DNA of 64,000 bases from a virus: UHGV virus genome UHGV-0311442. The stretch is one strand, 5' to 3'. Positions 1 to 64,000 of the stretch are shown here, in pieces. Numbering within the stretch: the first letter of the stretch is position 1; every line of letters begins with the position of its first letter. The notes beneath the pieces were generated by a model. It made no database searches and was not told the DNA's origin. It saw nothing but the letters and a program-made list of their open reading frames with translations. The position numbers were made by a program, and so were the translations under genes.

Positions 1-500
1 TCTTTTTCCCACAATCTGCTTTCGGCGTCGTAAATCGAAAACCAGAAACCGACGAGGTTCTTTGTCCGTTTAACGTTCATTAAGTCGTTATAAATGGGGA
101 AGAGTGCTTTATTGAAACTTTCTAACATCTCTGGAGAGAGTAGAAAGTTCACGTAGTATTCTAGCCATTGATAAACGGCTTCCCAGACATCTTCAGAAGA
201 GAAATGCTCGAATACGGCGTCATCACAATCGTAGTTATCGAAGACCCCTGAGAGATCTATTATGACGTCGCGAAGGTCAAAGTTTCGGTTGGTATTGACA
301 GCCTCAATAACTTCGGAGATAAGACGAGTAAAGACGTTTGTGCAGGCAGTCTGTGCGGTATAAAAGAATTCTCCTTGTGCGGTTGACCACTTCGGGTCCT
401 TCAAATGTTCATTGAAGTATTGTGGCCAAATTTTATAAAAGATTCCCTCGAACAACGAGGGATTGATACGTTGTAATTGAGGGACATAAACTTTTAGCAT
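1..500 (-). CDS. hypothetical protein, 3' end truncated by window edge
   Basis: ATG at 500-498 (minus) preceded by GGAG; frame checked open down to position 1; absent from ORF track because its stop lies outside the window. Confidence 0.4.
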   Translation of the reverse strand, partial: MLKVYVPQLQRINPSLFEGIFYKIWPQYFNEHLKDPKWSTAQGEFFYTAQTACTNVFTRLISEVIEAVNTNRNFDLRDVIIDLSGVFDNYDCDDAVFEHFSSEDVWEAVYQWLEYYVNFLLSPEMLESFNKALFPIYNDLMNVKRTKNLVGFWFSIYDAESRLWEK

Positions 501-536
501 TTTAATAACTCCAATGGTGTTACACCTGGATAATAT

Positions 537-1205
537 CTATCTAAGAATATTTTTAGCGAAAAAAGGATCGACTGTAAACTCCTTCACCTGTGAGTCATAA
601 CCCGAATGTATTTGATCGCTACTGAGCAAATACTGGTCTAAATCGTGCGGAAGAATCCAAGAATCGCCTTGCTTAAAAATACCATAATCTGCTGTTCCTG
701 CGGAAAAAATGATTTCCTCTGGAAACGAATAGATGTGGCGTAAGGCAAGATCGGATGGCTTTAACACGATTAATCGAACGGGATGTTGACTGACTGCCTC
801 TTTAATAAACTGTTCACGATTAAACCAAATTATTTTTTCGGGGTAAGTTTCGAATTCAGCCCATGTCCGCGTGATAACTAATTTGGAAATCTTTCTCAAT
901 TCTTCAGAATGCTCTGCGTAGCCAATACACTCCTTGCGTACTTCATGATTTTCTACCGATGCTGTGAATTTTTGGAATAGGTGTTGTTGGAAAAAGCCGT
1001 TCTCCGGGATATCACAACCCGCGTTGTATAGTGCAATGATCTCCCACAACAACGAAAGAGAAAACACAAATGCTAACTTTTCCACCACTTCCCAATCTTC
1101 GGAGTAAGGGGCTTTAAAGCCCCAATACTGCCGTGCGTTATACATAAAGTGAGTTTGTAAAAACCGGGGGGCTTTTGACAAGACCTCACTATAAACGATC
1201 AGCAT
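537..1205 (-). CDS. hypothetical protein (222 aa)
   Basis: ORF track; ATG with AAGGAG upstream; 7-nt overlap with upstream gene suggests coupling. Confidence 0.55.
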   Translation of the reverse strand: MLIVYSEVLSKAPRFLQTHFMYNARQYWGFKAPYSEDWEVVEKLAFVFSLSLLWEIIALYNAGCDIPENGFFQQHLFQKFTASVENHEVRKECIGYAEHSEELRKISKLVITRTWAEFETYPEKIIWFNREQFIKEAVSQHPVRLIVLKPSDLALRHIYSFPEEIIFSAGTADYGIFKQGDSWILPHDLDQYLLSSDQIHSGYDSQVKEFTVDPFFAKNILR

Positions 1206-2719
1206 TCAAGCTCCTTATCCGTCAGTATTCGTTTGTTTGAATAATAGCCGCACCACAACCCATGATATTTTTCCCCGATATAAACCAACGCATATTCGAT
1301 ATACTGCCGTTCTGGACGCCGTACCGCCACGTAGAAACGCCCTTCTGGTTCTTTCATACGGTTGATTTCCGTACGCGTCGGTATGTCGATACCACGAGTA
1401 AGGATAGTTTTAACCTTGTTTTTGCTACCAGGGATATGGATAGTTACGTCAAAACCTTTATCTACATTACGATAAAAGTCTTTCTTCGGCTTACCCTTCT
1501 CATCGTAAAGCAGGTCAGTAATGTCGTTCATTACGACTGAGTTTTTCCCCTCCATGGCATCGCGTAACCAACCTGCAAGCTCATCACGAATCGTAATGCA
1601 GCGATAAGACAATAACGCGGGACGAAGAATTCGTGTAATCGAAAGATCTTCAAACATCCATAGGTTTTTGTCTTCGCTAAAATGCATCCGATCGACAGGA
1701 ATACCGTTAGCTGCGGCTTCTGCGAACTTCTTACGTTTTACGAATAAGTTAAAAACAACGGCGATGGGATCAAACTGACGTAAACGGGGCACCCCTTCCC
1801 ATGCTTTCGCAGAGTGGGTATTTACCAACTCGTATACGTTGTTCCATGGTTCTTTGGTAAACATTACGCAGAATTGTGCGTCTGGAATGTACTTACCAAC
1901 GAAGACGATATCGTCCTTCTGTTTTGCATGGTTCCCACCGAACATGTAATAAAGTTTATTACCGTTAACTGTAACCGTGGGATGCGGTTCGTTCACCATC
2001 GGGTAACAGAACTTCGTAACACAGATATCGGGAAAAGCAGACAAATTGACACCTTCACCAACAACTTCTGGTTGCTGTTCTTCCTCAGGCATCTCGTCTT
2101 TTGACCAATACGGTGTATAGTCTAGCCCCTCACCTCGAGCCGAGATACTTGAACCTTTCCGTGCTAACTCGTCGGCACGCTCGTTTCCATAACGCCCTGA
2201 GTGACCTTTAATTTTAAGGACACGAACGCCTTTCCCTTCTTTCTTTAACCGCTGTTTAACCTCCCACATCCGTTGGATTAATTCCAAATTCGCAATGGGT
2301 GTGCCGTCCGCACGACGCCAGCCGCGTGCTGCCCAACCATCAATCCAATCGTTATACGTGTTGACAACGTAAGATGCGTCGATATAGATAACATAGTTTT
2401 TGGCAACGAAAGGGGCGTGTTCGAAGACGGTCAGGAAAGCCACGAGTTCTGCAACGTCGGAGTGTGACATTTTTGGTACAGGCACAACACCGTCAATAAA
2501 CTCCACGGTTTCTGGTAAAGGTGGAAGTTTTTCATCCTTGTTTATCTGGCGGTATCCTGACGTCGTAATCCCCTCGGGAATAGAGGGATGGCGGTAAACC
2601 CGACCATCCTCAATCGTTTCACGATTAAATAAGTATCCATGAATCCCCGCTCCTGTACCGAGCGGGGAGGTCAAATGGCTACCATCCGTGTAAATTACTG
2701 CAACATCAACGTTCTTCAT
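1199..2719 (-). CDS. RNase H-like domain protein with ~300 aa C-terminal extension of unknown function
   Basis: N-terminal DGS... and KIKGHSGRYGNERADELARKG match the RNase HI active-site pattern (GHxGxxxNExAD). Confidence 0.6.
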   Translation of the reverse strand: MKNVDVAVIYTDGSHLTSPLGTGAGIHGYLFNRETIEDGRVYRHPSIPEGITTSGYRQINKDEKLPPLPETVEFIDGVVPVPKMSHSDVAELVAFLTVFEHAPFVAKNYVIYIDASYVVNTYNDWIDGWAARGWRRADGTPIANLELIQRMWEVKQRLKKEGKGVRVLKIKGHSGRYGNERADELARKGSSISARGEGLDYTPYWSKDEMPEEEQQPEVVGEGVNLSAFPDICVTKFCYPMVNEPHPTVTVNGNKLYYMFGGNHAKQKDDIVFVGKYIPDAQFCVMFTKEPWNNVYELVNTHSAKAWEGVPRLRQFDPIAVVFNLFVKRKKFAEAAANGIPVDRMHFSEDKNLWMFEDLSITRILRPALLSYRCITIRDELAGWLRDAMEGKNSVVMNDITDLLYDEKGKPKKDFYRNVDKGFDVTIHIPGSKNKVKTILTRGIDIPTRTEINRMKEPEGRFYVAVRRPERQYIEYALVYIGEKYHGLWCGYYSNKRILTDKELEC

Positions 2720-2721
2720 TC

Positions 2722-3456
2722 TTAATCCCTGGTTAATTGATCACGAATCTGCGGCGCAACATACTCGCCAGTTTTCAGTTCTTCGTGACAGGCTTTGGCG
2801 CGTTCAAACCCGTATTGGCGGGTGACCAAAGCGAGGTGATAAATACGTGCCGTAGTGTAGGCTTCTTTTGCTGCATCCCACATTGCGTGGTGCTCAAAAG
2901 CGGGCTTACCGCGCGTCCAATAAACTTGCTCTACCGTTAAGTCGGGTTCGAAACCAAACGCAAAAGCTAAACGCTCTGCGGTACGATCGCTATCTAACGC
3001 GCTAAATTTACGGAACTTCCCTGGCGGGATATCGCATTGTGCGAATGCGTTCATGAAAACCGGCGCATCGAAGTCGGGACCGCGCATGGTAATAACAAAC
3101 TCATGCTTTGCGGTGATCTCTCCGAGCCATTTTTGCATCGCCCACAGCGCGTCTGGCAATGCTGTTGTTCCACCCCAGGCTTCTTCATACGCTTCACGAG
3201 ATGGTGCGTATTCGGGTTCACCTTTACCTTCCCACCAACCAACGGTTTGTGGGTCTTCGTGGAAAATGGCTTTTGCTTTAGGATCGTTAGGATCAATACG
3301 GATGTATGAAGAACCGACCATTTTCAAGGTAGGGACGTCAAAAGCCACTAAACCTGCACTCAACAGATAAGCATCAGGACGTAACGATTTGGTTTCTGCA
3401 TCAGCACCAATAACCAGTGTCGGTGTGTACGGGGTGACAATTTTTGGGTAGGTCAT
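2722..3456 (-). CDS. DEDDh-type 3'-5' exonuclease (DexA/DnaQ-like)
   Basis: LVIGADAETKSL (D-x-E), PDFDAPVF, HHAMWDAAKEAY (H-x4-D) arrangement; AGGAG RBS. Confidence 0.5.
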   Translation of the reverse strand: MTYPKIVTPYTPTLVIGADAETKSLRPDAYLLSAGLVAFDVPTLKMVGSSYIRIDPNDPKAKAIFHEDPQTVGWWEGKGEPEYAPSREAYEEAWGGTTALPDALWAMQKWLGEITAKHEFVITMRGPDFDAPVFMNAFAQCDIPPGKFRKFSALDSDRTAERLAFAFGFEPDLTVEQVYWTRGKPAFEHHAMWDAAKEAYTTARIYHLALVTRQYGFERAKACHEELKTGEYVAPQIRDQLTRD

Positions 3457-3546
3457 GTTGAATTCTCCTGTTAGTCTACATTAAAATAGTCGTAAACGTT
3501 AAAAAGAAAGACCCTCCTGTACCACGAAAGGGTACAGGAGGGAGTG

Positions 3547-4002
3547 TCAGTACAAACACGATGTCAAGTATTGGTTATACGAATCGAGCAGTGTCTGACG
3601 GTCGGAACGGTAATTCCACAACAAATTATTGAGTTTACGCGATAAATCACGGCTAATCTCTTGGGGCGTTAAAGAACTTTCATCAAGAGATAAGCGTTCA
3701 GGTACAACATGTAACTTCGGTAACTCATAACGTTCACAAAGTGGAGCCAGCATTGGTGGGCTCCAGCCACGTTTAACGGCTTGTTGGTTTAAATTTCGGG
3801 TGTAGACATAAACGTAGTAAGCATAGGTGTTGACATCCGCAACATACTCACGCATTGCATTATTGTCAATTTTCCAATTCACCATTATTGGCGGTGTAGG
3901 AGGAAGTTCCAGTGGCCTATAAGCTGGACGTTTAACTTCGTCGCCGTAGCTATTACTCACCAACCCCACGAACACCATCATGATGAATAACAGCATTTTC
4001 AT
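3547..4002 (-). CDS. secreted protein (signal peptide), unknown function
   Basis: N-terminus MKMLLFIMMVFVGLVSNSYG; AAGGAG 6 nt upstream of ATG at 4002 (track start 4005 is TTG). Confidence 0.5.
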   Translation of the reverse strand: MKMLLFIMMVFVGLVSNSYGDEVKRPAYRPLELPPTPPIMVNWKIDNNAMREYVADVNTYAYYVYVYTRNLNQQAVKRGWSPPMLAPLCERYELPKLHVVPERLSLDESSLTPQEISRDLSRKLNNLLWNYRSDRQTLLDSYNQYLTSCLY

Positions 4003-4005
4003 CAA

Positions 4006-4509
4006 TCACTCCTTAGAAGACGTTAGCGTCTTTATGATCTCCTGTCGAAAACTGTTCGCATTTAAATTGCCAACAGGTCTCGCCGAAGCCTCTTTACGTT
4101 GTTCTGGTGTTGAAGCTGGATTAACAGGAGTTTCTGGTTTTGTCGAAGACAGATCCTTCGCCGTACCGCTCGCTTTCGATGAATTAAACGTGCTTTCATA
4201 TGGCGGTTTCTGGCCGAGGCAAACGAAGAGCCTGTCGTATAACTTCCCATTATCTTCTTTTAGTTTATCTCGATCTTGTTTCATCTCTTGGTAAGACTGC
4301 GACATATAAGTGTCATGAGACTGCACTGCAACGAGCGCGTGAAACTGTTGTACATAGGCGTAGGAGACGAAGCCAGAATACGACAACAAGATCGTGATGA
4401 TTAAAGTCATTATCTTGCTTGCTCTTGATACGTTTTCTCCTTCTCCTGGTTTAAATGCTTCCATTAACATCTGAAGGAAGAACGGAAGCACTTTAAAAAA
4501 TGAACCCAT
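4006..4509 (-). CDS. bitopic membrane protein with periplasmic coiled coil (i-spanin-like architecture)
   Basis: single hydrophobic helix IMTLIITILLSYSGFVSYAYV followed by charged coiled-coil-like segment; GAGGTGA RBS; stop overlaps RBS of next gene. Confidence 0.5.
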   Translation of the reverse strand: MGSFFKVLPFFLQMLMEAFKPGEGENVSRASKIMTLIITILLSYSGFVSYAYVQQFHALVAVQSHDTYMSQSYQEMKQDRDKLKEDNGKLYDRLFVCLGQKPPYESTFNSSKASGTAKDLSSTKPETPVNPASTPEQRKEASARPVGNLNANSFRQEIIKTLTSSKE

Positions 4510-4534
4510 TGCTCACCTCGGAGTATTTTTAATT

Positions 4535-5908
4535 ATGTTAGACTTACAAGGTTTTATTCAGATACCGGCACTGTTTGACAATCAGGACGGCGTCACCGCT
4601 CCGGTGGGCGAGCTGTCGGATTTGACACTCTCGTACGCGAAGAGTAAACAGACGTTTACTAAAACCAATTTGCAAGTTCAATTGGTGACTTTTACGTCTA
4701 AACGAGAAAAACAGACGGTTGTTGTGCCAGCCGAGTTTTCTGATCATATTCTAACCGTTTCTCAATGGATTTACCAGCAAGCCATCTTGGGGAATCTGAG
4801 AAATGACGAACTCGAATTCCAGCGCCTGTTATTAGGCCAATTCCAATCAACCATTTCTGGTGTTCAGTCTGGTGCGATGATACAGACGAACAGTAACTGG
4901 TTCCCACGTTGGGTGAGCTGGAAATATGAAGTAACGGCAGATCAAGTACAAGATGACACTGATGTAGATAATCAGATCATTGTTTGGTTCTCGGATGAAG
5001 ACTTCGATCAAGATTACACAGGGTTCGAAATCGAAGTACAGATGCCGATTTCACCAATCGACACATTTTTGTCGACCAAGTCAGTCGTTGAAAAGGCGAT
5101 GGAAGGGTTTAACCTTACCGAACACCATAAGAAAATCAATGAGTTAATGGCAGGGTTTCCTTACACCGCTATCCAAACCAACTACTATACTTGGCACGAT
5201 CAAGAAAACTACGAGTCCACCCTAGTTGTCCCAATGTCGGTTATTATTTACGGACGTGCGGGGAAAAACCCAACGAAAATAAAGCAGGCGTTGCGAGAAC
5301 ATATTCTCGCTAATTCCAGCTTTACTGTCCCTGTCGGGGTAAAAGTATTTCCCGAGATTTTCACTACCACGAAATTTACAATTGTTCCCGGATGGAAAAT
5401 TCGTGGAATACCCAATGAGGAAGATGTGGCGGCGCTTTATTCCCCCATCCTTCCATATGATTTCTGGGTCAAAGCTATCAGTCGGTTTGGAGAATGGGCA
5501 GACCTGACGGTAGCAGAAAGAAATACTAAAACGATCAGTAAACCTACAACAGACGTAACTGACTTACCAACAGTTTATAAATCATTAAACTGTGTTGTAA
5601 TCAGTGGGCCGGAAAACGATACACGGAAAGCGACCTTACACGAAACTATCCCGGATTATGCGTTAATTGCGACGACTAACCCTGATATTGCGCGTATGTC
5701 GAAAACAACGACCGAATGGTTGGCGTTATTCTTCCAGGCACTTATTGCTGCGGAAGAATACCACCCGTATCAAACCAGCTTAGATGTTGTAAAACTGGTC
5801 GATGAGGCCGACCCTGATAACTACTTCTGGGTGTTTGAATACGACAACGTAGAATATCGTATCCTGTCTCGGAAAGCGAAATGGTACACCGAGTTAGACG
5901 AGGAGTAA
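4535..5908 (+). CDS. hypothetical protein (457 aa)
   Basis: long ORF, GGAG upstream, followed 4 nt later by next gene. Confidence 0.5.
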   Translation: MLDLQGFIQIPALFDNQDGVTAPVGELSDLTLSYAKSKQTFTKTNLQVQLVTFTSKREKQTVVVPAEFSDHILTVSQWIYQQAILGNLRNDELEFQRLLLGQFQSTISGVQSGAMIQTNSNWFPRWVSWKYEVTADQVQDDTDVDNQIIVWFSDEDFDQDYTGFEIEVQMPISPIDTFLSTKSVVEKAMEGFNLTEHHKKINELMAGFPYTAIQTNYYTWHDQENYESTLVVPMSVIIYGRAGKNPTKIKQALREHILANSSFTVPVGVKVFPEIFTTTKFTIVPGWKIRGIPNEEDVAALYSPILPYDFWVKAISRFGEWADLTVAERNTKTISKPTTDVTDLPTVYKSLNCVVISGPENDTRKATLHETIPDYALIATTNPDIARMSKTTTEWLALFFQALIAAEEYHPYQTSLDVVKLVDEADPDNYFWVFEYDNVEYRILSRKAKWYTELDEE

Positions 5909-5911
5909 TGA

Positions 5912-6535
5912 ATGGCTACGCGTTTACCACTCCAGGTACCGGTCAACACCACGGGACTGTTCAAAGTAAAAACACCATTTACTTTGGCCGAGACGGTCAT
6001 TTATACGGTAGAAGCGTCACGTACCTTCCCAGATTTAGTACGTCAGAATATTGACGTTTATAACTCGTATTACCAGCCAGTAGGGCTAGGACGTGAAGAA
6101 TATTTAGCAGATGCGAATGTTAGTGCGTCGATTCTGACATTTAAATCTCGGGACGGTCAAGTTGTATATATACCTGACACCTACCTGGAATCATACCCAG
6201 GTTTATCCGGGATCACGTATCAACGAAATGTGTTAGTGGTAGATTTGGCACTGGTACCGGATTACGTGAAAGTGTCGTCTATAACAAAAGACGTTTCAGA
6301 TATTCTCACGCATACACTAGGGATTGAGCCGAAAGTTGAAATTACAACACTCGAGTATGAGGGGAAGGTAACGGAGGAACAACACTTGCAGATGGAAGCG
6401 GCACGAAAAAATAAAATTCGTGAATCTATTCCATTAGGTGAGAAAGTTGCTGCGTTGACAGAAGAGAACAAAAAATTAAAAGAGTTAAACAACCAAATGT
6501 TAGAGATTCTTAAAGCTAACGGGTTAGTTAATTAA
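5912..6535 (+). CDS. hypothetical protein with C-terminal coiled coil (207 aa)
   Basis: GAGGAG RBS; C-terminus KVAALTEENKKLKELNNQMLEILK; followed by terminator. Confidence 0.55.
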   Translation: MATRLPLQVPVNTTGLFKVKTPFTLAETVIYTVEASRTFPDLVRQNIDVYNSYYQPVGLGREEYLADANVSASILTFKSRDGQVVYIPDTYLESYPGLSGITYQRNVLVVDLALVPDYVKVSSITKDVSDILTHTLGIEPKVEITTLEYEGKVTEEQHLQMEAARKNKIRESIPLGEKVAALTEENKKLKELNNQMLEILKANGLVN

Positions 6536-6542
6536 AAAAGAT

Positions 6543-6577
6543 TACCCTACTCCTTCGGGAGTAGGGTAGCTTTTATT
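6543..6577. terminator. bidirectional rho-independent terminator
   Basis: hairpin TACCCTACTCC-ttcg-GGAGTAGGGTA flanked by A-run and T-run between convergent genes. Confidence 0.6.
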
Positions 6578-7129
6578 TTAAATGTCGACTTCTAGTTTAC
6601 GGTAATCGATGACGCCTTGAGCAATCATAGCAGCAACATCGTTCCAAGTACGAAAAATGAAGTAAACGGTATCCCCGTTTAAATAGATATTGGATTCTTT
6701 ATCCGGGAAATCATCTTCACTGAGGTAGTAGTAGGGTTTGTCGAATGGGAAGTCACGTTCATCAGAGGAACCAAGTACCGCATAACGATTGCCACAATCA
6801 AACAGAATCTTCCAACCAGACATTTCACTATTAGCGTCAATACGATCGTCGATTTCAACGGTAATAGGAGAATGATCAAGAAAGCTGATTGTAACCTCCC
6901 CGTTATGTTGTCGTTTGAATCGATGAATATCTGTAGGCACAATTTCAGATGCTGCTATAAGGGAATAAAGTTGCGTTACGGTGATCTTTTTGTAAACACT
7001 ATCGCCATCCCACAAACGATCAAATAAGAAATTAGCCAGGAAATTTATATCCTTTAAACGTGAACGGAAAACAGAGCCACGACGAATACCGTAAGCCAGA
7101 TGAGTTAAATATTCAGACGATGGAAACAT
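6578..7129 (-). CDS. hypothetical protein (183 aa)
   Basis: ORF track; AGGAG 8 nt upstream of ATG. Confidence 0.55.
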   Translation of the reverse strand: MFPSSEYLTHLAYGIRRGSVFRSRLKDINFLANFLFDRLWDGDSVYKKITVTQLYSLIAASEIVPTDIHRFKRQHNGEVTISFLDHSPITVEIDDRIDANSEMSGWKILFDCGNRYAVLGSSDERDFPFDKPYYYLSEDDFPDKESNIYLNGDTVYFIFRTWNDVAAMIAQGVIDYRKLEVDI

Positions 7130-7148
7130 TTTAATACTCCTAAGGTGG

Positions 7149-7184
7149 AAAAAAGAATTAACCCTACTCCCGGAGGAGTAGGGG
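7149..7184 (-). terminator. rho-independent terminator
   Basis: hairpin CCCTACTCC-cgga-GGAGTAGGG with T-run on minus strand, just downstream of 7192..8124. Confidence 0.55.
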
Positions 7185-7191
7185 ATTTAAA

Positions 7192-8124
7192 TTACTTTTT
7201 GGTTTGACCCAGGTTTTCAAGAACCAGCTCACGAATGTACTTCTGAGTACGTTTCTTCGGTGGTAAAGCCATAAGGGTGTCAACGATTCCCTGGCCGCCG
7301 ATAACCTTGCTGACGAGTTGTTGAACTTGGAAGAGTTCTGCTTCTTCGTCGCTAATTTCGTTAGCTTGGTCTTTCTGACACAATGCTTCTACCAGGTCAG
7401 CTACGGATATTTCATTTTCGTCACCAGGGAAATCCAGGTTTAACGATTCGAAAACATCACGCTTAACGAGCACAGATTTCAGATCATCGTAGTTTTCACA
7501 AACGGCGACTTCTGTGCCAGGTACCGTTTCTTCTTCGTCTTGATCTTCATTCTCAGCGGAGAGGTAACTTACTTCTGTTGCGTGGAATGTTGCGTCAGCT
7601 TTTCTCAGGACGTAGCTCACATGCGACCAATTGCTCAGGATGAAGTAGACAACACCCCCATTTAATCCGATATTGCCCTGGCGAAGTTCGAGAGCAATTT
7701 CCAGGCGGCGTGAAATCTGCCCCAAGTCAAAGAAAGACTCGTCGCGTGCCGCAACAACTTCGTACTGATTCACCCCTTGTTCTACAACAACGAACCAGTT
7801 ATCCGGGAGAGGATACGGGTTGCGCATGAAAGAAAGTTCGTTCCCTACGCCTGGGTCAACAGTAACGGATGTATGGCGCATTCCCATGGAGAAGTTGAAC
7901 GTATCCCCATTTAGAACCGCAATTGCACCGTCAATCGGAAGAATTTTGGTGGTACGATCAATAGAGAAAATCTCTTTCTGCGCAATTGAAGGCTGATTAC
8001 TGCCTAGGAAATGGTTACGCAGAAAAGCAGCGGTTGGGCCTAAGCTGGCTTGCAGTATATGGTAGTTATAACGACGACGCAGCGTGTTAGCCAGTTCGTA
8101 AATTACTTCAGATGGAAAAGTCAT
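7192..8124 (-). CDS. hypothetical protein (310 aa)
   Basis: ORF track; SD-like sequence upstream. Confidence 0.55.
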   Translation of the reverse strand: MTFPSEVIYELANTLRRRYNYHILQASLGPTAAFLRNHFLGSNQPSIAQKEIFSIDRTTKILPIDGAIAVLNGDTFNFSMGMRHTSVTVDPGVGNELSFMRNPYPLPDNWFVVVEQGVNQYEVVAARDESFFDLGQISRRLEIALELRQGNIGLNGGVVYFILSNWSHVSYVLRKADATFHATEVSYLSAENEDQDEEETVPGTEVAVCENYDDLKSVLVKRDVFESLNLDFPGDENEISVADLVEALCQKDQANEISDEEAELFQVQQLVSKVIGGQGIVDTLMALPPKKRTQKYIRELVLENLGQTKK

Positions 8125-8177
8125 TTTAATAGTCCTCTTTTAGGTTTGTTCAAATCAACTAAGGGTTATGTAAAAAG

Positions 8178-8657
8178 TTAAAATAATGGCAAGTTACGCC
8201 ATTGCCCTACCGAGTAAAAAGCTTTTGGATGTTTACGGATATACGCTTTCGCTTCTTCTGGCAACCAACGATCGCCTACCAGTTTTTGTTGTGCAACAAT
8301 TACCGCCATCAACAAATACGGATTTTTCGCACCGGGGAACTTTGCATTGGTTTCTAGCGCAATATCCAACATTGACGACCAGCCCAATAATTTATGTTGC
8401 GCCGGTAAACGTTCTTCAATATACATCAGCCATTTCATGATTTGTTTAGGCTTATACGGACAGGTATAATTCGCCCAACAGACCATGACGAACTTAATAG
8501 CCTTCGCAATCACCCATACAGGGACAGTCACGAAAAGGCAGAAAATGGCCAACTGCGAGGCGGGCGCTTCGACAAAAGTAATCGCCACAAGGACCATAAA
8601 CAATTCAAGTACCACAAACCAAAAACGCGTTGGATAACGCCAAATGAATTTTATCAT
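8178..8657 (-). CDS. integral membrane protein (2 predicted TM helices)
   Basis: hydrophobic segments FWFVVLELFMVLVAITFV and LAIFCLFVTVPVWVIAKAIKFV. Confidence 0.5.
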   Translation of the reverse strand: MIKFIWRYPTRFWFVVLELFMVLVAITFVEAPASQLAIFCLFVTVPVWVIAKAIKFVMVCWANYTCPYKPKQIMKWLMYIEERLPAQHKLLGWSSMLDIALETNAKFPGAKNPYLLMAVIVAQQKLVGDRWLPEEAKAYIRKHPKAFYSVGQWRNLPLF

Positions 8658-8679
8658 AACTCTGTTCCTTTAGGGAATG

Positions 8680-8717
8680 AAAATAAAAGTACCCCTTACT
8701 CCGTATAGGGTAAGGGG
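8680..8717 (-). terminator. rho-independent terminator
   Basis: hairpin CCCCTTAC...GTAAGGGG with T-run on minus strand. Confidence 0.45.
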
Positions 8718-8723
8718 TAGAGG

Positions 8724-9233
8724 TTAGAAGAACGGCTGGTTTGGAATGACAGCGTACTCTAAAATGAACATGTGTTCTGGGGCGTCTTCTTTACGCCAGA
8801 CTTTGTGCGTCGTCACAAGTTTTTCCAGAATCGTTAAAAAACTACGCTGGCAGTATGTGTTTTCACCAAGCAGTAGATTTTGAAGTTCTACAGTAGCGTC
8901 CATATACGCCTGTTTAAAGACTAAACTACGATTATACTGTCCGGTAAAATTCCAAAGCAAGACTTTCCCTTCTTCGGTTTCTTTTACCGTTGGCCGTAAA
9001 CCACAAATCCACAACAAGGCAAGGTTGACGTTCCAGTCAAACTCTAAACCTTCTTCTTCGTCATCACCGAATGCTGTGGGTAAAGCATCGTAAAATTCGT
9101 GTTTCTCTGCGAATTCTTCATCTGACTTAATCTCGTCTTCGATGCTGCTTCGGACGATACTGTAAACGTCTTTCGCGGTCAATTGTGCGGCTTTTGTAAT
9201 GCCTTTATACCAATCGGTTACTACGATGCTCAA
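8724..9233 (-). CDS. hypothetical protein (169 aa), probable TTG start
   Basis: no ATG near N-terminus; TTG at 9233 preceded by GAGGAG at ideal spacing; overlaps stop of upstream gene. Confidence 0.45.
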   Translation of the reverse strand: MSIVVTDWYKGITKAAQLTAKDVYSIVRSSIEDEIKSDEEFAEKHEFYDALPTAFGDDEEEGLEFDWNVNLALLWICGLRPTVKETEEGKVLLWNFTGQYNRSLVFKQAYMDATVELQNLLLGENTYCQRSFLTILEKLVTTHKVWRKEDAPEHMFILEYAVIPNQPFF

Positions 9234-9928
9234 AGGGTAACTCCTCTATTGATTGGAAAACTCGTGTTTATCGTATCCCAAATTTTACTAACTTCCGCCA
9301 ATTGAATCTGACGTGGTGTTTTCTTCGCAAACGCAAGCTGACGTGGGGCCGAGCCCACAACAACAGGCACATCGATTTTCGCGCTATAGAACGCGGCGTC
9401 TTTCATAAAGCCTGCCATTTCTCGTTGTGCTGCTCGAGATTTGCTTTTGATTCGCGTGTGAGCGCCACTTTCACCCCAGTGGTAAGCTAACGCAACTTCA
9501 GCCATGGTGGGCTTGCGTTTGAGTCGTTTGGTTAACCCCTTTTCAAGATGTTTAACATACGCGGCAGCCAGCAAAACAGCATTACGCGGATTATACAAAT
9601 CGGCGTTCTGACTAAGACCTAATTCTTTTCCATAAAGCCTTAGCAGATTACGCTTGGTACTTGGAAGCATCTGTACCAGGCTGTGTGCTCGTGAGCTTTT
9701 GTTGTAAGCCTTGGGATCAAAACGCGATTCACGATAAATCAGCGTAATCATCAGCTTAGGATCAACGCCTTGCTTTCGAGAGATTTCCACAATTAACGGG
9801 CTGACTTTTTCGAACCGATGTTGGATTTGTGTAAACTCACGCTGATGCTTAGATTGCGGCGTTGATGTTGACGCCTGTGCGTTAAACGCGAAAAGTGTTA
9901 CCAGTAAAAGAAAGAAGATACGAAACAT
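9230..9928 (-). CDS. secreted soluble lytic transglycosylase (SLT domain)
   Basis: signal peptide MFRIFFLLLVTLFAFNAQAS; SLT motifs ITLIYRESRFDP and SLVQMLPST; GGAG RBS before the second ATG (9928). Confidence 0.6.
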   Translation of the reverse strand: MFRIFFLLLVTLFAFNAQASTSTPQSKHQREFTQIQHRFEKVSPLIVEISRKQGVDPKLMITLIYRESRFDPKAYNKSSRAHSLVQMLPSTKRNLLRLYGKELGLSQNADLYNPRNAVLLAAAYVKHLEKGLTKRLKRKPTMAEVALAYHWGESGAHTRIKSKSRAAQREMAGFMKDAAFYSAKIDVPVVVGSAPRQLAFAKKTPRQIQLAEVSKIWDTINTSFPINRGVTL

Positions 9929-10028
9929 TTTGTTTCTCCAGTTGGATTTATACATTTCCGTATTCCGTAAGACGAAATGACGGCGCGGACAGCTAATACT
10001 CCTTTGTTGTGTGCCCTAATGATAATAT

Positions 10029-10526
10029 CTATTTAAAAGAGTTTGGAATTAATGACTCTGCTTCTCGGTACAGCTTATCGGGTAAGTATAACGTGTAGTG
10101 TTGTCTCCTCGGTTCAAGTTTTTTGTAAAGCCACAAAAAGATTTCTTGTCTTTCCCAGGAATCTAACCACCCATTTGCCATCCCCAGTGGAGGGATAGCA
10201 ACGCTGGTATCCAGTTCCTCAACACAATCTGCTAATGCGGTAATGCCCGCAGTAACATAAGAAACCTGGGACTTTAAACGCCAATGTGTTTTCGTTGGGA
10301 GCAAGATGCACTTTTCATCAGGGTAAACGTAAACGCTTCCAATCTTAATTTCGTCTTCGCGACACCGCTTACGGTAATCTTGATAAAGGTTGGGGTAGCG
10401 TTCACGGCACGCCAGTGCAATACCGCGACCCATCGCTCCTACGCAGTTAATGGTAACGACTTTATAGTCTTCGGGCGCATTAAAAAGATCGTTACCAATT
10501 TCAGATTCTTTACGTACCGTTAACAT
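10029..10526 (-). CDS. macro-domain-like protein (possible ADP-ribose-binding/processing)
   Basis: VVTINCVGAMGRGIALA and VAIPPLGMANGW resemble the macro-domain Gly-rich loop and second motif; start set to first ATG (track start is TTG); weak RBS. Confidence 0.4.
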   Translation of the reverse strand: MLTVRKESEIGNDLFNAPEDYKVVTINCVGAMGRGIALACRERYPNLYQDYRKRCREDEIKIGSVYVYPDEKCILLPTKTHWRLKSQVSYVTAGITALADCVEELDTSVAIPPLGMANGWLDSWERQEIFLWLYKKLEPRRQHYTLYLPDKLYREAESLIPNSFK

Positions 10527-10613
10527 AACGAAACGCCCGGAGTTGATGTGTAGTATTAAAACGTGTACCGCCGATTGATAACTCGACAAGTATAGCGATA
10601 TATGTTTTACCCA

Positions 10614-10982
10614 TTAGCGATTTTTCGTAATCCATTGTTTGACCGCCGCTTCTAAACCTTCGTGTTGTAAGCCCAGGCGTTGCATAGTCAGCGCCAAGTT
10701 GAGCGTGTGCACAACCTGTTCACGGAACTGATGATCGTTCATGCGGTCCCAGACCTTCTCTACCGAAATATTGTGTTTCCAGAGCAAATAAGCTTCGCGA
10801 CACGATGCGCGACGAACCAAGCTGGGTTTAACAAAAGGCAACTCGATTTCAGGCAAGTAACCTAAAAGCTTAACTAGCGGCGTTACCTGCGTCTTACCGA
10901 AGTCACCGCACTGATAACAAATTTGTAGAATATCAATTTCATTCAACGGTATACCGTAAATTGATGGGTTCTCTGTGAACAT
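10614..10982 (-). CDS. hypothetical protein (122 aa)
   Basis: strong GAGGAG RBS. Confidence 0.5.
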   Translation of the reverse strand: MFTENPSIYGIPLNEIDILQICYQCGDFGKTQVTPLVKLLGYLPEIELPFVKPSLVRRASCREAYLLWKHNISVEKVWDRMNDHQFREQVVHTLNLALTMQRLGLQHEGLEAAVKQWITKNR

Positions 10983-11184
10983 TCATATTCTCCTCAGGCT
11001 CGAAATGTGTTTCGGGTGGCAACGTCCCTAAAGCCCCTTGGATACAAGCTGTCAGCGTAGGTTTGCCGAAACAGACCTTACCTATTGTCCCCACATTGGG
11101 ATGCTGTAAGAACGCTTTTGCACGTTCGTATTCCTTCCAACAAATACTCGTATCCAAACCACCCACTCCGTACGATTTTAACAT
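10939..11184 (-). CDS. hypothetical protein (81 aa)
   Basis: ORF track; weak RBS; 44-nt overlap with next gene. Confidence 0.3.
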   Translation of the reverse strand: MLKSYGVGGLDTSICWKEYERAKAFLQHPNVGTIGKVCFGKPTLTACIQGALGTLPPETHFEPEENMNVHREPINLRYTVE

Positions 11185-11187
11185 AAT

Positions 11188-11250
11188 TAGCTCTCTTGAC
11201 GTAAATTTCTCACACTCATAGTGAGGTACGTCAAGAGAGCTTGATTGTTT
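11188..11250 (+). other. 15-bp perfect inverted repeat (AGCTCTCTTGACGTA / TACGTCAAGAGAGCT) with nested inner repeat, followed by T-run on plus strand
   Basis: read directly from sequence; terminator-like in plus orientation inside a minus-strand gene block. Confidence 0.5.
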
Positions 11251-11694
11251 TTAGAATGTTTTGCTAAAATCGACCCACTCACGATCGTGCGAGTAAACCG
11301 CCTGATAGCCGCGTCGGATGAAATACTCTTTTGCTTCTTTACATTTCGCATACATGCCAGTAACAATCTCGCCGAAAACTTCATCAGCTGCAATTGCTTT
11401 GAAAATCTCTTTCATTACACCCCGTTGACGGTAGTCTGGGAGCACGTATACTGAACGTATCTTAAGTGAACCGTTACGATTCCGATAACTACAGTATCCT
11501 ACCGCGACGTCATCCTGATACACCAGAACTATGCAGTTACCTTCGATCAGTTGCCGAGCTTTTAATTTCGGTACCGACGTTTTGATTTTCAGTAACGTGG
11601 CCTGGTGGTCTAAGTAACGGTAGTGCAGTTTGAGTAAATCGGCAGCTTGTCGCTCACCGACTTTAGAAGATGCGTTCAACAAATAAATTTCCAT
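11251..11694 (-). CDS. GNAT family N-acetyltransferase
   Basis: acetyl-CoA binding motif YRQRGVMKEIFKAI (R/Q-x-x-G-x-G/A pattern); start re-set to ATG at 11694. Confidence 0.6.
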   Translation of the reverse strand: MEIYLLNASSKVGERQAADLLKLHYRYLDHQATLLKIKTSVPKLKARQLIEGNCIVLVYQDDVAVGYCSYRNRNGSLKIRSVYVLPDYRQRGVMKEIFKAIAADEVFGEIVTGMYAKCKEAKEYFIRRGYQAVYSHDREWVDFSKTF

Positions 11695-11725
11695 TTGCAA
11701 ACCTTAGAGACGCAAAAAAGTAAAA

Positions 11726-11854
11726 TTAAAACCAACGCGCGATGACGAAAGCCGCAGCGGCTAATATGGCTGTGGTGATTATTAACCCACCCCATGAAAG
11801 TTCCGCGTCGTATAGTGCGGATATCGCTACATTCGTAGCGTTTATCGTGGTCAT
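11726..11854 (-). CDS. possible small membrane protein (42 aa)
   Basis: unlisted small ORF MTTINATNVAISALYDAELSWGGLIITTAILAAAAFVIARWF with GGAG RBS. Confidence 0.25.
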   Translation of the reverse strand: MTTINATNVAISALYDAELSWGGLIITTAILAAAAFVIARWF

Positions 11855-12020
11855 TTTCTGCTCCTATCAATACCCTCACACCGGAGGGTATCTTCTGGAT
11901 TATTTGGGTGGTTAATCTTCGAACGCCCAACGGTGTCGTTTAATCAGCCAGTTTAAACCTTTACCAATTAACCACAACGAGCCAAGTGTTAACAGAACCC
12001 CTACAACCATATTCCCTCTC

Positions 12021-12200
12021 CTAATTCCGCCATTCGCATTCGCGTTGACGCCAAATTGAACCCCACGATAGTTTAATCAGATAAGATGAAACTACCCATA
12101 AAATCATCACCACACAAAACATGACATAAAGAACCGCTAGAATGGACATGAAGCCAAACCCTGCCGCATCCACAATACGACGGAACCAATCAGTTTGCAT
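12021..12200 (-). CDS. possible small membrane protein (59 aa)
   Basis: hydrophobic core FGFMSILAVLYVMFCVVMILWVV; AAGGAG upstream; overlaps 3' end of ATPase gene. Confidence 0.35.
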   Translation of the reverse strand: MQTDWFRRIVDAAGFGFMSILAVLYVMFCVVMILWVVSSYLIKLSWGSIWRQRECEWRN

Positions 12201-14694
12201 AAACAATTTTTACTCCTTCGTTATACACCGCAGGCAATGTCACCCCTTCCGGTTCGATGACACAGTACGATGCTTCATTAAGTTTAGAATGAACCTCGGC
12301 TTCGTGGGAGACTACCAACAGTTGTGAAAATTCTCCTGAGTTTGCTAACGTTTTAATAAAGCCGACCAGGTTGTTACGGTGCTCCTCATCCATGCCCTCC
12401 GAAGGTTCATCCAAAAGCAACGGAAACTGATGCAACTTCAGCGCTTTGTACGCAGTCAGTCTGAACATCAGATTAAATATCGCACGCTGCGCCTTTGACC
12501 CTTTACGCACGTCAGGAACAGGCTCAGGATGCGTTTTTAGCTGGACAGGAAAAGTATAATCCAAATCGCCGTCAGTGAGATCACAAGGCATAACACGCAT
12601 GGGGTACGTCCAGACCTGTTCGATATAACGCGTCATTAACTCTGTGATTCTAACGATAGCGTTGTAAAAATACTTTCTAAGTACACCCTTTTCTGGCGAG
12701 AAGGCTTGAATCATCAGTTTGTTATTGAACTGCTGGGCTTGTAAGTCAGCAAGTTCGCGTTCCAAACTGTTGAGCTGGTTCAATTCATTTTCCATCTGAC
12801 GATAACGTTCGCGTGCGGTTGTAAAAGCATCCAGCTTCCCTTCTCGTGTACGTAAGAGTTCCTCGACGACCGTATTTGTCAACGTAACCTTAACGTCACT
12901 CTCTAACCGTTCGAATAACGCACTGAAATCATCTACAGCACGTTTAACATTCACTAGATAGGTAAGTGTCGTGTTAGCCAGTTCGTGCTCTCTACGACGC
13001 ATTGAGAGCATCTCTGTGGCTTTACCTAATCGCGACTGTTGGAAGGCGATCTTTTGTTGTAAAGCACCATCGACGTTACCAACGGCCGCTACGGCATCCT
13101 GCCATTCTTTTTCCGCCTTCACTAACCGTTGTCTGGTTTCATGGTACTCAATAGCAGAGTACAACTCACCGTCAAACGCTGCGCATAGACTCCCGAACTG
13201 CTCGCGAGACTCTGTGAAAACGTTACGTTCTTGCAAACGCTTAAAGAACATACTCAAAACAGGGTCCTTTGAATACGTCAGTACAATCTCACGAACCTGC
13301 CGCATATAAGTTACATCAGATTCTAATTCAACACGATCGCGTAATAAGGTCTCTAACTGCGTTTGCAGTTCCGTGCGCTGCTGTTGCTGTCCACGAATCG
13401 AAGACTCAAGTTCAGGCAAAGAACGCGTAACGCCTGGTCGAAACTTAAACCGACACTGCGGACAATCCACTTCCGCTGTTTCTAAGTAGTGGTTACGTTC
13501 GTGATTTAAATTCTGTAAAACGTTCTCCACTCGCTGGAGTCTATCCCGCAACCCGGCGGTTTTTTGATCCATCACCAGAAGCCGTTCTTCCAAAACATTG
13601 AGTTTTTCGGTCGAATGAATTGCGTCCAGCGTTGTTCCTAACCGTTGTCCCCAAACACGCGCGTCGGTAGCCGCACGAAGTTGGTCTAAATTGACGTTAT
13701 CGTTAAATAGACCCGGAAAGAGATGTTCAGTGTCCCATTTGGTAAGTAACTCACGTAAACGTGCCAGCGTATTCTTGAGACCTTCGTGATTCCGCATCAG
13801 GTAGTCCTGTCGTGTCGACTCATCCATCAATAACGACAAGTCTTTATTCAACATCGATACCTCTGTTTCAGTAGACACGACAGCTTCGCGGGCGGTCGCC
13901 TCGTTTTGTCGTGCGACCTGTATCTGTTCATCAGTAGGCAGACCACCACGATGTTGTAATATTGCGTCGATGGTTGGACCCAAGCTGTTTAATGACGCTT
14001 GGATTGTTTCGATGGTGACGCCGCGATTTAATCCTGGCAACTGTTCGATTTCTCGGTTCAGTTCACGTAAATCCGATTCCAAACCTTTTAATCTCGTCGC
14101 TAACTGCTGCCGTTCTTCCTCGTTCTCAATAACACGCGTCCGTAATTCGGCGATCTTACGGCTGGTGATTTCAATACCCCCATTTAAGGCAGTAAGGTTT
14201 TTACGTAAACGTTGATAAAACCCTAACGCGTAAGTGAGGTCAGAGGTGCTTAAACGGTAAAACCACTTGCGACGTAATTCGGTTCCCGCATCGGTTAACA
14301 AGACCTCACCATTTAATAGTTCTTTAATTTCTTTCGTAATACCCGTGATTTCTTCAACACGGGAGTTGTAGACTTTCGCATTACCTTGCTCGACGATCTT
14401 TGCCCCCGTGGTCAGGTTCTCAATATCACAAACCAAAGAGTTGCCTTTACGGGCAACTTTGAATCGATAGCGTTGATCGCCGACTAAACAGTAATTCGTG
14501 TAAGAACCGCCGTCCCTGAATTCAGTTTTAGCTGGTGCTAAGGGTAAGAACACAGACAGTAGACTGGTTTTCCCGCAGCCGTTCCCACCCAGGATAATTG
14601 TTGTTGGAGACTGGATAGTGAAATCGAAGGTTTCAATTTCATGTAACCCCATCCCCGTAAAACCTTTGAGTATAATGCGTTCAACTTTTAGCAT
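12190..14694 (-). CDS. Rad50/SbcC-like SMC-family ATPase with zinc hook
   Basis: Walker A ILGGNGCGKTSLL; long coiled-coil middle; CPQC hook motif mid-protein; Walker B/D-loop LLLDEPSEGMD; H-loop VSHE; start re-set to ATG at 14694 with GGAGGTG RBS. Confidence 0.7.
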   Translation of the reverse strand: MLKVERIILKGFTGMGLHEIETFDFTIQSPTTIILGGNGCGKTSLLSVFLPLAPAKTEFRDGGSYTNYCLVGDQRYRFKVARKGNSLVCDIENLTTGAKIVEQGNAKVYNSRVEEITGITKEIKELLNGEVLLTDAGTELRRKWFYRLSTSDLTYALGFYQRLRKNLTALNGGIEITSRKIAELRTRVIENEEERQQLATRLKGLESDLRELNREIEQLPGLNRGVTIETIQASLNSLGPTIDAILQHRGGLPTDEQIQVARQNEATAREAVVSTETEVSMLNKDLSLLMDESTRQDYLMRNHEGLKNTLARLRELLTKWDTEHLFPGLFNDNVNLDQLRAATDARVWGQRLGTTLDAIHSTEKLNVLEERLLVMDQKTAGLRDRLQRVENVLQNLNHERNHYLETAEVDCPQCRFKFRPGVTRSLPELESSIRGQQQQRTELQTQLETLLRDRVELESDVTYMRQVREIVLTYSKDPVLSMFFKRLQERNVFTESREQFGSLCAAFDGELYSAIEYHETRQRLVKAEKEWQDAVAAVGNVDGALQQKIAFQQSRLGKATEMLSMRRREHELANTTLTYLVNVKRAVDDFSALFERLESDVKVTLTNTVVEELLRTREGKLDAFTTARERYRQMENELNQLNSLERELADLQAQQFNNKLMIQAFSPEKGVLRKYFYNAIVRITELMTRYIEQVWTYPMRVMPCDLTDGDLDYTFPVQLKTHPEPVPDVRKGSKAQRAIFNLMFRLTAYKALKLHQFPLLLDEPSEGMDEEHRNNLVGFIKTLANSGEFSQLLVVSHEAEVHSKLNEASYCVIEPEGVTLPAVYNEGVKIVYAN

Positions 14695-14772
14695 ACCCAC
14701 CTCCATAAAGACGGAGTGTGGTGTAAAAAGAAAAAAATAAAGAAAGGGAGAACCCGAAGGTTCTCCCAAACG

Positions 14773-15381
14773 TTATTTGGTGTACAGGTGATAACCCATT
14801 GAAGTCCAATAATCGACGTTCTTCGTGTTTTCTACCCAAACCTGTCCCGCCTTTGTGGCTAAGACTTCCATTGTCAATGTACAGATCAGATTTGTTACCG
14901 GGATACAATTTCCAGGTGTAACATCATCCAGATAAACCGGATATAAAAACGGCGATTTAATGGATTGGTACGGGTAAGAATAGTGGCTACCGACCTTCCA
15001 CCCTTCTTCTACAGGACAGAGATTAAAAGTGCGTGTTTCAGGAACTGCGTTTTCAGAGATCCAGTTAACAACATCGGCTTTAATTCGATCGTGGTCGATA
15101 TAGTAGAACACAACACGTTGTGGGATACTTGTGGTACCAGCCGGGTCTAAAGCCTCCAACGCCTTAAAAGGCGACGTTAACAATGTTGTACTGTTCTCAA
15201 GCGCGTAAACCAACTTTTCGTAAGCAGTCGGTGTTTTACGTTTAAAATATTCCCGTAAGCGAGGGTATGCCAGGAAGCCCTCTACTTCTTCTTCCATTAA
15301 GTCAATGAATAAAGGCGTATGCGAAAAGCGTTCTGCATTTTGCATCGCTTCAAGAAAACGAACTAATGTAATTTCGTTCAT
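14773..15381 (-). CDS. hypothetical protein (202 aa)
   Basis: ORF track; AAGGAAAG RBS; no Mre11 phosphoesterase motifs. Confidence 0.55.
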   Translation of the reverse strand: MNEITLVRFLEAMQNAERFSHTPLFIDLMEEEVEGFLAYPRLREYFKRKTPTAYEKLVYALENSTTLLTSPFKALEALDPAGTTSIPQRVVFYYIDHDRIKADVVNWISENAVPETRTFNLCPVEEGWKVGSHYSYPYQSIKSPFLYPVYLDDVTPGNCIPVTNLICTLTMEVLATKAGQVWVENTKNVDYWTSMGYHLYTK

Positions 15382-15401
15382 CTGGTCTTTCCTTTTAGAT
15401 C

Positions 15402-15429
15402 AAAAAAAGAAGCCCCGAGTAAACGGGGC
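15402..15429 (-). terminator. rho-independent terminator
   Basis: hairpin GCCCCG-agtaaa-CGGGGC with T-run on minus strand. Confidence 0.5.
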
Positions 15430-15437
15430 CGGGCTAA

Positions 15438-15914
15438 TTACAGCCCTAAGTGCGTGAGTGATAAAATAGGTTGTGTTTCACCTTTAATCGTCGCGAAGGA
15501 ACGATACATTTCTGCGTTACTTGAAAAAACTTCGTTAGCAACGATACATTCACCCGTCTCTAAAGAAAGGAGATAAATGTAGTCGCTCCATACGCTTTGT
15601 ACCAACACCCACTCAAGTGCGGTATCATTTTCGCGTGTTGTTCGCAGGTGGTGAAAGTAAGGACGGATTGCATCAACTGCCGCATTAAAACGACGGTGAT
15701 AAATTCGGGTTAAATCAAAGGTCCAGATTGTTTCCAGGTCGACTGGATGTAGTGTGCGCACCGTTTCGATAATTGTCGACTGATCATTAAGGCGCGAGGC
15801 TTCGGCGATACGCAGCAGTTTCCAGGCCACCGTTAAGTTGTGGCGAATTTGTTCAGGTTTAGCCGACAGGTCATGATGAAATTGCGCAGCTTGGTAAACG
15901 TTAGATAATTGCAT
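15438..15914 (-). CDS. hypothetical protein (158 aa)
   Basis: ORF track; conserved TACCTAAAGGAGTATTAAA-ATG initiation context. Confidence 0.55.
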   Translation of the reverse strand: MQLSNVYQAAQFHHDLSAKPEQIRHNLTVAWKLLRIAEASRLNDQSTIIETVRTLHPVDLETIWTFDLTRIYHRRFNAAVDAIRPYFHHLRTTRENDTALEWVLVQSVWSDYIYLLSLETGECIVANEVFSSNAEMYRSFATIKGETQPILSLTHLGL

Positions 15915-15943
15915 TTTAATACTCCTTTAGGTAAACATGTCGT

Positions 15944-15969
15944 AAAAAGGACCCCGGACGTACCGGGGT
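15944..15969 (-). terminator. rho-independent terminator
   Basis: hairpin ACCCCGG-acgta-CCGGGGT with T-run on minus strand. Confidence 0.5.
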
Positions 15970-15980
15970 CAAGACTACAC

Positions 15981-16370
15981 TCAATGATCTAATTCAATAG
16001 CACCAGCCATCTTGCCCCGTTCTTCGATAACAATCAGATAACGGTCGCGAGATTTGCTTTTAGCGAGAGTTAAGACAACAGTAGGGTCGCATGTTTTCGT
16101 GGTGATAGGAAGAACCTCTCTTTCGACGGAATCGAGCAGAAAGTAATAACCTGCGGGACACATTGTGCCACCGTCAGCTTTTACCAGAATATAGCGCCCG
16201 TCTGCGCCGACTTCTTGGCAGATTGTTTCACCGACTTCGCAAACTTCAAACCCCGGAGGATTGTACTGATAATCGGTATTGTTGTTTGGGGTTAGCAGTA
16301 AATCGTTAACTTGAGTAGATGCTGCTACACTCAGGGAGAAGAAGAATGCTAAAACGCAGACGAGACGCAT
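15981..16370 (-). CDS. secreted protein 1 of 5 (signal peptide)
   Basis: MRLVCVLAFFFSLSVAAS; AAGGAG RBS. Confidence 0.55.
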   Translation of the reverse strand: MRLVCVLAFFFSLSVAASTQVNDLLLTPNNNTDYQYNPPGFEVCEVGETICQEVGADGRYILVKADGGTMCPAGYYFLLDSVEREVLPITTKTCDPTVVLTLAKSKSRDRYLIVIEERGKMAGAIELDH

Positions 16371-16380
16371 GAGTTACTCC

Positions 16381-16791
16381 TTAAATTTTAAGTTTATCCA
16401 TAGCTACAACGATAGGTTTTTCCGAAGTGTCTAATATCCCTACCATTGGCACACCATCTACGACTTCGAAGAATGGTTTGTTATTACCAGAGCATAGACG
16501 TTTGTCGTTGTATTCGAGACGTTGGGCCTTCCACGTTTCGAGGTTGAGTACAGACATTGGGCTGTCGTAGCACCAGGCACCACCTTGCTCAACGATGAAT
16601 ACGTATCTGCTACCTTTGTATTTAAACAGACTCTTCGCCTGACAGTACAACCCGTCAATTTCCGTACAATAGAAATCATCGGTGCTATTGACGTATTTAA
16701 TATTGTCTGGCAACTGAATCGTCTTTGCTGTAGCGTTGACAGAGAACAGAACAGCCATTGCAATGAGAAGAGTGTTGATGATAGTTTTCAT
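16381..16791 (-). CDS. secreted protein 2 of 5 (signal peptide)
   Basis: MKTIINTLLIAMAVLFSVNATA; AAGGA RBS. Confidence 0.55.
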   Translation of the reverse strand: MKTIINTLLIAMAVLFSVNATAKTIQLPDNIKYVNSTDDFYCTEIDGLYCQAKSLFKYKGSRYVFIVEQGGAWCYDSPMSVLNLETWKAQRLEYNDKRLCSGNNKPFFEVVDGVPMVGILDTSEKPIVVAMDKLKI

Positions 16792-16802
16792 GATAAAAGT
16801 CC

Positions 16803-17288
16803 TTAGTATTTAGATTGTTCTACGTATTTCTTAACCAGGTAAGCGAATTCAGCAACACCGATATCACCGAACCAAATCAGGTAACCGGGGTCGATGTTGT
16901 AGTAATAGCCGACGAGTTTCTTGGTGTGTGGGTTGTATAGCGTTACGATGTATTCCCAACCACAAGCGTTAGCTTTACAACCGCCGCTTTCAATCCAGAT
17001 TTTGTTGTTGATATTTACCGGATACATGTTACCGCCAGGGCCATCCATGTAACCTTTAGAGCCGAACATACCATCCAGTCCCACAGGGTCTAGTGTTTTA
17101 TCAACAACGGCTTTAAACGACTTATCGGTATCGTACAAGTCGTTGATGTTTGGGCACGCATTTGGCTGACCTTCCCAAGCGTTTCCATCGCAGGTAAGCA
17201 ATTCGTCTACGGAGGCCGCATCTACAGTTGGCGTGGCACCGATAAACAAGAAAACCAGAAAGAACATCAGTGTATGTAAACGTTTCAT
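16803..17288 (-). CDS. secreted Cys-containing protein 3 of 5 (signal peptide)
   Basis: MKRLHTLMFFLVFLFIGATPTVDAAS; AAGGAG RBS; several Cys in mature part. Confidence 0.55.
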   Translation of the reverse strand: MKRLHTLMFFLVFLFIGATPTVDAASVDELLTCDGNAWEGQPNACPNINDLYDTDKSFKAVVDKTLDPVGLDGMFGSKGYMDGPGGNMYPVNINNKIWIESGGCKANACGWEYIVTLYNPHTKKLVGYYYNIDPGYLIWFGDIGVAEFAYLVKKYVEQSKY

Positions 17289-17306
17289 TGTAACTACTCC
17301 TTTAGA

Positions 17307-17693
17307 TTATTCGGCAGGACGATTTAAGGTAACGCGTCCGATTAATTCGGCGTTGTGAAAGAAGTCCACAGCGGTATAATTACCAACGGATAATGGGTGA
17401 ATACTAACTGACATTACTTTCGGTTGTTCGCAAGCAATATCGGTTAGACGTTGGTAGACTTGCGCACGGGTGTCAGCAATGAGTAACCCCGTACACGCTT
17501 CACCACGCACTAAACGATAAACTTGCAGTTTACCGAAACTGCGCATTAACGTAGGCGTCTCATCCGGGTTGATAATCGGTGAGTCAGGAGCCGGTTCGTA
17601 ATAGCGGACATCCGAATCACCGAAAGCATAAGTGCCAGTAATTCCGACCGCACAGAAAATAATGATAGTATAAAGTATAGTTCTGATATTCAT
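17307..17693 (-). CDS. secreted protein 4 of 5 (signal peptide)
   Basis: MNIRTILYTIIIFCAVGITGTYAFG; start ambiguous (GTG 17699 or ATG 17693). Confidence 0.5.
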   Translation of the reverse strand: MNIRTILYTIIIFCAVGITGTYAFGDSDVRYYEPAPDSPIINPDETPTLMRSFGKLQVYRLVRGEACTGLLIADTRAQVYQRLTDIACEQPKVMSVSIHPLSVGNYTAVDFFHNAELIGRVTLNRPAE

Positions 17694-17721
17694 TTTCACG
17701 CACTCTAAAAAAGATTAATAG

Positions 17722-18183
17722 TTATTTGTTAGGACGGGTGTGCCCACAGTTTTGGAAGAAAGTTTCAGATAAACGATCGCCTTCTACGGTAAAGTTAGCG
17801 GCATCGTTACCATTGATACTCACACTGAAAGTTTTGGCATTACCGATAGCATTAACGAAAGCAACCCAAGCGTGTTCTGCCTTGTCACTACCGTCCACGG
17901 TAGGGATGTTATAGGTTTTGCCGTTTACGACAATATCCATCGTGTTATCTTCAGCGTTAGTTGCACCTACGGGTTCCCCGTAATACCAAACCATGCGACC
18001 GTAAAATTTGCGATTCGCAGTTTCAGTGTCACAGTTGATAGACAGTCCGTTTCCGGCGGTGTCTTCAATTTCGTAAACTGCCTGGCCAGGGTTTTGTATT
18101 TGTTCCCAGCTGTTGATAGCGGCGTGTGCAGTATTGAAACCGATTACGAAAAGGGCGATTAAAAAGGAAGTGAAGATTTTCAT
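17722..18183 (-). CDS. secreted protein 5 of 5 (signal peptide)
   Basis: MKIFTSFLIALFVIGFNTAHA; AAAGGAG RBS; first gene after promoter-like motif. Confidence 0.55.
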   Translation of the reverse strand: MKIFTSFLIALFVIGFNTAHAAINSWEQIQNPGQAVYEIEDTAGNGLSINCDTETANRKFYGRMVWYYGEPVGATNAEDNTMDIVVNGKTYNIPTVDGSDKAEHAWVAFVNAIGNAKTFSVSINGNDAANFTVEGDRLSETFFQNCGHTRPNK

Positions 18184-18230
18184 TGTTTTGCTCCTTTATG
18201 GCGTTAATGTATAAAGAGTTAATCGTAACT

Positions 18231-18267
18231 CTCACCTAAGTAATATATATCTGAAATTATTTTTAAT
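18231..18267 (-). promoter_or_regulatory. conserved promoter-like motif, copy 1
   Basis: minus-strand reading ATTTCAGATATATATTACTTAGGTGAG, then a 5'-UTR hairpin and RBS of 17722..18183. Confidence 0.45.
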
Positions 18268-18276
18268 ATTAACGAA

Positions 18277-18307
18277 CAAAAAATAAAAGGTGGGGGTAAA
18301 CCCCCAC
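18277..18307 (-). terminator. rho-independent terminator
   Basis: hairpin GTGGGGG-taaa-CCCCCAC with T-run on minus strand. Confidence 0.55.
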
Positions 18308-18312
18308 CGATG

Positions 18313-18891
18313 TTATACATCGAACCGGTACTGCCGGGAGTTAATGAGGAACTCGGTATTCAGCTCAATCCATTCGAGTAAATCACCCAACGGTAATCGG
18401 TTTGGGTTTTCTAACTCAATAGACGCTACCGGATAAGAGTTTACTAATTCCGTAATTGCCTCAATACCCTCTTGCGTTCCGTCGTCTTCTAAGGTGATTG
18501 TAAACGGCATATCGGTACGATCCGCATTAGGATTGTACAAACTGACTTTCGTTGCTTGGACAAACGCAGTCAGGTCGTCACGTATAATGCGTGTATCAGG
18601 CGCTAGAACTACCCAGAGATGTTGTCCTGGCTGGAGTTTACGTTTTGCGTAGTTTAAGAACGGGTTAGCCGGTAAGCTTTCCAAACCACTGCAAATGTTC
18701 CGTAAATGAATCCCTCGTGGGTCTTTATAGTCCACGCTGAAGATTCCTACCGGTTCCTTCGCTGCCTGTTTTATCAGAAAGACCAATACCGTGTCCGCTC
18801 TTTCTGGTAAGGAAAGCTCTATTCCCTCAAGCTCCCCATCGACGAGGTTTTCCAACCAAACGTCTTTTCGCATTTCTATTAATCGGTACAC
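18313..18891 (-). CDS. hypothetical protein (192 aa), GTG start
   Basis: GTG at 18891 preceded by GAGGTG at 5 nt. Confidence 0.5.
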   Translation of the reverse strand: MYRLIEMRKDVWLENLVDGELEGIELSLPERADTVLVFLIKQAAKEPVGIFSVDYKDPRGIHLRNICSGLESLPANPFLNYAKRKLQPGQHLWVVLAPDTRIIRDDLTAFVQATKVSLYNPNADRTDMPFTITLEDDGTQEGIEAITELVNSYPVASIELENPNRLPLGDLLEWIELNTEFLINSRQYRFDV

Positions 18892-18903
18892 GGTACCACC
18901 TCA

Positions 18904-19677
18904 CTATTGATTAAGTTTTACATCGGCAATAAACAGCAATTGTTTACCATGTTGCTGCACTTCTTTCCAACCTAGTTTCATAGCAGCGTCAACAACATCT
19001 AACATGCTGTAACGGGACATCAACGCGGTTGATTTTGTTCCTGACATTAAATAAAGCGGCTCATTAGGGCAACGGTCTCGAGCATCAGGAAGTTCTCGAA
19101 TAACCGCTGAGCCTTCGGGTGCGGTAACAACGTGAATCACGGTAAATGGTCTCTTATGCGTTAAATAGATACGAAATCCAACGTGTTCAGATTCATGAAA
19201 GATTTTCTTCACAACCACATCTTTTAGTGTTGTCTGAACATCATCCCCAGGTAATATCGTGGATTCACGAGAAACGAAACAACGACTATTTTCAATCGTG
19301 GAGAAATAATTACGTATCGGCAAACTGGCGTTATGATCGCGCAGTTTTTTGCTCAATAGATCGAAGTTCAGTTCTTTAACTTTTTCTAACCACTCTTTGG
19401 CTTGTTGAATGTAATAACTACCAACAGCGCGATAAGTTAATACCTTACCTGTGCTCACTTTCCAAAGCTTGATGCTTAGTGAATTTGGCTTATAGCGACG
19501 ATACTCACCCTGCGTATGGTTGATGCGCTCGTAACGCTCTACATCATCAACTGGTGCAGATTCGACCGATTGTAATTGCAGCGTACGATCTAATCTATCG
19601 GCAAATAGTAGTGATGATAGCGGGCCTTCGATCATATACGGTTCGGTTTTAAAGATATCGTCTAAATGGACTTTCAT
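18904..19677 (-). CDS. GW...QLLF-motif paralog family member (257 aa)
   Basis: C-terminus AMKLGWKEVQQHGKQLLFIADV shared with three neighbours. Confidence 0.55.
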   Translation of the reverse strand: MKVHLDDIFKTEPYMIEGPLSSLLFADRLDRTLQLQSVESAPVDDVERYERINHTQGEYRRYKPNSLSIKLWKVSTGKVLTYRAVGSYYIQQAKEWLEKVKELNFDLLSKKLRDHNASLPIRNYFSTIENSRCFVSRESTILPGDDVQTTLKDVVVKKIFHESEHVGFRIYLTHKRPFTVIHVVTAPEGSAVIRELPDARDRCPNEPLYLMSGTKSTALMSRYSMLDVVDAAMKLGWKEVQQHGKQLLFIADVKLNQ

Positions 19678-19744
19678 TTCTATTTCCTTCTTAACAAAAG
19701 CCGCGACTAAAGCGCGGCAGTTAGAGAAAGTGTAGTTTCACTTA

Positions 19745-20896
19745 TTAAAGGTCAGCAACAAACAGCAGCTGACTGCCGTACGGTTCGACAGATTTCCAAC
19801 CGTAATCTTTACCGATCGTCGTTAGATGGCCGGTATTTAACTTTTTGTCAACCATCCGCAGACGCATCATTAGCGTATTGGATTCTGCCGCATCGAGTAA
19901 CAACGCAGGTTCTTTTTCAGTGCGGTCATCCGCTTTCGGGAAGAAACTGTAATACTGACTTTTGGGCAGTTCGATTGTCAACGTATAGTTTTTCTTTGTA
20001 ATGAATAACGCCATCCCTTCGAAATTACAATCGAAACGATATTCCCAACCCGCCTCGGCTAAAACGTCTTTTAGCATTTCCATGACTTTAAGCTGGTTAA
20101 CGCTAGGCAGTCGGTAAGCTGCAAGGTTACTTGGAAATATGCGTATACCGTCGACGACACTATCGGTGGTTTCGTCAATAAGTTCAGGATAACGTTGCGA
20201 GAAAATATGATCGCTCTTGCTTTTCTCTTCGATGTCACGAATGAATTGGGCTATTTCGTCTCTTAAGCCAGACACTTGATTTTCTCCTTCGACTTCAATA
20301 ATCTGGTGGGGTTCGCCGCTAATTAAAATGTGGTAAACGATGTCGTCGGTAGAACGGTAAGTGAGTTTGATAGCTTTATCACTTAACATTTCGTAGCGGA
20401 AGAAACTTTCGTACCAAGTTGACCCGAAATCGTTTCGTGTAAGTTCCTGCTCAACTTTGATGGTTTTTGCTTCAAAACCAATTAACCCACTTAATAACGC
20501 GTGTTCTGGTTTAGTTAAAATGTTCGCACCGTGAAAGGGCACTTTCTCAAGCTGAAAACATAAATTACTGACTTTACCACTTGGGAAGACCTTAAACATA
20601 ATCTTCCGGCTGCTACTCTTTTCCCTAACAACGAGTTTACGGTAATTTAGTCCACAATTTGTGTAAACCGCGAACTTGTAACCTTCAATTTCTTCATCGT
20701 AAGTACAGACATCGACAGGTGCGATAATCTCATTGTATTCAGTAAGTACACAGCAGCCCAAGTTATAACCAAACAACTCACGTTGTAATGAAGATTCGAT
20801 GGTTAAGCTTGGTAGTGACCAAGTCCGATTATAGCATCTGTCCATCAGTTCTTTTAGGATCTTGGCATGTCCTGGCTTAGAAATAATATTTCGCAT
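19745..20896 (-). CDS. GW...QLLF-motif paralog family member (383 aa)
   Basis: C-terminus GKDYGWKSVEPYGSQLLFVADL. Confidence 0.55.
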   Translation of the reverse strand: MRNIISKPGHAKILKELMDRCYNRTWSLPSLTIESSLQRELFGYNLGCCVLTEYNEIIAPVDVCTYDEEIEGYKFAVYTNCGLNYRKLVVREKSSSRKIMFKVFPSGKVSNLCFQLEKVPFHGANILTKPEHALLSGLIGFEAKTIKVEQELTRNDFGSTWYESFFRYEMLSDKAIKLTYRSTDDIVYHILISGEPHQIIEVEGENQVSGLRDEIAQFIRDIEEKSKSDHIFSQRYPELIDETTDSVVDGIRIFPSNLAAYRLPSVNQLKVMEMLKDVLAEAGWEYRFDCNFEGMALFITKKNYTLTIELPKSQYYSFFPKADDRTEKEPALLLDAAESNTLMMRLRMVDKKLNTGHLTTIGKDYGWKSVEPYGSQLLFVADL

Positions 20897-20926
20897 TTTT
20901 ACTCTCCTTTAGGGTTTTTTTGTTAC

Positions 20927-21481
20927 TTAAGCAGGGTAAGCTAAAAACAACAACTGCTGGCCGAGTTTACGTACAGTATACCAACCGTGGGCTTTAGCGA
21001 CCGCGATCAACGTTTCCCAGTCATCAACATCACACTGCTCATTCCGAAGTCTTGTAAAGAGTGCCTCGGCTTCGCTTTGGTTTAATAACTTACCTGGGTT
21101 GTCTGGGGTGCAGTCAGTAGGGGTTGGAAAGAAAGTATACTGACGCGCTAGGAGAAAATCGACCAGATACTTGGTATTTTCTTTATAAACCAGCGTGGAA
21201 GACTTTCCTTCGTGGAAGAAGCTGCCTGTTTTCCAAGCGCTATCCCCCAGTAAGCTCTGAAGGTAATCTGTAAAGCCCGTTCTGAAAGGGATATGGTTTT
21301 TACGTGTGATGTTACGACGCAGCGGGGTTTCCTCTACAGCTTGTACACCCACCCCTACTATCATCGCACCTGGCTGAATAATGCTATTGGTCAGTACGGT
21401 ATAAGGACGGACAAAGAAATGTTCGCCTACGCCTTTTTCAAGGGTTTGGATAATTTCATTTTTCAGTTCAGTTTGAAACAT
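20927..21481 (-). CDS. GW...QLLF-motif paralog family member (184 aa)
   Basis: C-terminus AKAHGWYTVRKLGQQLLFLAYPA. Confidence 0.55.
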   Translation of the reverse strand: MFQTELKNEIIQTLEKGVGEHFFVRPYTVLTNSIIQPGAMIVGVGVQAVEETPLRRNITRKNHIPFRTGFTDYLQSLLGDSAWKTGSFFHEGKSSTLVYKENTKYLVDFLLARQYTFFPTPTDCTPDNPGKLLNQSEAEALFTRLRNEQCDVDDWETLIAVAKAHGWYTVRKLGQQLLFLAYPA

Positions 21482-21510
21482 GGTATATTCTCCTTTTTCG
21501 GTTTTCTTAA

Positions 21511-22248
21511 TTACGCGGTTTTAATTAACAGCAGATAGTCCTTCGTAATCTCAGCACAACCCCACCCTCTCATCGCGGCGATTTTACGAAGATCAATTTT
21601 CTCGTGATATCTCAATAAGGGATCGCCTGAGTTAATCTCAACCAGGTGTGTGGCTTTAGAAATCGTTTCTACATCAGGGATCTGTTTTGCTAAGTCGGAT
21701 GCAATTAACTCGATGATACGGTATCCCTCTAACACAGAAACATAGATGCGCAAACCATATAGCGTGCCTTCGTCTTCTAATGGACAAAGATCGATGCCGG
21801 GTCCAAGCAGTGATAACTCGACGTTATCGGGAAGGTTTTCTGCATTTCGGAGTAACCCTATCCCATTTCTAAACAGAGGGAAGTAAGAGAATAGTGGTGG
21901 TAAAGCCCAACCGTTCCCAATAAGCACATCAGCGATACTCGTAGGTGTGTTCGCAAGAAGACGAATGTGGTCAGCCACAACTTCAAGTTCGGCGTCACTG
22001 ATCAACTTATAGATTAACATGACACTGGTTTCGGTATTAATAACAAAGAAGACGCGGTTGGCGTAACTGCCTATCACGTATTCGTCAATCATACAGTCGA
22101 TAACGTCACTGTCTGGATAATCTTCAGGTTTAATTGTTCCAGCATCGATTAACTTAGCAGGTTGCGATTGTTTTATTAGTTCGTTAACCACCGTAGAAGA
22201 AAGTTCTAAACTGGTGTTGGTAAAGATATCGTCTAATAATTCTTTCAT
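21511..22248 (-). CDS. GW...LL-motif paralog family member, divergent (245 aa)
   Basis: C-terminus AAMRGWGCAEITKDYLLLIKTA. Confidence 0.5.
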   Translation of the reverse strand: MKELLDDIFTNTSLELSSTVVNELIKQSQPAKLIDAGTIKPEDYPDSDVIDCMIDEYVIGSYANRVFFVINTETSVMLIYKLISDAELEVVADHIRLLANTPTSIADVLIGNGWALPPLFSYFPLFRNGIGLLRNAENLPDNVELSLLGPGIDLCPLEDEGTLYGLRIYVSVLEGYRIIELIASDLAKQIPDVETISKATHLVEINSGDPLLRYHEKIDLRKIAAMRGWGCAEITKDYLLLIKTA

Positions 22249-22516
22249 GATTTACTCGCTAATCCCAATGAAGGGAAGGCTATTATTATGGATTGTAAAA
22301 GAGGTATAAGGAAGTCACTACGTTCCTCTGGGAAGAGTATGTCGGTATACTCCGTATACCTCCGCTATTTATATCCGTATACATAATGCCCCCTACCCCC
22401 TACCGGTATCCCGAGTAGCAGAATAAAGGGACATAATGTAATTTTTAGTAACCTTTAACGAAAGGTACTAAAAGGGTAACGTGTCCGTAGGGACTGAACT
22501 GGTACTTCAGTCCCTA

Positions 22517-22548
22517 TTCACTTAAGTAAAATATATCTGAAATCAATT
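22517..22548 (-). promoter_or_regulatory. conserved promoter-like motif, copy 2 (variant)
   Basis: minus-strand reading GATTTCAGATATATTTTACTTAAGTGAA followed by a hairpin; lies about 265 nt upstream of 21511..22248. Confidence 0.4.
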
Positions 22549-22568
22549 CCGATCTAAGGAACGTCCCG

Positions 22569-23534
22569 ATGGAGAAATCCAGTGTTGATTTTTTCTCAAT
22601 TGGTATCGTCGCGGAAGACAAACCCCGTGGTACAGATCGGGTAAAAGTGATACCAATTGAAACTAACTTTGCTAACCCTACCGTGGTGCAATCTGTTTCT
22701 TCAGCAACTGAAAAGACGCATGAAACGTCTGGTGCAACAGATAACCTAACCATTAAGACGGGTAACACGATAACAGCAAAGTGGTGGAAGTTTAACTCCA
22801 ACCGAATTAATTCCCCTGACGTTAAACGAGAAGACTACGTTATCTTGTTACGTTTGGGGAAAACCGATATTTATTTTTGGATTGATCTGAACTTCGCTAA
22901 CGTTAAGCGATTAGAAGATGCGGTTTATGCGTGGTCGGCTGACCCTGAAAACCAAATGGCGGATGACTTGTCCAATGCGTATGTGTTGAACGTTTCGACG
23001 ATTGACAAACATATCACGCTAAGAACAAGTATGGTGAATGGCGAGAAAGCGGCGTGGTTGTTTCAGTTTGATAATGCAAACGGTACGTGGCAGTGCGTTG
23101 ACCATAAAGGAAACAAGTATTACATTAACTCGGTTGAAGATGATCTCGGGTTTGAGAATGCGATGCTTTCAAAAGTGAACATCAACAAAGAAGATGCGTT
23201 CATTTATTCAAAGCGTTCTATTAACCTGGAAACGAAAACGATTAATGAAAAATGCGAAGTTCGCAATACAGAAGCAGCGAAATCCGTTACGTTTAAAACA
23301 CAAACCTGGTTAACGGAAGCGGGAAGTTCGACAACGTTTAAAACGCCGAACTTTAAACAAGAAGGGAAGGAAGCGATGTTCACCGGTAATTTGGAAATCG
23401 CTAAGAACTTCAAATACGGTGGTACGGGTGAAGGTGTGGGTGTCTTTACGGTTAAAGATGCTGTTATTTCCGGTATTACCTTTAGCGTTCACATTCACCA
23501 AGGTAAACATGGTCCGACATCACCTCCGCAATAA
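22569..23534 (+). CDS. hypothetical protein (321 aa), possibly virion-associated
   Basis: ORF track; AAGGA RBS; plus-strand gene isolated between minus-strand blocks. Confidence 0.5.
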   Translation: MEKSSVDFFSIGIVAEDKPRGTDRVKVIPIETNFANPTVVQSVSSATEKTHETSGATDNLTIKTGNTITAKWWKFNSNRINSPDVKREDYVILLRLGKTDIYFWIDLNFANVKRLEDAVYAWSADPENQMADDLSNAYVLNVSTIDKHITLRTSMVNGEKAAWLFQFDNANGTWQCVDHKGNKYYINSVEDDLGFENAMLSKVNINKEDAFIYSKRSINLETKTINEKCEVRNTEAAKSVTFKTQTWLTEAGSSTTFKTPNFKQEGKEAMFTGNLEIAKNFKYGGTGEGVGVFTVKDAVISGITFSVHIHQGKHGPTSPPQ

Positions 23535-23740
23535 TTCCCCTTTTTCTTACGTTGTTTTTATATATTGTGACCTGACGTTGGTAAAACTTTTTATCAACAC
23601 TTTTCTTAAACCCATCGTTTAGTTAAGCAGGCCACTTTTTTCGCGCACTCTACTCCTCCCTACGGGGAGGAGCTATCTTATGCTTCGGTTGTAACACACG
23701 TCGGTCTTAGACCACCTTCCTTTTGAAATGGAGAGCTGTT

Positions 23741-23950
23741 ATGTCTATTAAAGAGTTCTCTTCTGCTGAGCATATTCCAGAAGAGTTTAAGAAAATCGGT
23801 AACGTTAGCGCCTTCGGCGATACCGTTGATCATGTAACTGGTAAGCTGGCTGCTGAAGCCGAAAAAATTGGCGGCGACGCATTCAAAGTTATCGGTATTT
23901 CCGGCAACAACAAACTGCACGGTAACGCGATTGTCTACAAAAAAGACTAA
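23741..23950 (+). CDS. DUF1471 (BhsA/YhcN-family)-like small protein without signal peptide
   Basis: GDTVDHVTGKLAAEAEKIGGDAFKVIGISGNNKLHGNAIVYK matches the DUF1471 domain pattern; GGAG RBS; flanked by hairpins. Confidence 0.55.
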   Translation: MSIKEFSSAEHIPEEFKKIGNVSAFGDTVDHVTGKLAAEAEKIGGDAFKVIGISGNNKLHGNAIVYKKD

Positions 23951-23952
23951 GC

Positions 23953-24010
23953 GAAAAAAAAACGTGCTACTCCTACCCTCTAAGAGGGTAGGAGGTTACT
24001 TTATTTTTTT
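23953..24010. terminator. bidirectional rho-independent terminator
   Basis: hairpin CTCCTACCCTC-taag-AGGGTAGGAG flanked by A8 and T-run between convergent genes. Confidence 0.6.
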
Positions 24011-25263
24011 CGTGCTCTAAAGCGATGCATTTCTAAATACACTTTTTCCCAGGGACCGAATGGACCAACGATTGCTTGAGCATCGTTAATCTTCTTCTGA
24101 TTATACCACCGGGCTTCACGAAAGACGTAGTTTTGACTGTCGAATTCGGTGGTGTTAAATACCCACTCACCTTCCTCCCACGTAGGCCAATAACCTACCG
24201 TCTTACCAAATCGATTATTTAAGTACCCTAATGGTTTTTCAGAATCAGGATCGTTAGGGTCCTTGAGATAACAACGTCCCCAAACTGCGTTATGGGATAC
24301 ACCCACAACCTCTTCTTCTAAATACGGATTATCTACCGTAAAGATAAAAGAGGATTCGTGGAGTAAAAGTGCCTTTAATGTTTCGGGGTTGCGAATACGT
24401 TGGACATTAGTAGGTGTTGATAAATCCCCCACACCGATGGCGTCCCAGTCGTAATAGCGACGGGTTTCCAGAACGGTCCGTGCAAGATCAAAATTCGGTA
24501 AAGAAATCATGATAGCACGGTCGGAGAAATAACCGCCCGGGGGCAACCAACGTAACATCCCGCCTATGACGAAACCCACGGTTTTTCCCGTAATAGATTC
24601 GGGCAGCGATATCATTAACGTAGAGTAATAGTCGCGTGTAGTGTCGAGCTTGTTTAGGGTAAGGTTGGCAATGGGGTAAGTTTTAACATTCCCTAACTGA
24701 CCAAAAACCATACAACCAATATCTGGCGTACAGGCTCTCCGTACGATTTTACCGGCCCCGGGTAATCGCACACCTACGGTATCCGTCTGGTGTGGTACCC
24801 ACTGACCGTTGATGTTGTAGAGCACACTATTACGGTATTTGTCCTTCCACTTGTCCTCACAAACGACGACAACGTCATCAGCATCGTCTAAGCTGAAATC
24901 TTGACTGTGATGGTACCCCGGCGGACACAGATATGTCTCGACAGGCACATCGGCATTAATTGATTGGTAGTGTGCCCAACTGAATTCCAGTTTCGGCAAT
25001 CCGGCCTTTAGAGTGGGGATGACGTTTCCGGCTTTTTCATTTAACCAATCTTGTAAAGTGTCTGTTCGGTTTTGTAGTTCGGCAAGATGGTATTGACTGA
25101 CTAACGTATAGTCTTTACCAAGTGCACTTAAACCGATCTCAAAGGTGTGGTAGTCTGAACACAACGTATTTAAGGGTTGCGTGACATCGATGGCTCCCCA
25201 GGTACGGGACTCTCGAGAGAAGCCAAAAGCGCTGTCGGGCCGCACTTGATAAGCAGTAGTCAC
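24001..25263 (-). CDS. hypothetical protein (420 aa), GTG start
   Basis: GTG at 25263 with GAGGAA upstream; divergent from tail-fibre operon. Confidence 0.5.
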   Translation of the reverse strand: MTTAYQVRPDSAFGFSRESRTWGAIDVTQPLNTLCSDYHTFEIGLSALGKDYTLVSQYHLAELQNRTDTLQDWLNEKAGNVIPTLKAGLPKLEFSWAHYQSINADVPVETYLCPPGYHHSQDFSLDDADDVVVVCEDKWKDKYRNSVLYNINGQWVPHQTDTVGVRLPGAGKIVRRACTPDIGCMVFGQLGNVKTYPIANLTLNKLDTTRDYYSTLMISLPESITGKTVGFVIGGMLRWLPPGGYFSDRAIMISLPNFDLARTVLETRRYYDWDAIGVGDLSTPTNVQRIRNPETLKALLLHESSFIFTVDNPYLEEEVVGVSHNAVWGRCYLKDPNDPDSEKPLGYLNNRFGKTVGYWPTWEEGEWVFNTTEFDSQNYVFREARWYNQKKINDAQAIVGPFGPWEKVYLEMHRFRARKK

Positions 25264-25331
25264 AGCTCTTTTCCTCTATAGATTCAAGTCATAGTATGAA
25301 CTTCGACGCCCACGGACTATAGGAGTAGAGA

Positions 25332-28300
25332 ATGGCTGTCGTCCTAGACCCACACTTCAAAAAACCGGGGAATAAAATAACCGGTGAAGCGGTCGCCGTC
25401 TTTGGTACGAAATACCGAATGTTGGTACCTGCCCACGCCCCTTTTTTCACCACATCCCTGGTGGTCAAGAGCGGCGGCAAAACACTGACCATAGGCGACG
25501 ATTACGTTATTACGCACCCGTACGAGACCGGTATGTTGCGCACAGCCTATCTCATTCACGGGATGATTTGGATTGTTAATGACAAATACAAATCGAATTT
25601 TACGGTAGATTACCACGCCGTTGGTTGTGGTCAGGCTACCCAACAACAGATTACCGCAGAACGCGAACTCAATAAAGATAAATACCCGTCTGCGTGTCAG
25701 TGGGACACCGTCATCGGGGACGTTTACTTTCCACCGGTCGATATCCAGTTCGATTGGGAGAATTGGAAAGGTGAACTGGAATTAATGCAGGCTATTGCTG
25801 GATTAGGCGATTCGTTAGGGGAAGTCGTGAGTCGGCTTAACCCCATCGCACGCAATACCCTGGATTTAGAATACCGTGCTAATAGCAAGGTTATCACTTC
25901 CGAGCAGTATGCCGTATACGACAATAAAGGTGGCTTCACCTACAACACTGCCCGTCATCGTTATAGCTTGAGTTATAAAACTGCAACCTTTAACGACTAC
26001 GCCCTGTCAGTGAAACACAGAATTCCTGCTATTCTGCCAGACATGACGAAATTGAATCCAAACGAACAGATCGATTGGATGCTCTGTTATGCTAACGGCG
26101 GTGCAAGTATTCTACGGCTGCAGCTAAAACAGCGCAAAATCTCACTGGTCTTAACGGTCGCTATTGGTAGCGGTTCAACAAACTACGATTATACGTTAAT
26201 CAACGGCTTAACTGACGATGAGTTAAAAAACGATATCGATTTTAGTGTAACCCGACAACCCGGAAACGGTGTTTACGTCATCGTAGTAAAAACAAATAAA
26301 CAGACCATGGATTACACATTCAATGTCGATACGCCGCCTGATGAGTTCTCGGCAGGGTATTCGAAAACGGATGTTGCTAAATGGTTGAAGTTTAAAACGA
26401 ACATTAATTTAAACTGGTATGCGGCCGAAAACGATTATATTCAAATTCGTTCTTTACCCGGCGCACCAGAACCTGACATCGATAACGATGTTTACCAGTT
26501 AATAGTCAAATACCATCAGTTAGTTGAGCAGCTGTATCGTAACGCGCCTGCACACGAACACGTTACACGTAAGGACAACCCGCACACCGATACGTGGGGT
26601 CCGATCCGTGCGTTAGAGCTGAATGGTATTGCGACAGATGCCGCGTTAGCTTACGGGAAGACGAAACAGCAGTTAACGGATTATGTTAATGCTAAGTACC
26701 CAACACAAGCAACGTTAACCGCACAGAAAAAACTGCTTCGTGAATCGCCGAGCAAGAACGTTAACGGCACGATTACCACACTTCCGGGTTTTACTTCGTT
26801 CACGACGGAAGTTGATCCGGTCTCGATGTCGAAATACGTGAGTCCTTATTTTAGCGAAAGCTATGTTAGTAGTGGTCACAGATATCACGGCGCGCTTCGT
26901 TATACAGGAGCGAAAAGCGGTTTCAGTGCTAACTTTAATGCAGTGCCTGCCAACCTGCAAGATATTGACTTTATTGTTACTGGACGTAAAACAGCGTCTG
27001 GTAATGAAGCGGTCGGTAGGGTTGGTTTACGTTTCTACGAAAATCCTGGTAGTAACTCCGGTAAGTACGTAGAGATTACCGGTGAAGTCTGGTCCGGTAC
27101 TCTTACTATCGAACTGGCGTTGCACGGTTACGGTAGTCCGGTACCGGCAGTTCGGTATATTTCACAAGCTCCTAACCCGGCAATACCGGATGGGGATTTT
27201 ACGCTACGTTTTCAACTGAAGCGTACAGGGAATGTGTTTGACGTCGTTATTACCGTAAACAGTAAAACGTATAGCGGTAGGATTAACTTCAATAACATGG
27301 ACGCTGCGTTAGAAGCATTAGAGAATCAGCACCACTTTAAATCGCTGATCAATAATGTTGCCGACGCCGTTACCATTAGTTCGCAAAACAAAGGTAACAC
27401 GGTTACCATTAAGAAAGCACCGGATGTTGTTGACGAGACACGTTTAGGTGCCCAGTTTGTTGTTGATCCGAAATCCATCAAGTTTATTGGCCAAGGTTCA
27501 ACTGATGTTAACGTGGCTAACAACCCCGTAACGTTCCAAGCAGGTACTAACCAGCTTGTGCTATACCCCGATGACCGAGGATTGTTGTGGCGTGGTAAAA
27601 AACTCTTAGACCCCACCACCGTAGCCCCGTATCTGCCAGGCAATACCGCAGGTGGCACAGGTTTATTCTACGCAAGTTCGACAACAACGGTTACGATCAC
27701 CGGTAGCGGGATAAAAGCCTCGCCGTTCGTAGCGACCTTTATTCTTCCTACCGCGACCGATACAACAGCTCTGGCAGCTTGGCAGTTGACCGATGAGTTC
27801 GGTACCGCTGAAAACCTTGCAGCAACGCCAGCACTGATTGAAAAACTCGATGCGGAGTTCACCGGTAAGTTAGTTGCAGTTAAATCGTACATTAACGACA
27901 TGCAACTTACCAGCTCGGTTACTATCGATAAGATTACCTTTGGTTTAGGTAACGTTGCGAATACGCCTGATGTCGATTTACCGATTTCTACAGCACAACG
28001 TGCGGAGTTAGATAAATACTCGCCTAAAGTTCACCAACACCCGTTTACCGCTTTTGGTACAGGGAACGCAACCACAGCGCAACGTGGTCTGATTAAATTT
28101 GGTCTGGATGTGGATGATGCGACTTTAGCACTCGATGGGAGTGTGGTAATGGCGCAGACTTCCCAGATTGAAAAATTGGAGCGCGCTGTCAGCGGTGTTG
28201 ACTCGGAGGCACGTCTTGACATTATACGTTTTGGTGAGTCTGGTAACGACTTAATAGACGTTACGGTCAAAGACAAAATTCTGGTCACGCTTCCAGCTTC

Positions 28301-29654
28301 AACGTATTTTATCGGTGGTGAAACATACGACGTTCCGTTGATGACGATTAACGTCAGTGAACGTTTTCCGAAATTGAATACAGAAATCTACGCAGGGATT
28401 TTTGTTGATATTGTTGACAACAAAGCGAAGTATATTGTCCACGACAGCTACAGTCAGGCTGAAACGGATACCATGACGCGTGTAGGGTTGATTGGTGTTA
28501 ACGACATTTCTGAGGTGTTCGTTACGGAGATGCGTAATGTCACACGGTTGGGCGATTTCCGTGAACTGAAAGATCATAAAGCCGATGACAACGCACACAT
28601 TCAACGCTCCGCGTCACGTGCAGCGCTTGGGTTAGCTAACTTAACCGTAGGTGCGCCTTGCTGGGCTTCTGGACTCCAGGCAGTAGTACGCGGTGAAGCA
28701 GATTGGCGTTATGTTGTCGATGGGCAGTATAAAGCCTTAGACGGGGTGAAATACGACCAGCTCGCATCCAAGTGGATTTTTGACGCGAAAGGGGTAAGCG
28801 ATAACCTGCACGGGTTTATCCACAGCATGTTCCCAGCTTTTAAGAACGCAGGAATGCGGGTAAGTTGGGAAACAGAAAGTAACGCAAAAACCGGTACGGT
28901 GCTAGAAACTGTTTTAGGATGCTGGAAAAACACCGACGGCGAGTTTATGCGGTTGTCGTTACTTATCACTCGTGGTTATCGTTTAACTGACAGCAACGGT
29001 GAATATTGTTACGCAGGGTTCGGTTTGAACTTCGGTAGCGGGAAATCGGTAGTGTTAGGTTTCACACCAACGAAGCGTGTTACGCCTGCACCGTGGAATA
29101 CGTTACAACCTGACGTAACGTTTACCCACACCCGTGCTGCAAATAACGCAATAACGTTTAACGCAACATTGACCTTAGCGGGCACTACGTATACCATCGT
29201 GGTGTTTTTATCTGCGACTGATAAATACGTAAGTTGCACGGCAGCAGGGGGAGCTACGCAGAAAATCCCTCTAACTGACCGTTTAACTGGGTTCAATATC
29301 GCACCTATCGTTAACGATCCGTATACCCCTATTTACTACGGTTTAGGGGGACTTTATGAGGATGAAGTTCGTGCCAACATCCGTTCTACGGCAGATAGCG
29401 CAACCGCGAATAAAGTCTATGGTACGTTGTTAGACTATATTAGCAACTATTCCTCATTAAATCGTGTGCGCGTTATGGAATTGACCGGTGTCAGTTCAGA
29501 CCCCGAAACGCTTAATGCGTTAGTGGCAACTGAATTTAATAACAACCTGGCGGATTACGCTGCGTTACCGATACCTCCTTATCTTAACAAGGAGCGCGTA
29601 ATGTCGTTTATCGACACCAACAATAAAGTGCAGGCGGTAATCATTCGCGATTAA
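25332..29654 (+). CDS. tail fibre protein (1440 aa)
   Basis: AGGAG RBS; tail-fibre-type repeat motifs (GNVANTPDVDLPISTAQRAEL; GNATTAQRGLIKFG); N-terminal PFF module shared with the next three genes. Confidence 0.65.
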   Translation: MAVVLDPHFKKPGNKITGEAVAVFGTKYRMLVPAHAPFFTTSLVVKSGGKTLTIGDDYVITHPYETGMLRTAYLIHGMIWIVNDKYKSNFTVDYHAVGCGQATQQQITAERELNKDKYPSACQWDTVIGDVYFPPVDIQFDWENWKGELELMQAIAGLGDSLGEVVSRLNPIARNTLDLEYRANSKVITSEQYAVYDNKGGFTYNTARHRYSLSYKTATFNDYALSVKHRIPAILPDMTKLNPNEQIDWMLCYANGGASILRLQLKQRKISLVLTVAIGSGSTNYDYTLINGLTDDELKNDIDFSVTRQPGNGVYVIVVKTNKQTMDYTFNVDTPPDEFSAGYSKTDVAKWLKFKTNINLNWYAAENDYIQIRSLPGAPEPDIDNDVYQLIVKYHQLVEQLYRNAPAHEHVTRKDNPHTDTWGPIRALELNGIATDAALAYGKTKQQLTDYVNAKYPTQATLTAQKKLLRESPSKNVNGTITTLPGFTSFTTEVDPVSMSKYVSPYFSESYVSSGHRYHGALRYTGAKSGFSANFNAVPANLQDIDFIVTGRKTASGNEAVGRVGLRFYENPGSNSGKYVEITGEVWSGTLTIELALHGYGSPVPAVRYISQAPNPAIPDGDFTLRFQLKRTGNVFDVVITVNSKTYSGRINFNNMDAALEALENQHHFKSLINNVADAVTISSQNKGNTVTIKKAPDVVDETRLGAQFVVDPKSIKFIGQGSTDVNVANNPVTFQAGTNQLVLYPDDRGLLWRGKKLLDPTTVAPYLPGNTAGGTGLFYASSTTTVTITGSGIKASPFVATFILPTATDTTALAAWQLTDEFGTAENLAATPALIEKLDAEFTGKLVAVKSYINDMQLTSSVTIDKITFGLGNVANTPDVDLPISTAQRAELDKYSPKVHQHPFTAFGTGNATTAQRGLIKFGLDVDDATLALDGSVVMAQTSQIEKLERAVSGVDSEARLDIIRFGESGNDLIDVTVKDKILVTLPASTYFIGGETYDVPLMTINVSERFPKLNTEIYAGIFVDIVDNKAKYIVHDSYSQAETDTMTRVGLIGVNDISEVFVTEMRNVTRLGDFRELKDHKADDNAHIQRSASRAALGLANLTVGAPCWASGLQAVVRGEADWRYVVDGQYKALDGVKYDQLASKWIFDAKGVSDNLHGFIHSMFPAFKNAGMRVSWETESNAKTGTVLETVLGCWKNTDGEFMRLSLLITRGYRLTDSNGEYCYAGFGLNFGSGKSVVLGFTPTKRVTPAPWNTLQPDVTFTHTRAANNAITFNATLTLAGTTYTIVVFLSATDKYVSCTAAGGATQKIPLTDRLTGFNIAPIVNDPYTPIYYGLGGLYEDEVRANIRSTADSATANKVYGTLLDYISNYSSLNRVRVMELTGVSSDPETLNALVATEFNNNLADYAALPIPPYLNKERVMSFIDTNNKVQAVIIRD

Positions 29655-29667
29655 GGAGATTTTTTTG

Positions 29668-32600
29668 ATGAAAGCGTATCCTTACGATCCTCGGGGGACG
29701 AAAGCCGAGAATCACTTCTTAGAGGAGCGTATCATCGGGTCAGAAAATAACAACGATCGGGTGGTGATTTTAGACCATCGCCCGTTCTTTGAAGATTTAG
29801 TCGTCAGACAACCAGGTTCAACCACCCCACTGAGTCGTGGGGTGGACTACGAACTGCAATATCAGCTGACGGAACTGGATGACTCGGTAGCAGCCAACGT
29901 GTATTGTGGGGTACACCTTATCAACCCATCCATCAAAGGCATCGTAACCTTTGAAGGGCAAATGCTCGGCGGTACGTTCTACGACCCGTTTGTTGATATT
30001 CTCGATGAACTGGTGAAATATTTGAATAACCCAGTCAGTGCTGACTGGCTGTTATTAGACGGTAGACCATCGTTATATCCAGCGACGCCAGCAGCAACGT
30101 CCTGGGCGGATTTGCTGAACAAAAAATATTTAGCGTCGGCAGTTCACGATATTGAATTGAAAACCGACGACGCTAACCAGCTAATTAAAGACAAATTAGC
30201 TGAAGTTAAAGCGTTAGTGACTGCGTTGGGTAAAGAAATCGAAGCATTTAACTACCCGGCACATATCGCAGCGAAGAACCCGCACGAAACCACATCCGCG
30301 CAGATTAACGCGCATCCTGTTAACTTGAAAACACCCGACACCTTTATGGCGTACGGGTTAAAGTTGAAAGCACTGACGGATGAGCTGAAAGCGTTTCGTT
30401 TACCGCAGTCGGTTATCGATACGTATATCTCTCACTGGATTTCTTCGGAAGTGCGGGGCGTGTTTAACTGTACGGTGTCAGGAAACCGCGCACAGTTCCG
30501 TTCGAAAAACGGTGAGTCCGAAATCATTTTTGCCAACGATGGTTTTACGTTAAAATCCAACGGTTCTGTGGTGTTAGCGGTAGGGCATCTGGAAGGCACA
30601 GGTGCAGGACGCTATATCAACTGGCGTGCCGGTAAAAACACATTACGCATCGAGTCAACAGGCGATGCTTTAGGGATGAACAAACTCACCCTGAACGGTA
30701 ACCCGTTACTGACTACCACGGCGTTGATGGAATACCAACAAGATCCAGATGCGGGTTCTGGTGGCGGTGGCGACCCTGATGACTCGAAGGTGTACATTGA
30801 AGGTCGTAATGGGATTAGCTTTACCGGTAAAGGTTCTCGCGCCGACCCTATCGTGGGGACTATCGACCCAACAAAAGCGACAACCGCCGAAAAAGGCGTC
30901 GCTAAACTTAAAACAGGTAAAGGTACAGAAACGACTGGGGTTGCTGCAACACCGGCTTCGTTAGCACCATACTCGACCGACCTATCGGGGTATGTGGCTA
31001 AAACGACCATGATTAACGGTAAGCCGATGAACGACGGCTCCAGGACAATCACGAAAGCTGATCTGGGGTTAGGGCGAGCGGATAACACCGCAGACGTTGA
31101 CAAGCCGTTGTCTACCGAGTTAAATACGGCGCTTAGTGGTTTAGCGGATGCAGGTCACCACCACGATTGGTCGGAACTAGGCATTTATAAAGCCTCGCAA
31201 ACCGTTTACGGTATCGGTCGTTACGCAACTAACCAGAACGGTTTGGTTGAAAACCGTGCAGTGGTGCCGAACGTCTTAAAAGAACTTTCGGCGCGTTTAG
31301 ATGTGGTCGCCGCGGCGATTGCAAACGCGAAAGAAGGGTCGGTAACAGATTTCGCTGCGGTAAAAGGCGCAGACTGGCGCTTTAATAGCCAGGGTACGGC
31401 AATCTCCGTTCAAGATTTGAAATATTTCTATTTGCTGAACGGTGCGAAAGCTGATAGCGCCGTTACAGGTTCGATTGACCTGCAAACTACGCCGATGTTT
31501 AACTGGTTCTCACCGAACAACCAAATTGAGACGACCTGGCCTACGGGGAAAGTGAGTGCTGGTAAGGGCATTAGCTGGACAGGTATTGAAGAACCACCAC
31601 TAATGGGTTTCCAATCTGTTCCGGTAGGTAAAACTGCCTCACAGATGGGCGACCAGTCAGTTGTTACTGTGTTGGCCAAAACGCGGGTAAGAGCACGCCA
31701 GCCGAAGCTTTGGGTTTATGCCGCTGGAGGTGGCCCGGTTACAGTTTACATTAACGGTATCCAGGCAGCCACAGGCCAGTCTCCGCTCGTTGCAGTGTAC
31801 GAAACATCAGCGGACGTTGAAAACTACACCGTAGCGGTTAAAGCTGAGTGTAGCGACACGGCTAAATCCGCAGCGGTGCAATTCGAAATTTACGACGGTG
31901 ACTACCCCGTTTATTTCAGTGGCCCTGAAACGCACGTAGAGCTTCTCCAAGAGTTTGTTACAACACACGTAGGCATTCGTCATTATCTGTACGTTAACAT
32001 GCTCACAGGCTCTCTGTATTCGCGTACTGAGCCAATTCAGAGTATTGCAGTTGACCCTGAGCGCGGTTATATCGGCTACGTTGATATTGTTGCCGGTGAA
32101 TCTTACTCGAATAAAACCGTGAGTTTTGAAACCACGTTTGATTTCGGGAAAAGTACCGAGGTTAGTGAGCACATCGACGCTCGTAAAGCACACGGACTCA
32201 GTTCTGTAGACTGGACGTTAACGGATAACCCACGGTTGCCGTTATTAAATCGTGCGATTGCTGAACCGAGAACGTGTATTTTTAGAAAAGCGTTAACGGC
32301 CGGTACTGGTGATGTTTTTCATCTGGTAAGTCGTGGTCTTTATACCTACGCACACAACCAAAACGTGAAGTCCAGTCTTCAATACGTTGTGATACCTGAG
32401 GGTGCTACACCGTATTGCTGGTTTACACCGTTTAACCCGAAAGAAAACAACGCGCCGACGTTCGAAGGTTCGTTTGCGTTCGACGTTGACGATGTCGGTG
32501 GAACACAAGCACTCACGGCTGCACCGGATTTGGTGCTGTGTACGTCAACACAAGGTAGCAGCGTTAAACGTCGTTACGTACGTATTGACCTAACTGCCAA

Positions 32601-33849
32601 AGCGTGTAAGCTGGGGATTGGTTCTCGTTCAGATTCTGCTGTTACGGATATCCCGTTAGTGATGGAGGAATCTGGGGAAACGGCGGTGGTGGCAACGTTT
32701 AAGGATGTGTTGTTCAACGGCGAGGAAACCAACGCAGCGATACTCGACTTGATAGGCTGGGGTCCAAATAAAGACAAAATCTCTGCAAACCATGCGCCAC
32801 GTGGTATGATTCGTTATCGTTACAACGTAAACACTCGGGTATTACGTTTAGCACTCTCATTCTCACAGTTCGGAACGACAACAGTTAAGCAACGTCAGTT
32901 GGAAATTCAATTCCCGTTTGATTTAGTGGATTACTTCACCGGTGACGGTGTAGGGTTGTCGTTTAAAGAACTGTCTGCGAAATGCCGTGTAACGATTAGC
33001 CACGCACTGATTGATCCGGTCACGACTAAAATCGATATTGATAAGTACCATTACTTACGCTCGTTATTTGAGTCGTATTTGGACGCATCTGTTGGTTATT
33101 TGGCTGATACCAAAGACGTCGACTTTAGTCAGTCTGTGATTGACCCAGCGACTTATGAGATTAGTCAGAAATACCGCGTTACCGAAAGCATTGCGCTGCC
33201 GACCGGCCAGGGAAGTGTTGCTGTTTCCCATGACGGCCAGTTACCTGCGCAGTTCTTTGACCGTAAGCTTTCTCGTGGTGCTTTGATGGCCAAGAAAGGT
33301 GAACTTCATGCCTCCTGGAACAATGAGTGGAGTACATCCAAAGCTGCCGCAAACCGGTATCGGCATAAACTCATTCTACGCTTTGCGCAAGGTGCTGATA
33401 AACAGCAGTACCGTGTTGCAAAAGTGGCAGGAACGGTGAAGTGTAACTGGCCGGGTAAGGTGATTATCGGCGATGCTGGGAAGGACGCGTATGTATCAGC
33501 TATTGATAGCGTGCCGTTTGCGCTTTCGACCAGCGCGGACACAGGTAAAGCAGTTACCCTTACGCCAAAGGATCTACGTGTAGGGCAGGATATTTATATT
33601 GTCTTAGAACCACCGGGTAATAATCCTGAAGGCTACGAGCTTAACTTTACCTGTTCGTTAGATGTCACTGACGAGAACGGTGTTCGTCAAGACCAACTCA
33701 ATGCGCAGAGCTTCGAACTCCGTAGCGGCGAAAGTCAATTCTTAATGGAGAAACGCAATCCGTACCACATCACGAGTAAAGCGTGGAAGTGGATTTTGGC
33801 TGTACTGAAACGAGAACTTAACGGGAAGCAGTTAGGGAATCGTACTTAG
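29668..33849 (+). CDS. tail fibre protein (1393 aa)
   Basis: AAGGAGA RBS; classical fibre motifs KATTAEKGVAKLKTGKGTETTGVAATPASL and ADLGLGRADNTADVDKPLSTELNTALSG. Confidence 0.7.
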   Translation: MKAYPYDPRGTKAENHFLEERIIGSENNNDRVVILDHRPFFEDLVVRQPGSTTPLSRGVDYELQYQLTELDDSVAANVYCGVHLINPSIKGIVTFEGQMLGGTFYDPFVDILDELVKYLNNPVSADWLLLDGRPSLYPATPAATSWADLLNKKYLASAVHDIELKTDDANQLIKDKLAEVKALVTALGKEIEAFNYPAHIAAKNPHETTSAQINAHPVNLKTPDTFMAYGLKLKALTDELKAFRLPQSVIDTYISHWISSEVRGVFNCTVSGNRAQFRSKNGESEIIFANDGFTLKSNGSVVLAVGHLEGTGAGRYINWRAGKNTLRIESTGDALGMNKLTLNGNPLLTTTALMEYQQDPDAGSGGGGDPDDSKVYIEGRNGISFTGKGSRADPIVGTIDPTKATTAEKGVAKLKTGKGTETTGVAATPASLAPYSTDLSGYVAKTTMINGKPMNDGSRTITKADLGLGRADNTADVDKPLSTELNTALSGLADAGHHHDWSELGIYKASQTVYGIGRYATNQNGLVENRAVVPNVLKELSARLDVVAAAIANAKEGSVTDFAAVKGADWRFNSQGTAISVQDLKYFYLLNGAKADSAVTGSIDLQTTPMFNWFSPNNQIETTWPTGKVSAGKGISWTGIEEPPLMGFQSVPVGKTASQMGDQSVVTVLAKTRVRARQPKLWVYAAGGGPVTVYINGIQAATGQSPLVAVYETSADVENYTVAVKAECSDTAKSAAVQFEIYDGDYPVYFSGPETHVELLQEFVTTHVGIRHYLYVNMLTGSLYSRTEPIQSIAVDPERGYIGYVDIVAGESYSNKTVSFETTFDFGKSTEVSEHIDARKAHGLSSVDWTLTDNPRLPLLNRAIAEPRTCIFRKALTAGTGDVFHLVSRGLYTYAHNQNVKSSLQYVVIPEGATPYCWFTPFNPKENNAPTFEGSFAFDVDDVGGTQALTAAPDLVLCTSTQGSSVKRRYVRIDLTAKACKLGIGSRSDSAVTDIPLVMEESGETAVVATFKDVLFNGEETNAAILDLIGWGPNKDKISANHAPRGMIRYRYNVNTRVLRLALSFSQFGTTTVKQRQLEIQFPFDLVDYFTGDGVGLSFKELSAKCRVTISHALIDPVTTKIDIDKYHYLRSLFESYLDASVGYLADTKDVDFSQSVIDPATYEISQKYRVTESIALPTGQGSVAVSHDGQLPAQFFDRKLSRGALMAKKGELHASWNNEWSTSKAAANRYRHKLILRFAQGADKQQYRVAKVAGTVKCNWPGKVIIGDAGKDAYVSAIDSVPFALSTSADTGKAVTLTPKDLRVGQDIYIVLEPPGNNPEGYELNFTCSLDVTDENGVRQDQLNAQSFELRSGESQFLMEKRNPYHITSKAWKWILAVLKRELNGKQLGNRT

Positions 33850-33887
33850 GACAGGCTGCCTGCGGGCAGTTGTGTGTCCGTAGGTAA

Positions 33888-33924
33888 CCCCTCCCTGTAA
33901 TGGGGAGGGGTATCCATTTTATTT
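33888..33924 (+). terminator. rho-independent terminator
   Basis: hairpin CCCCTCCC-tgtaa-TGGGGAGGGG followed by TATCCATTTTATTT. Confidence 0.55.
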
Positions 33925-33943
33925 AAAAGTAGGAGTCTTTACG

Positions 33944-36900
33944 ATGCCGAGAGAAGACGCGGCGCAGTTTAACGGTACGCTAAGCACAGCGACGTACCCT
34001 AACCGATTTAACGTGGTCATTCCGCCTGAAGGACCTTTTTATCGTATCGGATTAAAACTCACAGTAGCCGACGATACCGCGCCTAACGGACGTCGTACTC
34101 TGATTGAGGGGTTGGACTACTATTTAGGCTATTACTTTAAAGAACTCGCAGAAGCTGAGCAAGATCAGATTTACGGCGGGTTCATGTTGCTGACCGCAAC
34201 AGAAATCGAATATGAGATTTTAGGGGTAGCACGCCAGTATCGTGTACCACAATCTGAAATCGGAAAGTTCTTAGTTCGTACTGACCTGAAAGACCCACGT
34301 AACGTGGACTGGTCAGAGTTAATGGCGTATGCGCCAGTTATTCAACCCATCGATCCTCCTGCTAACTTAGAAGAAGCTATTCTGAGGGATGAGGTTGTTA
34401 AAGCGTTAAACGATATCCGTAAGAAAATCGTTCAACGTTCAACAGAGTTAGATGCAGCGTTTACCGAAGTCACTAACCTGATTTACGAGAACGGTAAAAA
34501 GGTTTTCGACGAGGAGTTATACCAACACCACCTTAATCCTAACGCACACCAGTATACGACCACTGATGTTGGTGCCCTTCCGGTTTTGGGACGTGCTGTC
34601 GACGCTACAAAAGCGTTTGGACTGACGATTGACGAATTGGCTACGCTGATGGGTTCGGCGGGTATTGAGCAATCAGACGTTGATCAGTTAATGGGTGAAG
34701 CCCTTGGTACCGTTTACGGTCGTTGGGGTAGCACAAACGGTAACGAGCTGACGTTTAAAACCGCAGGCGGACACATCATCAGTATCCGTGGTGATAAGTG
34801 GTTAATTACCTCACCGCAACCGTTGGTGATTAAAGCAGACCAGGACAACAACGAATCGGGTTTGGCGGTTGAATTTAGTGCGGGACTGAATACGCTTTGG
34901 GTGCACTCTGGGACAGAACAGGATGTATTAGCGCCGGTTTACAACTCTGTGTATTTGGTTACACCAGAAATGGTGAACATGTACCTGACGTCTGTAACGT
35001 TACTTGAAGCAAATGCCTATTTCAAACCATCAGACAGCGTAAAACCATACGGTACAGCGAAGCAGTCTAATCCGCTAACGTTGAACGCGAATATTCCCAC
35101 AGCAACCGAGTCGGTTTATGGGGTGTTTTCGATTACGAATATCGCAACCTCCGTAGCACTAGGCACTGCTATTTCCCAAAAGGCGGTGACCGAATTAAAA
35201 GACCGGTTAGACTTGTACGTTGACGATGACTACACGGTTAACGGTAAAGGGTTTGTTAAGACAGGCGATAAAATGGTGTTAACCTTAACGAAAACCGATT
35301 TCGGTATCGATAAGATGGATAACACCATGCCGATCGCTAAACCGGTAACAAAAGCGTTAGCGAATGTGCTGAAAAATAAAAGTGTGAAGGAGCACACGCA
35401 CACTACCGCCGATTTGGATAATGTCCCGATTGGTAGTGCGACTGTAGATGGTATTTTACAGTTGTGGGATGCGATTGATGCCACGAATGATAAAGCCGTC
35501 ACGTCTCGTCAAGGGTGGTTGTTCGCAAAAGAGATCAAGAAGGTTTCCGATAAACTGAATACCATCTTACCTGCGTGGACTGTCGGTGGGGCGAAGTTCG
35601 GTAACAAAAACTTCTTACCCATTCCGGCACTCGGTAATTATTCAGGTTTTACAAAGAACCAGTCCTATCAGAAAGGCGTTGTAGGATATCAACAAGGTAA
35701 AGTTTATTCGTTACGTAATGCTTCTAATGGTGTACCTGGTACAGAGGCTATTTATTACGGTTATGCTGATATCAATACGTCGAATGCATTTGAGAACCCT
35801 CAGCAAACTTCGGTGAAATACCATCCTGCTGGGATGAGTAAATATCCTGGAGTGACCTTAAAAGCTATTTTGATCGGTGGTCAGGAAGCGATTATTTGTC
35901 TGGGTTCTGACAATAACCGTTATCTGGTCTTGTTCAATGGCTCGATGGACCACAGTAAGCACACAGTGGTGTGCCGTGTTACAATGCCGAATTATCGCGA
36001 TAATAGTCCCACTGGTTCAAACGAGATTCCGTGGAATCCTCGGCCAGAATCTGACGATGTTGTTCTGGTTGACGACCACGTTTACCTTCTTCGCTCCACG
36101 GTAAATAACGCTGCTTATGCCGTGGCGGCATGGCGTTTACGTAAAGCCGATTTGTCTACTAATGTTGCGTTAGAATTTGAACGTGTAACGTTAAATGGTG
36201 AAATGGGACAATTCGGAGATAACCTCTGCCTAAGAATTGGCCAGAAGACCGAAGAGTCGCAGACTGGTCAATTCTTCACGTATTACCCACCCGAGGCACG
36301 GGCTAAATGGACAATCGGTCACAACTTTGTCCATGGTCCAGAATGTAACCATGCTTGTGCGGTGCGTGACAGTGTGATTCGTGTGAATCATGTACCCACT
36401 GTGTGGTTTGCGGCTGCCGACGGTTCGACGATTAATTTCCGTCAATGGTCAACAAGTTTCACAATCGATACGTTAACGGGTAGAGTTACGTTGGAGGGTG
36501 CCGAACGTTTCCCCATTAAGGCTGATACTACCACACTGACGTTCGCGGATGGTTCAACTGTAGAAACCAGTCGTAAGTGGGGCGGTGGTCAAGCAAACAA
36601 TCGTTGTTTTGCAACGTATGCTAAACCTAACGGCACCGGAATGATGCTTTCCTGTTGGCAGGTTAACGATGCGGACCAGATGCCGAATGTTTCTATTAAA
36701 GGAACGCAAGGCAAAGAGTTTTTCGATTATTTGCGTTACGATAACCCGAACAATACCTCAGGCGAAGGAACGTTTACTTGGGATAAAGGCCGTGGTTCTA
36801 TCTATACCATCGGTCTTTCTCATCCTGTCGGTATCGGTGGTTCGAATAAGGTTTGGCTATCCAATCCACGCAACCGTTATACGATCGAAGTAGAAGTTGA

Positions 36901-39127
36901 CCCAAGTAAACCTTATGACGTTCCTGGATATAGCGGTTATGGCCCGAACAACAACCGTCGAGAAGTTGATGCAACCCTTTACGAACAGTTAAGCTGTATG
37001 GCTGCTTGCATGACTCCAGAGGAGCGTCACGGCCAGTTAAACGGTTGGTATTTGACGAAAGCGGAAACCTTCCCATATCGAAACATCTACGGTAACTTTG
37101 CCCTGTCATCAGAACGGCTGACGTTAGAGGAAGCGGATCGCCAGAAGATGATTAGGATGATTGTCGATGGTGCACCATCTGGTCAGGCAAACGGTTACGC
37201 GAACGAGCGCATCAGCGCAGCACACCAAAGCGGTAACGCGTTGTTTGCGCTCTGGTTGCTAGGCATTAACACTGTTTGTGAGTTCGACTTATTACAAGTC
37301 TCATGCATGAAAATCTTGAGTAACGGACGTCGAGTTCTCGACATCTATTATTTCATGGTGAGTCCGACTAAAGAAAACGGTTATCTACGTTTTAACTCGG
37401 CTACTTTCAAACTCGTTGATTGGTTCTTAGACCTTGATTACGGCTTAAGTTATCAGTCTCTGAGGGAAGAAGCGGGTAATAAAACGCGACGTGTAGGCCA
37501 GCCAATTTTTGCTTCTGCCGACGGTGTAAACTTCGGTCTATGGCTACCTTATACGCTGACAATACGGAATATCGGGGACCTAAATGCTTTGGGTTACGCT
37601 GCGAAGTATACCTTCGACCCTGGGTCGGGTTGGACTCGCGTTCCCGGTAAGTCACAATTGCGTCGGATGGCCCCTGCTCATAATCCCGAAACAGGCTGCT
37701 ACATGGGTGCGGGTAATTGGGACAAGATGGCACTAATTTTCTCTAAAGCAGATCGTGTCTTCTGTTCAGGTAACGCATATACAGCCGAAGAGTTCGTTAA
37801 TGACACCAGATTCACAACTGGGGGACAGGCGGTTATTATCGCTGGTGTGGAAACTGCCGAAGGTTGGATTCTATATTTGACGGAAGAGGTCAGGTTAGAT
37901 TTCGGTAGTAATAGCTATACATTACCGACGTGGTTGGTGGATTTAAGCAATGAATTCCCAGAAAACCATGCTAACCAGACGTTCTATGTTCATGCTGCTC
38001 TTGTAGGTTCGAAAGCTCAATATCAGATCGGTCTGGAAAAGCTGCCGGATACGAGTTCGCGATTATTTGTTGGTACAGTTACAACCGATAAAAAGCGCAT
38101 AGTTGCTATTAACATCGATAAAGTGAAACGGTTAGGCAGGGTTCGTGAATTAGAAGAACACGCTGCTGTTAGAGATCAGCACGACGTTGCAGCGGCGTAC
38201 GATCGAAAAACGGGTCCACTCCAAACCTTGGTTAACCAACCGCTGAAAGCCCCCACGGCATCTGCGGGCAAGGGTGCAGGGTATGCCGATGGTCAGAGAT
38301 GGAATGCGTTGACCGGGATCACAACACGTCCCAAACTGCCGATACAGGAAACCTACGCAGGTTATAAAAGTATCGGTAGAGTAGCGTATGAGAACTGCGC
38401 TGATCAGTTCTGGCAGAAAGCGGTCGCTGCAAACGTTGCAGCGGCTACTGCGTCTGAGAACAGTCAAGCGGCAGCCGCGAACATGAAGTGGTTGGGCGCG
38501 TATACGAAACCGACTACAGGTGCGAATGCATATCTGGCGCTGAGTCTGCGTGTTAAAGTGCCTGGTAATCCCGGCACCGCTAATCGTAGACTAAAAATCA
38601 GGCTTGCGGCTCCGACAGGTATAACCCAAGTTCGTTACGGGTTAAACCAGTCTGGTGGCACGATGACTGAACAGACAGTAACGTTAACTGCTAACAGTTA
38701 TCTGGAAAAAGAACACGCCGGATTTAAGCCAGCCGAAGAAGTCCGTGTACATGCTACGTTTGTCATTCCAAAAAATGAATACGATAGCTACCGTACGAAG
38801 TTCGGTGCTGTTCAGCTGATTGACGTTGAGTCGAACACTGTCATTAAACAGACAGATATCGACACACCGTTTATCGTGTATACCGACACGGAGTTAGCAG
38901 CGCAATCTGGTTTGGTGTATAAAGCGGTTAAGGGTCAGTTCCATCAACTCCCGTCTCAACCTGTCGTCATTGTAACTGATGGACAGACAGGGACTACGCC
39001 ACCGGTGAAAACCTCGTTTGCTGACGGGACATTAACGGTCTACGTGGCAACCACGTACGATGCGGTTAACCCAGCACAAACCCGCGATATCGATAAGCTC
39101 CAGTTCAATCTTATGTTTACATCTTAA
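33944..39127 (+). CDS. tail fibre / receptor-binding protein (1727 aa)
   Basis: shares N-terminal GPFY...DYxLxY module; largest ORF of the operon. Confidence 0.6.
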   Translation: MPREDAAQFNGTLSTATYPNRFNVVIPPEGPFYRIGLKLTVADDTAPNGRRTLIEGLDYYLGYYFKELAEAEQDQIYGGFMLLTATEIEYEILGVARQYRVPQSEIGKFLVRTDLKDPRNVDWSELMAYAPVIQPIDPPANLEEAILRDEVVKALNDIRKKIVQRSTELDAAFTEVTNLIYENGKKVFDEELYQHHLNPNAHQYTTTDVGALPVLGRAVDATKAFGLTIDELATLMGSAGIEQSDVDQLMGEALGTVYGRWGSTNGNELTFKTAGGHIISIRGDKWLITSPQPLVIKADQDNNESGLAVEFSAGLNTLWVHSGTEQDVLAPVYNSVYLVTPEMVNMYLTSVTLLEANAYFKPSDSVKPYGTAKQSNPLTLNANIPTATESVYGVFSITNIATSVALGTAISQKAVTELKDRLDLYVDDDYTVNGKGFVKTGDKMVLTLTKTDFGIDKMDNTMPIAKPVTKALANVLKNKSVKEHTHTTADLDNVPIGSATVDGILQLWDAIDATNDKAVTSRQGWLFAKEIKKVSDKLNTILPAWTVGGAKFGNKNFLPIPALGNYSGFTKNQSYQKGVVGYQQGKVYSLRNASNGVPGTEAIYYGYADINTSNAFENPQQTSVKYHPAGMSKYPGVTLKAILIGGQEAIICLGSDNNRYLVLFNGSMDHSKHTVVCRVTMPNYRDNSPTGSNEIPWNPRPESDDVVLVDDHVYLLRSTVNNAAYAVAAWRLRKADLSTNVALEFERVTLNGEMGQFGDNLCLRIGQKTEESQTGQFFTYYPPEARAKWTIGHNFVHGPECNHACAVRDSVIRVNHVPTVWFAAADGSTINFRQWSTSFTIDTLTGRVTLEGAERFPIKADTTTLTFADGSTVETSRKWGGGQANNRCFATYAKPNGTGMMLSCWQVNDADQMPNVSIKGTQGKEFFDYLRYDNPNNTSGEGTFTWDKGRGSIYTIGLSHPVGIGGSNKVWLSNPRNRYTIEVEVDPSKPYDVPGYSGYGPNNNRREVDATLYEQLSCMAACMTPEERHGQLNGWYLTKAETFPYRNIYGNFALSSERLTLEEADRQKMIRMIVDGAPSGQANGYANERISAAHQSGNALFALWLLGINTVCEFDLLQVSCMKILSNGRRVLDIYYFMVSPTKENGYLRFNSATFKLVDWFLDLDYGLSYQSLREEAGNKTRRVGQPIFASADGVNFGLWLPYTLTIRNIGDLNALGYAAKYTFDPGSGWTRVPGKSQLRRMAPAHNPETGCYMGAGNWDKMALIFSKADRVFCSGNAYTAEEFVNDTRFTTGGQAVIIAGVETAEGWILYLTEEVRLDFGSNSYTLPTWLVDLSNEFPENHANQTFYVHAALVGSKAQYQIGLEKLPDTSSRLFVGTVTTDKKRIVAINIDKVKRLGRVRELEEHAAVRDQHDVAAAYDRKTGPLQTLVNQPLKAPTASAGKGAGYADGQRWNALTGITTRPKLPIQETYAGYKSIGRVAYENCADQFWQKAVAANVAAATASENSQAAAANMKWLGAYTKPTTGANAYLALSLRVKVPGNPGTANRRLKIRLAAPTGITQVRYGLNQSGGTMTEQTVTLTANSYLEKEHAGFKPAEEVRVHATFVIPKNEYDSYRTKFGAVQLIDVESNTVIKQTDIDTPFIVYTDTELAAQSGLVYKAVKGQFHQLPSQPVVIVTDGQTGTTPPVKTSFADGTLTVYVATTYDAVNPAQTRDIDKLQFNLMFTS

Positions 39128-39167
39128 CGCCACGAGACAAGGACGTCTCGGATTAAGGAGAGTGGCC

Positions 39168-40367
39168 ATGGCCTCCATTGTATATCAGTACCCTTTAGAT
39201 TTAACGGGAACCCTAACCTCTAACGCCGTGGAGCGTCAGGTTACGTTAGGTACAGGTAAAGTTAACCGTGCGTTTGCTTTTCCTGACGGACCGTTTTATG
39301 CTGATACGTTCCGCTTGCGGGTTGCCAATCGACCCGACGCGACGTATGAACGCGGAACGGACTATGAGTTGATTTTTGCACACCCGGGTTACGAGAAATT
39401 GACGAAGAACCGGGAAGTGGTAATGGCGGTTGTTGTAACGAACACCGCGATTCCGACCGATATCACGGTATCGGCGCAAGTAGTCGGTGGTCCGCAGTCT
39501 GCAAACGTGACTGCGATAGAACAGGCGATTGCCGAGTTGAATCTCGATAATCGAACTGTTGGCTTTAAAGACTTGCGAAATGTGCCGGACACGTTTCCTT
39601 CGGCACCAACGTATAAAGACGTCGGCGATATTTACGGCTTCGAATATATCATTACAGTGCTCGCTGGCATCAAAGATGCGATAACGGCGGGTGATGCTGT
39701 ACAGCTTGAGAACATCAAAGCGATTCTCGAAAGCCTGAAAAACGATTTCCTGGACGCGCTGAACGCGCACATTAACGCCACGGGTAATGTCCACCATCTG
39801 GATATTCATCAGGTTAACGGGTTAACAGAAACGGAGATCCGTGCACTTATCCGTGACGTACAATCTGCCATCGATGCAACCATTACTGATATTAATGCGT
39901 TGAAGAAAGCAGACGAAGCGTTAGGAAAACGTATTGATGCTGTTGTCAAATCTTTGGAAGCGTGGAACGACCAACTTAACATCGTTGCCCAAAACTACCA
40001 GAAGATGGCATTGGCATTGGCGAACCTAAATTCGCTAGTGTTACAGTTACAGAAAAATATCAACGATCTGAACACCAAACTCAACCAAGCGATTCAGCGC
40101 ATTGCTGCGTTAGAACAACGGGGTAATGAGTCCGATCAGAAAATTGATAATCTGCAACAAAACCTGGATGCGCTTAAACAACAGGTTGCGAATAACACGA
40201 ACGCAATCAGTCAGGCGAATCAGAACCTACAAAACCATATTGCGGCGGATAACCCGCACACAGGTTATCTCCACAAGAAATACGGCGGTGTGGTTCAGGC
40301 TCCAGTGCACGTTAACGCTAACTTGACGTCCCGTGATGACGTTCAGGCAGAAGCGGGTACGAAATAA
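39168..40367 (+). CDS. tail fibre-associated protein with C-terminal coiled coil (400 aa)
   Basis: start re-set to ATG 39168 with AAGGAGAG RBS; N-terminal FPDGPFY...DYELIF module; heptad-like Q/N/L-rich C-terminus. Confidence 0.55.
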   Translation: MASIVYQYPLDLTGTLTSNAVERQVTLGTGKVNRAFAFPDGPFYADTFRLRVANRPDATYERGTDYELIFAHPGYEKLTKNREVVMAVVVTNTAIPTDITVSAQVVGGPQSANVTAIEQAIAELNLDNRTVGFKDLRNVPDTFPSAPTYKDVGDIYGFEYIITVLAGIKDAITAGDAVQLENIKAILESLKNDFLDALNAHINATGNVHHLDIHQVNGLTETEIRALIRDVQSAIDATITDINALKKADEALGKRIDAVVKSLEAWNDQLNIVAQNYQKMALALANLNSLVLQLQKNINDLNTKLNQAIQRIAALEQRGNESDQKIDNLQQNLDALKQQVANNTNAISQANQNLQNHIAADNPHTGYLHKKYGGVVQAPVHVNANLTSRDDVQAEAGTK

Positions 40368-40376
40368 CTTTATTAC

Positions 40377-40423
40377 AGGAGGAACTATGCTTATGGGCGT
40401 AGTCCTCCATTCTTTTTTATTTT
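40377..40423 (+). terminator. rho-independent terminator (likely partial)
   Basis: stem AGGAGG...CCTCC followed by ATTCTTTTTTATTTT. Confidence 0.5.
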
Positions 40424-40434
40424 AAGGATACGTG

Positions 40435-40830
40435 ATGGCGATCAGTGTTAAAAATGTACGTGACCGAATCACCAACGTAGAGAACCAAATGGCAACTGGC
40501 CCACGTGTTGATCCGCAAGTTGCGTCGAAAGCACATAATGCCGCCGACACTTTTTCGGGTTGGACGCCAAGTCGGTTAGACTGCGGGGGAAGCTGTAGCT
40601 GGACGTGCTCAAACGGTTGTACGCATGGCTGTACGAGTTGTTCGGGCACCTGTACGTCGGTGTGTGTAGGTAGCTGCTCCTCTGCGTGCGGTAACCAGTG
40701 TACTGGATGTAGTTCAACGTGTTCTGGTGGCTGTTCAGGTTGCAGTGGGACCTGTGGAGGTGCTTGCTCGGGCCGTTGTTCTACGGGTTGTTCTGGTGCT
40801 TGCTCCGGTGGCTGTTCTGGCCCAACCTAA
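40435..40830 (+). CDS. Cys-rich repeat peptide precursor A (leader + (C-x3)n core, ~21 Cys)
   Basis: AAGGA RBS; N-terminal ~50 aa ordinary sequence then DCGGSCSWTCSNGCTHGCTSCSGTC... of only C/S/G/T/N/A/V. Confidence 0.6.
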   Translation: MAISVKNVRDRITNVENQMATGPRVDPQVASKAHNAADTFSGWTPSRLDCGGSCSWTCSNGCTHGCTSCSGTCTSVCVGSCSSACGNQCTGCSSTCSGGCSGCSGTCGGACSGRCSTGCSGACSGGCSGPT

Positions 40831-40840
40831 GAGGTGAAAA

Positions 40841-41239
40841 ATGGCAATTGGATTACCTGCGCTACAAGCGCGGCTAAATAACATTGACAACACTGCATTG
40901 AAGAATACGGGTGCAGTACAAAACTATATTCGTGGGAAAGCGACGAACAACGCAGACCTATTCGGTGGGCAAGCTCGCAACCACTATGACTGCGGGGGAA
41001 GCTGTAGCTGGACCTGTTCGAGCTGTTCTGGTGGTTGTACAGGGAACGCATCAGGCGGCTGTGGCTCTTCCTGTTCTGCAAACTGTGTATCAGGTTGTAG
41101 CGCGGGCTGTAGTGGATGTTCGAATACCTGTTCTGGTGGCTGCTCAGGAAGCTGTACGGGGAGTTGTTCTAACTCGTGTGTAGGAAACTGTTCTGCAGGC
41201 TGCTCTGGTGCTTGCTCCGGTGGCTGTTCTGGGAGGTAA
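40841..41239 (+). CDS. Cys-rich repeat peptide precursor B
   Basis: AGAGGTGA RBS; leader shares NADLFGG and YDCGGSCSWTCS junction with A; CxxxC repeats. Confidence 0.6.
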   Translation: MAIGLPALQARLNNIDNTALKNTGAVQNYIRGKATNNADLFGGQARNHYDCGGSCSWTCSSCSGGCTGNASGGCGSSCSANCVSGCSAGCSGCSNTCSGGCSGSCTGSCSNSCVGNCSAGCSGACSGGCSGR

Positions 41240-41241
41240 TT

Positions 41242-41448
41242 GTGATTAGCCTTAAGAACCTTCGTGATCGGTTAGTAACAGCGGAAGGGTATATTACGAC
41301 CGCTAACGCAAACAACTATATTGCAAACCAGGGCACCGTGTCTTCAACCAATAACCTTGCCGGTTTACCTTTAAGCCATTATAACTGTAACGGCGGATGT
41401 AGCTGGTCGTGCAGTGGTAGCTGTAGTAAAGGTGCGGGGGGAAGGTAA
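41242..41448 (+). CDS. Cys-rich peptide precursor C (short core), GTG start
   Basis: GGGAGG 5 nt before GTG at 41242; ISLKNLRDRL leader resembling A; core YNCNGGCSWSCSGSCSKGAGGR. Confidence 0.5.
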   Translation: MISLKNLRDRLVTAEGYITTANANNYIANQGTVSSTNNLAGLPLSHYNCNGGCSWSCSGSCSKGAGGR

Positions 41449-41597
41449 CTAAGCCCTCCAGTGGTAGTATGTCTATTACGCAATAACCGAGTTAATCGTA
41501 CGGGTTTACTACTGAGTTTCAAGTTACCGGTAGGCAATGGTGCGGTGGTTTCTATACCCTGAATGTCCGTTTGACCGTGAAATAATTGGAGCAATCA

Positions 41598-42485
41598 ATG
41601 AAGAATGATTTACATTTAGCGTACAAAACAATTTTCAATCATCCACTTCACATTTCTTCCCCTGATTCCGTACGTGCACACTTAGCAGATGAAGTTCGTC
41701 TGTTGACTCAGTTGCCGGGCGAATGGCCTAAAGTGCGCGGACGTTTCTTTACCGATCGTAAAAACTATCGTGTGGAAAATACGTTTAAGATTCGTGATCT
41801 GACGGCAGAAAGTGTAGTGGTCTTTACCGGTGACTCCGAGTTGCGTGGTAAACTGGTTGCGGGTAAATATTTCTTTAGTGACGGGATTTTGAATAACTCC
41901 GTAGATATGGAATTGTTCTTTACCCCATTTGAAGAAATGGGCGCAAAACCAGTTGCCCGTCGTTGGTGGTCGCCGGATTACTTAGGCTCGTTCCCGTATT
42001 TCTTTACCCTGGTAACACCAGAAACGAAGAACTATTTCGATACGGAATCGTATATCGAAATTGAAGGGTACGAAGCGTTAGGGATTAATTGCTTAGCGGA
42101 TTTAATGGCGTATAGCTATAAGTTCGTGTGGGATCGTGAACGTTCCGTGTGGGTTGCCCTGACGGATGAACACGAAATTACAAAACGCATCCGTAAGCCT
42201 TGGATGCAGCATTTGATTCAAACGCGTATTGGCGAGCATCCGTCAACAGAAGCGGATCTGGCAAAACTCGTTAGTTTCTTAATGACGAAAGTCACGTTAA
42301 CTGACGAAGAGAAAGCAGCAGTGTCGGCGGTGTTGGACCGTAACGTAACGTTAGCGGATTTAGAACGTTTAAATGTCCGTTATAAAGACCTTAATCGTAT
42401 TTTGGAAGCGTATAACTCTCCATTCTTGTTAACCCCTGGTGCTAACGTAGACGACGATCCTTTGTTCGCCATTGATTATATTTAA
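41598..42485 (+). CDS. hypothetical protein (295 aa), cassette accessory
   Basis: GGAG RBS before ATG 41598; sits between precursor genes and radical SAM genes. Confidence 0.5.
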   Translation: MKNDLHLAYKTIFNHPLHISSPDSVRAHLADEVRLLTQLPGEWPKVRGRFFTDRKNYRVENTFKIRDLTAESVVVFTGDSELRGKLVAGKYFFSDGILNNSVDMELFFTPFEEMGAKPVARRWWSPDYLGSFPYFFTLVTPETKNYFDTESYIEIEGYEALGINCLADLMAYSYKFVWDRERSVWVALTDEHEITKRIRKPWMQHLIQTRIGEHPSTEADLAKLVSFLMTKVTLTDEEKAAVSAVLDRNVTLADLERLNVRYKDLNRILEAYNSPFLLTPGANVDDDPLFAIDYI

Positions 42486-42506
42486 AAACGACCGGAGTCA
42501 CCTGCA

Positions 42507-43430
42507 ATGACAACCAATGCAGAACCAAGGTTATCGAATCGTTTATACGATAAACCCACCGTATTGTCCGTAGTCGCTACGTCCAAGTGTAACCTGGATT
42601 GTAGCTTCTGCGGTGGAGCCTATTACATGAATCGTGAAGATTCTCCGCGAGAGTTTCAACGTGAGCGAATTTTGGAAGCGCTGGAAGCTAATCCAACCAT
42701 TACCGAAATTCAGTGGACGGGTGGTGAGCCATTACTGGCAACCCGTAAAATTGAGGCGTTTGTTGACGAATTAAAAGTGATTCGTCCAGAACTCAAACAC
42801 CAGTTGTATACCAATGGCTTAAAGATGCGTAAATCGCATCTCCCGTTGCTAAAACAGTTTGACAATGTCTACGTTAGCATCGATGGGTTTAAGTCGTCTG
42901 AGCGCCCGTTTATGCGCTTTATTGACGAAGGCTGTTACGAAGCACTGGAAACGATCTACGAGCTGGATAATGTCCAGACTTGGGGTGTCCTGACACGGGA
43001 CCGTTTAGGGGACAAACGCTGGCACGAAGATATTATTCAGCTGCACAGCGCGATTTACCATTACGGTTTCCGTGCAATGACGTTACTCTTAGATGCGAAA
43101 ATGCCAAAACCTTTATCGCCTGACCACGTCATGAACTTTATTTACGGCTACTATCAGGTTCAGGACAACATTGAACGTCTGAATGTAGTAAATGGACGTG
43201 AATGTGGCTTTACGGTAAGTAAAGTGTTTGAAGAAGGGTGTAACGTTTGCAGCGAAAGTCTTTGGATTAATGCAGACGGTGGTGAGCACCAACTCCAGAA
43301 TGCACCTAACGTTCTGGAATCGGGATGTAACCAACTGGCCTTCTCTATCGGTGTAGAGGCGTACGAATATATTCGTCGCGTAGTGATGGCAGGACGTAAT
43401 AGAGGGGCGGCAAATGAGCCAAGCAAATGA
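42507..43430 (+). CDS. radical SAM enzyme (307 aa)
   Basis: CNLDCSFCGG (CxxxCxxC) and GGEPLL SAM-binding motif; extra C-terminal Cys (CNVCSE...GCNQ). Confidence 0.7.
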   Translation: MTTNAEPRLSNRLYDKPTVLSVVATSKCNLDCSFCGGAYYMNREDSPREFQRERILEALEANPTITEIQWTGGEPLLATRKIEAFVDELKVIRPELKHQLYTNGLKMRKSHLPLLKQFDNVYVSIDGFKSSERPFMRFIDEGCYEALETIYELDNVQTWGVLTRDRLGDKRWHEDIIQLHSAIYHYGFRAMTLLLDAKMPKPLSPDHVMNFIYGYYQVQDNIERLNVVNGRECGFTVSKVFEEGCNVCSESLWINADGGEHQLQNAPNVLESGCNQLAFSIGVEAYEYIRRVVMAGRNRGAANEPSK

Positions 43431-44736
43431 ATTCCCTAAGCAGTTAACGTATCAGATCGTAACCAACCTTTCGTGTAACCTGGACTGCGAATATTGTTAC
43501 GAACGTAAGTACCCGCGTAACAACAAAGCGGCCGACATTGTTGATTTCTTACACGCCTGTTTTGAACGTGATAAAAACGAACCGAATGTTGAAGTTATTA
43601 TCGACATTATCGGCGGTGAACCGTTCATGCAGCCTAAGTTGCTGCTGGCAGCGTTTGAAACCGCAGAGCAGTTGTGTAAAGAACACAACCGTCCGTTTAT
43701 GTTTAGTATCTCCACGAACGGGACCTTGTTAGATCGTCCGTTGAACCGTGAGATTGTAGAACGTTGGAAAGACAAACTTTCGGTTGGGGTTTCGATTGAT
43801 GGCTTGCCTGAGTCCCATGACCGTTATCGTATCTTCACAACAACGCGCCAGGGTTCTTACGAAGCCGCAGTACGTGGCTATAATTACTTAAAAGAGGTTG
43901 GCATTGCAGAACTCGGCGTAAAAGCGACCTTTACGTTAGAAACACTGCCGTTCTATGCTGCAGGGATGAAGTCATTAATTGACATTACTGGCGGTGGGAC
44001 AATTTCTGGGAACGTAACCTTCGAAGACGTTATGCCACGTAGCATGGCGACGTCAATCGCTTTACAGATGATGGATGTGATAGATTATTGGGTTGAGAAA
44101 GGATTACACACCAACCCACGTAATATCTTATCGCACATCATTCCAGAAGGGTTGGATTTCGATACGATTTGGGAACCGAACTGGCGTGACCAGTTACTGT
44201 ATAATGACACCGTACGGTTGAACCCAGAACGTTTACGTCCGTTCTGTGGGACGTTAACGCACATGACGTGCTTAGGATTTGACCGTAAGATCTTTGGCTG
44301 TAACCGCTTTATGTCAACGGTAACGTCGCGTTCTGCGGTGTTTGAGTTGGTAGGTCGGGAATTCGTCAGTCTGGACAACGGTAAATTGTTAGAAGAGATT
44401 CAAACGCAATATACCAACTACCCAGAGACCTGTTTAGGTTGTCCGATGAAACACGCTTGTGGTAGCTGTGCGGCGGCTTCTTACGAGAACGGGGAAGGAA
44501 CGTTAGAAGACCGTAAAGCGTATCACGCTGAACGTCGTCAGTGTGGCTGGACGACAGCGAAACTGATGGTGGCGGAATACTGGAAACAGAAGATGGGTAC
44601 GACGTCAGCAAAAGCGTTCCACGACACGAGCATGTGTTATTGCCCACGCTGTGTTCGTGAACGTGCCCAAAAGGAAAAATTATTAAGAGAAGCCAAAGAT
44701 GAAACCAATTCTGATCAACAATATTACGAAGCGTAG
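43414..44736 (+). CDS. radical SAM enzyme with SPASM-like C-terminal domain (440 aa)
   Basis: CNLDCEYCYE and GGEPF motifs; C-terminal CLGCPMKHACGSC cluster typical of SPASM/twitch auxiliary Fe-S domains; 17-nt overlap with upstream gene. Confidence 0.7.
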   Translation: MSQANEFPKQLTYQIVTNLSCNLDCEYCYERKYPRNNKAADIVDFLHACFERDKNEPNVEVIIDIIGGEPFMQPKLLLAAFETAEQLCKEHNRPFMFSISTNGTLLDRPLNREIVERWKDKLSVGVSIDGLPESHDRYRIFTTTRQGSYEAAVRGYNYLKEVGIAELGVKATFTLETLPFYAAGMKSLIDITGGGTISGNVTFEDVMPRSMATSIALQMMDVIDYWVEKGLHTNPRNILSHIIPEGLDFDTIWEPNWRDQLLYNDTVRLNPERLRPFCGTLTHMTCLGFDRKIFGCNRFMSTVTSRSAVFELVGREFVSLDNGKLLEEIQTQYTNYPETCLGCPMKHACGSCAAASYENGEGTLEDRKAYHAERRQCGWTTAKLMVAEYWKQKMGTTSAKAFHDTSMCYCPRCVRERAQKEKLLREAKDETNSDQQYYEA

Positions 44737-45271
44737 AATTCGACTTCTGGATAAGTTTCTGGAAAACAGTAAGCTATTCGGTTGTTATGTGGTGATTAAC
44801 GGTGAAGATTTTACCGATGACGTAAAACGCTTACTGATTCGTCACGGTGTGACTGTAATCATCCCAATGTACTGCACCGAACTTACTGACCTGTCGGTCG
44901 CGGAAATTGAAAAACGTAACCCAGGGTTTGAAGAACGGGTATTGGATTTCCCACGTCACAAAATTGCGTTTCTACGCCGCTCTTTAAGCGAACCCAGCGC
45001 AGAATCTATCACTGTGTTGGCATTGTCCTTCCCCGGCATTACTATCTTCGCAACACGTAACCCGAACTCACCGATTGATGGGTTTTACGATGAGCGAGAG
45101 AAATTTAATACCGTGATTTTTCCTGAGCTAACGCCAGAAGAATGCCAGGGTATCCGTATCGATTGGGAATCGGACTTCGACACAAGATTCCGTCATATCG
45201 ATTTTGAACTGTTAATCGAATTAGGGTTGATTAAAGGAGACGATGAATGTCTGCTACTGGTGAAGGCTTAA
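44699..45271 (+). CDS. hypothetical protein (190 aa), cassette accessory
   Basis: ORF track; overlaps preceding gene by 38 nt. Confidence 0.45.
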   Translation: MKPILINNITKRRIRLLDKFLENSKLFGCYVVINGEDFTDDVKRLLIRHGVTVIIPMYCTELTDLSVAEIEKRNPGFEERVLDFPRHKIAFLRRSLSEPSAESITVLALSFPGITIFATRNPNSPIDGFYDEREKFNTVIFPELTPEECQGIRIDWESDFDTRFRHIDFELLIELGLIKGDDECLLLVKA

Positions 45272-45918
45272 CGAAAGAAGAAATCCGTCGCCGTTATTTT
45301 GCGCACGATTTACCGATTGACCGTCATGGTAACTACATGGAGAAAATCGGTAGTGAAGATCACGGCCGTACAGGGTTTTGTGCGTTACTGCACTATAAGT
45401 TGATTGATGGGATGTCTGATCGCGAAGCATTGGAACAAATGCGTAACTACGACATGTCTGAAATCGAAGCACGGTTTACGCTACAGAAAGCGAAAGACTT
45501 TGTTAACGACACGTTGGGGATTGACCTGGAAGAAATTCGTGCAGGTTTACGTTCCACGGTGCGGTACATCTTTACCGATGTTCAGAAAATTCTAAGCGCT
45601 CTGGAATTCCGTTATCAGGATGCGCGCTATGCTGAGATTCAGGTAGGTGATTTCACTTTCCAGGCAGATGAGAAGTCACAGGTAGCACTGAGTCGTTATA
45701 TCCAGTCAGAAACTGCGCCAGCGTATTGGTTAACGGCTAACAACACCCGTATCGAACCGTTTACGTTAGAACAGTGCAAGACGTTGCTGGCAGCAATCGT
45801 TGAGCGCGATCAAAGACTACACCACGCAATGTCTGAGCAGAAAAGAGAAGTCAGAGCTTGGGCTGAAGCACGTGATTACGATTCAATTAAAGCGTTTGCG
45901 TTAGAGCAAGGGCTGTAA
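45247..45918 (+). CDS. hypothetical protein (223 aa), cassette accessory
   Basis: GGAG RBS; last gene before bidirectional terminator. Confidence 0.5.
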   Translation: MSATGEGLTKEEIRRRYFAHDLPIDRHGNYMEKIGSEDHGRTGFCALLHYKLIDGMSDREALEQMRNYDMSEIEARFTLQKAKDFVNDTLGIDLEEIRAGLRSTVRYIFTDVQKILSALEFRYQDARYAEIQVGDFTFQADEKSQVALSRYIQSETAPAYWLTANNTRIEPFTLEQCKTLLAAIVERDQRLHHAMSEQKREVRAWAEARDYDSIKAFALEQGL

Positions 45919-45926
45919 TCGACAGC

Positions 45927-45982
45927 GAAAAAAAATAGTATACCTACCTCCTATTACGGGAGGTAGGTATTTTTATTTTTTC
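45927..45982. terminator. bidirectional rho-independent terminator
   Basis: hairpin TACCTACCTCC-tattacg-GGAGGTAGGTA flanked by A8 and TTTTTATTTTTT. Confidence 0.65.
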
Positions 45983-46513
45983 TTAGGACGTAAAACCGTC
46001 CAGCTCACCGTTGGTGGTGGCCAGGTCAATACGATTATCAACAACTTTCGGCGTAATTACGAAAGTTGCCATTACACCTGGTTTATAACGGAGGTTCTTT
46101 TCAGTAACGGTGCACGTTACCGTACGCAGAGTGACGTTTTCATGTTCGTCTTTCTGGTCTTCGGTGTTGTACACAACGTCGCCTGGTGCGATAGCATCGT
46201 TCGGTTTAACTTTATTGATGTAATATTGTAACCAAGCGCGCAGTTCATTTTCTTGAACCCAGCGAGACAGATCGTCAGTTAGTTCAATACGGCCTACAAC
46301 ACCCGGTTCCAGACGATCGTAATGCAGTTCGATTGCACCTTTGAAATTCTCAGAACCTGGTAGTGCAGTCATGGTAACTTTGGTATTCTTACCTTCGCCT
46401 TCCAGCGCAGTAGGGAGACCAAAGGACACTTCTTTATCAGTTACCTGATGTGGTAGCTCAGTGTTAGCAGCATTATAAAGCGCGACCAACATCATCTGGT
46501 TAGTAGCGGCCAT
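45983..46513 (-). CDS. five-member paralog family protein (176 aa)
   Basis: shares N-terminal pattern and ENFKG...HYxRL core with 46579..47109; similar to 49774, 50264, 61107. Confidence 0.55.
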   Translation of the reverse strand: MAATNQMMLVALYNAANTELPHQVTDKEVSFGLPTALEGEGKNTKVTMTALPGSENFKGAIELHYDRLEPGVVGRIELTDDLSRWVQENELRAWLQYYINKVKPNDAIAPGDVVYNTEDQKDEHENVTLRTVTCTVTEKNLRYKPGVMATFVITPKVVDNRIDLATTNGELDGFTS

Positions 46514-46561
46514 TATCTTAAATCCTCAATAGTACGAGTTAAAGAAATATCGGGGAGGTTA

Positions 46562-46571
46562 CCCCCCCCCC
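46562..46571. repeat. C10/G10 homopolymer tract in intergenic hairpin
   Basis: ten consecutive C on plus strand. Confidence 0.8.
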
Positions 46572-46578
46572 GATTTAA

Positions 46579-47109
46579 TTATTCTTTAGGAGACGGTGCG
46601 GTGAAGCCATCCAGTTCACCTTCCAAACCGCTCAGTGCTACTTTCTCAGGAGCCGGAGGAGTAACTTTATACGTCGCGACAGTACCAGGCAGGAACTTCA
46701 AGTGGCCAGCCACAACCGTTACCACGTAAATGGTTTTGCCTTCTTCTTCACGAGAAATAGTTTGCAGGTCGTTTTCACCGAACTCGTCATCGGTGTACCC
46801 TTTCTCAGCCATGGCTGCGTTAACTTTCGCCAGGATCTTCGTTGGTGAATCGAAATCGGTAGTAGGTGCAGTTACTTCAACTTCACCAACGATGTCGCAG
46901 GAAAGACGAGTATAGTGGAATTCTTTCTCGCCTTTGAAGTTCTGGCTTTCTGCCTTGGCGGTCAGAGTAATTTTAGTGTTGCGGCCAGCTTCTCCGGTGA
47001 ACTCAGCGACAGCACTAAAATTAACATCATTTACAGTCAACTTAGAAGCAGTTTGGTTGTTTTTAGCAATTACAATCTCGATAAGCTGCTGTTGAAAAGT
47101 TTTAGCCAT
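46579..47109 (-). CDS. five-member paralog family protein (176 aa)
   Basis: TKITLTAKAESQNFKGEKEFHYTRL aligns with TKVTMTALPGSENFKGAIELHYDRL in neighbour. Confidence 0.55.
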   Translation of the reverse strand: MAKTFQQQLIEIVIAKNNQTASKLTVNDVNFSAVAEFTGEAGRNTKITLTAKAESQNFKGEKEFHYTRLSCDIVGEVEVTAPTTDFDSPTKILAKVNAAMAEKGYTDDEFGENDLQTISREEEGKTIYVVTVVAGHLKFLPGTVATYKVTPPAPEKVALSGLEGELDGFTAPSPKE

Positions 47110-47248
47110 TGTTTTACCTCGTAAGTAGTATGGGTGGTTTGCATAGTATTGTTCGGATTATAGAAGTGTTGTTAATAGTTATGACAGACAGCAGTAAGGG
47201 TTGTCTGTAAAATTATTATTTTTTAACTTTTTATAGAAGGGTGAAAAC

Positions 47249-47728
47249 ATGCTAAAACGTTTTCTACTTGTTGTAACTGCAGCACTTTCGTTGGCAAGCT
47301 GTGCCCTACAACCCACCGCTAACGGTCAATTCTCGACTGTACCCGTAGAGCCACACGACATGGTTATTTACACCTGTATGGGTGTTGAGCAAGATTTTGC
47401 AAATTACAAACCTGTCGTCAGTTCGACTAACCTAATGTTAGGTTCAGTAACTGTAGTCGATACTGGTGCTAACTGGGTAGCCACTTGGCCAAACGGTAAG
47501 ATTGAATCACCACAACTTTATAAAGATCTATTAGGTAAAGTTAATGGGAATATCGATCCTATCACGGGACAACGTTACTACCGTGTAAATGGACTACTTT
47601 CAAAAACGCCAACATTTGCGTATTCTACTTTAGAATATAAAACGGGCGATGGTAAAGGCATTACTTTCTTCCACTGTAAGGAAGGTGTAGCTCCTGACAG
47701 TGGAACAATGCTCCATCCTGCGGAATAA
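47249..47728 (+). CDS. lipoprotein (159 aa)
   Basis: signal peptide with lipobox LASC (MLKRFLLVVTAALSLASC); own terminator; opposite strand to neighbours. Confidence 0.6.
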   Translation: MLKRFLLVVTAALSLASCALQPTANGQFSTVPVEPHDMVIYTCMGVEQDFANYKPVVSSTNLMLGSVTVVDTGANWVATWPNGKIESPQLYKDLLGKVNGNIDPITGQRYYRVNGLLSKTPTFAYSTLEYKTGDGKGITFFHCKEGVAPDSGTMLHPAE

Positions 47729-47735
47729 TAAAAAC

Positions 47736-47773
47736 TACCCTACTCCCGATAAGGAGTAGGGTATATTGATTTT
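47736..47773 (+). terminator. rho-independent terminator
   Basis: hairpin TACCCTACTCC-cgataa-GGAGTAGGGTA followed by TATTGATTTT. Confidence 0.6.
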
Positions 47774-47846
47774 AACCGTCAAATCGTGCGTAAAACGCAT
47801 TCTAAGCGTCTTTATACAAAATAAGGTATAAACGCCTTAGAAATAG

Positions 47847-48362
47847 TTAAATCTCGACTAAAGCGCTCCAATCGATTGGTTTTTGCTTAACCACTTTCAC
47901 AGTACCACGATTTGGTGACCAGAAAGTAATGTTAGGTTGATTACGAACGTCGATGTGTAACCAGCTGATGTCACATTCAATAAAGTGAATGAACGGAAAC
48001 TCATCAGGGTTAGCAGCGATATAGTCGTGAACCTGTTTTACGGTGCTATCCAACAACGTTGCATCAATTGCGTTACCGAATTTGTGTTGACTTCCTGAAT
48101 CGGCGTAAAGCTGTAACGCACGTTGTTTATAACTACCGCCCTTAGGCTTTTCTTGATTAATAAAGAAATCTAAAGTTCTTAGTCCGCGTTGTTGCGCAGC
48201 GGTTGAGTTAATCACCATTCTACCGAAACGGTTACGAATCTGTTGCAGTGAAATCATTAGCAACGGGTTCATAAACCGGATTGCAGAATCGCCGTATTTG
48301 GCAATATAAGACTGTGGTACTAACTCTCTGAGTTTAAAATTACTCGGATTTGGATGAAACAT
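47847..48362 (-). CDS. peptidase M15-family cell-wall peptidase
   Basis: SGSQHKFGNAIDA and WLHIDVR motifs (zinc ligands of M15 D,D-/L,D-peptidases); GGGAGGGAAG RBS. Confidence 0.6.
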   Translation of the reverse strand: MFHPNPSNFKLRELVPQSYIAKYGDSAIRFMNPLLMISLQQIRNRFGRMVINSTAAQQRGLRTLDFFINQEKPKGGSYKQRALQLYADSGSQHKFGNAIDATLLDSTVKQVHDYIAANPDEFPFIHFIECDISWLHIDVRNQPNITFWSPNRGTVKVVKQKPIDWSALVEI

Positions 48363-49005
48363 CTTCCCTCCCAGACAGAAAAGCGCGTTTGATGTTCAGG
48401 TATTTGACATTAACGGGCTGATCTGTGGTGATATCAATACGTTCGTGGTCAGGGATTGCAGGTTCCTTAAACTCGCGAACGAATAAATAGTTTCGATTAT
48501 AATCTAACGTACGAAACGCGTTAGTGTTGTAGGATGGCTTTGCATTAGGATCTACGTAGGAATCCCAGCCGAATTCAACGACGGCCTTATAAAATGTTTG
48601 GCAGATATAAGGTGAGATTTCCAACGACTGCATAATACGCAGGAACGTTAAATCAGAGAACTCTTTATCGATAATACGCGAAACGTTACCACCCGGTGTC
48701 ATGGGATAGCTACGCTCCGTGTTACATTTTTGATAGAGTAGGTCGTGAATGCAGGCCGCAGGTGCCCACGGTCCGTCAGGATGGAAAATTCCCTGGAGGT
48801 GTTCAGGAATTGACGCTAAATCGGTAACGAACCCTTTCGGTGCTGTTAACCACAGTTGCGTGTCAGGCAATACACCCGTTAAATAAACCGCACGGTCTAA
48901 GTGTACGTGGTCGTGATAAATCTCACGTAACGTAAACGGATAATGGTAATCCTCCGTTAATACAAACCACTTATTGTCTAAACGTTTATATTGAAACTTC
49001 TCCAT
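48340..49005 (-). CDS. DUF1353-like protein
   Basis: TDLASIPEHLQGIFHPDGPWAPAACIHDLLY resembles the DUF1353 D-x-AS-x-P...HD pattern; start re-set to ATG 49005. Confidence 0.4.
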   Translation of the reverse strand: MEKFQYKRLDNKWFVLTEDYHYPFTLREIYHDHVHLDRAVYLTGVLPDTQLWLTAPKGFVTDLASIPEHLQGIFHPDGPWAPAACIHDLLYQKCNTERSYPMTPGGNVSRIIDKEFSDLTFLRIMQSLEISPYICQTFYKAVVEFGWDSYVDPNAKPSYNTNAFRTLDYNRNYLFVREFKEPAIPDHERIDITTDQPVNVKYLNIKRAFLSGREDVSSKSE

Positions 49006-49121
49006 TACCCACACCTTCCCTTATAGAAACCAGAAAAATTCGCATCCACGCTTTTCGTCTTTACGTTTTCGTCCAGACGTTAACGCTTTCCACAATAGTG
49101 CTAAGAGTTTAGCAAACCAGT

Positions 49122-49712
49122 TCATTTTACTAACCCCGCCTTCACTACATAATCCGGCATTTCCCTGAACACACGTGCGTACCAGCCGTAAGCGAATTTT
49201 TCATTCTTCTTACGCTTTTCGGAGATTTCTGTGTAGTAGGTTACCTGGTGTGAGATTAACGCAAAGATTAAGATGCCTAACCCCTCGTCTTTACGGTAAT
49301 TCAGATAAGCATTCAGGGCACCTAGCGTTTTAGGTCCCATACCGCCGTCGGTGTCAATATCTGCGTAAAGTTTCCCTTCGTTATTTAAAACGTTCAGAAT
49401 ACGTTGTAACGATTTCACACAGTTAACGCGGCCAGAGTTAATAGCAAAATCAAACATCCGGTCTGCGAGTAAGGGTGAAATAGCTAAAATCTCATCGAGT
49501 TTAAGTTTCTTCCACCAACCGCGATCGTAAATATCAAACGCCTGCGCACGGGTCAGATCCTTCATTTTTCCTTTATACCCGTATTCGCGTGCAGTTGTTA
49601 GTGTTACACCGTGACAGGTTTCCCCACCTTTATCGTCAGGGTCGTTTACGTACCCGCCTTCTAAATCTGTTTTCGAAGCAATAATACCTTCTTTAGTCCA
49701 ACGTTCGGCCAT
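49122..49712 (-). CDS. GH108-type muramidase with peptidoglycan-binding domain (endolysin candidate)
   Basis: N-terminal DLEGGYVNDPDDKGGETCHGVT (EGGY catalytic motif of GH108) plus C-terminal PG-binding-like region; GAGGAG RBS. Confidence 0.7.
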   Translation of the reverse strand: MAERWTKEGIIASKTDLEGGYVNDPDDKGGETCHGVTLTTAREYGYKGKMKDLTRAQAFDIYDRGWWKKLKLDEILAISPLLADRMFDFAINSGRVNCVKSLQRILNVLNNEGKLYADIDTDGGMGPKTLGALNAYLNYRKDEGLGILIFALISHQVTYYTEISEKRKKNEKFAYGWYARVFREMPDYVVKAGLVK

Positions 49713-49734
49713 TTTGTTTAACTCCTCTTTTACA

Positions 49735-49769
49735 CAAAAAAAGAAAAGAGGGTGGGATTACCCCACCCT
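49735..49769 (-). terminator. rho-independent terminator
   Basis: hairpin AGGGTGGG-atta-CCCACCCT with T-run on minus strand. Confidence 0.55.
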
Positions 49770-49773
49770 GTCG

Positions 49774-50250
49774 TTATTTCTTCTTAGCGCGTGATGGCTT
49801 AGCTGGCGGTGTTTCAACAGTCGGTTTACGCGCAACGCGCACTGTAAAACCACCGACCCAGGTTAGGCACTCAGGACGGAAGAAAATGCCGTGCTCGATT
49901 GCACTGCCGCCCAGCGGTAACTCACCAACCTGCTCTACCCATACGTCGTCTTCAGTAAGGGTTAAGCCATACTGTTCGTTAATTACAGGCAACAGGTCCG
50001 CAGTCGTGGTGGCTGTTTCAACTAACAGTTTCGGCAATACGTTGAGGAAATACAAACCGGCATCGATGCGGTTATACTGGAACGTTTGCTTATTAGCATA
50101 ACCGAGATTCTTAACCGCCACAACCGTAATTTCGGTATTGTACGCACCGGTACTTACGACGGGCTCACCCAATGTAACTTTGGCGGTGTCGAACTCAGCG
50201 TCTGGGTTAGCCTTTTTAATAAGGTCGAAGATAGTTTCTTGACTGGTCAT
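49774..50250 (-). CDS. five-member paralog family protein (158 aa)
   Basis: N-terminal pattern and DLLPVINEQYGLTLTEDDV shared with 50264 and 61107. Confidence 0.55.
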   Translation of the reverse strand: MTSQETIFDLIKKANPDAEFDTAKVTLGEPVVSTGAYNTEITVVAVKNLGYANKQTFQYNRIDAGLYFLNVLPKLLVETATTTADLLPVINEQYGLTLTEDDVWVEQVGELPLGGSAIEHGIFFRPECLTWVGGFTVRVARKPTVETPPAKPSRAKKK

Positions 50251-50263
50251 TACTGTAATCCTC

Positions 50264-51112
50264 TTAATCTAAGAATCCCGGTAAGACCGAATTAGTTTTA
50301 GCTAATTCAATCTTCGACTTCGGACGATCGGTACCGTTAAAGTGGATTAACAGATTACCGGTCAGGTTAGCACACAGTCCACTGAGTGCGAGTACCAGCA
50401 CACGTGTGTACTTTGTGTTTGCGCCTTCGTAACCTGCGGTAGGCCCATCGTAGATAACCTTAGCACCGTAGAGGTTATTAGCAGCGTTCTTAGGTACGCT
50501 TACCCATATCTCATCAACGACGTTAGTCAGTTTAGTGGCTAACTCAGCCAGGTCGACGGTGTCGTTAATGGTAATCGGATCAAGGTAATCTTTTTCTGCT
50601 GTGAAATCAATTGGATAAGAATAAACCGCAGCGTTACCTTTCTTAGTGGACGGATACTCTACCAGGTTTTCTAATTGAGTAACAGGTAACAGTTTAGCCA
50701 GATCAATAGGATCGCGTAGCGTAAGTGTTACTTCGCCACACCACTCGTAGGATTTCTCGTTAGCGGTAAGCTGATGGGTTTCACCTTCAACTTTCGCATC
50801 AACGATATCCGACGGCAGAATATTTAAATCGTATTTTGCATTGATTGCATTAAGCAAATCTGCAGCGGTTACAACACCGTCGTTACCAAACACCAACTCA
50901 CCTGTTAGGTATTCGGGCAAATTACGACGATGGTAAGTCACAGTTAAAGTAGTAGACTCATCGCCTTTGAGTTTAGAAGTCAGAACCACCTGGGTATCAA
51001 CCCCAGTACCAGTAGGTTCGCCGATATCAACATCACTGAAGGTCAATGGCGGAACAATATTGTTTTCAGTGTTGATGAGTTTTAGCAGTTTCTGTTTTGA
51101 CGTAAGAGACAT
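50264..51112 (-). CDS. five-member paralog family protein, extended (282 aa)
   Basis: N-terminal KLINTENN...TFSDVDIG...LTVTYHRR and DLLNAINAKYDL. Confidence 0.55.
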   Translation of the reverse strand: MSLTSKQKLLKLINTENNIVPPLTFSDVDIGEPTGTGVDTQVVLTSKLKGDESTTLTVTYHRRNLPEYLTGELVFGNDGVVTAADLLNAINAKYDLNILPSDIVDAKVEGETHQLTANEKSYEWCGEVTLTLRDPIDLAKLLPVTQLENLVEYPSTKKGNAAVYSYPIDFTAEKDYLDPITINDTVDLAELATKLTNVVDEIWVSVPKNAANNLYGAKVIYDGPTAGYEGANTKYTRVLVLALSGLCANLTGNLLIHFNGTDRPKSKIELAKTNSVLPGFLD

Positions 51113-51234
51113 CGCGTTAACTCACAATAAGTAAAAAGGTTTAAGAGGTCGTTTTACATCCCTCAGCCAGCATAGGAATAGTCGAGTAGAGGGTAAGCAA
51201 AGTAGTGTCGAAATAACAAAAAAGAAAAGGGAAA

Positions 51235-51271
51235 GAAAATTAATTCCGCTATAGACCGAAGCCTATAGCGG
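51235..51271 (-). terminator. possible terminator hairpin
   Basis: CCGCTATAG-accgaagc-CTATAGCGG downstream of 51279..51710. Confidence 0.35.
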
Positions 51272-51278
51272 AGAGAGG

Positions 51279-51710
51279 TTAGCGAACGTTATGTGCTAAG
51301 TACATCAGAGAACGAGTGTCGGTGTCACGATAAGTTTGTGACATCTGGCTCAGTAACTTGTTGGCGGTAGGATCGCTATAAAGACGTTTTAACCATTCGT
51401 CAACCATTTCTGGTACAGTGTCGACCAGCAGTGGATAGTTAAGATTTTCCAGTGTGTATTCAACGAATTCGTGCATCAGATTCTGGTCACGATGCATGGT
51501 GTCACCTAACTCACCTGCGGGATACTCTTCACGAGGACGTTTACCCCAGCTGCAAATCTCCATATAGGCCGTGTTTACAATCTCTTTGTATTCCTCTAAC
51601 TTAAGTAAATCGAAGCCAGCATTCGGGCGGCAGAAACCTACTAAAACGCTCAGAGCAATAGGGTTGTTACGAACGTAGTTACGGATTTCATCATTTAATA
51701 CGAAAAACAT
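51279..51710 (-). CDS. hypothetical protein (143 aa), paralog of 52914..53342
   Basis: aligned N-termini (NDEIRNYVRNNPIALSVL vs NSDLRDYIRQYPASIPVL) and shared W-x-R-L...DP motif. Confidence 0.55.
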   Translation of the reverse strand: MFFVLNDEIRNYVRNNPIALSVLVGFCRPNAGFDLLKLEEYKEIVNTAYMEICSWGKRPREEYPAGELGDTMHRDQNLMHEFVEYTLENLNYPLLVDTVPEMVDEWLKRLYSDPTANKLLSQMSQTYRDTDTRSLMYLAHNVR

Positions 51711-51742
51711 TTTAATACTCCTTTAGGTAAATACAATAATGG

Positions 51743-51762
51743 AGGGGTGGTTTACCACCCCT
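51743..51762 (-). terminator. possible terminator hairpin
   Basis: GGGGTGG-ttta-CCACCCC after stop of 51780..52892; weak T-run. Confidence 0.35.
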
Positions 51763-51779
51763 TGTACGATTTTAGTTAA

Positions 51780-52892
51780 TTAACGAAATTTTTGACAAGC
51801 AGGGCAATCGCAGCCTATGCCAGATGATATTTCTCTAAAGATCGCGTCGATCGAGTGCTCATTATTCTTAAGAAAACGAGCTCCCGCCAAGTCACGCAGA
51901 TGAGTTTTTAACTTTCCGATAATACCGGGTTCATAGTTGAGTAGAATGGTAAGTGTATTGTCTGTGTAAGTCCACTGACGGACTTTCTCAGGAAACCAAC
52001 GAGCGATATCACGCATAAACTTATCGGCATCTTCTTTCCCAATAGTAGTGATTGTCAGAAGACGTAGACGATTGTCAACAATCTCATTAATGAGGTTGCT
52101 AATTTCTTCGTCAAGAGCAGCGTCCCACCATTTCCATTTAATGATGAGTTTTTCGCCCTCGAGTTTAGTCTCTACTTTGGTAGGATAGAAAGCTGTCAAG
52201 GTATCATTAATCGCTTCGGCCTCTGGGCCAGTGTAAGTAAAGGAATACGGTTCTTCGAACCATTTAATAACGTCAGGATCATTATCAACAAGCACGGTTA
52301 GCGTGCCGTCGACATAATTAGACCCACGAATTTTCTCCTTGTATTCGTGAACAGCACTACGCATGAGTTCATCAGCGGTATCTTTTCCGATACCATGAAT
52401 CGAAATAAGTCGAACGGCATCGTTATCGATCAGCTCAGCGATAGAACTAATTTCTTCCATGAGATTACGATCGTCTTTCTTCAATCGAACGACGATCTTA
52501 TCGTTATCCGAATAAATGCCTAAATCGTCGGGATAGAGGGTCTCTAACGCTTCTTTAATTTCCTTAATCTTCTTACCTTCGTACCAGAGGACGTGTGGTT
52601 CGTCTTTCTGCTGTTCTTCTACTTTCGGTTGTTCAGTCTCGGTCGTTTCCACCCGAGTGTTCGTGGTACCTTCTGCTGGGTTGAGTAACTCACCGATTTC
52701 TTTCGCGATAGTGTCGCAAAGATAATCGTTGCAGTGAGTCCAGTAGAATACGATGCTTTCATCGTTGACCTGCTCTACACGGAAATGTACACCTTTATCC
52801 AGGAATATGCGATAAAGTTGATCAAGTAACTGTGCTTCAGGAACCGGACGGATTTCAGTTTTAACGAGCGGGGTAATTTCGATATTAAACAT
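51780..52892 (-). CDS. hypothetical protein with internal duplication and C-terminal Cys cluster (370 aa)
   Basis: two ~65-aa repeats; C-terminal CDCPACQKF. Confidence 0.55.
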   Translation of the reverse strand: MFNIEITPLVKTEIRPVPEAQLLDQLYRIFLDKGVHFRVEQVNDESIVFYWTHCNDYLCDTIAKEIGELLNPAEGTTNTRVETTETEQPKVEEQQKDEPHVLWYEGKKIKEIKEALETLYPDDLGIYSDNDKIVVRLKKDDRNLMEEISSIAELIDNDAVRLISIHGIGKDTADELMRSAVHEYKEKIRGSNYVDGTLTVLVDNDPDVIKWFEEPYSFTYTGPEAEAINDTLTAFYPTKVETKLEGEKLIIKWKWWDAALDEEISNLINEIVDNRLRLLTITTIGKEDADKFMRDIARWFPEKVRQWTYTDNTLTILLNYEPGIIGKLKTHLRDLAGARFLKNNEHSIDAIFREISSGIGCDCPACQKFR

Positions 52893-52913
52893 GTCATTTT
52901 TCCTTTTGGTAAA

Positions 52914-53342
52914 TTAGCTGTAATTGTGCTTAAAGAACTCTAAAGCACGCTGGTCGTTTGTAATCGCCGTTGTGGACATTCGTTTTAACGCCTGGCGGCA
53001 GTAAGGGTCGTTCAGAATACGTTGCTGCCAAGCGTTGACTATTTCCGTCACTGTTTCCCCTTCTACAGCAGTGTTAAGTTTATCGAGGCAGTGCCGTCCT
53101 AACAGAAACGCAACTGCGTAATCGGTAAACATCTCGGTGCCGAAATCCCCGTCGGGATAATCGCAACGTTTACGTACCGACGTTGCGGTAATGGAGTTAT
53201 AAGCGGTTTTTATTATCTCGTGGAACTGTTCCACCGTTAAGATGTTAACGTCAGTACCTGAAAGCGTAAGCGATGCCAGTACAGGAATACTGGCTGGGTA
53301 CTGACGGATGTAATCACGCAAATCTGAATTGAGCGTTTTCAT
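52914..53342 (-). CDS. hypothetical protein (142 aa), paralog of 51279..51710
   Basis: see 51279..51710. Confidence 0.55.
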   Translation of the reverse strand: MKTLNSDLRDYIRQYPASIPVLASLTLSGTDVNILTVEQFHEIIKTAYNSITATSVRKRCDYPDGDFGTEMFTDYAVAFLLGRHCLDKLNTAVEGETVTEIVNAWQQRILNDPYCRQALKRMSTTAITNDQRALEFFKHNYS

Positions 53343-54090
53343 TCATGAACCCTTTTGTTTTTATCCAATATAAGCAATTTGCACCAACCTGAACTGGCTC
53401 GATCCTATCAAGTTCTTCCATCAGAGCCAGATAAGTTTGCCAAACGGTTTGACGTTCGAAGAAAAATGATGTTGTGCCATTAGACCTAAGACATGCACGT
53501 ACTAAGTGCTCGGTTTGTGAAAACTGTATATTAACGTTGTTCAGGACACGTTGTATAGTATCAGAGTCGTAATGCGCGAAACGATCTTTGTGTACCAGAA
53601 CCATCTCTATAGGCGAGGAATCGTCATTGACTGAAAAAGGTTCGTCAATGCGAATAAGGTTATTCCGGTGAGGTACCCCATCGTAACCGAGCGTATAGAC
53701 ATCCATACCTTCCCCCGGGTTACAGTCGAAATACTCCAGAATTTTATCAGCGTTTTTCTCCGCCGAACGTTTAAAGTAAACAATATAAACGGTATGACTA
53801 ATCTTCTCAACTTCGTATACTTTTTCGGAGAACGATCTGAAAATTGCCATGACGTTTAATCTTCCTTTGTCTTTAGCAACGTAACTTGCAACTAAACACG
53901 TTGCTTCACCACGAAGAACATCGTCAATGAACTCTTTTGCTCGTTTTAATTCATCCTCGTTAAAACCACCGATAGTGAGCTCATTCCCATAAATCTGATA
54001 AGCAAGATGTGGAGTAACGTTTTTCAGGAAACTCGTAATGATGTGCGTGTATGCCCAAAGACTACTATTCTTAAACTCGATAGTTTTCAT
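53314..54090 (-). CDS. hypothetical protein (258 aa)
   Basis: ORF track. Confidence 0.5.
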   Translation of the reverse strand: MKTIEFKNSSLWAYTHIITSFLKNVTPHLAYQIYGNELTIGGFNEDELKRAKEFIDDVLRGEATCLVASYVAKDKGRLNVMAIFRSFSEKVYEVEKISHTVYIVYFKRSAEKNADKILEYFDCNPGEGMDVYTLGYDGVPHRNNLIRIDEPFSVNDDSSPIEMVLVHKDRFAHYDSDTIQRVLNNVNIQFSQTEHLVRACLRSNGTTSFFFERQTVWQTYLALMEELDRIEPVQVGANCLYWIKTKGFMNENAQFRFA

Positions 54091-54134
54091 TTTATTTTCC
54101 TTTTGGTTTTACAAGCTGAAACGTTAATTTACGC

Positions 54135-54629
54135 TTAGAGGTGTTTTCCGATAACTTCCGAAACTAATTCGTAAAGGTCATCGTCACTGCACACGTCTAC
54201 GCTAATTCCGATATCGATACTACGACTGCGGAACCCTACTTTGAGCGTTTTACCGAATTCGGTTTGTAGGGCTTTATAGAGTCTATTCTTATCTTCTTTA
54301 AAGAGAGGAACAGGTAGTCTAACAGTGAACTTGTAATGTTCTTTCGAAACAAGTTCGTTAGAATAATTAAAACGTTTAGCCACACGGGTTCCGACAATCT
54401 GTGTTATCAGCTTAAACATTTCTTCGTCACTATACGGAGTTGCGCCATAACCGATATCAATAGAATTTCTACGGAATCCTGCGCAGAATAATGCACCGAA
54501 TTGCTCACGGAATTCTTTGTATAGAACATCTTTTTCTACATCCCACAGCCCGTAACCCAAGTCAACAGTGAATTTGTATTTTTCTTTGTCAACTAATTCG
54601 TTAGTGTAATCAAGTCTAGTGAAGTTCAT
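54135..54629 (-). CDS. tandem-duplicated ~80-aa domain protein (164 aa)
   Basis: two repeats sharing NELV-KE-YKFTV...LYK...FG...GFR-SIDIG...CSD..L. Confidence 0.55.
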   Translation of the reverse strand: MNFTRLDYTNELVDKEKYKFTVDLGYGLWDVEKDVLYKEFREQFGALFCAGFRRNSIDIGYGATPYSDEEMFKLITQIVGTRVAKRFNYSNELVSKEHYKFTVRLPVPLFKEDKNRLYKALQTEFGKTLKVGFRSRSIDIGISVDVCSDDDLYELVSEVIGKHL

Positions 54630-54676
54630 GGTATATTCTCCTAAAATGGTTTTCGTTAAGTGAGAGCTTTTGTACT

Positions 54677-54710
54677 CTCACCTAAGTAATATATATCTGA
54701 AATTATTTTT
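54677..54710 (-). promoter_or_regulatory. conserved promoter-like motif, copy 3
   Basis: minus-strand reading AATAATTTCAGATATATATTACTTAGGTGAGAG, then hairpin and RBS of 54135..54629. Confidence 0.45.
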
Positions 54711-54711
54711 A

Positions 54712-54993
54712 TTAAAAACCCGCAATAAAACTGCCTAGCGAGACACGTTGCAAGTATTTTGGTTTGCGTGCCAGGTAACAGTTCTTAGGATTACCTATTG
54801 CCATCTGTGCAACTGCACGTTCTAAACGCGGCGCTTCTAAGATGGCACGATAGTTCCCTTCGTAGTGCATCAACCACGCACACTCTTCAACAAAACGTTT
54901 TGCTTCTCGGTATTCTAACGTACGAATTAACTTCTTGCCCCGGTATTGTTTTACATCACCGTTTTGACAAAATACAATAGTTTCACGCTTCAT
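54712..54993 (-). CDS. hypothetical protein (93 aa)
   Basis: ORF track. Confidence 0.45.
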   Translation of the reverse strand: MKRETIVFCQNGDVKQYRGKKLIRTLEYREAKRFVEECAWLMHYEGNYRAILEAPRLERAVAQMAIGNPKNCYLARKPKYLQRVSLGSFIAGF

Positions 54994-55294
54994 TGATAAT
55001 CTCCCAGTTCGCTCTTATAATCTCACGTTTACAGTCTTCAATATCTTTACGGTAAAACGTCGTTTTTTCTTTTAATAGCTTTAATATCTCCTCTTTAGGC
55101 AATTTCCCCTCACAACCCAATTCAGCAATAGCACAAACGAGAACAGTCAAATATTCTACTGAACCGGTTTTCGCACGATATTCAGAGATAAGTTCTTGTT
55201 GTGTTTCAACGGTTTCTTCTAATAACTTGATATATTCTTCGTGCTTTGCGCACGCTTTGCATTTTCCGAAACCTAGCAATTTAAAAACCACTAT
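54983..55294 (-). CDS. hypothetical protein with CxxC (103 aa), GTG start
   Basis: AAGGAGG 5 nt before GTG at 55294; the track ATG at 55330 lacks an RBS. Confidence 0.45.
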   Translation of the reverse strand: MVVFKLLGFGKCKACAKHEEYIKLLEETVETQQELISEYRAKTGSVEYLTVLVCAIAELGCEGKLPKEEILKLLKEKTTFYRKDIEDCKREIIRANWEIINEA

Positions 55295-55592
55295 TACCTC
55301 CTTTGGCAATCCAGGTCGCCACACGCACATGAGCGTCTTGAAAAGACGATATGAGCAAGATCACACCGCCTAACGTACGAGGGACGCGTAAGGCTTCGTA
55401 ACGACGGCAGTAAGAACGTACGCAATACTCGGAACCTAAGATAACGATTTCGCAGTATTCTGAACGAATAGGTAGTAGTTGAGAAACGAGTTTATCGCAC
55501 GTTTCTTTATTGTCTTCTAACAACCCACCACGGAGAATATAGTTGACAATGTTCTCAGGTACCGATGTGTTTGTGATTTTACTTTCCATCAT
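55281..55592 (-). CDS. hypothetical Cys-containing protein (103 aa)
   Basis: AGGAG RBS. Confidence 0.5.
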   Translation of the reverse strand: MMESKITNTSVPENIVNYILRGGLLEDNKETCDKLVSQLLPIRSEYCEIVILGSEYCVRSYCRRYEALRVPRTLGGVILLISSFQDAHVRVATWIAKGGNSGF

Positions 55593-55978
55593 TAAACTCC
55601 TATAGTGATCTCCGTAATGTGCATTCTTCGCATCTCACGGGTCATTCTGTCTATTGCTCGTTGACACTCGAATAAATTGTCGTAGTATTTCTGGGCGGTA
55701 ACGTTGAATATAATCCGACCTTCTTTCAATTGTTTAGCAACGACTTTTGTAGTTTCCGATTCAAACAGCAAACCACCTTCCCTGCCGATCTTAACTAAAA
55801 CGTCACGAATGATAACGTTTATAAGCTCACCATTTGGGGAAACCACGATTTCCGTATACCAATCGCCCTCGCTAACGATACGTTGTACCCTTTCACCGCA
55901 TAGCCAGTTTTTAACTTTCCCGTTAACATACAGTTGGGCTTTCAGTAACAAACGTCTTTTAATGTAAGATAAACGCAT
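55592..55978 (-). CDS. hypothetical protein (128 aa), paralog of 55982..56356
   Basis: shared GDWYTEI...IGREGG...F...TAQ core. Confidence 0.55.
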   Translation of the reverse strand: MRLSYIKRRLLLKAQLYVNGKVKNWLCGERVQRIVSEGDWYTEIVVSPNGELINVIIRDVLVKIGREGGLLFESETTKVVAKQLKEGRIIFNVTAQKYYDNLFECQRAIDRMTREMRRMHITEITIGV

Positions 55979-55981
55979 CTT

Positions 55982-56356
55982 TTAAACCTCCACCGTAGTT
56001 CGTTCAGTTTCTTTAATAAACTTACTAAGCGATTCATTTAAACGTTTTACTCTTTCACCAAACTTAACTACTGTATCGTAAAGGCATTGTGCTGTACCGT
56101 TAAATAAAATCGGACCGTTTTTTAACTCCAGGGCAGAAACTTGATAGTATTCAGAGTTGAAGATTGCTCCTCCCTCGCGTCCTATTCTAACAACTACGTT
56201 ACGAACTTGTATGTTTTGTAACCCACCGTTTGCTAACGTAATAATCTCTGTATACCAGTCACCCGATTTAACTACCGTTGTGACATTCTTGCCGCAAGCC
56301 CAGGTTTTAAACGAAGTGTCTAGCCAACATCTGAATTTGTATAACAGTAATGACAT
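55982..56356 (-). CDS. hypothetical protein (124 aa), paralog of 55592..55978
   Basis: GGAGGAG RBS; see above. Confidence 0.55.
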   Translation of the reverse strand: MSLLLYKFRCWLDTSFKTWACGKNVTTVVKSGDWYTEIITLANGGLQNIQVRNVVVRIGREGGAIFNSEYYQVSALELKNGPILFNGTAQCLYDTVVKFGERVKRLNESLSKFIKETERTTVEV

Positions 56357-56398
56357 ATCGTTACTCCTCCCTCTCAGGATTTCCTGAGAGGGGTTATA

Positions 56399-56680
56399 TC
56401 ACAGTTTCTCTTCTATTGTATCTAATCGAACTAACGCATCGTGACTGACTTTCCGTGCGTGTCCGATTGTCCCACCGAGGGCTTTTGTTGTTGGGTCTAA
56501 GGTATTCAGACGGTGATACTGATAATCGATATCACGTATACAACGCGCCTGTTGTTTTACCATCCGAATTAATAGTCGTTTGGTTTGACGATTGTTACTA
56601 AGCTCCTGCCGTAATCGCGTGTTTTCTTTATAAAGCTCCTGTTGACGTGAGTTAATTAAACCCAACAACCAATCTAACAT
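56399..56680 (-). CDS. hypothetical coiled-coil protein (93 aa)
   Basis: ORF track. Confidence 0.45.
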   Translation of the reverse strand: MLDWLLGLINSRQQELYKENTRLRQELSNNRQTKRLLIRMVKQQARCIRDIDYQYHRLNTLDPTTKALGGTIGHARKVSHDALVRLDTIEEKL

Positions 56681-56682
56681 TT

Positions 56683-57198
56683 TTACCCCCGGTGCAAGAA
56701 AATACGGTTAGTGTTTTCGAATTTCGGTTCTGTCCACTCTAGTTCCCAGTAAGCCTGGTTAATATCGCGAGACGTGAGTTTCAAATTCGAAACACCGGGG
56801 ATATCGATCTGCTGCAGTAAATTAATAATCGTCACCAGCTCTTTACGAGGACGGTTCCAGATAACTTCAAGATACTCTTTCAGACGCTCCGGATAAGCGA
56901 CAGGTCGAATATAAACTAGTCCAGCGGGATACTCAATTGCTGAGGGTGTTCTAGGCACTAACCAAACCCAGTCTTTTAATAACGGTCCTGGGTGATAGTT
57001 AGAGAGTTGAGTAAGCGCGTTTGCGACCGAACAACAACGGAAGTAGGTGATATCCCAATCGTGTTCATGGCAATTTCGCGCAACGATAACTTTTAAACGG
57101 TCAATAGGTTTACCGTCGATGGTCGTAACACCAGGTTGATTCGCCAGAATCTGACGTTCACGTTTAGTGTAAAGATTCATGTTAATATTTACTGACAT
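56683..57198 (-). CDS. hypothetical protein (171 aa)
   Basis: ORF track; conserved initiation context. Confidence 0.5.
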   Translation of the reverse strand: MSVNINMNLYTKRERQILANQPGVTTIDGKPIDRLKVIVARNCHEHDWDITYFRCCSVANALTQLSNYHPGPLLKDWVWLVPRTPSAIEYPAGLVYIRPVAYPERLKEYLEVIWNRPRKELVTIINLLQQIDIPGVSNLKLTSRDINQAYWELEWTEPKFENTNRIFLHRG

Positions 57199-57244
57199 TT
57201 AATGCTCCTTTAGGTAAATGGTGGGGTAATTAAGCTACGGTTCC

Positions 57245-57688
57245 TTAAATCATGCCTGGGAATTCGAAATCGATTTTATCTAAAAGTTTGTAGTCGTCTT
57301 TTAGCTGAAGCATTAGCGTATTCTTAAACAGTTCAAGCGAACCGATAAAGTAAGCCGTATAGCAGCTACCACGAACAGAAGAGGAAAGACCCAAGTCTCT
57401 TAAACACTGTTTCAAGATTTCATGTTCTTCAGCGGTACCGAAAAGTTGGAAATTGATAACGGTAATCTGTTTATTAATGATTGCCGATAACCATTCTTTA
57501 ATTCTTCTCGTGGTTATTCTTTCTTTGAAATCACTAGCTTCTGGCAGCCAGGTAATGTGAACAAACGGTGCATCGTAATCCACGAGAACTTTCTGCTGCC
57601 AACGTACTTGCATCAAACCACGAATACGGTTTGCTAACGTTTCAGAATCACAAAGTAGCATAATGCCGTTGGTAGTATTTGGTTTCAT
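57245..57688 (-). CDS. hypothetical protein (147 aa)
   Basis: AAGGAAGGG RBS. Confidence 0.5.
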   Translation of the reverse strand: MKPNTTNGIMLLCDSETLANRIRGLMQVRWQQKVLVDYDAPFVHITWLPEASDFKERITTRRIKEWLSAIINKQITVINFQLFGTAEEHEILKQCLRDLGLSSSVRGSCYTAYFIGSLELFKNTLMLQLKDDYKLLDKIDFEFPGMI

Positions 57689-58536
57689 AATTGCCCTTCC
57701 TTCTTAATGTAATCTTCAACCAACTTATCAAACACGATTTTTATCTTCTCGCGTTCTTCTTCGCCCAATTCACCGGAACAGGTTAGTCCGTTTATCTTTC
57801 CGTACCGTAATTCCAACACATACTTCAACCGATGACGTAAGGCTTGTTCAAAATGCGTTGGAATATAAATTGGTTCGAAGTTGTGCAATAAAATAAAATC
57901 GTCTTCGGTGTGTTTAGGAGGTTCGAATTTTACTCTATCTAAGATAGTAAGCCAGCGTTGTCTGTCGACTAGCCGATCGTCCCAATAAACAGGTTTTGTC
58001 TTAGAGGGGGTAAGTGTATTGTAGTCACTGGAATCGGAGATACGGAAATTTGCTGTGACGTAAGTCTTCGAGAGTAACGAGAGAAGACAAATCGTGCCTT
58101 CTTTAGGGTAGCTTAAAAGCTCTCCGAGTACGTCTTTAGCTTTCTTGAAGTAGTCTCTAATATAGTCTTCAGCAATTGGTTGAATTTCTACTTCCATACA
58201 GCTAATTTGGGGCCCGTCTATCCGTAAAGGAATTTTTAGTTCAGCAATATACTGCCTATCAGATGTATAAGCTCGCGTAATAATAGGGTACGTAACAGGC
58301 TTGGCCAAATGACGATATTCATCATTTCTAATGACTGAGTAACGTCCAAACCCGCCTTTATTCGATTTTGAAAAAGCGTAAAGGTCTTTTAGATACTCTA
58401 GATACTGGTCATCGGTCATTTCGTCGGTATTAAATTCACGAATGTAAAGTCGTTCAACAAATCCCTTTGTTTGTTCGTAGTAATAACTGGGGTCCCTATT
58501 TGCTAGAATGTGCGGGAGATAATACGGGTGTGACAT
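57685..58536 (-). CDS. hypothetical protein (283 aa)
   Basis: AAAGGAGGA RBS; first gene after promoter-like motif. Confidence 0.55.
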   Translation of the reverse strand: MSHPYYLPHILANRDPSYYYEQTKGFVERLYIREFNTDEMTDDQYLEYLKDLYAFSKSNKGGFGRYSVIRNDEYRHLAKPVTYPIITRAYTSDRQYIAELKIPLRIDGPQISCMEVEIQPIAEDYIRDYFKKAKDVLGELLSYPKEGTICLLSLLSKTYVTANFRISDSSDYNTLTPSKTKPVYWDDRLVDRQRWLTILDRVKFEPPKHTEDDFILLHNFEPIYIPTHFEQALRHRLKYVLELRYGKINGLTCSGELGEEEREKIKIVFDKLVEDYIKKEGQL

Positions 58537-58584
58537 CTAATCCTCCTTTCGGCTATAACTAATGGAGTGAACGTAAATTTCACT

Positions 58585-58616
58585 CTCCCCTAGGTAATAT
58601 ATATCTGAGAAAAAAT
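58585..58616 (-). promoter_or_regulatory. conserved promoter-like motif, copy 4
   Basis: minus-strand reading TTCTCAGATATATATTACCTAGGGGAGAG then hairpin GAGTGAA...TTCACTC and RBS. Confidence 0.45.
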
Positions 58617-58653
58617 ATAAAAACCGTAGGATGGACTTAGTCCATCCTACGGT
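58617..58653 (-). terminator. rho-independent terminator
   Basis: hairpin CCGTAGGATGGAC-tta-GTCCATCCTACGG flanked by A/T runs. Confidence 0.6.
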
Positions 58654-58658
58654 TTAAA

Positions 58659-60785
58659 TTAAATAACTACCCAGCTTTTACCATCGGAGCCAACTTGCAT
58701 TAGCGTAATACTTTCAGTGGTCTCAATGGGTTTGGCAAGACCTTCCGTCCCACCCTTTGGAGTGATGAGAACGTTCGAATTTTGCGGTTTAACGGTGATC
58801 GAACCAGCCTTATTTGCCACGATCTGTATATTTCTACCCACGCTATATTCTAGATCAGGAATAGTAAGTTGGCCGCCACGGTTGGTGGCTGGGAAATACA
58901 CATAAGACGATACATCTTCCTCAGATAACACTATACTACCAGAATCACGATTGACCGAGATCTCAAACTTAGAAATATCGATATCGTAGGCAGTAACTTT
59001 CGTAATATCTGTCAGAACCAATTCGTTCAAATTGGTCTTAGCTGTACTGTTCGCCAGATCAAATGGAGTGCCATTCTTGCCGTCAAGCACAGGCGTGACT
59101 TTGATTTTATTGTCACCCGGATAAATGATTTCAAACGTATGCCAGTTATTATCGTACGCACCAAAAGTTCCTAATTGCACATTCTGCTTTTTATGATGCA
59201 TCAGATAAAGATTCGTACCGTCGGTCTGTAAGAAAAAAGACATTAAGTACGGGTTCGTATCAGCCACACCAGCGTCAGCAAGTGTAGTACCAGAAGGTAG
59301 GTCGGACGCGGAAATACGCCAATAAAGTCCTAATCCGAAACGATCTGCTGCTAAATCACCTTTTAGTCTAAAAGTAACGGTCAGACGTCCACCGTAACGT
59401 ATCATGTCCGCAGCAGATGTCATTGACTTAGTTACATTCCAAGGTTTCATCGTTACAGCCTTTCTTAATTCGACGAAATGCCCGTTTCCATCCTCAGAAT
59501 CTTGCACGGTTACGTTACAATCAACGATATTGTTCCAACCCTGCCCTTTCAGGGAACCATCTCCACGACGTCCGTTATAACCCACAGACTCTACTAATGG
59601 GGTATAGCTTCTTACCACATTCATATTGTCTTTGAGCTCTTTAGTGTCGTTCTTCGTCAGGAGCATTGCACCATTCGCTGTTCTTGATAATATCTCAGCA
59701 GCTATTCTCTCTGAGATAATACCGCGTCGTGCCCAAGAACTGAAATGGCTATTCCTTGTTTCAGACGTCCAGTTTTTATTACTACGGGTGGCAGCACCGT
59801 AGTAGGCAGCACCAGCGATATCAGGATCGTCAGTGGGATCATTAGTCGGTACACGTTGGCCATTATCGTCGTACATGAATGGAACAAAAAAGATATTTTT
59901 TTGTTCATTGTTACGATAATTACCGTATATGGTTTCATATTGAACAGGATATTTTTCCTTCCAATAGTAGGTAGTGTCCCCGCAGATCCATGGTACTTCG
60001 GCGGTGTCGTACTCGGGCATCTGAGAGAGATGGTCAGAGAGATCAGTTCGGAAACGCTCTACCATTGCCATAAATAACGCTGGTTGTTGTGCGTAACCTA
60101 CTTTAGTCAGATCATACTCCCCCTGCATCCACACTACAGCCAAGAGTTTATTTTTAGGATTAACGTCCAGAGCTTTTTTGGTCCGGCTAACTAAATCTTT
60201 ATAAAGAGGTTTTTCCACCCCCCATACCGATGACGTCGCAGAGGCTCCTGTGGCTTCATCGAAGGTACCTTCTGCACCACCCGTGAAAGCAGAACCGCCG
60301 CGTGCGCAGGGTACTAGTAAGATACCAGCGTTGCTAGGAATATACGGGAGAAGACGCTTCGCGATGTGTAGACCTTGACCCACACATCCGTATTCACCTT
60401 TGTCCAAATTGGCTTTGGGGTGCGAGAATACGGACATATCTTGCACGTCGTGCAGACAGTGATCCGCTGGAATGACGTCGTTATACTTACAATCAGCACC
60501 ATTAGGCGTTACCTTCGCACGGCGCGCCATTTGTTTAATCCGCGGATCGGGAGCGTCCAACGTCGCTGGTAAAGGCAATCCTTCACCATAACTCATCGCA
60601 TTAGATTGCCCGGCTATAGGGATCACGAAGTAATAATCCGGTTCCGTCACCCCCCCCCCTTGAAGTTCTGCAATATCAATTTTATATTCTTTTTCTTCCT
60701 TAGAAAGGAGAACTACCGCACCTTTGAGATCGCCAGAGAAATTGTCGAGTTCATGGATACGTTTCTTTCCAATTGGTTGAACCAT
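58659..60785 (-). CDS. tail-associated SASA/SGNH-type carbohydrate O-acetylesterase with C-terminal beta-rich domain (708 aa)
   Basis: N-terminal FVIPIAGQSNAMSYGEG (GQSN motif); GGAGGT RBS before ATG 60785; adjacent to fibre genes. Confidence 0.6.
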   Translation of the reverse strand: MVQPIGKKRIHELDNFSGDLKGAVVLLSKEEKEYKIDIAELQGGGVTEPDYYFVIPIAGQSNAMSYGEGLPLPATLDAPDPRIKQMARRAKVTPNGADCKYNDVIPADHCLHDVQDMSVFSHPKANLDKGEYGCVGQGLHIAKRLLPYIPSNAGILLVPCARGGSAFTGGAEGTFDEATGASATSSVWGVEKPLYKDLVSRTKKALDVNPKNKLLAVVWMQGEYDLTKVGYAQQPALFMAMVERFRTDLSDHLSQMPEYDTAEVPWICGDTTYYWKEKYPVQYETIYGNYRNNEQKNIFFVPFMYDDNGQRVPTNDPTDDPDIAGAAYYGAATRSNKNWTSETRNSHFSSWARRGIISERIAAEILSRTANGAMLLTKNDTKELKDNMNVVRSYTPLVESVGYNGRRGDGSLKGQGWNNIVDCNVTVQDSEDGNGHFVELRKAVTMKPWNVTKSMTSAADMIRYGGRLTVTFRLKGDLAADRFGLGLYWRISASDLPSGTTLADAGVADTNPYLMSFFLQTDGTNLYLMHHKKQNVQLGTFGAYDNNWHTFEIIYPGDNKIKVTPVLDGKNGTPFDLANSTAKTNLNELVLTDITKVTAYDIDISKFEISVNRDSGSIVLSEEDVSSYVYFPATNRGGQLTIPDLEYSVGRNIQIVANKAGSITVKPQNSNVLITPKGGTEGLAKPIETTESITLMQVGSDGKSWVVI
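60650..60659 (-). repeat. G10 homopolymer tract inside the esterase coding sequence (codons for GGGV)
   Basis: ten consecutive C on plus strand; in frame as given. Confidence 0.85.
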
Positions 60786-61106
60786 TGTAACCTCCAATTT
60801 TTAAACCAATACTCTTCCGGTTAGCGCGACATGCCGTTCTGTGATAAGGCAGTACTAACGATAAGTTTAACCGGGGTTTGTTCTTCCGTAATAGGGATTT
60901 CATCGAGATTGTTGATATCAATAGTAACATCATGGACTTTAGGCATTGTTACCAAGATAGTCAACATTACCACCGATGCTTTTGTGGAAGTATCCGCAAC
61001 GTAATATTTAACGTCCAGTAATTCGTTACTTTCAGATAAGTAGAGTATTTGCGGATAGATTGTTATCAATGTAAAAAAAATACCAACGCCATTTAAGTTT
61101 TAGCCA

Positions 61107-61622
61107 TTAATGATCTCCGAAGGTTAATGCACAATTATCTGCGGTAACGATTAAATCGTCGTCTTTTGTTACTGCGGCTTCTTCACTGTTACCGAAAACC
61201 AGAACAGAGAATTGACCTTTATAACCTAATGAATTAGGTGATACCTGTAACGTTACCGCGTCTTTTCCTACAGTGAAAGAATCATCTGTTAGATCTTCAG
61301 CTTGTAAGTTACTGCCACAAGCTGCGTTAATCGCTTCGATTAAATCGTGTGTGGTAAACCCTTCCCCGGCTACTTTTACCAGAATAGGTTGCTGGTTTAA
61401 CCACCGCTCTGCGGTTAAACGGTTGTAATAGATCTGCAACGTTCTGTTTCCAGGACGCTTAATCTTTACAACGGCAGTGGTATCACGATTCATTTCTTCA
61501 GTAGGATTTACGTTGCTGAACTCAACCTCGTTTTCTTGCAGATCGAGCTGAAGGTCGTAGTTGATCAGCGATATAACCATGTTAGTTGAAGTTAATGATA
61601 AATCTGGTGTGAATTGCCCCAT
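61107..61622 (-). CDS. five-member paralog family protein (171 aa)
   Basis: start re-set to ATG 61622 with GGAGGT RBS; LINYDL...HDLIEAINAACG pattern. Confidence 0.5.
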   Translation of the reverse strand: MGQFTPDLSLTSTNMVISLINYDLQLDLQENEVEFSNVNPTEEMNRDTTAVVKIKRPGNRTLQIYYNRLTAERWLNQQPILVKVAGEGFTTHDLIEAINAACGSNLQAEDLTDDSFTVGKDAVTLQVSPNSLGYKGQFSVLVFGNSEEAAVTKDDDLIVTADNCALTFGDH

Positions 61623-61720
61623 AAAGTTTACCTCCAACGGTTAGGGGAGTCATAAAATGTTGGCTAAAACATTTCACCCCTCCCCCGATTATGTTTTCAG
61701 GCACTATGACTTGAAAATAA

Positions 61721-62224
61721 TTAACTAATTCTCAAATCACGTAGTGCGCCTGTTGACTTCATCACGTTTTGGAACGCAGCGCTGATGTTATTAGTCCAGT
61801 AGTAATGCTGTCCGTTAATAACCTGCTGATAGGCCAGCGCGCAGGTGTTGCCACCTAAATTTACGGTAATGTTAGAGGCTCTGCCTCCTTGTAAGTAAAC
61901 CGCTAAAGTAGGCTTTGCGTTGGTAAATATCGTCGTTAGCATTAACTCGATACCTATTAAAGTCCCCACCCCGCAGTTACCCGCGTTTTGAATGGTCCCC
62001 TGATTTTTCTGGTTTAACGGCCAGCTTGGTCCTACTGCGCCCCATTTATTACCTAAAGAATCGCTATATGCAGCGGTTGCAATTTTACAGCCCATAGATC
62101 GTCCCACCATTTGACTCATCATAAAAGGTCTACCCAATCCTAATTTACTACCCGCAGCGCTCATCCATTGTTGGCCAGTTTCATTCTTAGCTGAAGATCC
62201 GTCCCATCCTGACGCTACCCCCAT
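61721..62224 (-). CDS. Gly-rich putative tail fibre accessory protein (167 aa)
   Basis: AAGGAGGG RBS; N-terminal GWDGSSAKNETGQQWMSAAG shared with 62241..63032. Confidence 0.5.
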   Translation of the reverse strand: MGVASGWDGSSAKNETGQQWMSAAGSKLGLGRPFMMSQMVGRSMGCKIATAAYSDSLGNKWGAVGPSWPLNQKNQGTIQNAGNCGVGTLIGIELMLTTIFTNAKPTLAVYLQGGRASNITVNLGGNTCALAYQQVINGQHYYWTNNISAAFQNVMKSTGALRDLRIS

Positions 62225-62240
62225 CTACCCTCCTTTTTAA

Positions 62241-63032
62241 TTAAACACGTGAACCGTATATTGCACCTACTGCGTCCCATCTTGGCGCATTACCAGTAAC
62301 AGCTGCACCAGCTGCTCCGCCGTTATATTCTGTACCGTTACCTTGAGTATTACATCTTCCTCCACCAGCACCGACATTACCACCCGAACCGCCTGTATAT
62401 GCACTAAGAGACCCCTCACCAACAGATCCTCTACCAGGAGCGGAAATAGTACCAGCAGCCGCACCGGAACTCATATGAGAGGAAGACCCACCAGCACCGA
62501 ATGGGCGACCACCGCCACCACCAAATATTAGTCTACCCCTGTTACCGCCGCCACCGCCGCCACCGCCTCCGGCAATAGCGCCACGGTTGGTTATACGCAG
62601 TCTGTTTCCTATTCCGTTCTGTACTGCGGTTCCACCTGCACCGCCTGGCGAGTTAGAACCACCGTTGCCTCCTCTGCCGTATACTGTAACCCCAGGATTG
62701 ATGATGAGTGTAATATACGAATTTGGAAGATTGCTAGGGAATTCTAAACAAGGAACCCCGCTACTATAAGACACTAAATCCCCTGTAATGGTCACAACGA
62801 CAGCAGTAGAGCCTAAAGAACGTAAATAGTTAATAAGCGTATCTTTATTGTAATTGTGATTAGCTCCGATCGAATACTGAACCTCTTTTGATTTTCCCGC
62901 CAATTGCGACATCCAGCCTGGAACCGGCACACCGAGTGTGCGCATCGCGCCAGACATCCAACCATTACCAGCTTCAGCTTTTGCTGAAGAACCAATCCAT
63001 CCGGGAGTCGCTGATACAGACAAAATAACCAC
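62241..63032 (-). CDS. Gly-rich protein with poly-Gly tracts (263 aa), start uncertain
   Basis: GGGGGGGGGNRG tract; N-terminal GWIGSSAKAEAGNGWMSGA; GTG start without clear RBS, preceded by a perfect hairpin. Confidence 0.45.
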   Translation of the reverse strand: MVILSVSATPGWIGSSAKAEAGNGWMSGAMRTLGVPVPGWMSQLAGKSKEVQYSIGANHNYNKDTLINYLRSLGSTAVVVTITGDLVSYSSGVPCLEFPSNLPNSYITLIINPGVTVYGRGGNGGSNSPGGAGGTAVQNGIGNRLRITNRGAIAGGGGGGGGGNRGRLIFGGGGGRPFGAGGSSSHMSSGAAAGTISAPGRGSVGEGSLSAYTGGSGGNVGAGGGRCNTQGNGTEYNGGAAGAAVTGNAPRWDAVGAIYGSRV

Positions 63033-63078
63033 CTTATAACGTACTTGTGAGTCAGTGAGGGGAACCCCTCACTGATAA

Positions 63079-64000
63079 TTATAACTTGTTCTCGATTATC
63101 TCCGCCAACTCCTTTATTGCCTCAATAAGTAGAGCTATTTGGGCAGAGTTAGAGACCGTTAAAACGTCCTCACCATTAGCGTCTTTATAAGTAGAAACTG
63201 CTTCAGGTAACACTTTTTGTAAGGTCTGTGCTACAACGCCAGCCTCACGATGAACATTAGTGGATTTAAAGTTCTCCTTTTTGTCGTATATTAAACCTGA
63301 CAATTCCTTTACCTTCTCCAATGCATTAGTTATTGGAGAGAAATTACTTTTCAGCCGGGCGTCAGATCGTATATAAACGTCGTTAAAGTTACCGTTCCCA
63401 CCACAAACCCAAGTACCGTCGTTTTGCAAATAAGCATTGGCATCGGTGCCATTATCAGTACGTGAGTTGTTTATCATGTAAAAGCCGAATTGATAGTTAC
63501 CTAAACCACCAACAAAAAATTTCCTATCAGCATGGTCTTGTCTTAACAATGCCTGAGCAGAACTGGTTCCTACCGGATTAAGACCAAAAATAACGTTATG
63601 GTCTCTCATGCTAATCCAAGAACCTGAGTTGCTGTTAATAGAATATCTATTTGCATAAACCCAAGTATTGGTTCTTATATCTCCGGTAACGTTGAGAGGT
63701 TTATTGCTTTGAACAGCCCCACTCGTAAAGCGTAAAACATGAGCATTATTGGCGTAAACATCTAGAACGCCATCCCCGTTCTGCTTAAAGCCGGTGTCAT
63801 TATCCCCTAAAACTATGGAGTTCCCACCTAAAGCATTGGCGGTTCCAATACCCAATGCTCCATTCAATTGACCGCCAGATAATGGCAACGCCCCAACGTC
63901 GGCAGCAGTTGGCTTGTTTCTCGTATTGTACACGCGACGCCAACCTGGTGAGTAAGTATCGCCGTTAAATACGTAGATAAACTCCGCATTAGTGAGTGCG
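63079..64000 (-). CDS. tail fibre protein C-terminal portion with S74-type intramolecular chaperone domain (5' part beyond window)
   Basis: PTAADVGALPLSGGQLNG fibre motif; SDARLK autoprocessing motif followed by coiled coil; ORF runs off window end. Confidence 0.65.
   Translation of the reverse strand, partial: ALTNAEFIYVFNGDTYSPGWRRVYNTRNKPTAADVGALPLSGGQLNGALGIGTANALGGNSIVLGDNDTGFKQNGDGVLDVYANNAHVLRFTSGAVQSNKPLNVTGDIRTNTWVYANRYSINSNSGSWISMRDHNVIFGLNPVGTSSAQALLRQDHADRKFFVGGLGNYQFGFYMINNSRTDNGTDANAYLQNDGTWVCGGNGNFNDVYIRSDARLKSNFSPITNALEKVKELSGLIYDKKENFKSTNVHREAGVVAQTLQKVLPEAVSTYKDANGEDVLTVSNSAQIALLIEAIKELAEIIENKL

What the first reader, a model, noticed from the sequence alone, without database searches (positions are those of the whole stretch)
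25332..40367. Four consecutive fibre genes sharing an N-terminal module
The first ~70 residues of all four proteins share a recognisable module (hydrophobic stretch, P-x-x-G-P-F-F/Y, then G/D-x-D-Y-x-L-x-Y), while downstream regions diverge and carry classical fibre repeats. This suggests several interchangeable receptor-binding proteins docking to a common site via a shared anchor, i.e. a branched or multivalent adsorption apparatus. The fourth, short protein has a coiled-coil C-terminus and may be an adaptor or chaperone.
Basis: partly seen in the sequence, partly recalled or inferred. Interest (0 to 1): 0.55.

Follow-up and report, generated by a model that had tools for sequence, protein, structure and literature searches.

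The report
Jumbo-phage tail-fibre genes sharing one anchor
Four neighbouring genes of a giant (phiKZ/SPN3US-type) phage really do share an N-terminal anchor domain, but this is an already described baseplate-fibre gene family, and the four proteins probably assemble together at the fibre base rather than being interchangeable.

Summary
Four consecutive + strand genes each begin with a ~125-residue domain: P1 25332-29654, P2 29665-33849, P3 33944-39127 and P4. P4 starts at 39168, not 39060. A profile built only from phiKZ, Goslar, PCH45 and RSL2 proteins finds exactly these four among 262 window ORFs (E 7e-21 to 4e-9; next best 0.32).

The family is already known. The window is an SPN3US/Erskinevirus-like jumbo phage, and the genes are orthologues of SPN3US gp170, gp169, gp168 and gp167. 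SPN3US gp168-170 are the published "paralog family C". They are relatives of phiKZ gp131-135, whose "gp131-like N-terminal domains" were modelled by cryo-EM in 2026 as a hetero-hexameric fibre base under gp130. A gp130 homologue lies divergently just upstream (24001-25263, minus strand).

The N-domains fall into two classes. Class A is gp131-type and includes P1-P3. Class B is gp133-135-type and includes P4. In 71 of 77 IMG/VR loci at least one A gene lies upstream of the B gene.

I infer co-assembly of three A and three B subunits, not interchangeable docking. P4 is a conserved virion subunit, not a chaperone. P1-P3 carry variable distal parts; P3 has a predicted beta-propeller.

Verdict: a new member of a known kind.

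The parts
24001..25263 (-). P0, 420 aa. Homologue of phiKZ gp130 and SPN3US gp171, the peripheral-baseplate protein under which the fibres attach in phiKZ. It is transcribed divergently from P1.
   Evidence: Full-length BLASTP to phiKZ gp130 gives 1.6e-12. Both proteins match phrog_3337 end to end, at 5.9e-145 and 1.9e-149. P0 is 65-88% identical to Asesino and SPN3US all along its length. A gp130-like gene sits on the minus strand immediately upstream of the first class A gene in 50 IMG/VR loci.
25332..29654 (+). P1, 1440 aa, class A (gp131-type) fibre subunit. Orthologue of SPN3US gp170 and Asesino gp190. Carries a ~200-aa insertion (about aa 480-700) that those two phages lack.
   Evidence: AGGAG ribosome-binding site. 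N-domain versus phiKZ gp131 gives 3e-9. The out-group HMM gives 1.7e-17. Identity falls from 78% at the N-terminus to 30-44% at the C-terminus. phrog_7557 matches at E = 0.
25332..25706 (+). P1 N-terminal anchor domain (aa 1-125)
29665..33849 (+). P2, 1394 aa, class A fibre subunit. Orthologue of SPN3US gp169 and Asesino gp189. The start is TTG 29665 or ATG 29668.
   Evidence: AAGGAG ribosome-binding site. phrog_8078 matches at E = 0. Versus phiKZ gp131 gives 8e-9. The out-group HMM gives 2.1e-18. P2 shares its first ~555 aa with P3 at 1.6e-19. The C-terminal half is only 21-39% identical to its orthologues.
29665..30054 (+). P2 N-terminal anchor domain (aa 1-130)
33887..33911 (+). 11-bp G+C-rich hairpin followed by a T-rich tract, lying between P2 and P3 (terminator-like)
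   Evidence: Pattern match only; function not tested.
33944..39127 (+). P3, 1727 aa, class A fibre subunit. Orthologue of SPN3US gp168 and Asesino gp188, all exactly 1727 aa.
   Evidence: phrog_7449 matches at E = 0. The out-group HMM gives 4.4e-9. Versus phiKZ gp131 gives 2.8e-4. The last ~150 aa are only 8-39% identical to the orthologues.
33944..34345 (+). P3 N-terminal anchor domain (aa ~1-134)
35678..36944 (+). Predicted beta-propeller in P3 (about aa 580-1000)
39168..40367 (+). P4, 399 aa, the only class B (gp133-135-type) subunit. Orthologue of SPN3US gp167 and Asesino gp187. Architecture: N-domain, then two helices, then a ~140-residue single helix (coiled coil), then a C-terminal NPH..YLHK motif.
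   Evidence: AAGGAG ribosome-binding site. phrog_2163 matches at 9.5e-103, the same family as phiKZ gp133/134/135 at 1e-141 to 1e-156. Versus phiKZ gp135 gives 8.7e-14. AlphaFold2 predicts a beta-sandwich at aa 10-108 (pLDDT 80-88) and helices at 153-173, 177-202 and 221-359. Identity to orthologues is a uniform 66-83%.
39168..39548 (+). P4 N-terminal anchor domain (aa 1-127)

Best explanation
The four genes are this phage's copy of the Chimalliviridae baseplate-fibre paralogue family (phiKZ gp131-135; SPN3US gp167-170).

Shown here:
- Each protein begins with a ~125-residue beta-sandwich 'gp131-like N-terminal domain', followed by a helical segment.
- The domains fall into two old classes. 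Class A comprises P1, P2 and P3 and is gp131-type. Class B comprises P4 and is gp133-135-type.
- A gp130 homologue is encoded divergently right upstream.

Inferred by homology with the phiKZ cryo-EM model:
- Six N-domains, three of class A and three of class B, plus a bundle of their following helices form the base of each peripheral fibre.
- That base docks beneath the gp130 homologue on the outer rim of the baseplate.
- P4 is the conserved, invariant B partner, probably a homotrimer held by its long coiled coil.
- P1-P3 supply the A positions and carry the long, fast-evolving distal parts that contact the host. These include a beta-propeller and beta-sandwich domains in P3.

So the shared module is an assembly and anchoring device for one composite fibre system, not a plug that lets alternative fibres compete for one socket.
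For: Homology to phiKZ:
- BLASTP: P1 vs gp131 3e-9, P2 vs gp131 8e-9, P4 vs gp135 8.7e-14, P0 vs gp130 1.6e-12 over the full length.
- The N-domain profile hits gp131, gp133, gp134 and gp135 at 8e-22 to 1e-18.
- PHROG families are shared.
- The gene order gp130(-)|paralogue array(+) is the same in phiKZ, Goslar, SPN3US, Asesino, pVa-21, PCH45 and RSL2, and in a 310-kb metagenomic contig.

Published structure: PMC13250141 models six gp131-like N-domains and a six-helix bundle under gp130, with twelve fibres per virion.

Two classes:
- The neighbour-joining split has bootstrap support 245/300, and all eight phages examined carry both classes.
- Of 77 IMG/VR loci, 48 are gp130|A|B, 20 are SPN3US-like with two or more A genes plus B, and 3 have one A with two or three B genes.

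Non-redundancy: phiKZ gp131-135 all lack transposon insertions (PMC12676376). SPN3US gene 171 is essential and gene 168 is 'expected' essential (PMC5105663).

Virion location: SPN3US gp167-171 were all detected in virions, and gp168-170 were absent from a tailless mutant (PMC5694885).

Conservation pattern: P0 and P4 are uniformly conserved, whereas P1-P3 show an N-to-C gradient.

Fibre nature of the wider family: Peptidase_S74, PKD, Collar and gp53-like C-terminal domains occur in 70 sampled relatives.
Against: - No structure or stoichiometry exists for this phage or for SPN3US.
- The phiKZ hexamer is itself a 'candidate' model, made by docking AlphaFold3 models into 4.4-4.6 A maps.
- The phiKZ N-domain chains could not be found in either PDB copy. 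The fold library ends on 2026-04-08, and the sequence searches, including a profile search, returned none. So the fold match was not verified directly.
- SPN3US spectral counts put gp167 at only about 1.3-1.9 times each long protein, not the 3 times expected from a 3:1:1:1 ratio. This is a crude measure.
- The A/B split rests on a 142-column distance tree.
- 6 of 77 loci show no class A gene. Four of these have a truncated upstream flank and two do not.
- Receptor binding by the distal domains is inferred only from the variability gradient and the predicted fold types.
Confidence: 0.65

Rival explanations
1. P1, P2 and P3 (and perhaps P4) are independent homotrimeric fibres. Each uses the same N-terminal plug to dock on equivalent baseplate sockets, giving a multivalent set of alternative receptor-binding proteins.
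For: - Most phage fibres are homotrimers (general knowledge).
- Each long protein carries one trimer-type fibre-motif block.
- The phiKZ baseplate offers twelve sites of two kinds (PMC13250141).
- Many relatives have the same N-domain fused to very different C-termini.
Against: - The paralogous N-domains are only 16-22% identical, yet each is 71-86% conserved with its own orthologue. Each also has an orthologue as far away as pVa-21. That is the pattern of distinct positions, not of one socket.
- Classes A and B co-occur almost obligatorily.
- The phiKZ base contains six N-domains from four gene products.
- All phiKZ paralogues lack transposon insertions.
- Three fibre kinds do not map simply onto two site classes.
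Confidence: 0.2
2. P1-P3 are mainly architectural proteins of the extended peripheral baseplate ('star lobe' material), not host-binding fibres. Host recognition would be done by other proteins, for example the DUF7941 proteins or other fibres encoded elsewhere.
For: - The SPN3US authors call them only 'baseplate/tail fiber candidates'.
- The Goslar study proposes other host-recognition elements: DUF7941 filaments and collar filaments. DUF7941 genes are present in this window.
- No Pfam receptor-binding or depolymerase domain was found in P1-P3.
Against: - The steep N-to-C divergence gradient, the mosaic segments and a lineage-specific insertion in P1 are typical of host-range determinants.
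- P3 has a predicted propeller plus a CBM-like domain.
- phiKZ gp131 lies at the fibre and baseplate periphery, and its propeller is modelled at the distal fibre end.
- Relatives carry bona fide fibre C-termini.
Confidence: 0.1
3. P4 is a non-structural chaperone or assembly factor for the three long fibres.
For: It is short, is encoded last in the array and has a long coiled coil.
Against: - Its SPN3US orthologue gp167 is in purified virions at 70% coverage.
- It carries the same anchor domain as the fibres and is full-length homologous to the phiKZ virion proteins gp133-135.
- It has no match to Tfa-, gp38- or gp57-type families.
Confidence: 0.03

Closest known systems
phiKZ gp131-gp135 paralogue family with gp130 (Sycheva et al. 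2012; Xiao et al. 2026, PMC13250141)
   Same: - The N-terminal domain is homologous.
- The gene layout is the same, with a gp130 homologue transcribed divergently upstream.
- P4 falls in the same PHROG as gp133-135.
- The virion is a jumbo phage of the same family, with a peripheral baseplate.
   Different: - The copy numbers are mirrored. phiKZ has one class A gene (gp131, 771 aa) and three class B genes of ~460 aa. This phage has three long class A genes (1394-1727 aa) and one class B gene.
- There is no gp132-like fragment here.
- The distal parts are unrelated in sequence. P3's predicted propeller shows no specific match to the gp131 propeller (4GBF is not among the top hits).
SPN3US 'paralog family C' (gp168, gp169, gp170) plus gp167 and gp171 (Thomas et al. 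2016/2017; PMC5105663, PMC5694885)
   Same: Direct orthologues in the same order. P0 is 65-84% identical, P4 70-81%, and the first 100 residues of P1-P3 70-74%. P3 and gp168 are both 1727 aa.
   Different: - The distal halves have diverged to 8-50% identity.
- P1 is about 200 aa longer, with an inserted segment that matches nothing in 50,697 phage records.
- The authors did not list gp167 as a family member. The profile evidence here shows it carries the same anchor domain.
Goslar gp30 | gp29 ... gp25 and most metagenomic chimalliviruses (two-gene form)
   Same: The same gp130-like gene, followed by a class A gene and then a class B gene. Goslar gp25 and gp29 are virion proteins by mass spectrometry.
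   Different: These genomes have only one A and one B gene. The class B protein often ends in a Peptidase_S74 autochaperone, which P4 lacks.
Branched multi-tailspike systems such as CBA120 TSP1-4 and phiKp24 (comparison from my own knowledge, apart from the one-line mention of phiKp24 in PMC13282480)
   Same: Several receptor-binding proteins encoded in tandem and mounted on one baseplate through N-terminal attachment domains.
   Different: Those systems, as I recall them, use unrelated attachment domains and hierarchical docking of separate homotrimers. No homology to them was detected, and no beta-helix depolymerase was found here.

Membership tests
phiKZ gp131-135 / Chimalliviridae fibre-base paralogue family | N-terminal ~125-aa domain homologous to the gp131 N-terminal domain | tested here: met
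   An HMM built without any window sequence scores the four proteins at 6.9e-21, 2.1e-18, 1.7e-17 and 4.4e-9. BLASTP to gp131 and gp135 gives 3e-9 to 8.7e-14. phrog_2163 hits all four.
phiKZ gp131-135 / Chimalliviridae fibre-base paralogue family | Tandem array next to a divergently transcribed gp130 homologue | tested here: met
   Window ORF 24001-25263(-) versus gp130 gives 1.6e-12 over the full length, and both are phrog_3337. The layout recurs in 8 phages, one metagenomic contig and 50 IMG/VR loci.
phiKZ gp131-135 / Chimalliviridae fibre-base paralogue family | Presence of both N-domain classes: gp131-type (A) and gp133-135-type (B) | tested here: met
   P1-P3 cluster with gp131 and P4 with gp133-135, with bootstrap support 245/300. 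This class definition is mine, not a published criterion.
phiKZ gp131-135 / Chimalliviridae fibre-base paralogue family | Hetero-hexameric assembly of six N-domains plus a six-helix bundle under gp130 | not testable with these tools
   Only single-chain prediction was available. The P4 model does show helices directly after the N-domain. The phiKZ chains were not found in either PDB copy.
phiKZ gp131-135 / Chimalliviridae fibre-base paralogue family | Tail/baseplate virion location | not testable with these tools
   Inferred from the orthologues. SPN3US gp167-171 are in virions, and gp168-170 are absent from a tailless mutant (PMC5694885).
phiKZ gp131 proper (orthology of P3 to gp131) | C-terminal seven-bladed beta-propeller related to PDB 4GBF | tested here: inconclusive
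SPN3US paralog family C | Orthology and synteny with gp168-170 | tested here: met
   Same order and similar lengths. The first 100 residues are 70-74% identical to SPN3US (71-86% when Asesino is included).
Tail fibres with a C-terminal intramolecular chaperone (Peptidase_S74) | PF13884 domain at the C-terminus | tested here: not met
   P1-P3 have no Pfam hit at E <= 0.1, and P4 gives only sub-threshold coiled-coil matches. In contrast, 18 of 70 sampled proteins with the same anchor do have the domain.
Tailspike depolymerases (right-handed beta-helix / pectate-lyase type) | Beta-helix catalytic domain | tested here: not met
   No Pfam match. The P3 distal model is a propeller plus beta-sandwich domains, not a beta-helix. 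The distal parts of P1 and P2 were not modelled.
Tail-fibre assembly chaperones (Tfa/gp38/gp57-type), considered for P4 | Homology to a chaperone family and absence from the virion | tested here: not met
   No such Pfam or PHROG hit. The orthologue gp167 is a virion protein.

The most novel reading that the evidence does not exclude
In this lineage each of the (presumably twelve) baseplate fibres may be built on a P4 homotrimer plus one copy each of P1, P2 and P3.

That would be a heterotrimer of three different 1400-1700-residue chains, joined only at the base and splaying into three different distal heads. It would be the mirror image of the phiKZ arrangement (gp131 x3 plus gp133, gp134 and gp135).

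Triplication of one or the other class would then be a recurrent way for chimalliviruses to turn an A3B3 fibre base into a multi-specific one.
Probability: 0.3. Interest if true: 0.6.

Novelty: new member of a known kind. Interest (0 to 1): 0.3.

Why it matters
For annotation, these four 'hypothetical' or 'virion structural' proteins and the upstream 420-aa protein can be labelled as the peripheral-fibre module of a chimallivirus. The module consists of a gp130-like platform, three class A fibre subunits and one class B subunit.

For engineering host range in SPN3US-type therapeutic phages, the first ~200 residues and P4 should be kept. Only the distal parts of P1-P3 should be swapped.

The A/B pairing rule has three practical uses:
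- It holds in 71 of 77 metagenomic loci.
- It gives a simple testable prediction about fibre-base stoichiometry.
- It offers a search handle for fibre genes in uncultured jumbo phages, because no model in the Pfam copy searched here covers this domain, although more than 3,400 50%-identity clusters carry it.

Tried and rejected
- Single-sequence PDB searches with all four proteins returned only coiled-coil or chance hits.
- A profile of the first ~200 residues against the PDB hit only the generic DW..L..P..FPP..H fibre repeat of 9d93 'tail collar fibers gp4'. No phiKZ gp131-N chain appeared.
- Foldseek with the P4 model found nothing significant. The best phage matches were T7-like tail-complex chains, at probability ~0.5. 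The fold library ends on 2026-04-08, so the phiKZ entry 9XQD is probably missing.
- An HMM built from P4 orthologues alone found P2 (2.5e-7) but not P1 or P3. Broader profiles were needed.
- A profile of P3 orthologues against the PDB gave no hit. The word-indexed homologue search for the P3 body found only 14 clade-restricted proteins.
- The search for related loci with the diverse N-domain alignment failed because it had no conserved 7-10-column stretch. The P4-family alignment worked.
- An exact-sequence look-up of P4 found nothing on record. tblastn of the P1 insertion against phages found no match.
- No internal repeats were found in P1-P3 by self-BLAST.
- The first bootstrap attempts timed out or failed because of distance saturation. 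A BLOSUM-distance version succeeded.
- The antisense ORFs inside the four genes, such as 39246-39809(-), were rejected as genes. A comparably long open antisense frame (one of the three frames) is also present in Asesino and SPN3US, and the product is an Arg-rich, low-complexity sequence typical of the reverse frame of a coiled-coil gene.
- Sigma-70-type promoter matches in the region are fewer than in shuffled sequence, so nothing can be read from them.
Full report
**What is there**

The region holds four consecutive + strand genes:
- P1, 25332-29654, 1440 aa
- P2, 29665-33849, 1394 aa
- P3, 33944-39127, 1727 aa
- P4, 399 aa

P4's real start is ATG 39168, preceded by AAGGAG. P1, P2 and P3 also have AGGAG-type ribosome-binding sites. 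A 420-aa gene (P0, 24001-25263) lies on the minus strand immediately upstream.

The window belongs to an SPN3US/Erskinevirus-like jumbo phage. DNA similarity to Erwinia phage Asesino reaches ~78% only in patches. Gene order and lengths match Asesino gp191|gp190-187 and SPN3US gp171|gp170-167. An IMG/VR contig of 225 kb is ~95% identical over the parts compared.

**Is the shared N-terminal module real?**

Yes.
- Pairwise BLASTP is uneven: P2-P3 1.6e-19 over 555 aa, P2-P4 1e-5, P1-P3 0.04.
- Profiles are decisive. PHROG 2163 hits all four N-termini at 5.7e-15 to 9.5e-103.
- A profile made only from phiKZ, Goslar, PCH45 and RSL2 proteins picks out exactly these four among 262 six-frame ORFs of the window, at 6.9e-21, 2.1e-18, 1.7e-17 and 4.4e-9. 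The next best ORF scores 0.32.
- The module is ~125 residues long. In P2, P3 and P4 the similarity runs on through a DW..L..P..FPP fibre motif and a helix to about residue 200.
- An AlphaFold2 model of P4 gives a beta-sandwich at residues 10-108 (pLDDT 80-88), helices at 153-202 and one ~140-residue helix at 221-359.

**What it is**

This is a described family.
- Thomas et al. grouped SPN3US gp168, gp169 and gp170 as 'paralog family C, baseplate/tail fiber candidates'. They noted similarity to phiKZ gp131 and absence from a tailless mutant (PMC5694885; PMC5105663).
- The 2026 phiKZ structural atlas describes fibre-attachment sites beneath gp130. [quoted passage not shown]

I tested the link directly.
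- P1 and P2 match the gp131 N-terminus at 3e-9 and 8e-9. P4 matches gp135 at 8.7e-14.
- P0 matches gp130 over its full length at 1.6e-12.
- P0 and gp130 are both phrog_3337. P4 and gp133-135 are all phrog_2163 end to end.
- The layout gp130(-)|array(+) is shared by phiKZ, Goslar, pVa-21, PCH45, RSL2 and a 310-kb metagenomic contig.

**How widespread is it, and is it a fibre anchor?**

- The N-domain profile finds 3,470 50%-identity cluster representatives at E <= 1e-3, and 2,378 at E <= 1e-10.
- In all 150 best hits the domain occupies residues ~1-125 of proteins 122-1560 aa long.
- Of 70 sampled, 18 end in Peptidase_S74. Others carry PKD, Collar, gp53-like_C or Phage_fiber_2 domains.
- No model in this Pfam copy covers the anchor itself.

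**Two classes**

- A neighbour-joining tree of 26 N-domains from eight phages splits them into class A and class B. Class A holds gp131, Goslar gp29 and window P1-P3. Class B holds gp133-135, Goslar gp25 and window P4. Bootstrap support is 245/300, and every phage has both classes.
- I scored 77 IMG/VR loci, seeded on class B, with class-specific HMMs:
  - 48 show gp130-like(-)|A|B.
  - 20 are SPN3US-like, with two A genes visible within the 10-kb flank, plus B.
  - 2 have one A and three B genes, as in phiKZ.
  - 1 has one A and two B genes.
  - 6 show only B. Four of these have a truncated upstream flank.
  - The order is always gp130, then A, then B.
- The common state is therefore one A plus one B. 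phiKZ triplicated B, while the SPN3US/pVa-21 lineage triplicated A.
- The three A paralogues have 1:1 orthologues in Vibrio phage pVa-21, so the triplication is old.

**Mechanism (inference)**

With the phiKZ model as template, the base of each fibre is an A3B3 ring.
- P4 supplies the B positions. It is uniformly 66-83% identical to its orthologues, as is P0 at 65-88%.
- P1-P3 supply the A positions. Their identity to orthologues falls from 70-86% at the N-terminus to 8-44% at the C-terminus.
- P1 also has mosaic segments and a ~200-aa insertion that matches nothing in 50,697 phage genomes.
- That gradient is the signature of host-contacting distal parts.

The P3 distal model has mean pLDDT 67, with domains at 70-92. 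It contains a beta-propeller at about aa 580-1000, followed by beta-sandwich domains.
- The phiKZ gp131 propeller is not among the top hits.
- No beta-helix depolymerase or Pfam domain was found.

**Against 'interchangeable' fibres**

- Paralogue N-domains are far more diverged from one another than from their orthologues.
- Classes A and B co-occur.
- phiKZ gp131-135 all lack transposon insertions (PMC12676376).
- SPN3US gp168, gp169 and gp170 are roughly equimolar by spectral count per mass (1.08, 1.41, 1.00). gp167 stands at 1.90 and gp171 at 0.74.
- These data cannot tell a single P1/P2/P3 heterotrimer on a P4 trimer from three kinds of A3B3 fibres. Both predict that P4 equals the sum of the long chains.
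- P4 as a chaperone is rejected because gp167 is a virion protein.

**Limits**

- There is no structural or stoichiometric evidence for this phage.
- The phiKZ hexamer is a docked-model interpretation at 4.4-4.6 A.
- The fold of the anchor could not be compared with the deposited phiKZ chains, which were not found in either PDB copy.
- Receptor binding is inferred.

**Verdict**

This is a new member of a known family. The modest additional insight is the A/B class rule and the mirrored gene expansions.

**Seen in passing**

- Just downstream lie two paralogous 132-aa proteins. Their C-terminal 82 residues carry 20-21 cysteines at a spacing of 4 (occasionally 3, once 8). They sit next to a 440-aa radical SAM enzyme, whose best, sub-threshold, matches are PapB ranthipeptide and 'CXXX-repeat target' peptide maturases, and a second 307-aa radical SAM enzyme.
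- This cassette may be the more unusual feature of the window.

Noticed in passing
window 40432-40830 and 40841-41239 (+), with 41586-42485, 42507-43430 and 43414-44736 (+): Two tandem paralogous 132-aa ORFs (50% identical, both phrog_6085). Each has a ~50-aa N-terminal part and an 82-aa tail made almost only of Cys, Ser, Gly and Thr, with 20-21 Cys at a spacing of 4 (occasionally 3, once 8). They are followed by a 299-aa ORF (phrog_8030) and two radical SAM genes. The 440-aa radical SAM protein aligns over its full length, below the curated cut-offs, to the PapB ranthipeptide maturase (1.2e-33) and to the 'radical SAM peptide maturase, CXXX-repeat target family' TIGR04115 (6.5e-33). One Cys-rich ORF nearly reaches the TIGR04114 cut-off (19.4 bits against 20). 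Homologues of the Cys-rich ORFs (gp185, gp183), the 299-aa ORF and both radical SAM genes are present in Asesino; SPN3US has the 299-aa ORF and the radical SAM genes, but its gp166 gave no BLAST match to the Cys-rich ORFs. RSL2 also has radical SAM genes right after its fibre genes. This looks like a phage-encoded RiPP-like precursor and maturase cassette next to the fibre module. Two full-text searches with these terms found no description of it.
   Followed up: partly
window 26760-27430 (P1 aa ~477-700): P1 carries a ~200-aa segment that Asesino gp190 and SPN3US gp170 lack. It has no tblastn match in 50,697 phage records and no internal repeat. By eye it looks like a lectin or jelly-roll-like beta domain, but this was not modelled.
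   Followed up: partly
window 25930-26470 (P1 aa ~200-380): Mosaicism in P1. This stretch is 68-70% identical to SPN3US gp170 but only 14-19% identical to Asesino gp190, although Asesino is closer at the N-terminus. This suggests module exchange between lineages.
   Followed up: no
window 45983-46513 (-) and 46579-47109 (-): Two tandem DUF7941 (PF25613) paralogues. This is the family proposed in Goslar to form a 'fiber cloud' anchored on the peripheral baseplate. It may correspond to the large SPN3US 'paralog family B', but I did not test that.
   Followed up: no
window 45247-45918 (+): A 223-aa ORF with a C-terminal DUF4376 domain (4.8e-11), lying just after the radical SAM genes. From my own knowledge, this domain is usually seen in phage tail-fibre-associated proteins.
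   Followed up: no
window 33887-33911, 23970-23994 and 23653-23672 (+): Three strong G+C-rich hairpins (8-11 bp stems, of the form CTCC../ACCCCTCCC..GGGAGGGGT) followed by T-rich tracts in intergenic gaps. One lies between P2 and P3, inside the fibre-gene array. They may be terminators, attenuators or RNA-processing sites.
   Followed up: no
window-wide: 6581-8139, 18907-21520, 51282-53342, 55595-56398 and 61724-63068 (all minus strand): Several further tandem paralogue pairs or triplets of small ORFs were detected by all-against-all BLASTP. Local gene duplication is pervasive in this genome.
   Followed up: no
N-terminal domains at window 25332-25706, 29665-30054, 33944-34345 and 39168-39548: The anchor domain has no model in the Pfam copy searched. 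Yet a 125-position profile recovers 3,470 cluster representatives at 50% identity, and in the 150 best hits listed the domain is always at the extreme N-terminus. It is a candidate for a new curated family.
   Followed up: partly
L013 (IMGVR_UViG_3300029126_000001, 225 kb) against window 29189-50328: A metagenomic viral contig is ~95% identical in DNA over most of the compared region, falling to 89% at the far end. P4 is 99% identical. The phage is therefore represented in IMG/VR. The best megablast match in the INPHARED phage collection is ~78% identical, in patches only.
   Followed up: partly

What the first reader, a model, noticed from the sequence alone, without database searches (positions are those of the whole stretch)
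40435..45918. Tail-fibre-embedded cassette: three Cys-repeat precursors plus two radical SAM enzymes
Directly downstream of four tail-fibre genes and bounded by terminators (40377-40423 and 45927-45982) lies a compact same-strand unit: three tandem genes for leader-plus-cysteine-repeat peptides, an unknown 295-aa gene, two overlapping radical SAM genes (the second with a SPASM-like Cys cluster), and two more overlapping unknown genes. This is the canonical layout of a RiPP biosynthetic cluster, here in a lytic-phage structural region and with no exporter or leader peptidase visible. The products could be crosslinked peptides released at lysis, or radical-SAM-modified Cys-rich virion/fibre components. 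Either would be unusual for a phage.
Basis: partly seen in the sequence, partly recalled or inferred. Interest (0 to 1): 0.93.

Follow-up and report, generated by a model that had tools for sequence, protein, structure and literature searches.

The report
Radical-SAM maturation module for tail-fibre tips
A giant Salmonella phage encodes, right after its tail-fibre genes, three small cysteine-every-fourth-residue proteins plus two radical SAM enzymes and a helper; the same enzyme set sits beside fibres that end in the same cysteine repeat in unrelated phages, so it most likely cross-links the fibre tip chemically rather than making a secreted peptide.

Summary
Eight same-strand genes (40435-45918) lie between two real terminators: three Cys-repeat ORFs, a 295-aa unknown, two radical SAM genes (the second with a full SPASM domain), a 190-aa unknown and a DUF4376 protein.

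The window is an SPN3US-like jumbo Salmonella phage, and the cassette is conserved across that group. There the Cys ORFs are mostly unannotated or annotated in the wrong frame.

The decisive evidence is comparative. Distant homologues of the SPASM enzyme (33-40% identity) occur with a second radical SAM gene and a homologous accessory protein in a P2-like Campylobacter prophage, in lambda-like siphophage modules and in metagenomic phages. Each time they sit directly after a tail-fibre gene whose C-terminus is the same CXXX repeat, often with the same junction motif (Y-x-C-x-G-C-S-W-T-C). In 76 of 80 viral loci with a relative of the enzyme, a Cys-repeat ORF lies within 3.5 kb, against none in 587 kb of remaining flank.

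The enzyme is closest to thioether-forming maturases (CteB, PapB) and to NCBIfam's uncharacterised "CXXX-repeat target" family, but scores below all curated cut-offs.

Best reading: RiPP-type cross-linking of a virion fibre tip. The chemistry and virion location are inferred, not shown. I found no literature on this.

The parts
25332..40367 (+). Four tail-fibre or baseplate-fibre genes (25332-29654, 29665-33849, 33944-39127, 39165-40367) that precede the cassette.
   Evidence: ORFs. By position and SPN3US gene numbering they correspond to gp170, gp169, gp168 and gp167, all detected in SPN3US virions (PMC5694885 supplement); synteny is shown directly for the last three only. gp168 is a tail protein related to phiKZ gp131 (PMC5105663). 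The last gene matches phrog_2163 (E 9.5e-103), the same PHROG as the fibre gene next to a bona fide TIGR04115 enzyme in L048.
40378..40423 (+). Intrinsic terminator between the last fibre gene and the cassette.
   Evidence: Stem 40378-40408 followed by AUUCUUUUUUAUUUU. MFE -21.4 kcal/mol, z -4.7, 0 of 200 shuffles as stable.
40435..40830 (+). Cys1, 131 aa: N-terminal amphipathic helix, N-A-A-D-x-F-x-G motif, junction DCGGSCSWTC, then about 20 CXXX/CXX units to the C-terminus.
   Evidence: phrog_6085 E 1.5e-40. TIGR04114 14.4 bits against a cut-off of 20. dN 0.07-0.26 in the closer relatives with saturated dS. Conserved in all SPN3US-like loci.
40841..41239 (+). Cys2, 132 aa, paralogue of Cys1: K-A-T-N-N-A-D-L-F-G-G-Q...Y-D-C-G-G-S-C-S-W-T-C.
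   Evidence: phrog_6085 E 2.5e-39. TIGR04114 19.4 bits against 20. The junction is nearly identical to the fibre of the Deferribacter prophage L006, KATNADQLGGQAGSYYRCSDCSWTC. In the AF2 model only the N-terminal helix 5-36 is ordered and the repeat region has pLDDT below 50.
41242..41448 (+). Cys3, 68 aa (GTG start), a short paralogue with the same N-terminal helix and junction (Y-N-C-N-G-G-C-S-W-S-C-S-G-S-C) but only 5 Cys.
   Evidence: phrog_6085 E 2.3e-24. Orthologues in SPN3US and in the Erwinia phage. The exact sequence is on 43 contigs of up to 224 kb labelled Salmonella enterica.
41449..41597 (.). 149-nt spacer between the substrate genes and the enzyme genes.
   Evidence: No structure beyond chance (z +0.5). 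No Rfam match.
41598..42485 (+). Accessory protein, 295 aa (phrog_8030): the third conserved component of the module.
42507..43430 (+). Radical SAM enzyme A, 307 aa: CX3CX2C at residues 28-35 plus three conserved C-terminal Cys (C-x-x-C-S ... G-C).
   Evidence: PF04055 E 6e-14. phrog_1802. Best solved relative is SkfB, E 3e-6. Conserved Cys in the alignment of 11 homologues. Naturally fused to enzyme B in P0109.
43414..44736 (+). Radical SAM/SPASM enzyme B, 440 aa: CX3CX2C at residues 21-28, no N-terminal RRE domain, eight SPASM cysteines.
   Evidence: PF04055. Best NCBIfam hits are PapB at 116.8 bits and TIGR04115 full length at 114.7 bits, both below their cut-offs. The profile matches CteB (5wgg) at E 8e-38 over the radical SAM and SPASM regions, then anSME at 1e-16. 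Invariant or near-invariant Cys 278, 286, 296, 340, 343, 349, 352, 377.
44699..45271 (+). Unknown 190-aa protein (phrog_7988), specific to the jumbo-phage group.
   Evidence: No Pfam, NCBIfam or PDB match. Not seen in the P2-like or lambda-like versions of the module.
45247..45918 (+). DUF4376 protein, 223 aa (phrog_8169), possibly a fibre-assembly factor.
   Evidence: PF14301 E 4.8e-11. Weak matches to tail-fibre PHROGs 1807 and 2837. The SPN3US homologue gp161 is absent from the virion list.
45940..45970 (.). Bidirectional intrinsic terminator that closes the cassette and the convergent gene 45983-46513.
   Evidence: 13-bp perfect stem flanked by A and U runs. MFE -26 kcal/mol, z -6.3.

Best explanation
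The cassette is a maturation module for the distal end of a tail fibre.

The three small proteins are split-off fibre-tip modules. Each has a short N-terminal heptad-patterned helix, then an N-A-D-x-L-x-G motif, then the junction Y-x-C-x-G-x-C-S-W-T/S-C, and then Cys at every fourth residue (C-S/T-G-small) to the very C-terminus.

During late infection, in the reducing cytoplasm, radical SAM/SPASM enzyme B works together with radical SAM enzyme A and the 295-aa accessory protein. The accessory protein supplies the substrate recognition that enzyme B lacks, since B has no RRE domain. Using SAM-derived 5'-deoxyadenosyl radicals, the enzymes convert many of the roughly 45 cysteine thiols into thioether (sactionine- or ranthionine-type) cross-links. 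The result is a covalently stapled tip that resists proteases and reductants.

The modified proteins are then mounted on the fibre (gp167-like, phrog_2163), possibly as a Cys1/Cys2/Cys3 trimer and perhaps helped by the DUF4376 protein. There they take part in host adsorption.

Shown: gene content, conservation, enzyme family relations, co-occurrence with Cys repeats, and fusion of the repeat to fibres in other phages.

Inferred: that the enzymes act on these proteins, the thioether chemistry, the role of the accessory protein, and virion incorporation of the small proteins.
For: (1) The same trio (accessory protein, radical SAM A, radical SAM B) follows a tail-fibre gene whose C-terminus is the Cys repeat in several unrelated settings. 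These are a P2-like Campylobacter prophage (L004: baseplate J, tail I, fibre ...GCNGCSGSCSGSCSSGC..., accessory, B, A, DUF1353, sheath), lambda-like modules after GpJ (L006, L087), and metagenomic phages (L018, L088, L090).

(2) The junction is shared between fibres and the small proteins. L006 has KATNADQLGGQAGSYYRCSDCSWTC and window Cys2 has KATNNADLFGGQARNHYDCGGSCSWTC.

(3) 76 of 80 viral loci with a relative of enzyme B carry a same-strand Cys-repeat ORF within 3.5 kb, against 0 in 587 kb of the remaining flanks.

(4) A bona fide TIGR04115 enzyme (L048, 470 bits against a cut-off of 350) and a near-member (L022, 308 bits) sit after baseplate wedge, tail protein and tail-fibre genes.

(5) The nearest characterised relatives of enzyme B form Cys thioethers: CteB 5wgg at E 8e-38, and PapB as the top NCBIfam hit. 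Enzyme A's best solved relative is SkfB.

(6) A and B are fused in one natural protein, P0109.

(7) In SPN3US virions the neighbouring fibres gp167-170 are detected, but gp161-165 (enzymes and accessories) are not. That pattern is expected for assembly enzymes.

(8) In 138 of 175 top profile hits the Cys repeat ends within 15 aa of the C-terminus. Host proteins range from 105 to 1803 aa.

(9) There is strong purifying selection on all three Cys ORFs.
Against: No modification has been observed, so the chemistry is extrapolated from relatives that share only 25-30% identity.

Enzyme B scores far below every curated family cut-off: 115 against 350 for TIGR04115, and 117 against 340 for PapB. The acceptor residue used by PapB (Asp at +4) is mostly absent.

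The small proteins have never been shown in a virion. They were not in the SPN3US search database, so their absence is uninformative, but their presence is equally unproven.

AlphaFold gives no confident fold for the repeat (pLDDT 48).

The accessory protein has no recognisable RRE or chaperone fold.

The TIGR04115-type loci manage with one radical SAM enzyme, so the need for enzyme A is unexplained.

A terminator separates the cassette from the fibre genes.
Confidence: 0.55

Rival explanations
1. Classical RiPP. The three ORFs are leader-plus-core precursors, and their cross-linked products are released at lysis as toxins, signals or anti-competitor peptides. The position next to fibre genes is incidental.
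For: The layout is that of a RiPP cluster: tandem precursors, then enzymes, bounded by terminators. The enzyme is related to ranthipeptide and sactipeptide maturases. The repeat region is disordered in AF2, like a core peptide.
Against: There is no leader peptidase, exporter or immunity gene. In L004, L006, L018, L087, L088 and L090 the same repeat is covalently part of a 258-600-aa fibre protein. The module sits in structural tail regions of three different tail architectures. The repeat is C-terminal in proteins of up to 1803 aa.
Confidence: 0.1
2. The target is right but the chemistry is different. The enzymes act on the fibre-tip Cys repeats but do something other than make intrachain thioethers. 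Candidates are Cys-to-formylglycine conversion as in anSME, epimerisation, C-C links, or inter-chain links that lock the fibre trimer. Enzymes A and B may perform two different reactions.
For: anSME is the second-best solved relative, E 1.4e-16. There are two, and in L087 three, distinct radical SAM enzymes per module. The PapB acceptor Asp is missing, and the residues between Cys are S/T, G and small.
Against: The anSME substrate motif C-x-P/A-x-R is absent from the repeats. The closest relatives by a wide margin are thioether formers (CteB 133 bits against anSME 63 bits).
Confidence: 0.2
3. The Cys-repeat proteins are unmodified structural parts, held together by disulfides or metal ions after lysis. 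The radical SAM enzymes act on an unrelated substrate such as a nucleotide, cofactor or host protein.
For: Metal-binding repeats occur in other fibre tips, for example His-x-His iron sites in T4 gp37 (my own knowledge, not tested here). No direct link between enzyme and substrate has been demonstrated.
Against: Co-occurrence is 76 of 80 loci against 0 in the flanks. Scores against NrdG, QueE, viperin and MoaA models are far below their cut-offs: 34 against 131, 36 against 260, 39 against 180 and 44 against 284 bits. The enzyme belongs to the peptide-maturase SPASM clade.
Confidence: 0.08
4. The Cys-repeat ORFs are not genes. They would be open frames created by biased, repetitive sequence.
For: SPN3US and the Erwinia phage pEa_SNUABM_29 annotate other frames or the other strand here. 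Several alternative frames are open across the repeat. The exact Cys1 and Cys2 products are not called in the 15-billion-protein collection.
Against: Each has a strong Shine-Dalgarno sequence. Amino-acid identity is 55-92% across phages whose synonymous sites are saturated. The Cys register and the junction motif are conserved from jumbo phages to Deferribacter prophages. phrog_6085 and 911 profile hits support the family.
Confidence: 0.02

Closest known systems
NCBIfam TIGR04114 / TIGR04115 / TIGR04117: 'Cys-rich (CXXX) repeat radical SAM target' and 'radical SAM peptide maturase, CXXX-repeat target family'. These were defined by comparative genomics. No experimental characterisation is known to me.
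   Same: A period-4 Cys repeat is encoded next to a SPASM radical SAM enzyme without an N-terminal RRE. Enzyme B aligns over the whole TIGR04115 model (residues 10-371 to model positions 3-345 of 359). Cys2 reaches 19.4 bits against the cut-off of 20. Spacing and composition of the repeats are nearly the same in both classes. True members (L048) also sit in tail-fibre modules.
   Different: Enzyme B scores 115 bits against a cut-off of 350, and shares only 24-28% identity with that class. The jumbo, P2-like and lambda-like class adds a second radical SAM enzyme and a 250-295-aa accessory protein. It also has its own junction, C-S-W-T-C instead of C-S-G-L-C. The link to tail fibres is not part of the family names shown by the tools.
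CteB / SCIFF ranthipeptide maturase (PDB 5WGG)
   Same: Best solved relative: E 8e-38 over the radical SAM core and both auxiliary-cluster regions. It forms a Cys thioether in a Cys-rich peptide (established knowledge of the family).
   Different: The match starts at CteB residue 104, so the N-terminal RRE domain has no counterpart. The TIGR03974 score is 59.6 bits against a cut-off of 425. The substrate here has 20 or more Cys in a strict period and can be the end of a large protein.
PapB / freyrasin (NF047865)
   Same: Top NCBIfam hit, 116.8 bits. Its substrate carries a repeated C-x3-D motif and receives one thioether per repeat (my own knowledge of the published system), the closest precedent for one link per repeat unit.
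   Different: The score is below the cut-off of 340. Position +4 here is the next Cys, not Asp or Glu. Freyrasin is a small peptide, not a virion part.
QhpD / QhpC (quinohemoprotein amine dehydrogenase maturation, TIGR03906)
   Same: A SPASM radical SAM enzyme installs several Cys thioethers in a polypeptide that remains a structural subunit of a protein complex (established knowledge). It is among the hits at 60.7 bits.
   Different: The score is far below the cut-off of 453. QhpC has a leader removed by a dedicated peptidase and is exported. Nothing comparable is encoded here.
gp38-type tail-fibre adhesins of T2 / S16-like phages and Tfa proteins that stay on the fibre tip
   Same: A small protein is encoded just after the fibre gene, with an N-terminal attachment part and a C-terminal low-complexity Gly-rich repeat region at the very tip. 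This is an analogy of position and architecture, from my own knowledge.
   Different: There is no sequence relation, no cysteines and no modifying enzymes. This analogy was not tested here.

Membership tests
Radical SAM superfamily (PF04055) | CX3CX2C motif and a match to the core domain above the gathering score. | tested here: met
   Enzyme A scores 53 bits and enzyme B 57 bits against a cut-off of 29.5. The motifs are CNLDCSFC and CNLDCEYC.
SPASM-domain radical SAM enzymes | C-terminal set of 7-8 Cys for two auxiliary [4Fe-4S] clusters (C-x-C-G-x-C ... CX2CX5CX2-3C ... C). | tested here: met
   Enzyme B: C278, C286, C296, C340, C343, C349, C352 and C377 are invariant or at least 90% conserved in 19 homologues. 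It aligns to the SPASM region of CteB. Enzyme A has only three conserved C-terminal Cys, so it is not SPASM.
NCBIfam TIGR04115 (CXXX-repeat target maturase) | Score at or above the curated cut-off of 350 bits. | tested here: not met
   114.7 bits, though aligned end to end. For comparison, L048 scores 470.5 and L022 scores 307.8.
NCBIfam TIGR04115 (CXXX-repeat target maturase) | Encoded next to a protein with Cys at every fourth residue. | tested here: met
   Cys1-3 lie 1-3 kb upstream on the same strand. Spacing of 4 accounts for 82% of Cys-Cys intervals. 76 of 80 related loci show the pairing.
NCBIfam TIGR04114 (Cys-rich repeat) | Score at or above 20 bits. | tested here: not met
   Cys2 scores 19.4, Cys1 14.4 and Cys3 12.9 bits. 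This is borderline, since the period and composition agree.
PapB-type ranthipeptide maturase (NF047865) | Score at or above 340 bits, and a substrate with C-x3-D/E motifs. | tested here: not met
   116.8 bits. Asp and Glu do not appear among the common residues of the jumbo-phage repeats (none at 1% or more at any position).
SCIFF maturase CteB/ScfB (TIGR03974) | Score at or above 425 bits, and an N-terminal RRE domain. | tested here: not met
   59.6 bits. CX3CX2C starts at residue 21, and the alignment to 5wgg starts at CteB residue 104.
RiPP biosynthetic gene cluster (in the strict sense) | Precursor with a leader that is removed by a peptidase, and export of the product. | tested here: not met
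   No peptidase or transporter domain is found in any of the eight ORFs with Pfam, NCBIfam or PHROGs. In other phages the 'leader' is a whole fibre protein.
RiPP biosynthetic gene cluster (in the strict sense) | Post-translational modification of the ribosomal precursor by the adjacent enzyme. | not testable with these tools
   This needs co-expression and mass spectrometry.
Anaerobic sulfatase maturase (TIGR03942) | Score at or above 349 bits, and a substrate motif C/S-x-P/A-x-R. | tested here: not met
   59.2 bits. The motif is absent from Cys1-3.
   Enzyme A scores: NrdG2 33.9 against 131, QueE 35.5 against 260, viperin 38.9 against 180, MoaA 43.7 against 284. None is among the 25 best listed families for enzyme B.
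Virion tail-fibre component | Protein detected in purified virions or fibres. | not testable with these tools
   The SPN3US virion lists contain gp167-170 but could not contain the Cys ORFs, which are unannotated or annotated in the wrong frame. Fibre membership is inferred from the fused forms.

The most novel reading that the evidence does not exclude
Radical SAM enzymes install arrays of thioether cross-links in the C-terminal tips of phage tail fibres. This would be RiPP chemistry applied to a virion structural protein, producing a previously unrecognised kind of covalently stapled adsorption organelle. It would be shared by jumbo, P2-like and lambda-like phages and by many gut prophages. 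It would also mean that the uncharacterised 'CXXX-repeat target' radical SAM family is, in these viral loci, a phage-tail system rather than a natural-product pathway.
Probability: 0.45. Interest if true: 0.9.

Novelty: new variant of a known kind. Interest (0 to 1): 0.8.

Why it matters
Tail-fibre tips decide host range. They are the parts engineered for phage therapy and for tailocins.

If a widespread class of tips needs radical SAM maturation, three things follow. Such fibres cannot be transplanted or expressed without their enzymes. Their stability in reducing, protease-rich habitats such as the gut has a chemical explanation. Radical SAM peptide chemistry gains a new type of substrate: a structural protein with 20 to more than 150 modification sites.

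It would also give a function and a biological context to a curated but uncharacterised radical SAM family.

Finally, it exposes a systematic annotation gap. The Cys-repeat genes are missed or called in the wrong frame in reference genomes, including SPN3US, so they are invisible to proteomics.

Tried and rejected
- Structure of the Cys2 protein (AF2 with 21 sequences) gave pLDDT 48, so no fold search was attempted on it.
- The 149-nt spacer between the substrate and enzyme genes was tested as a possible attenuator and is no more structured than shuffles.
- The sigma-70 promoter scan found no more sites than shuffles give, so it does not locate a promoter.
- No tRNA genes or Rfam families are present in the window.
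- Literature: eight full-text searches found nothing relevant on SPN3US with radical SAM, CXXX repeat, TIGR04115, tail fibre with radical SAM, SPASM or thioether, or jumbo phage with radical SAM. The eLife hit concerned unrelated systems. The paper that I recall as defining these TIGRFAMs (Haft and Basu 2011) is not held, so I could not check whether a phage context was noted there.
- Pfam PF27846, precomputed on several Cys-repeat homologues, is not in the local Pfam copy, and its name could not be recovered.
- PDB sequence searches for the 190-aa and DUF4376 proteins found nothing.
- Readings as NrdG, QueE, viperin or MoaA were rejected on score.

Full report
**What is there**

The window is part of an SPN3US-like jumbo myophage. 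It shares about 72-74% nucleotide identity with Salmonella phage SPN3US and with Erwinia phage pEa_SNUABM_29 over the enzyme genes. Enzyme B is 93% identical at protein level to that of a 225-kb IMG/VR contig. The exact Cys3 protein occurs on 43 contigs of up to 224 kb labelled Salmonella enterica.

Between a terminator at 40378-40423 and a bidirectional terminator at 45940-45970 lie eight + strand genes. The terminators have z -4.7 and -6.3 against shuffles.

| Gene | Coordinates | Size |
|---|---|---|
| Cys1 | 40435-40830 | 131 aa |
| Cys2 | 40841-41239 | 132 aa |
| Cys3 (GTG start) | 41242-41448 | 68 aa |
| Unknown accessory protein | 41598-42485 | 295 aa |
| Radical SAM A | 42507-43430 | 307 aa |
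| Radical SAM/SPASM B | 43414-44736 | 440 aa |
| Unknown protein | 44699-45271 | 190 aa |
| DUF4376 protein | 45247-45918 | 223 aa |

That includes the absence of any peptidase or exporter.

Upstream are four long genes. By position and SPN3US gene numbering they correspond to gp170-gp167, which are all detected in purified SPN3US virions (PMC5694885 supplement). Synteny is shown directly for the last three. gp168 is a tail protein related to phiKZ gp131 (PMC5105663).

**The Cys ORFs are real genes**

Each has a Shine-Dalgarno sequence. All three are conserved in every SPN3US-like locus examined. dN is 0.06-0.29 in the closer relatives (up to 0.62 for Cys3 in the two most divergent loci) while synonymous sites are saturated, the same pattern as the enzymes.

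They belong to phrog_6085, of unknown function. Reference annotations nevertheless miss them. SPN3US annotates only a wrong-frame ORF over Cys2 (gp166, or gp100 in RefSeq). The Erwinia record annotates two opposite-strand ORFs across Cys1 and Cys2.

**The enzymes**

Both have CX3CX2C and match PF04055.

Enzyme B has all SPASM cysteines, conserved in 19 homologues, and no N-terminal RRE. Its best curated matches are PapB (117 bits) and TIGR04115, the 'CXXX-repeat target family' maturase (115 bits, aligned end to end). Both are far below their cut-offs. A profile of the family hits the SCIFF thioether maturase CteB (5wgg) at E 8e-38 over the core and SPASM regions, then anSME at 1e-16.

Enzyme A is shorter and has three conserved C-terminal Cys. 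Its best solved relative is SkfB. NrdG, QueE, viperin and MoaA are excluded by score.

**The decisive comparative result**

Homologues of enzyme B at 33-40% identity occur in quite different phages. Each time they come with a second radical SAM gene and a protein of about 250 aa, homologous to the C-terminal half of the 295-aa protein (E 3e-10 and 0.027 in the same register). Each time they lie directly after a tail-fibre gene:

- In a Campylobacter pinnipediorum P2-like prophage the order is baseplate J, tail protein I, fibre, accessory, B, A, DUF1353, sheath. The 384-aa fibre ends ...GCNGCSGSCSGSCSSGCTACSGCSGSCSG.
- In a Deferribacter lambda-like prophage, after GpJ, a 302-aa fibre reads ...KATNADQLGGQAGSYYRCSDCSWTCSSSCTGSC... 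to its end. This is almost the junction of window Cys2, KATNNADLFGGQARNHYDCGGSCSWTCSSCSGGC.
- Further cases are L087 (lambda-like, three radical SAM genes), L088, L018 (a 600-aa fibre-like protein), L090 (enzymes A and B fused into one 668-aa protein) and L091 (an uncalled small Cys ORF).

So the three small jumbo-phage proteins correspond to the C-terminal module of a fibre, split off as separate polypeptides. That module is a helix, the N-A-D-x-L-x-G motif, the junction and the repeat.

**Breadth**

A scan of IMG/VR with the enzyme alignment returned 80 loci. Of these, 76 have a same-strand Cys-repeat ORF within 3.5 kb (median gap about 1 kb, 65 of them upstream). None occurs in the other 587 kb of flanking sequence.

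Most of these loci belong to the TIGR04115 class. L048 scores 470 bits, above the cut-off. L048 and L022 sit after baseplate wedge, tail protein and tail-fibre genes of contractile-tail phages. The fibre gene next to L048's enzyme falls in phrog_2163, as does the window's last fibre gene.

The repeats are alike in both classes. A spacing of 4 accounts for 82-84% of Cys-Cys intervals and a spacing of 3 for 12-16% (28% in the five mid-class fibres). Position +1 is S/T, +2 is G and +3 is small. A hydrophobic residue marks the second or third unit: C-S-W-T-C against C-S-G-L-C.

A profile of the Cys proteins finds 911 cluster representatives (E at most 1e-3) among 1.84 billion proteins. Of the 175 best, 138 have the repeat ending within 15 residues of the C-terminus. 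These proteins range from 105 to 1803 aa.

**How it most likely works**

Shown:
- the conserved trio next to Cys-repeat fibre ends;
- the relation of enzyme B to thioether-forming SPASM maturases;
- the natural A-B fusion;
- the absence of the enzymes and accessories from the SPN3US virion lists, while the neighbouring fibres are present.

Inferred: enzyme B, with enzyme A and the accessory protein as substrate-presenting partner, converts the cysteines of the repeat into thioether cross-links in the reducing cytoplasm, where disulfides cannot form. This would give a covalently stapled tip. The tip stays on the fibre (fused forms) or is mounted on it (jumbo forms, perhaps as a Cys1/Cys2/Cys3 trimer, since all three share the same N-terminal heptad pattern).

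I put about 0.75 on 'the enzymes act on the repeats', about 0.7 on 'the repeats are fibre parts in the virion', and about 0.45-0.55 on the full statement including thioethers.

**What does not fit or is unknown**

- All family scores are below their cut-offs.
- The PapB acceptor Asp is absent.
- AlphaFold gives no fold for the repeat.
- The accessory protein has a confident model (pLDDT 87) but no structural relative.
- The role of enzyme A, of the 190-aa protein and of the DUF4376 protein is open.
- A terminator separates the cassette from the fibre genes.

**Comparison with what is known**

The kind of system is known: a SPASM radical SAM enzyme plus a Cys-rich ribosomal substrate. The repeat-enzyme pairing already has curated family names (TIGR04114, TIGR04115, TIGR04117).

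What appears new is the context. The substrate is the end of a tail fibre, the module is embedded in the tail morphogenesis regions of several phage architectures, and one class has two enzymes and a novel accessory protein.

Eight full-text searches found nothing relevant on this. The library lacks most subscription papers, and the TIGRFAM-defining paper could not be read. Prior mention therefore cannot be excluded. I classify the finding as a new variant of a known kind, of high interest.

Noticed in passing
L001 (SPN3US NC_027402) 7950-8979; L002 (Erwinia phage pEa_SNUABM_29) 7952-8974: Reference annotations miss the Cys-repeat genes. SPN3US annotates only a wrong-frame ORF (gp166, RefSeq gp100, 8426-8761) over the Cys2 homologue. 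The Erwinia record annotates two opposite-strand ORFs (8050-8262, 8497-8769) across Cys1 and Cys2, and only Cys3 correctly. The exact Cys1 and Cys2 products of the window are absent from the 15-billion-protein collection.
   Followed up: yes
P0109 / L090 3834-5840: A natural fusion of the two radical SAM enzymes (A at the N-terminus, B at the C-terminus, 668 aa). It is preceded by a fibre ending in a CXXX tip and by a 238-aa accessory homologue.
   Followed up: yes
L083 4493-5712: A different Cys-repeat type. Two proteins of about 200 aa carry C-x-C-x-C / C-x3-C arrays rich in N, Y and D (CTCNCNYSCTCNARCSCDC...) next to other radical SAM/SPASM genes in a 136-kb viral contig. This may be a sister system.
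   Followed up: no
L087 6306-9134: This lambda-like module carries three consecutive radical SAM genes (274, 301 and 377 aa) after a fibre with a short CXXX tip.
   Followed up: partly
window 48340-49014 (-) and L004 12068-12433: A DUF1353 protein (E 7e-15) lies 2.4 kb downstream of the cassette on the other strand. In the Campylobacter prophage a DUF1353 gene directly follows the radical SAM pair. RefSeq calls the SPN3US homologue a tail assembly chaperone. The recurring association is possibly meaningful.
   Followed up: partly
window 45983-46513 (-) and 46579-47109 (-): Two tandem 176-aa paralogues (DUF7941) lie convergent to the cassette. The first occupies the position of SPN3US gp160, an abundantly detected virion protein of 18.5 kDa. 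SPN3US has one copy at this position and the Erwinia phage has three.
   Followed up: partly
proteins P0172, P0173, P0181, P0186 and others: Several Cys-repeat homologues carry a precomputed hit to Pfam PF27846. This family is newer than the local Pfam copy, and its name and description could not be retrieved. It may already describe this domain.
   Followed up: partly
proteins P0205, P0208-P0212, P0215: Very long proteins (1460-1800 aa) have a C-terminal Cys-repeat region of 390-670 residues with 100-170 cysteines. Their genomic context was not examined.
   Followed up: no
window 41242-41448 product: The exact Cys3 protein is found on 43 contigs of up to 224 kb deposited as Salmonella enterica isolates (serovar Chester and others), and relatives under Shigella flexneri. 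This suggests the jumbo phage is often co-sequenced with, or carried by, clinical and food isolates.
   Followed up: no
window 49122-49712 (-): An endolysin gene with GH108 and PG_binding_3 domains lies within the same tail-proximal region.
   Followed up: no

What the first reader, a model, noticed from the sequence alone, without database searches (positions are those of the whole stretch)
40435..41448. Triplet of paralogous leader-core peptides with regular CxxxC repeats
The three ORFs (132, 132 and 69 aa) each have a ~50-aa ordinary N-terminal region with shared elements (L-x-N-x-R-D-R near the N-terminus; N-A-D-L/T-F; a Y/L-D/N-C-G/N-G-S/G-C-S-W-S/T-C-S junction) followed by a core built only of C, S, G, T, N, A, V with Cys at period four (up to ~21 Cys). 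Each has its own strong RBS; B's stop overlaps C's RBS and C starts at GTG. The architecture mirrors radical-SAM-modified Cys-rich RiPP precursors.
Basis: seen in the sequence. Interest (0 to 1): 0.85.

Follow-up and report, generated by a model that had tools for sequence, protein, structure and literature searches.

The report
Radical-SAM-matured cysteine-repeat tail-fibre proteins
Three small phage genes with a cysteine at every fourth residue are real, sit next to two radical-SAM enzymes inside the tail-fibre gene block of a giant phage, and most likely encode fibre proteins that these enzymes chemically staple, rather than a free antibiotic-like peptide.

Summary
ORFs A (40435-40830), B (40841-41239) and C (41242-41448) are paralogues (all phrog_6085). 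A has 21 Cys and B has 20, almost all four residues apart. This is the only frame that stays open in six related jumbo phages (SPN3US group), and it is under strong purifying selection. Public annotations of the region are mostly in the wrong frame or on the wrong strand.

Directly downstream lie a 295-aa accessory gene, a radical-SAM gene and a radical-SAM/SPASM gene. The SPASM enzyme is related to the "CXXX-repeat target" maturase family (TIGR04115) and to PapB and CteB.

The "leader-core RiPP" reading is only partly supported. The cluster sits in the tail-fibre module. In unrelated phages (T7-like, lambda-like, P2-like and others) the same junction-plus-CXXX module forms the C-terminus of bona fide tail-fibre proteins, always beside the SPASM enzyme (80 of 80 viral loci). 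No protease, exporter or RRE was found.

Best reading: these are small tail-fibre subunits whose Cys-repeat rod is covalently cross-linked, probably by thioethers, by phage-encoded radical-SAM enzymes. The chemistry and the virion location are inferred, not shown. I found no published description of this link.

The parts
40435..40830 (+). Gene A: 131-aa protein. N-terminal ~49 aa (predicted helix, then an NAAD-x-F-x-G motif), junction CGGSCSWTCS, then a CXXX repeat tract (21 Cys).
40841..41239 (+). Gene B: 132-aa paralogue of A (20 Cys). The distal half of its repeat tract varies between close relatives while the Cys stay invariant.
41242..41448 (+). Gene C: 68-aa paralogue (GTG start) that ends just after the junction (4 Cys). 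It is conserved as a short form in all relatives and in the distant phage L011, and is extended by a globular domain in L015.
41598..42485 (+). 295-aa accessory protein (phrog_8030, SPN3US gp165). Confident AF2 model with no known fold. Distant homologues lie next to CXXX genes in other phages.
42507..43430 (+). Radical-SAM enzyme 1 (307 aa, SPN3US gp164). It has CX3CX2C, GGEPLL and 2-3 conserved C-terminal Cys, and no SPASM domain.
43414..44736 (+). Radical-SAM/SPASM enzyme 2 (440 aa, SPN3US gp163). It is a relative of TIGR04115 (CXXX-repeat target maturase), PapB and CteB. Besides CX3CX2C it has seven conserved Cys.
44699..45271 (+). 190-aa protein of unknown function (phrog_7988, SPN3US gp162). 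It is co-conserved with the cluster, including in L011.
45247..45918 (+). DUF4376 protein (223 aa, SPN3US gp161) with weak matches to tail-fibre PHROGs.
39162..40367 (+). Upstream tail protein (about 400 aa; homologue of SPN3US gp167, a virion tail protein by mass spectrometry). It has an N-terminal domain shared with the giant fibre/baseplate paralogues, then a coiled coil. The true start is near 39162/39168.
33944..39127 (+). 1727-aa tail-fibre/baseplate paralogue (homologue of SPN3US gp168).
40378..40421 (+). Hairpin followed by a U-run (terminator-like) between the gp167-like gene and gene A.
   Evidence: dG -19.7 kcal/mol, z -5.3

Best explanation
A, B and C are small tail-fibre (or fibre-tip) subunits of an SPN3US-like jumbo phage. 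Each has an N-terminal helical/attachment part with a fibre-type 'NA-x-x-L/F-x-G ... Y' motif and a conserved Cys junction (C-x-G-x-C-S-W-S/T-C). A and B continue into a rod of about 20 C-[ST]-G-[SGT] units. During infection the two phage radical-SAM enzymes encoded just downstream act on the Cys tract in the reducing cytoplasm. They are possibly helped by the 295-aa accessory protein. The SPASM enzyme most likely installs a series of thioether cross-links. The result would be a covalently stapled, protease- and redox-resistant fibre segment whose distal, variable half may contact the host surface.

Shown: the genes are real, paralogous and under purifying selection. The CXXX protein and the SPASM enzyme are always adjacent. 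The cluster lies in tail modules. The module is fused to genuine tail-fibre proteins elsewhere.

Inferred: enzyme-substrate relation (strong), presence in the virion (moderate), thioether chemistry (moderate), role of radical-SAM enzyme 1 and of the accessory protein (unknown).
For: Coding and paralogy.

Enzyme link: the two radical-SAM genes lie directly downstream. rSAM2 matches TIGR04115 over its full length (114.7 bits) and PapB (116.8 bits). It is 25% identical (E 2e-25) to a bona fide TIGR04115 enzyme that sits next to a Tat-signal CXXX precursor. Its closest solved structure is the thioether synthase CteB. It has the radical-SAM Cys triad plus seven invariant Cys.

All 80 loci fetched carry a CXXX-run ORF on the same strand within a few kb.

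Tail-fibre link:
- SPN3US gp167-170, just upstream, are tail proteins by mass spectrometry, while gp161-163 are non-virion (PMC10052503).
- In T7-like podoviruses the CXXX protein follows the T7-tail-fibre N-terminal-domain gene, and a paralogue there carries collagen repeats instead.
- In a lambda-like siphovirus it follows gpJ.
- CXXX modules are C-terminal to P2-type tail-collar-fibre (E 1e-55) and other tail-fibre domains (E 1e-31).
- Every annotated family among the 25 most-matched families for the upstream neighbours in 23 non-jumbo loci is a tail family.

Other support:
- The operon order CXXX, accessory, rSAM1, rSAM2 is conserved between this myovirus and a T7-like phage, where the two enzymes are fused.
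- C-type short paralogues are conserved in a distant phage, and one is extended by a globular domain.
- The distal half of the repeat varies (pN 0.19-0.32) while the proximal half is frozen (pN 0-0.035) between close relatives.
Against: No direct evidence places A, B or C in virions. The published SPN3US proteomics reported no product for this locus. The annotated record holds only a wrong-frame ORF there (SPN3US_0166), so these ORFs were probably not in the search database.

A, B and C themselves lack any recognisable baseplate- or fibre-attachment domain. They look like classical multi-copy RiPP precursors: small, tandem, with a shared N-terminus.

The chemistry is unknown. The core has no Asp/Glu acceptor like PapB substrates, and the CXXX-repeat family has no characterised member that I know of or could find.

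rSAM2 scores well below the TIGR04115 cut-off (114.7 vs 350). The bacterial partner TIGR04119 is absent.

AF2 gives no confident model of B (pLDDT 48.9), so a fibrous fold is not shown.
Confidence: 0.55

Rival explanations
1. Classical RiPP natural product. A, B and C are leader-core precursors. The radical-SAM enzymes cross-link the core, a host or unknown protease removes the ~50-aa leader, and the Cys-rich peptide is released at lysis. It would then act as a bacteriocin, signal or metal-binding compound.
For: The genes are small and tandem, with a shared N-terminus and a variable C-terminal core. rSAM/SPASM maturases of this clade are known from RiPP pathways. Bacterial relatives are exported peptides with a Tat-type signal and dedicated TatA/TatC.
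Against: No protease, transporter or immunity gene lies in the conserved block, and no RRE-like fold was found in the accessory protein. The 'leader' is homologous to internal parts of 250-570-aa tail-fibre proteins. The cluster sits constantly in tail modules of unrelated phages. The C paralogue has almost no core, or carries a globular domain instead.
Confidence: 0.2
2. Structural or metal-binding Cys-rich proteins that are not enzyme substrates. The CXXX tracts would bind metal ions or Fe-S clusters, or form disulfides after lysis (like metallothioneins, or the metal-ion-stabilised tips of T4 fibres). The radical-SAM enzymes would act on something else.
For: The thiol density is very high. 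Metal-stabilised trimeric fibre tips are known in T4 (from my own knowledge; not tested here).
Against: All 80 viral loci fetched through a relative of the SPASM enzyme also carry a CXXX ORF. The same pairing defines the bacterial TIGR04114/04115 system. An extra copy of rSAM1 is inserted directly after gene A in a close relative.
Confidence: 0.08
3. A radical-SAM chemistry other than thioether formation acts on fibre-bound A/B. Examples are Cys/Ser oxidation to formylglycine, C-C cross-links, epimerisation or methylation. The two enzymes might do two different reactions.
For: rSAM2 also resembles anSME (59 bits; PDB 4k37, E 1e-6). The +1 position of the unit is mostly Ser/Thr. There are two distinct radical-SAM enzymes.
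Against: The best matches are to thioether-forming enzymes (PapB, CteB/SCIFF, QhpD). From my own knowledge, the characterised SPASM enzymes that act on Cys-rich peptides make thioethers.
Confidence: 0.15

Closest known systems
CXXX-repeat peptide modification system (NCBIfam TIGR04114/TIGR04117 targets, TIGR04115 radical-SAM maturase, TIGR04119 second maturase; Pfam PF27846 tSAM_targ_Cxxx_rpt). It is defined bioinformatically in bacteria.
   Same: A Cys-every-fourth repeat tract lies next to a homologous radical-SAM/SPASM enzyme (full-length match, 25% identity to a true member). The repeat model scores about the same as for a bona fide precursor.
   Different: The phage enzyme scores far below the family cut-off. 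There is no TIGR04119 partner, no Tat signal and no TatA/TatC. Instead there are a second, different radical-SAM enzyme, a phage-specific 295-aa accessory protein, a tail-fibre-type N-terminus and a tail-module location.
PapB/freyrasin and CteB/SCIFF ranthipeptide systems (thioether-forming radical-SAM/SPASM maturases).
   Same: These are the best-scoring characterised enzyme families and the closest solved structure. Their substrates carry repeated, regularly spaced Cys.
   Different: PapB needs Cys-X3-Asp/Glu, and the phage cores have no acidic acceptor. The phage substrates carry about 20 Cys, and in other phages they are parts of large structural proteins. No N-terminal RRE precedes the radical-SAM core.
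His-Xaa-Ser repeat system (HxsA with the paired radical-SAM enzymes HxsB/HxsC).
   Same: Two different radical-SAM enzymes are encoded side by side next to a short-period repeat substrate. rSAM2 hits HxsB and rSAM1 hits HxsC weakly.
   Different: The repeat is different (HXS vs CXXX), similarity is low, and the Hxs system has no phage or tail context.
Modular phage tail fibres with repeat shafts and separately encoded tip proteins (collagen-like fibre proteins; T4 gp37 metal-stabilised tip; T2/S16 gp38 Gly-rich adhesin). These comparisons are recalled from my own knowledge.
   Same: Position in the tail module, a small-residue repeat region at the distal end, a variable distal part, and a paralogue with collagen repeats in place of CXXX repeats in T7-like phages.
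   Different: As far as I know, none of these fibres needs radical-SAM enzymes or has a Cys repeat. The resemblance is a lead and was not tested.

Membership tests
CXXX-repeat radical-SAM target (TIGR04114 / PF27846) | Tract of tandem Cys-Xaa-Xaa-Xaa units | tested here: met
   A has 17 and B has 16 CxxxC spacings; the unit consensus is C-[ST]-G-[SGT].
CXXX-repeat radical-SAM target (TIGR04114 / PF27846) | Score at or above the curated cut-off of the repeat model | tested here: inconclusive
   B scores 19.4, A scores 14.5 and C has no hit, against a cut-off of 20. A bona fide bacterial precursor scores only 20.0. PF27846 is missing from the local Pfam copy, but it is precomputed as a (weak) hit on 19 of the 34 homologues of B.
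CXXX-repeat radical-SAM target (TIGR04114 / PF27846) | Adjacent radical-SAM maturase of family TIGR04115 | tested here: not met
   rSAM2 aligns over positions 3-345 of 359 but scores 114.7 against a cut-off of 350. It is a homologue (E 2e-25 to a true member), not an equivalog.
CXXX-repeat radical-SAM target (TIGR04114 / PF27846) | Second maturase TIGR04119 and Tat-type export | tested here: not met
   No similarity of rSAM1 or the accessory protein to a TIGR04119 protein. A, B and C have no Tat motif, and the block has no TatA/TatC.
RiPP precursor (leader-core peptide) | Leader recognised by an RRE/PqqD-like domain in a maturase or partner | tested here: inconclusive
RiPP precursor (leader-core peptide) | Leader removal and release or export of the core | not testable with these tools
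   No protease or transporter family appears in the conserved block. Cleavage itself needs mass spectrometry.
Ranthipeptide/sactipeptide system | Radical-SAM enzyme with a SPASM domain (7-8 Cys for auxiliary clusters) | tested here: met
   Invariant C21/C25/C28 plus C278, C296, C340, C343, C349, C352 and C377. Best hits are PapB, CteB, SCIFF and QhpD.
Ranthipeptide/sactipeptide system | PapB-type Cys-X3-Asp/Glu donor-acceptor motif | tested here: not met
   The cores of A, B and C contain no Asp or Glu.
Ranthipeptide/sactipeptide system | Thioether (S-C) cross-links in the product | not testable with these tools
   This needs MS/NMR of the modified protein.
Phage tail-fibre protein | Encoded in the tail/host-recognition module | tested here: met
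   The cluster lies between homologues of the SPN3US tail proteins gp167-170 and the DUF4376 and tail-assembly-chaperone genes. The position is the same in T7-like, lambda-like and other phages.
Phage tail-fibre protein | Homology or fusion to recognised tail-fibre domains | tested here: met
   The phrog_6085 module is C-terminal to tail-fibre domains in P0025 and P0006 (phrog_5073) and L038 (tail-fibre PHROGs plus phrog_6085 at residues 342-430). L033 carries a short CXXX tract after a P2-type tail-collar-fibre domain (E 1e-55). A, B and C themselves hit only phrog_6085.
Phage tail-fibre protein | Physical presence in the virion tail | not testable with these tools
   The published SPN3US proteomics reports nothing for this locus, and the annotated record lacks the correct ORFs.

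The most novel reading that the evidence does not exclude
Many phages (at least 491 IMG/VR contigs, spanning myo-, sipho- and podovirus types) build part of their tail fibres from a Cys-every-fourth repeat. Phage-encoded radical-SAM enzymes convert this repeat into a ladder of thioether rings. This would be the first enzymatically stapled virion fibre, and the first case of RiPP-type maturases working on a viral structural protein. In the jumbo phages the three paralogues A, B and C might be the three chains of one heterotrimeric fibre tip whose variable distal half sets host range.
Probability: 0.35. Interest if true: 0.9.

Novelty: new variant of a known kind. Interest (0 to 1): 0.78.

Why it matters
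If correct, this links two fields that have not met. Radical-SAM/SPASM 'RiPP' enzymes would be acting as maturases of virion structural proteins. That would give phages a way to make covalent cross-links in the reducing cytoplasm, where disulfides cannot form.

It would assign a function to PHROG families of unknown function (6085, 8030, 7988) and to the two 'radical SAM' genes of SPN3US-like phages. It would also give the uncharacterised CXXX-repeat system (TIGR04114/04115) a tractable experimental model: SPN3US already has genetics and proteomics.

It would also flag systematic mis-annotation of these genes in dozens of deposited phage genomes. Practically, such stapled repeat rods could matter for phage stability and host range, and as engineerable, hyper-stable peptide scaffolds.

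Tried and rejected
- Pfam gave no hit for A, B, C, the accessory protein or the 190-aa protein. PF27846 is not in the local copy.
- Megablast found only about 70% nucleotide similarity, confined to the downstream gene.
- AF2 of B was unusable (pLDDT 48.9).
- The extra C-terminal domain of the extended C paralogue (P0034) had no informative relative in phages.
- BLAST of the bacterial TIGR04119 maturase against rSAM1 and the accessory protein was negative.
- The consensus promoter/terminator scan found nothing useful. It missed the hairpin at 40378, which direct folding then showed. The C-accessory spacer has no significant structure.
- Ten literature searches found no paper linking radical-SAM enzymes or CXXX repeats to tail fibres. 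The hits I opened were irrelevant, and the paper I looked up by PMC id (PMC3133131, recalled as the likely source of the CXXX family) is not held.
- I rejected wrong frame or non-coding (only the Cys frame is open in six genomes, with strong purifying selection). I also rejected C as a decaying pseudogene (it is conserved at pN 0.10 against SPN3US, and a junction-only paralogue recurs in a phage whose accessory protein is only 29% identical).

Full report
**What is there.** The window is part of an uncultured jumbo phage. It is 100% identical to IMG/VR contig UViG_3300029126_000001 (225 kb) and distantly related to Salmonella phage SPN3US and the Erwinia 'Agrican/Erskine/Wellington/Derbicus' jumbo phages. 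Nucleotide identity is about 70%, and the SPASM enzyme is 83% identical at protein level.

At 40435-41448 three + strand ORFs follow one another with 10-nt and 2-nt spacers:
- A: 131 aa
- B: 132 aa
- C: 68 aa, GTG start

A has 21 Cys (17 spacings of 4, 3 of 3). B has 20 Cys (16 spacings of 4). C has 4 Cys. The first ~49 residues of each have none. Nothing else in the 64 kb comes close: 17 and 16 CxxxC pairs, against at most 3 in the other 260 stop-free stretches. All three belong to one PHROG family of unknown function, phrog_6085.

**The frame is right, and public annotations are not.** The same A-B-C triplet, in the same order, is present in SPN3US, Asesino, Kwan, EarlPhillipIV and Phobos.
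- All length differences are whole codons.
- Only the Cys frame is free of stops in all six genomes.
- Against each relative, synonymous sites are saturated (pS 0.7-0.9). Non-synonymous differences are 0.1-0.35 for A and B and up to 0.42 for C.
- RefSeq and GenBank annotate only a wrong-frame ORF over B in SPN3US (gp100 / SPN3US_0166). In other phages they give a mixture of wrong-frame and opposite-strand ORFs. The GC-rich repeat keeps several frames open, which explains the errors.

**Context: radical-SAM enzymes.** The following genes lie downstream on the same strand:
- a 295-aa protein (phrog_8030)
- a 307-aa radical-SAM protein (rSAM1)
- an overlapping 440-aa radical-SAM protein (rSAM2)
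- a 190-aa protein (phrog_7988)
- a DUF4376 protein

rSAM2 matches the NCBIfam model 'radical SAM peptide maturase, CXXX-repeat target family' (TIGR04115) over nearly its whole length (114.7 bits, cut-off 350). It matches PapB equally well (116.8 bits). It keeps the CX3CX2C triad and seven further invariant Cys typical of SPASM domains. Its closest solved relative is the thioether synthase CteB.

B scores 19.4 bits on the 18-residue CXXX target repeat model TIGR04114 (cut-off 20). A genuine bacterial system found through the homology search has four parts: a Tat-signal CXXX precursor, a TIGR04115 enzyme at 634 bits, a TIGR04119 second maturase, and TatA/TatC. Its own precursor scores just 20.0. 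The phage rSAM2 is 25% identical to that bacterial enzyme (E 2e-25). The phage cluster is therefore a distant relative of a system known only from bioinformatics. It has a different second enzyme and no Tat export.

rSAM1 is an intact radical-SAM protein (CX3CX2C, GGEPLL) with two or three conserved C-terminal Cys and no SPASM domain.

**Context: tail fibres.** The genes just upstream are homologues of SPN3US gp167-gp170. In published mass spectrometry these are tail proteins, abundant in virions and nearly absent from tailless heads. gp168-170 are regarded as fibre/baseplate paralogues. gp161, gp162 and gp163 (the SPASM enzyme) are 'non-virion' (PMC10052503 text and Table S2). No product of gp164-166 was reported. 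The annotated record has no correct ORF for A, B or C, so that study probably says nothing about them.

**The same module in unrelated phages.** Homologues of B are not confined to jumbo phages.
- In two T7-like podoviruses the CXXX protein follows a short protein that has only the T7 tail-fibre N-terminal domain. Next to it lies a small paralogue with the same N-terminal domain (phrog_5073, 'tail fiber protein') that carries collagen Gly-X-Y repeats where the other carries CXXX repeats.
- In a lambda-like siphovirus it follows gpJ.
- In a TAG-recoded gut phage it lies among Mtd-type fibre genes.
All 80 loci fetched have a CXXX-run ORF on the same strand within a few kb.
- Among 56 non-redundant CXXX proteins the repeat is C-terminal in 39.
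- Several are unmistakable tail fibres. One has a P2-type tail-collar-fibre N-terminus (E 1e-55). A 437-aa protein has the 'SPALTGTPTAPTA...QIATTKFV' fibre motif (tail-fibre PHROGs, E 1e-31). A 568-aa fibre ends in '...NAVTLGGQPPDFYTCGGSCSWSC' plus repeats.
- For the upstream neighbours of the CXXX genes in 23 non-jumbo loci, every annotated family among the 25 most-matched families is a tail family: central fibre J, baseplate wedge, tail fibre, minor tail.

**Operon conservation.** In one T7-like phage the order is CXXX protein, 238-aa protein, then one 668-aa enzyme. The C-terminal half of that enzyme is 36% identical to rSAM2 (E 4e-63), and its N-terminal half resembles rSAM1. The 238-aa protein aligns colinearly with the 295-aa accessory protein (E 0.001).

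A distant phage (L011; accessory protein 29% identical) has the following, in order:
- a long CXXX protein
- a 69-aa paralogue that stops right after 'CGGSCSWT', exactly like C
- the accessory protein
- rSAM1
- rSAM2
- the 190-aa protein

The short C form is therefore a conserved component, not debris. In a fragment of another relative (L015), C carries an extra ~150-aa globular domain after the junction. In close relatives of the window phage (L017, L030), a second copy of rSAM1 is inserted between A and B.

**Fine structure of the repeat.** The unit is C-[S/T]-G-[S/G/T]. Between the window and a close relative (rSAM2 93% identical), the proximal half of the core has pN 0.00 (A) and 0.035 (B) despite pS above 0.7. 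The distal half has pN 0.19 and 0.32, with every Cys kept. This matches a conserved shaft with a variable tip, or a RiPP hypervariable core.

**What could not be learned.**
- B gives no usable model beyond an N-terminal helix.
- Ten literature searches found no paper connecting radical-SAM enzymes or CXXX repeats with tail fibres.

**Interpretation.** I consider it settled that A, B and C are real paralogous genes. I consider it very likely that at least A and B are substrates of the adjacent SPASM enzyme.

The weight of context favours a structural role: small fibre or fibre-tip subunits whose Cys rod is covalently cross-linked in the cytoplasm. The supporting evidence is the tail modules in four unrelated phage types, the fusions to genuine fibre proteins, a collagen-repeat paralogue, the non-virion enzymes, and the absence of a protease or exporter.

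Thioether formation is the most likely chemistry, because all the closest characterised enzymes make thioethers. However, the acceptor residue is unknown and the PapB motif (Cys-X3-Asp) is absent. The roles of rSAM1, the accessory protein and the 190-aa protein are unknown.

The classical RiPP reading remains possible (about 0.2). A, B and C are small, multi-copy and lack a recognisable attachment domain, and the bacterial relatives are exported peptides.

**Verdict.** The system is a new, phage-borne, tail-fibre-embedded variant of the uncharacterised CXXX-repeat radical-SAM system. It is widespread, and I found no published description of it.

Noticed in passing
L001 4950-5979 (SPN3US NC_027402/JN641803); L002-L005 3000-4200: Deposited annotations miss or mis-frame these genes. 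SPN3US gp100/SPN3US_0166 is a wrong-frame ORF over B, and A and C are unannotated. Asesino gp184-186, Kwan gp183 and Phobos gp167-168 are wrong-frame or opposite-strand calls.
   Followed up: yes
window 40378-40421: A strong hairpin (dG -19.7 kcal/mol, z -5.3) followed by UUCUUUUUUAUUUU lies right after the gp167-like gene and before gene A. It looks like an intrinsic terminator, and the consensus scan missed it.
   Followed up: partly
L030 3576-4487 and L017 (close relatives, rSAM2 93% identical): An extra 303-aa paralogue of rSAM1 is inserted between genes A and B. Those phages therefore carry three radical-SAM genes in the cluster.
   Followed up: partly
L015 3402-4064 (protein P0034): In a related jumbo-phage fragment the C paralogue is 220 aa. 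The usual 68-aa part is followed by a ~150-aa globular domain with no family, PDB or phage match.
   Followed up: partly
L008/L009 (ENA ERZ27233364 contig k141_250490): A gut phage carrying the CXXX protein and SPASM enzyme reads TAG as a sense codon: in-frame TAG occurs in most genes, including the CXXX gene and the radical-SAM gene.
   Followed up: no
L012 8001-13374 (bacterial metagenome contig): A complete bacterial CXXX system: a Tat-signal precursor, a TIGR04115 enzyme (634 bits), the TIGR04119 maturase, then dedicated TatA and TatC genes.
   Followed up: partly
window 29665-40367: Three consecutive large genes (1394, 1727 and ~400 aa). The last two share an N-terminal domain (phrog_2163). 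By position the three correspond to SPN3US gp169, gp168 and gp167; the SPN3US paper assigns gp168-170 to its 'paralog family C' of tail-fibre/baseplate proteins.
   Followed up: partly
window 45983-47109 (- strand) and 48340-49014 (- strand): Two tandem 176-aa paralogues with the DUF7941 N-terminal domain, and a DUF1353 protein, lie just beyond the cluster. The SPN3US gene at the equivalent position (gp157, ACQ60_gp109) is annotated as a tail assembly chaperone.
   Followed up: no
L045 4807-6249; L060, L088, L092: Gut-phage relatives reach 92 Cys in one 480-aa protein. Some have the CXXX tract at the N-terminus with a conserved ~110-aa C-terminal domain, an apparent circular permutation of the usual order.
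   Followed up: no
window 40435-41239 vs L030: The proximal half of the repeat is identical at protein level between relatives despite saturated synonymous change. The distal half is highly variable, with all Cys kept.
   Followed up: partly
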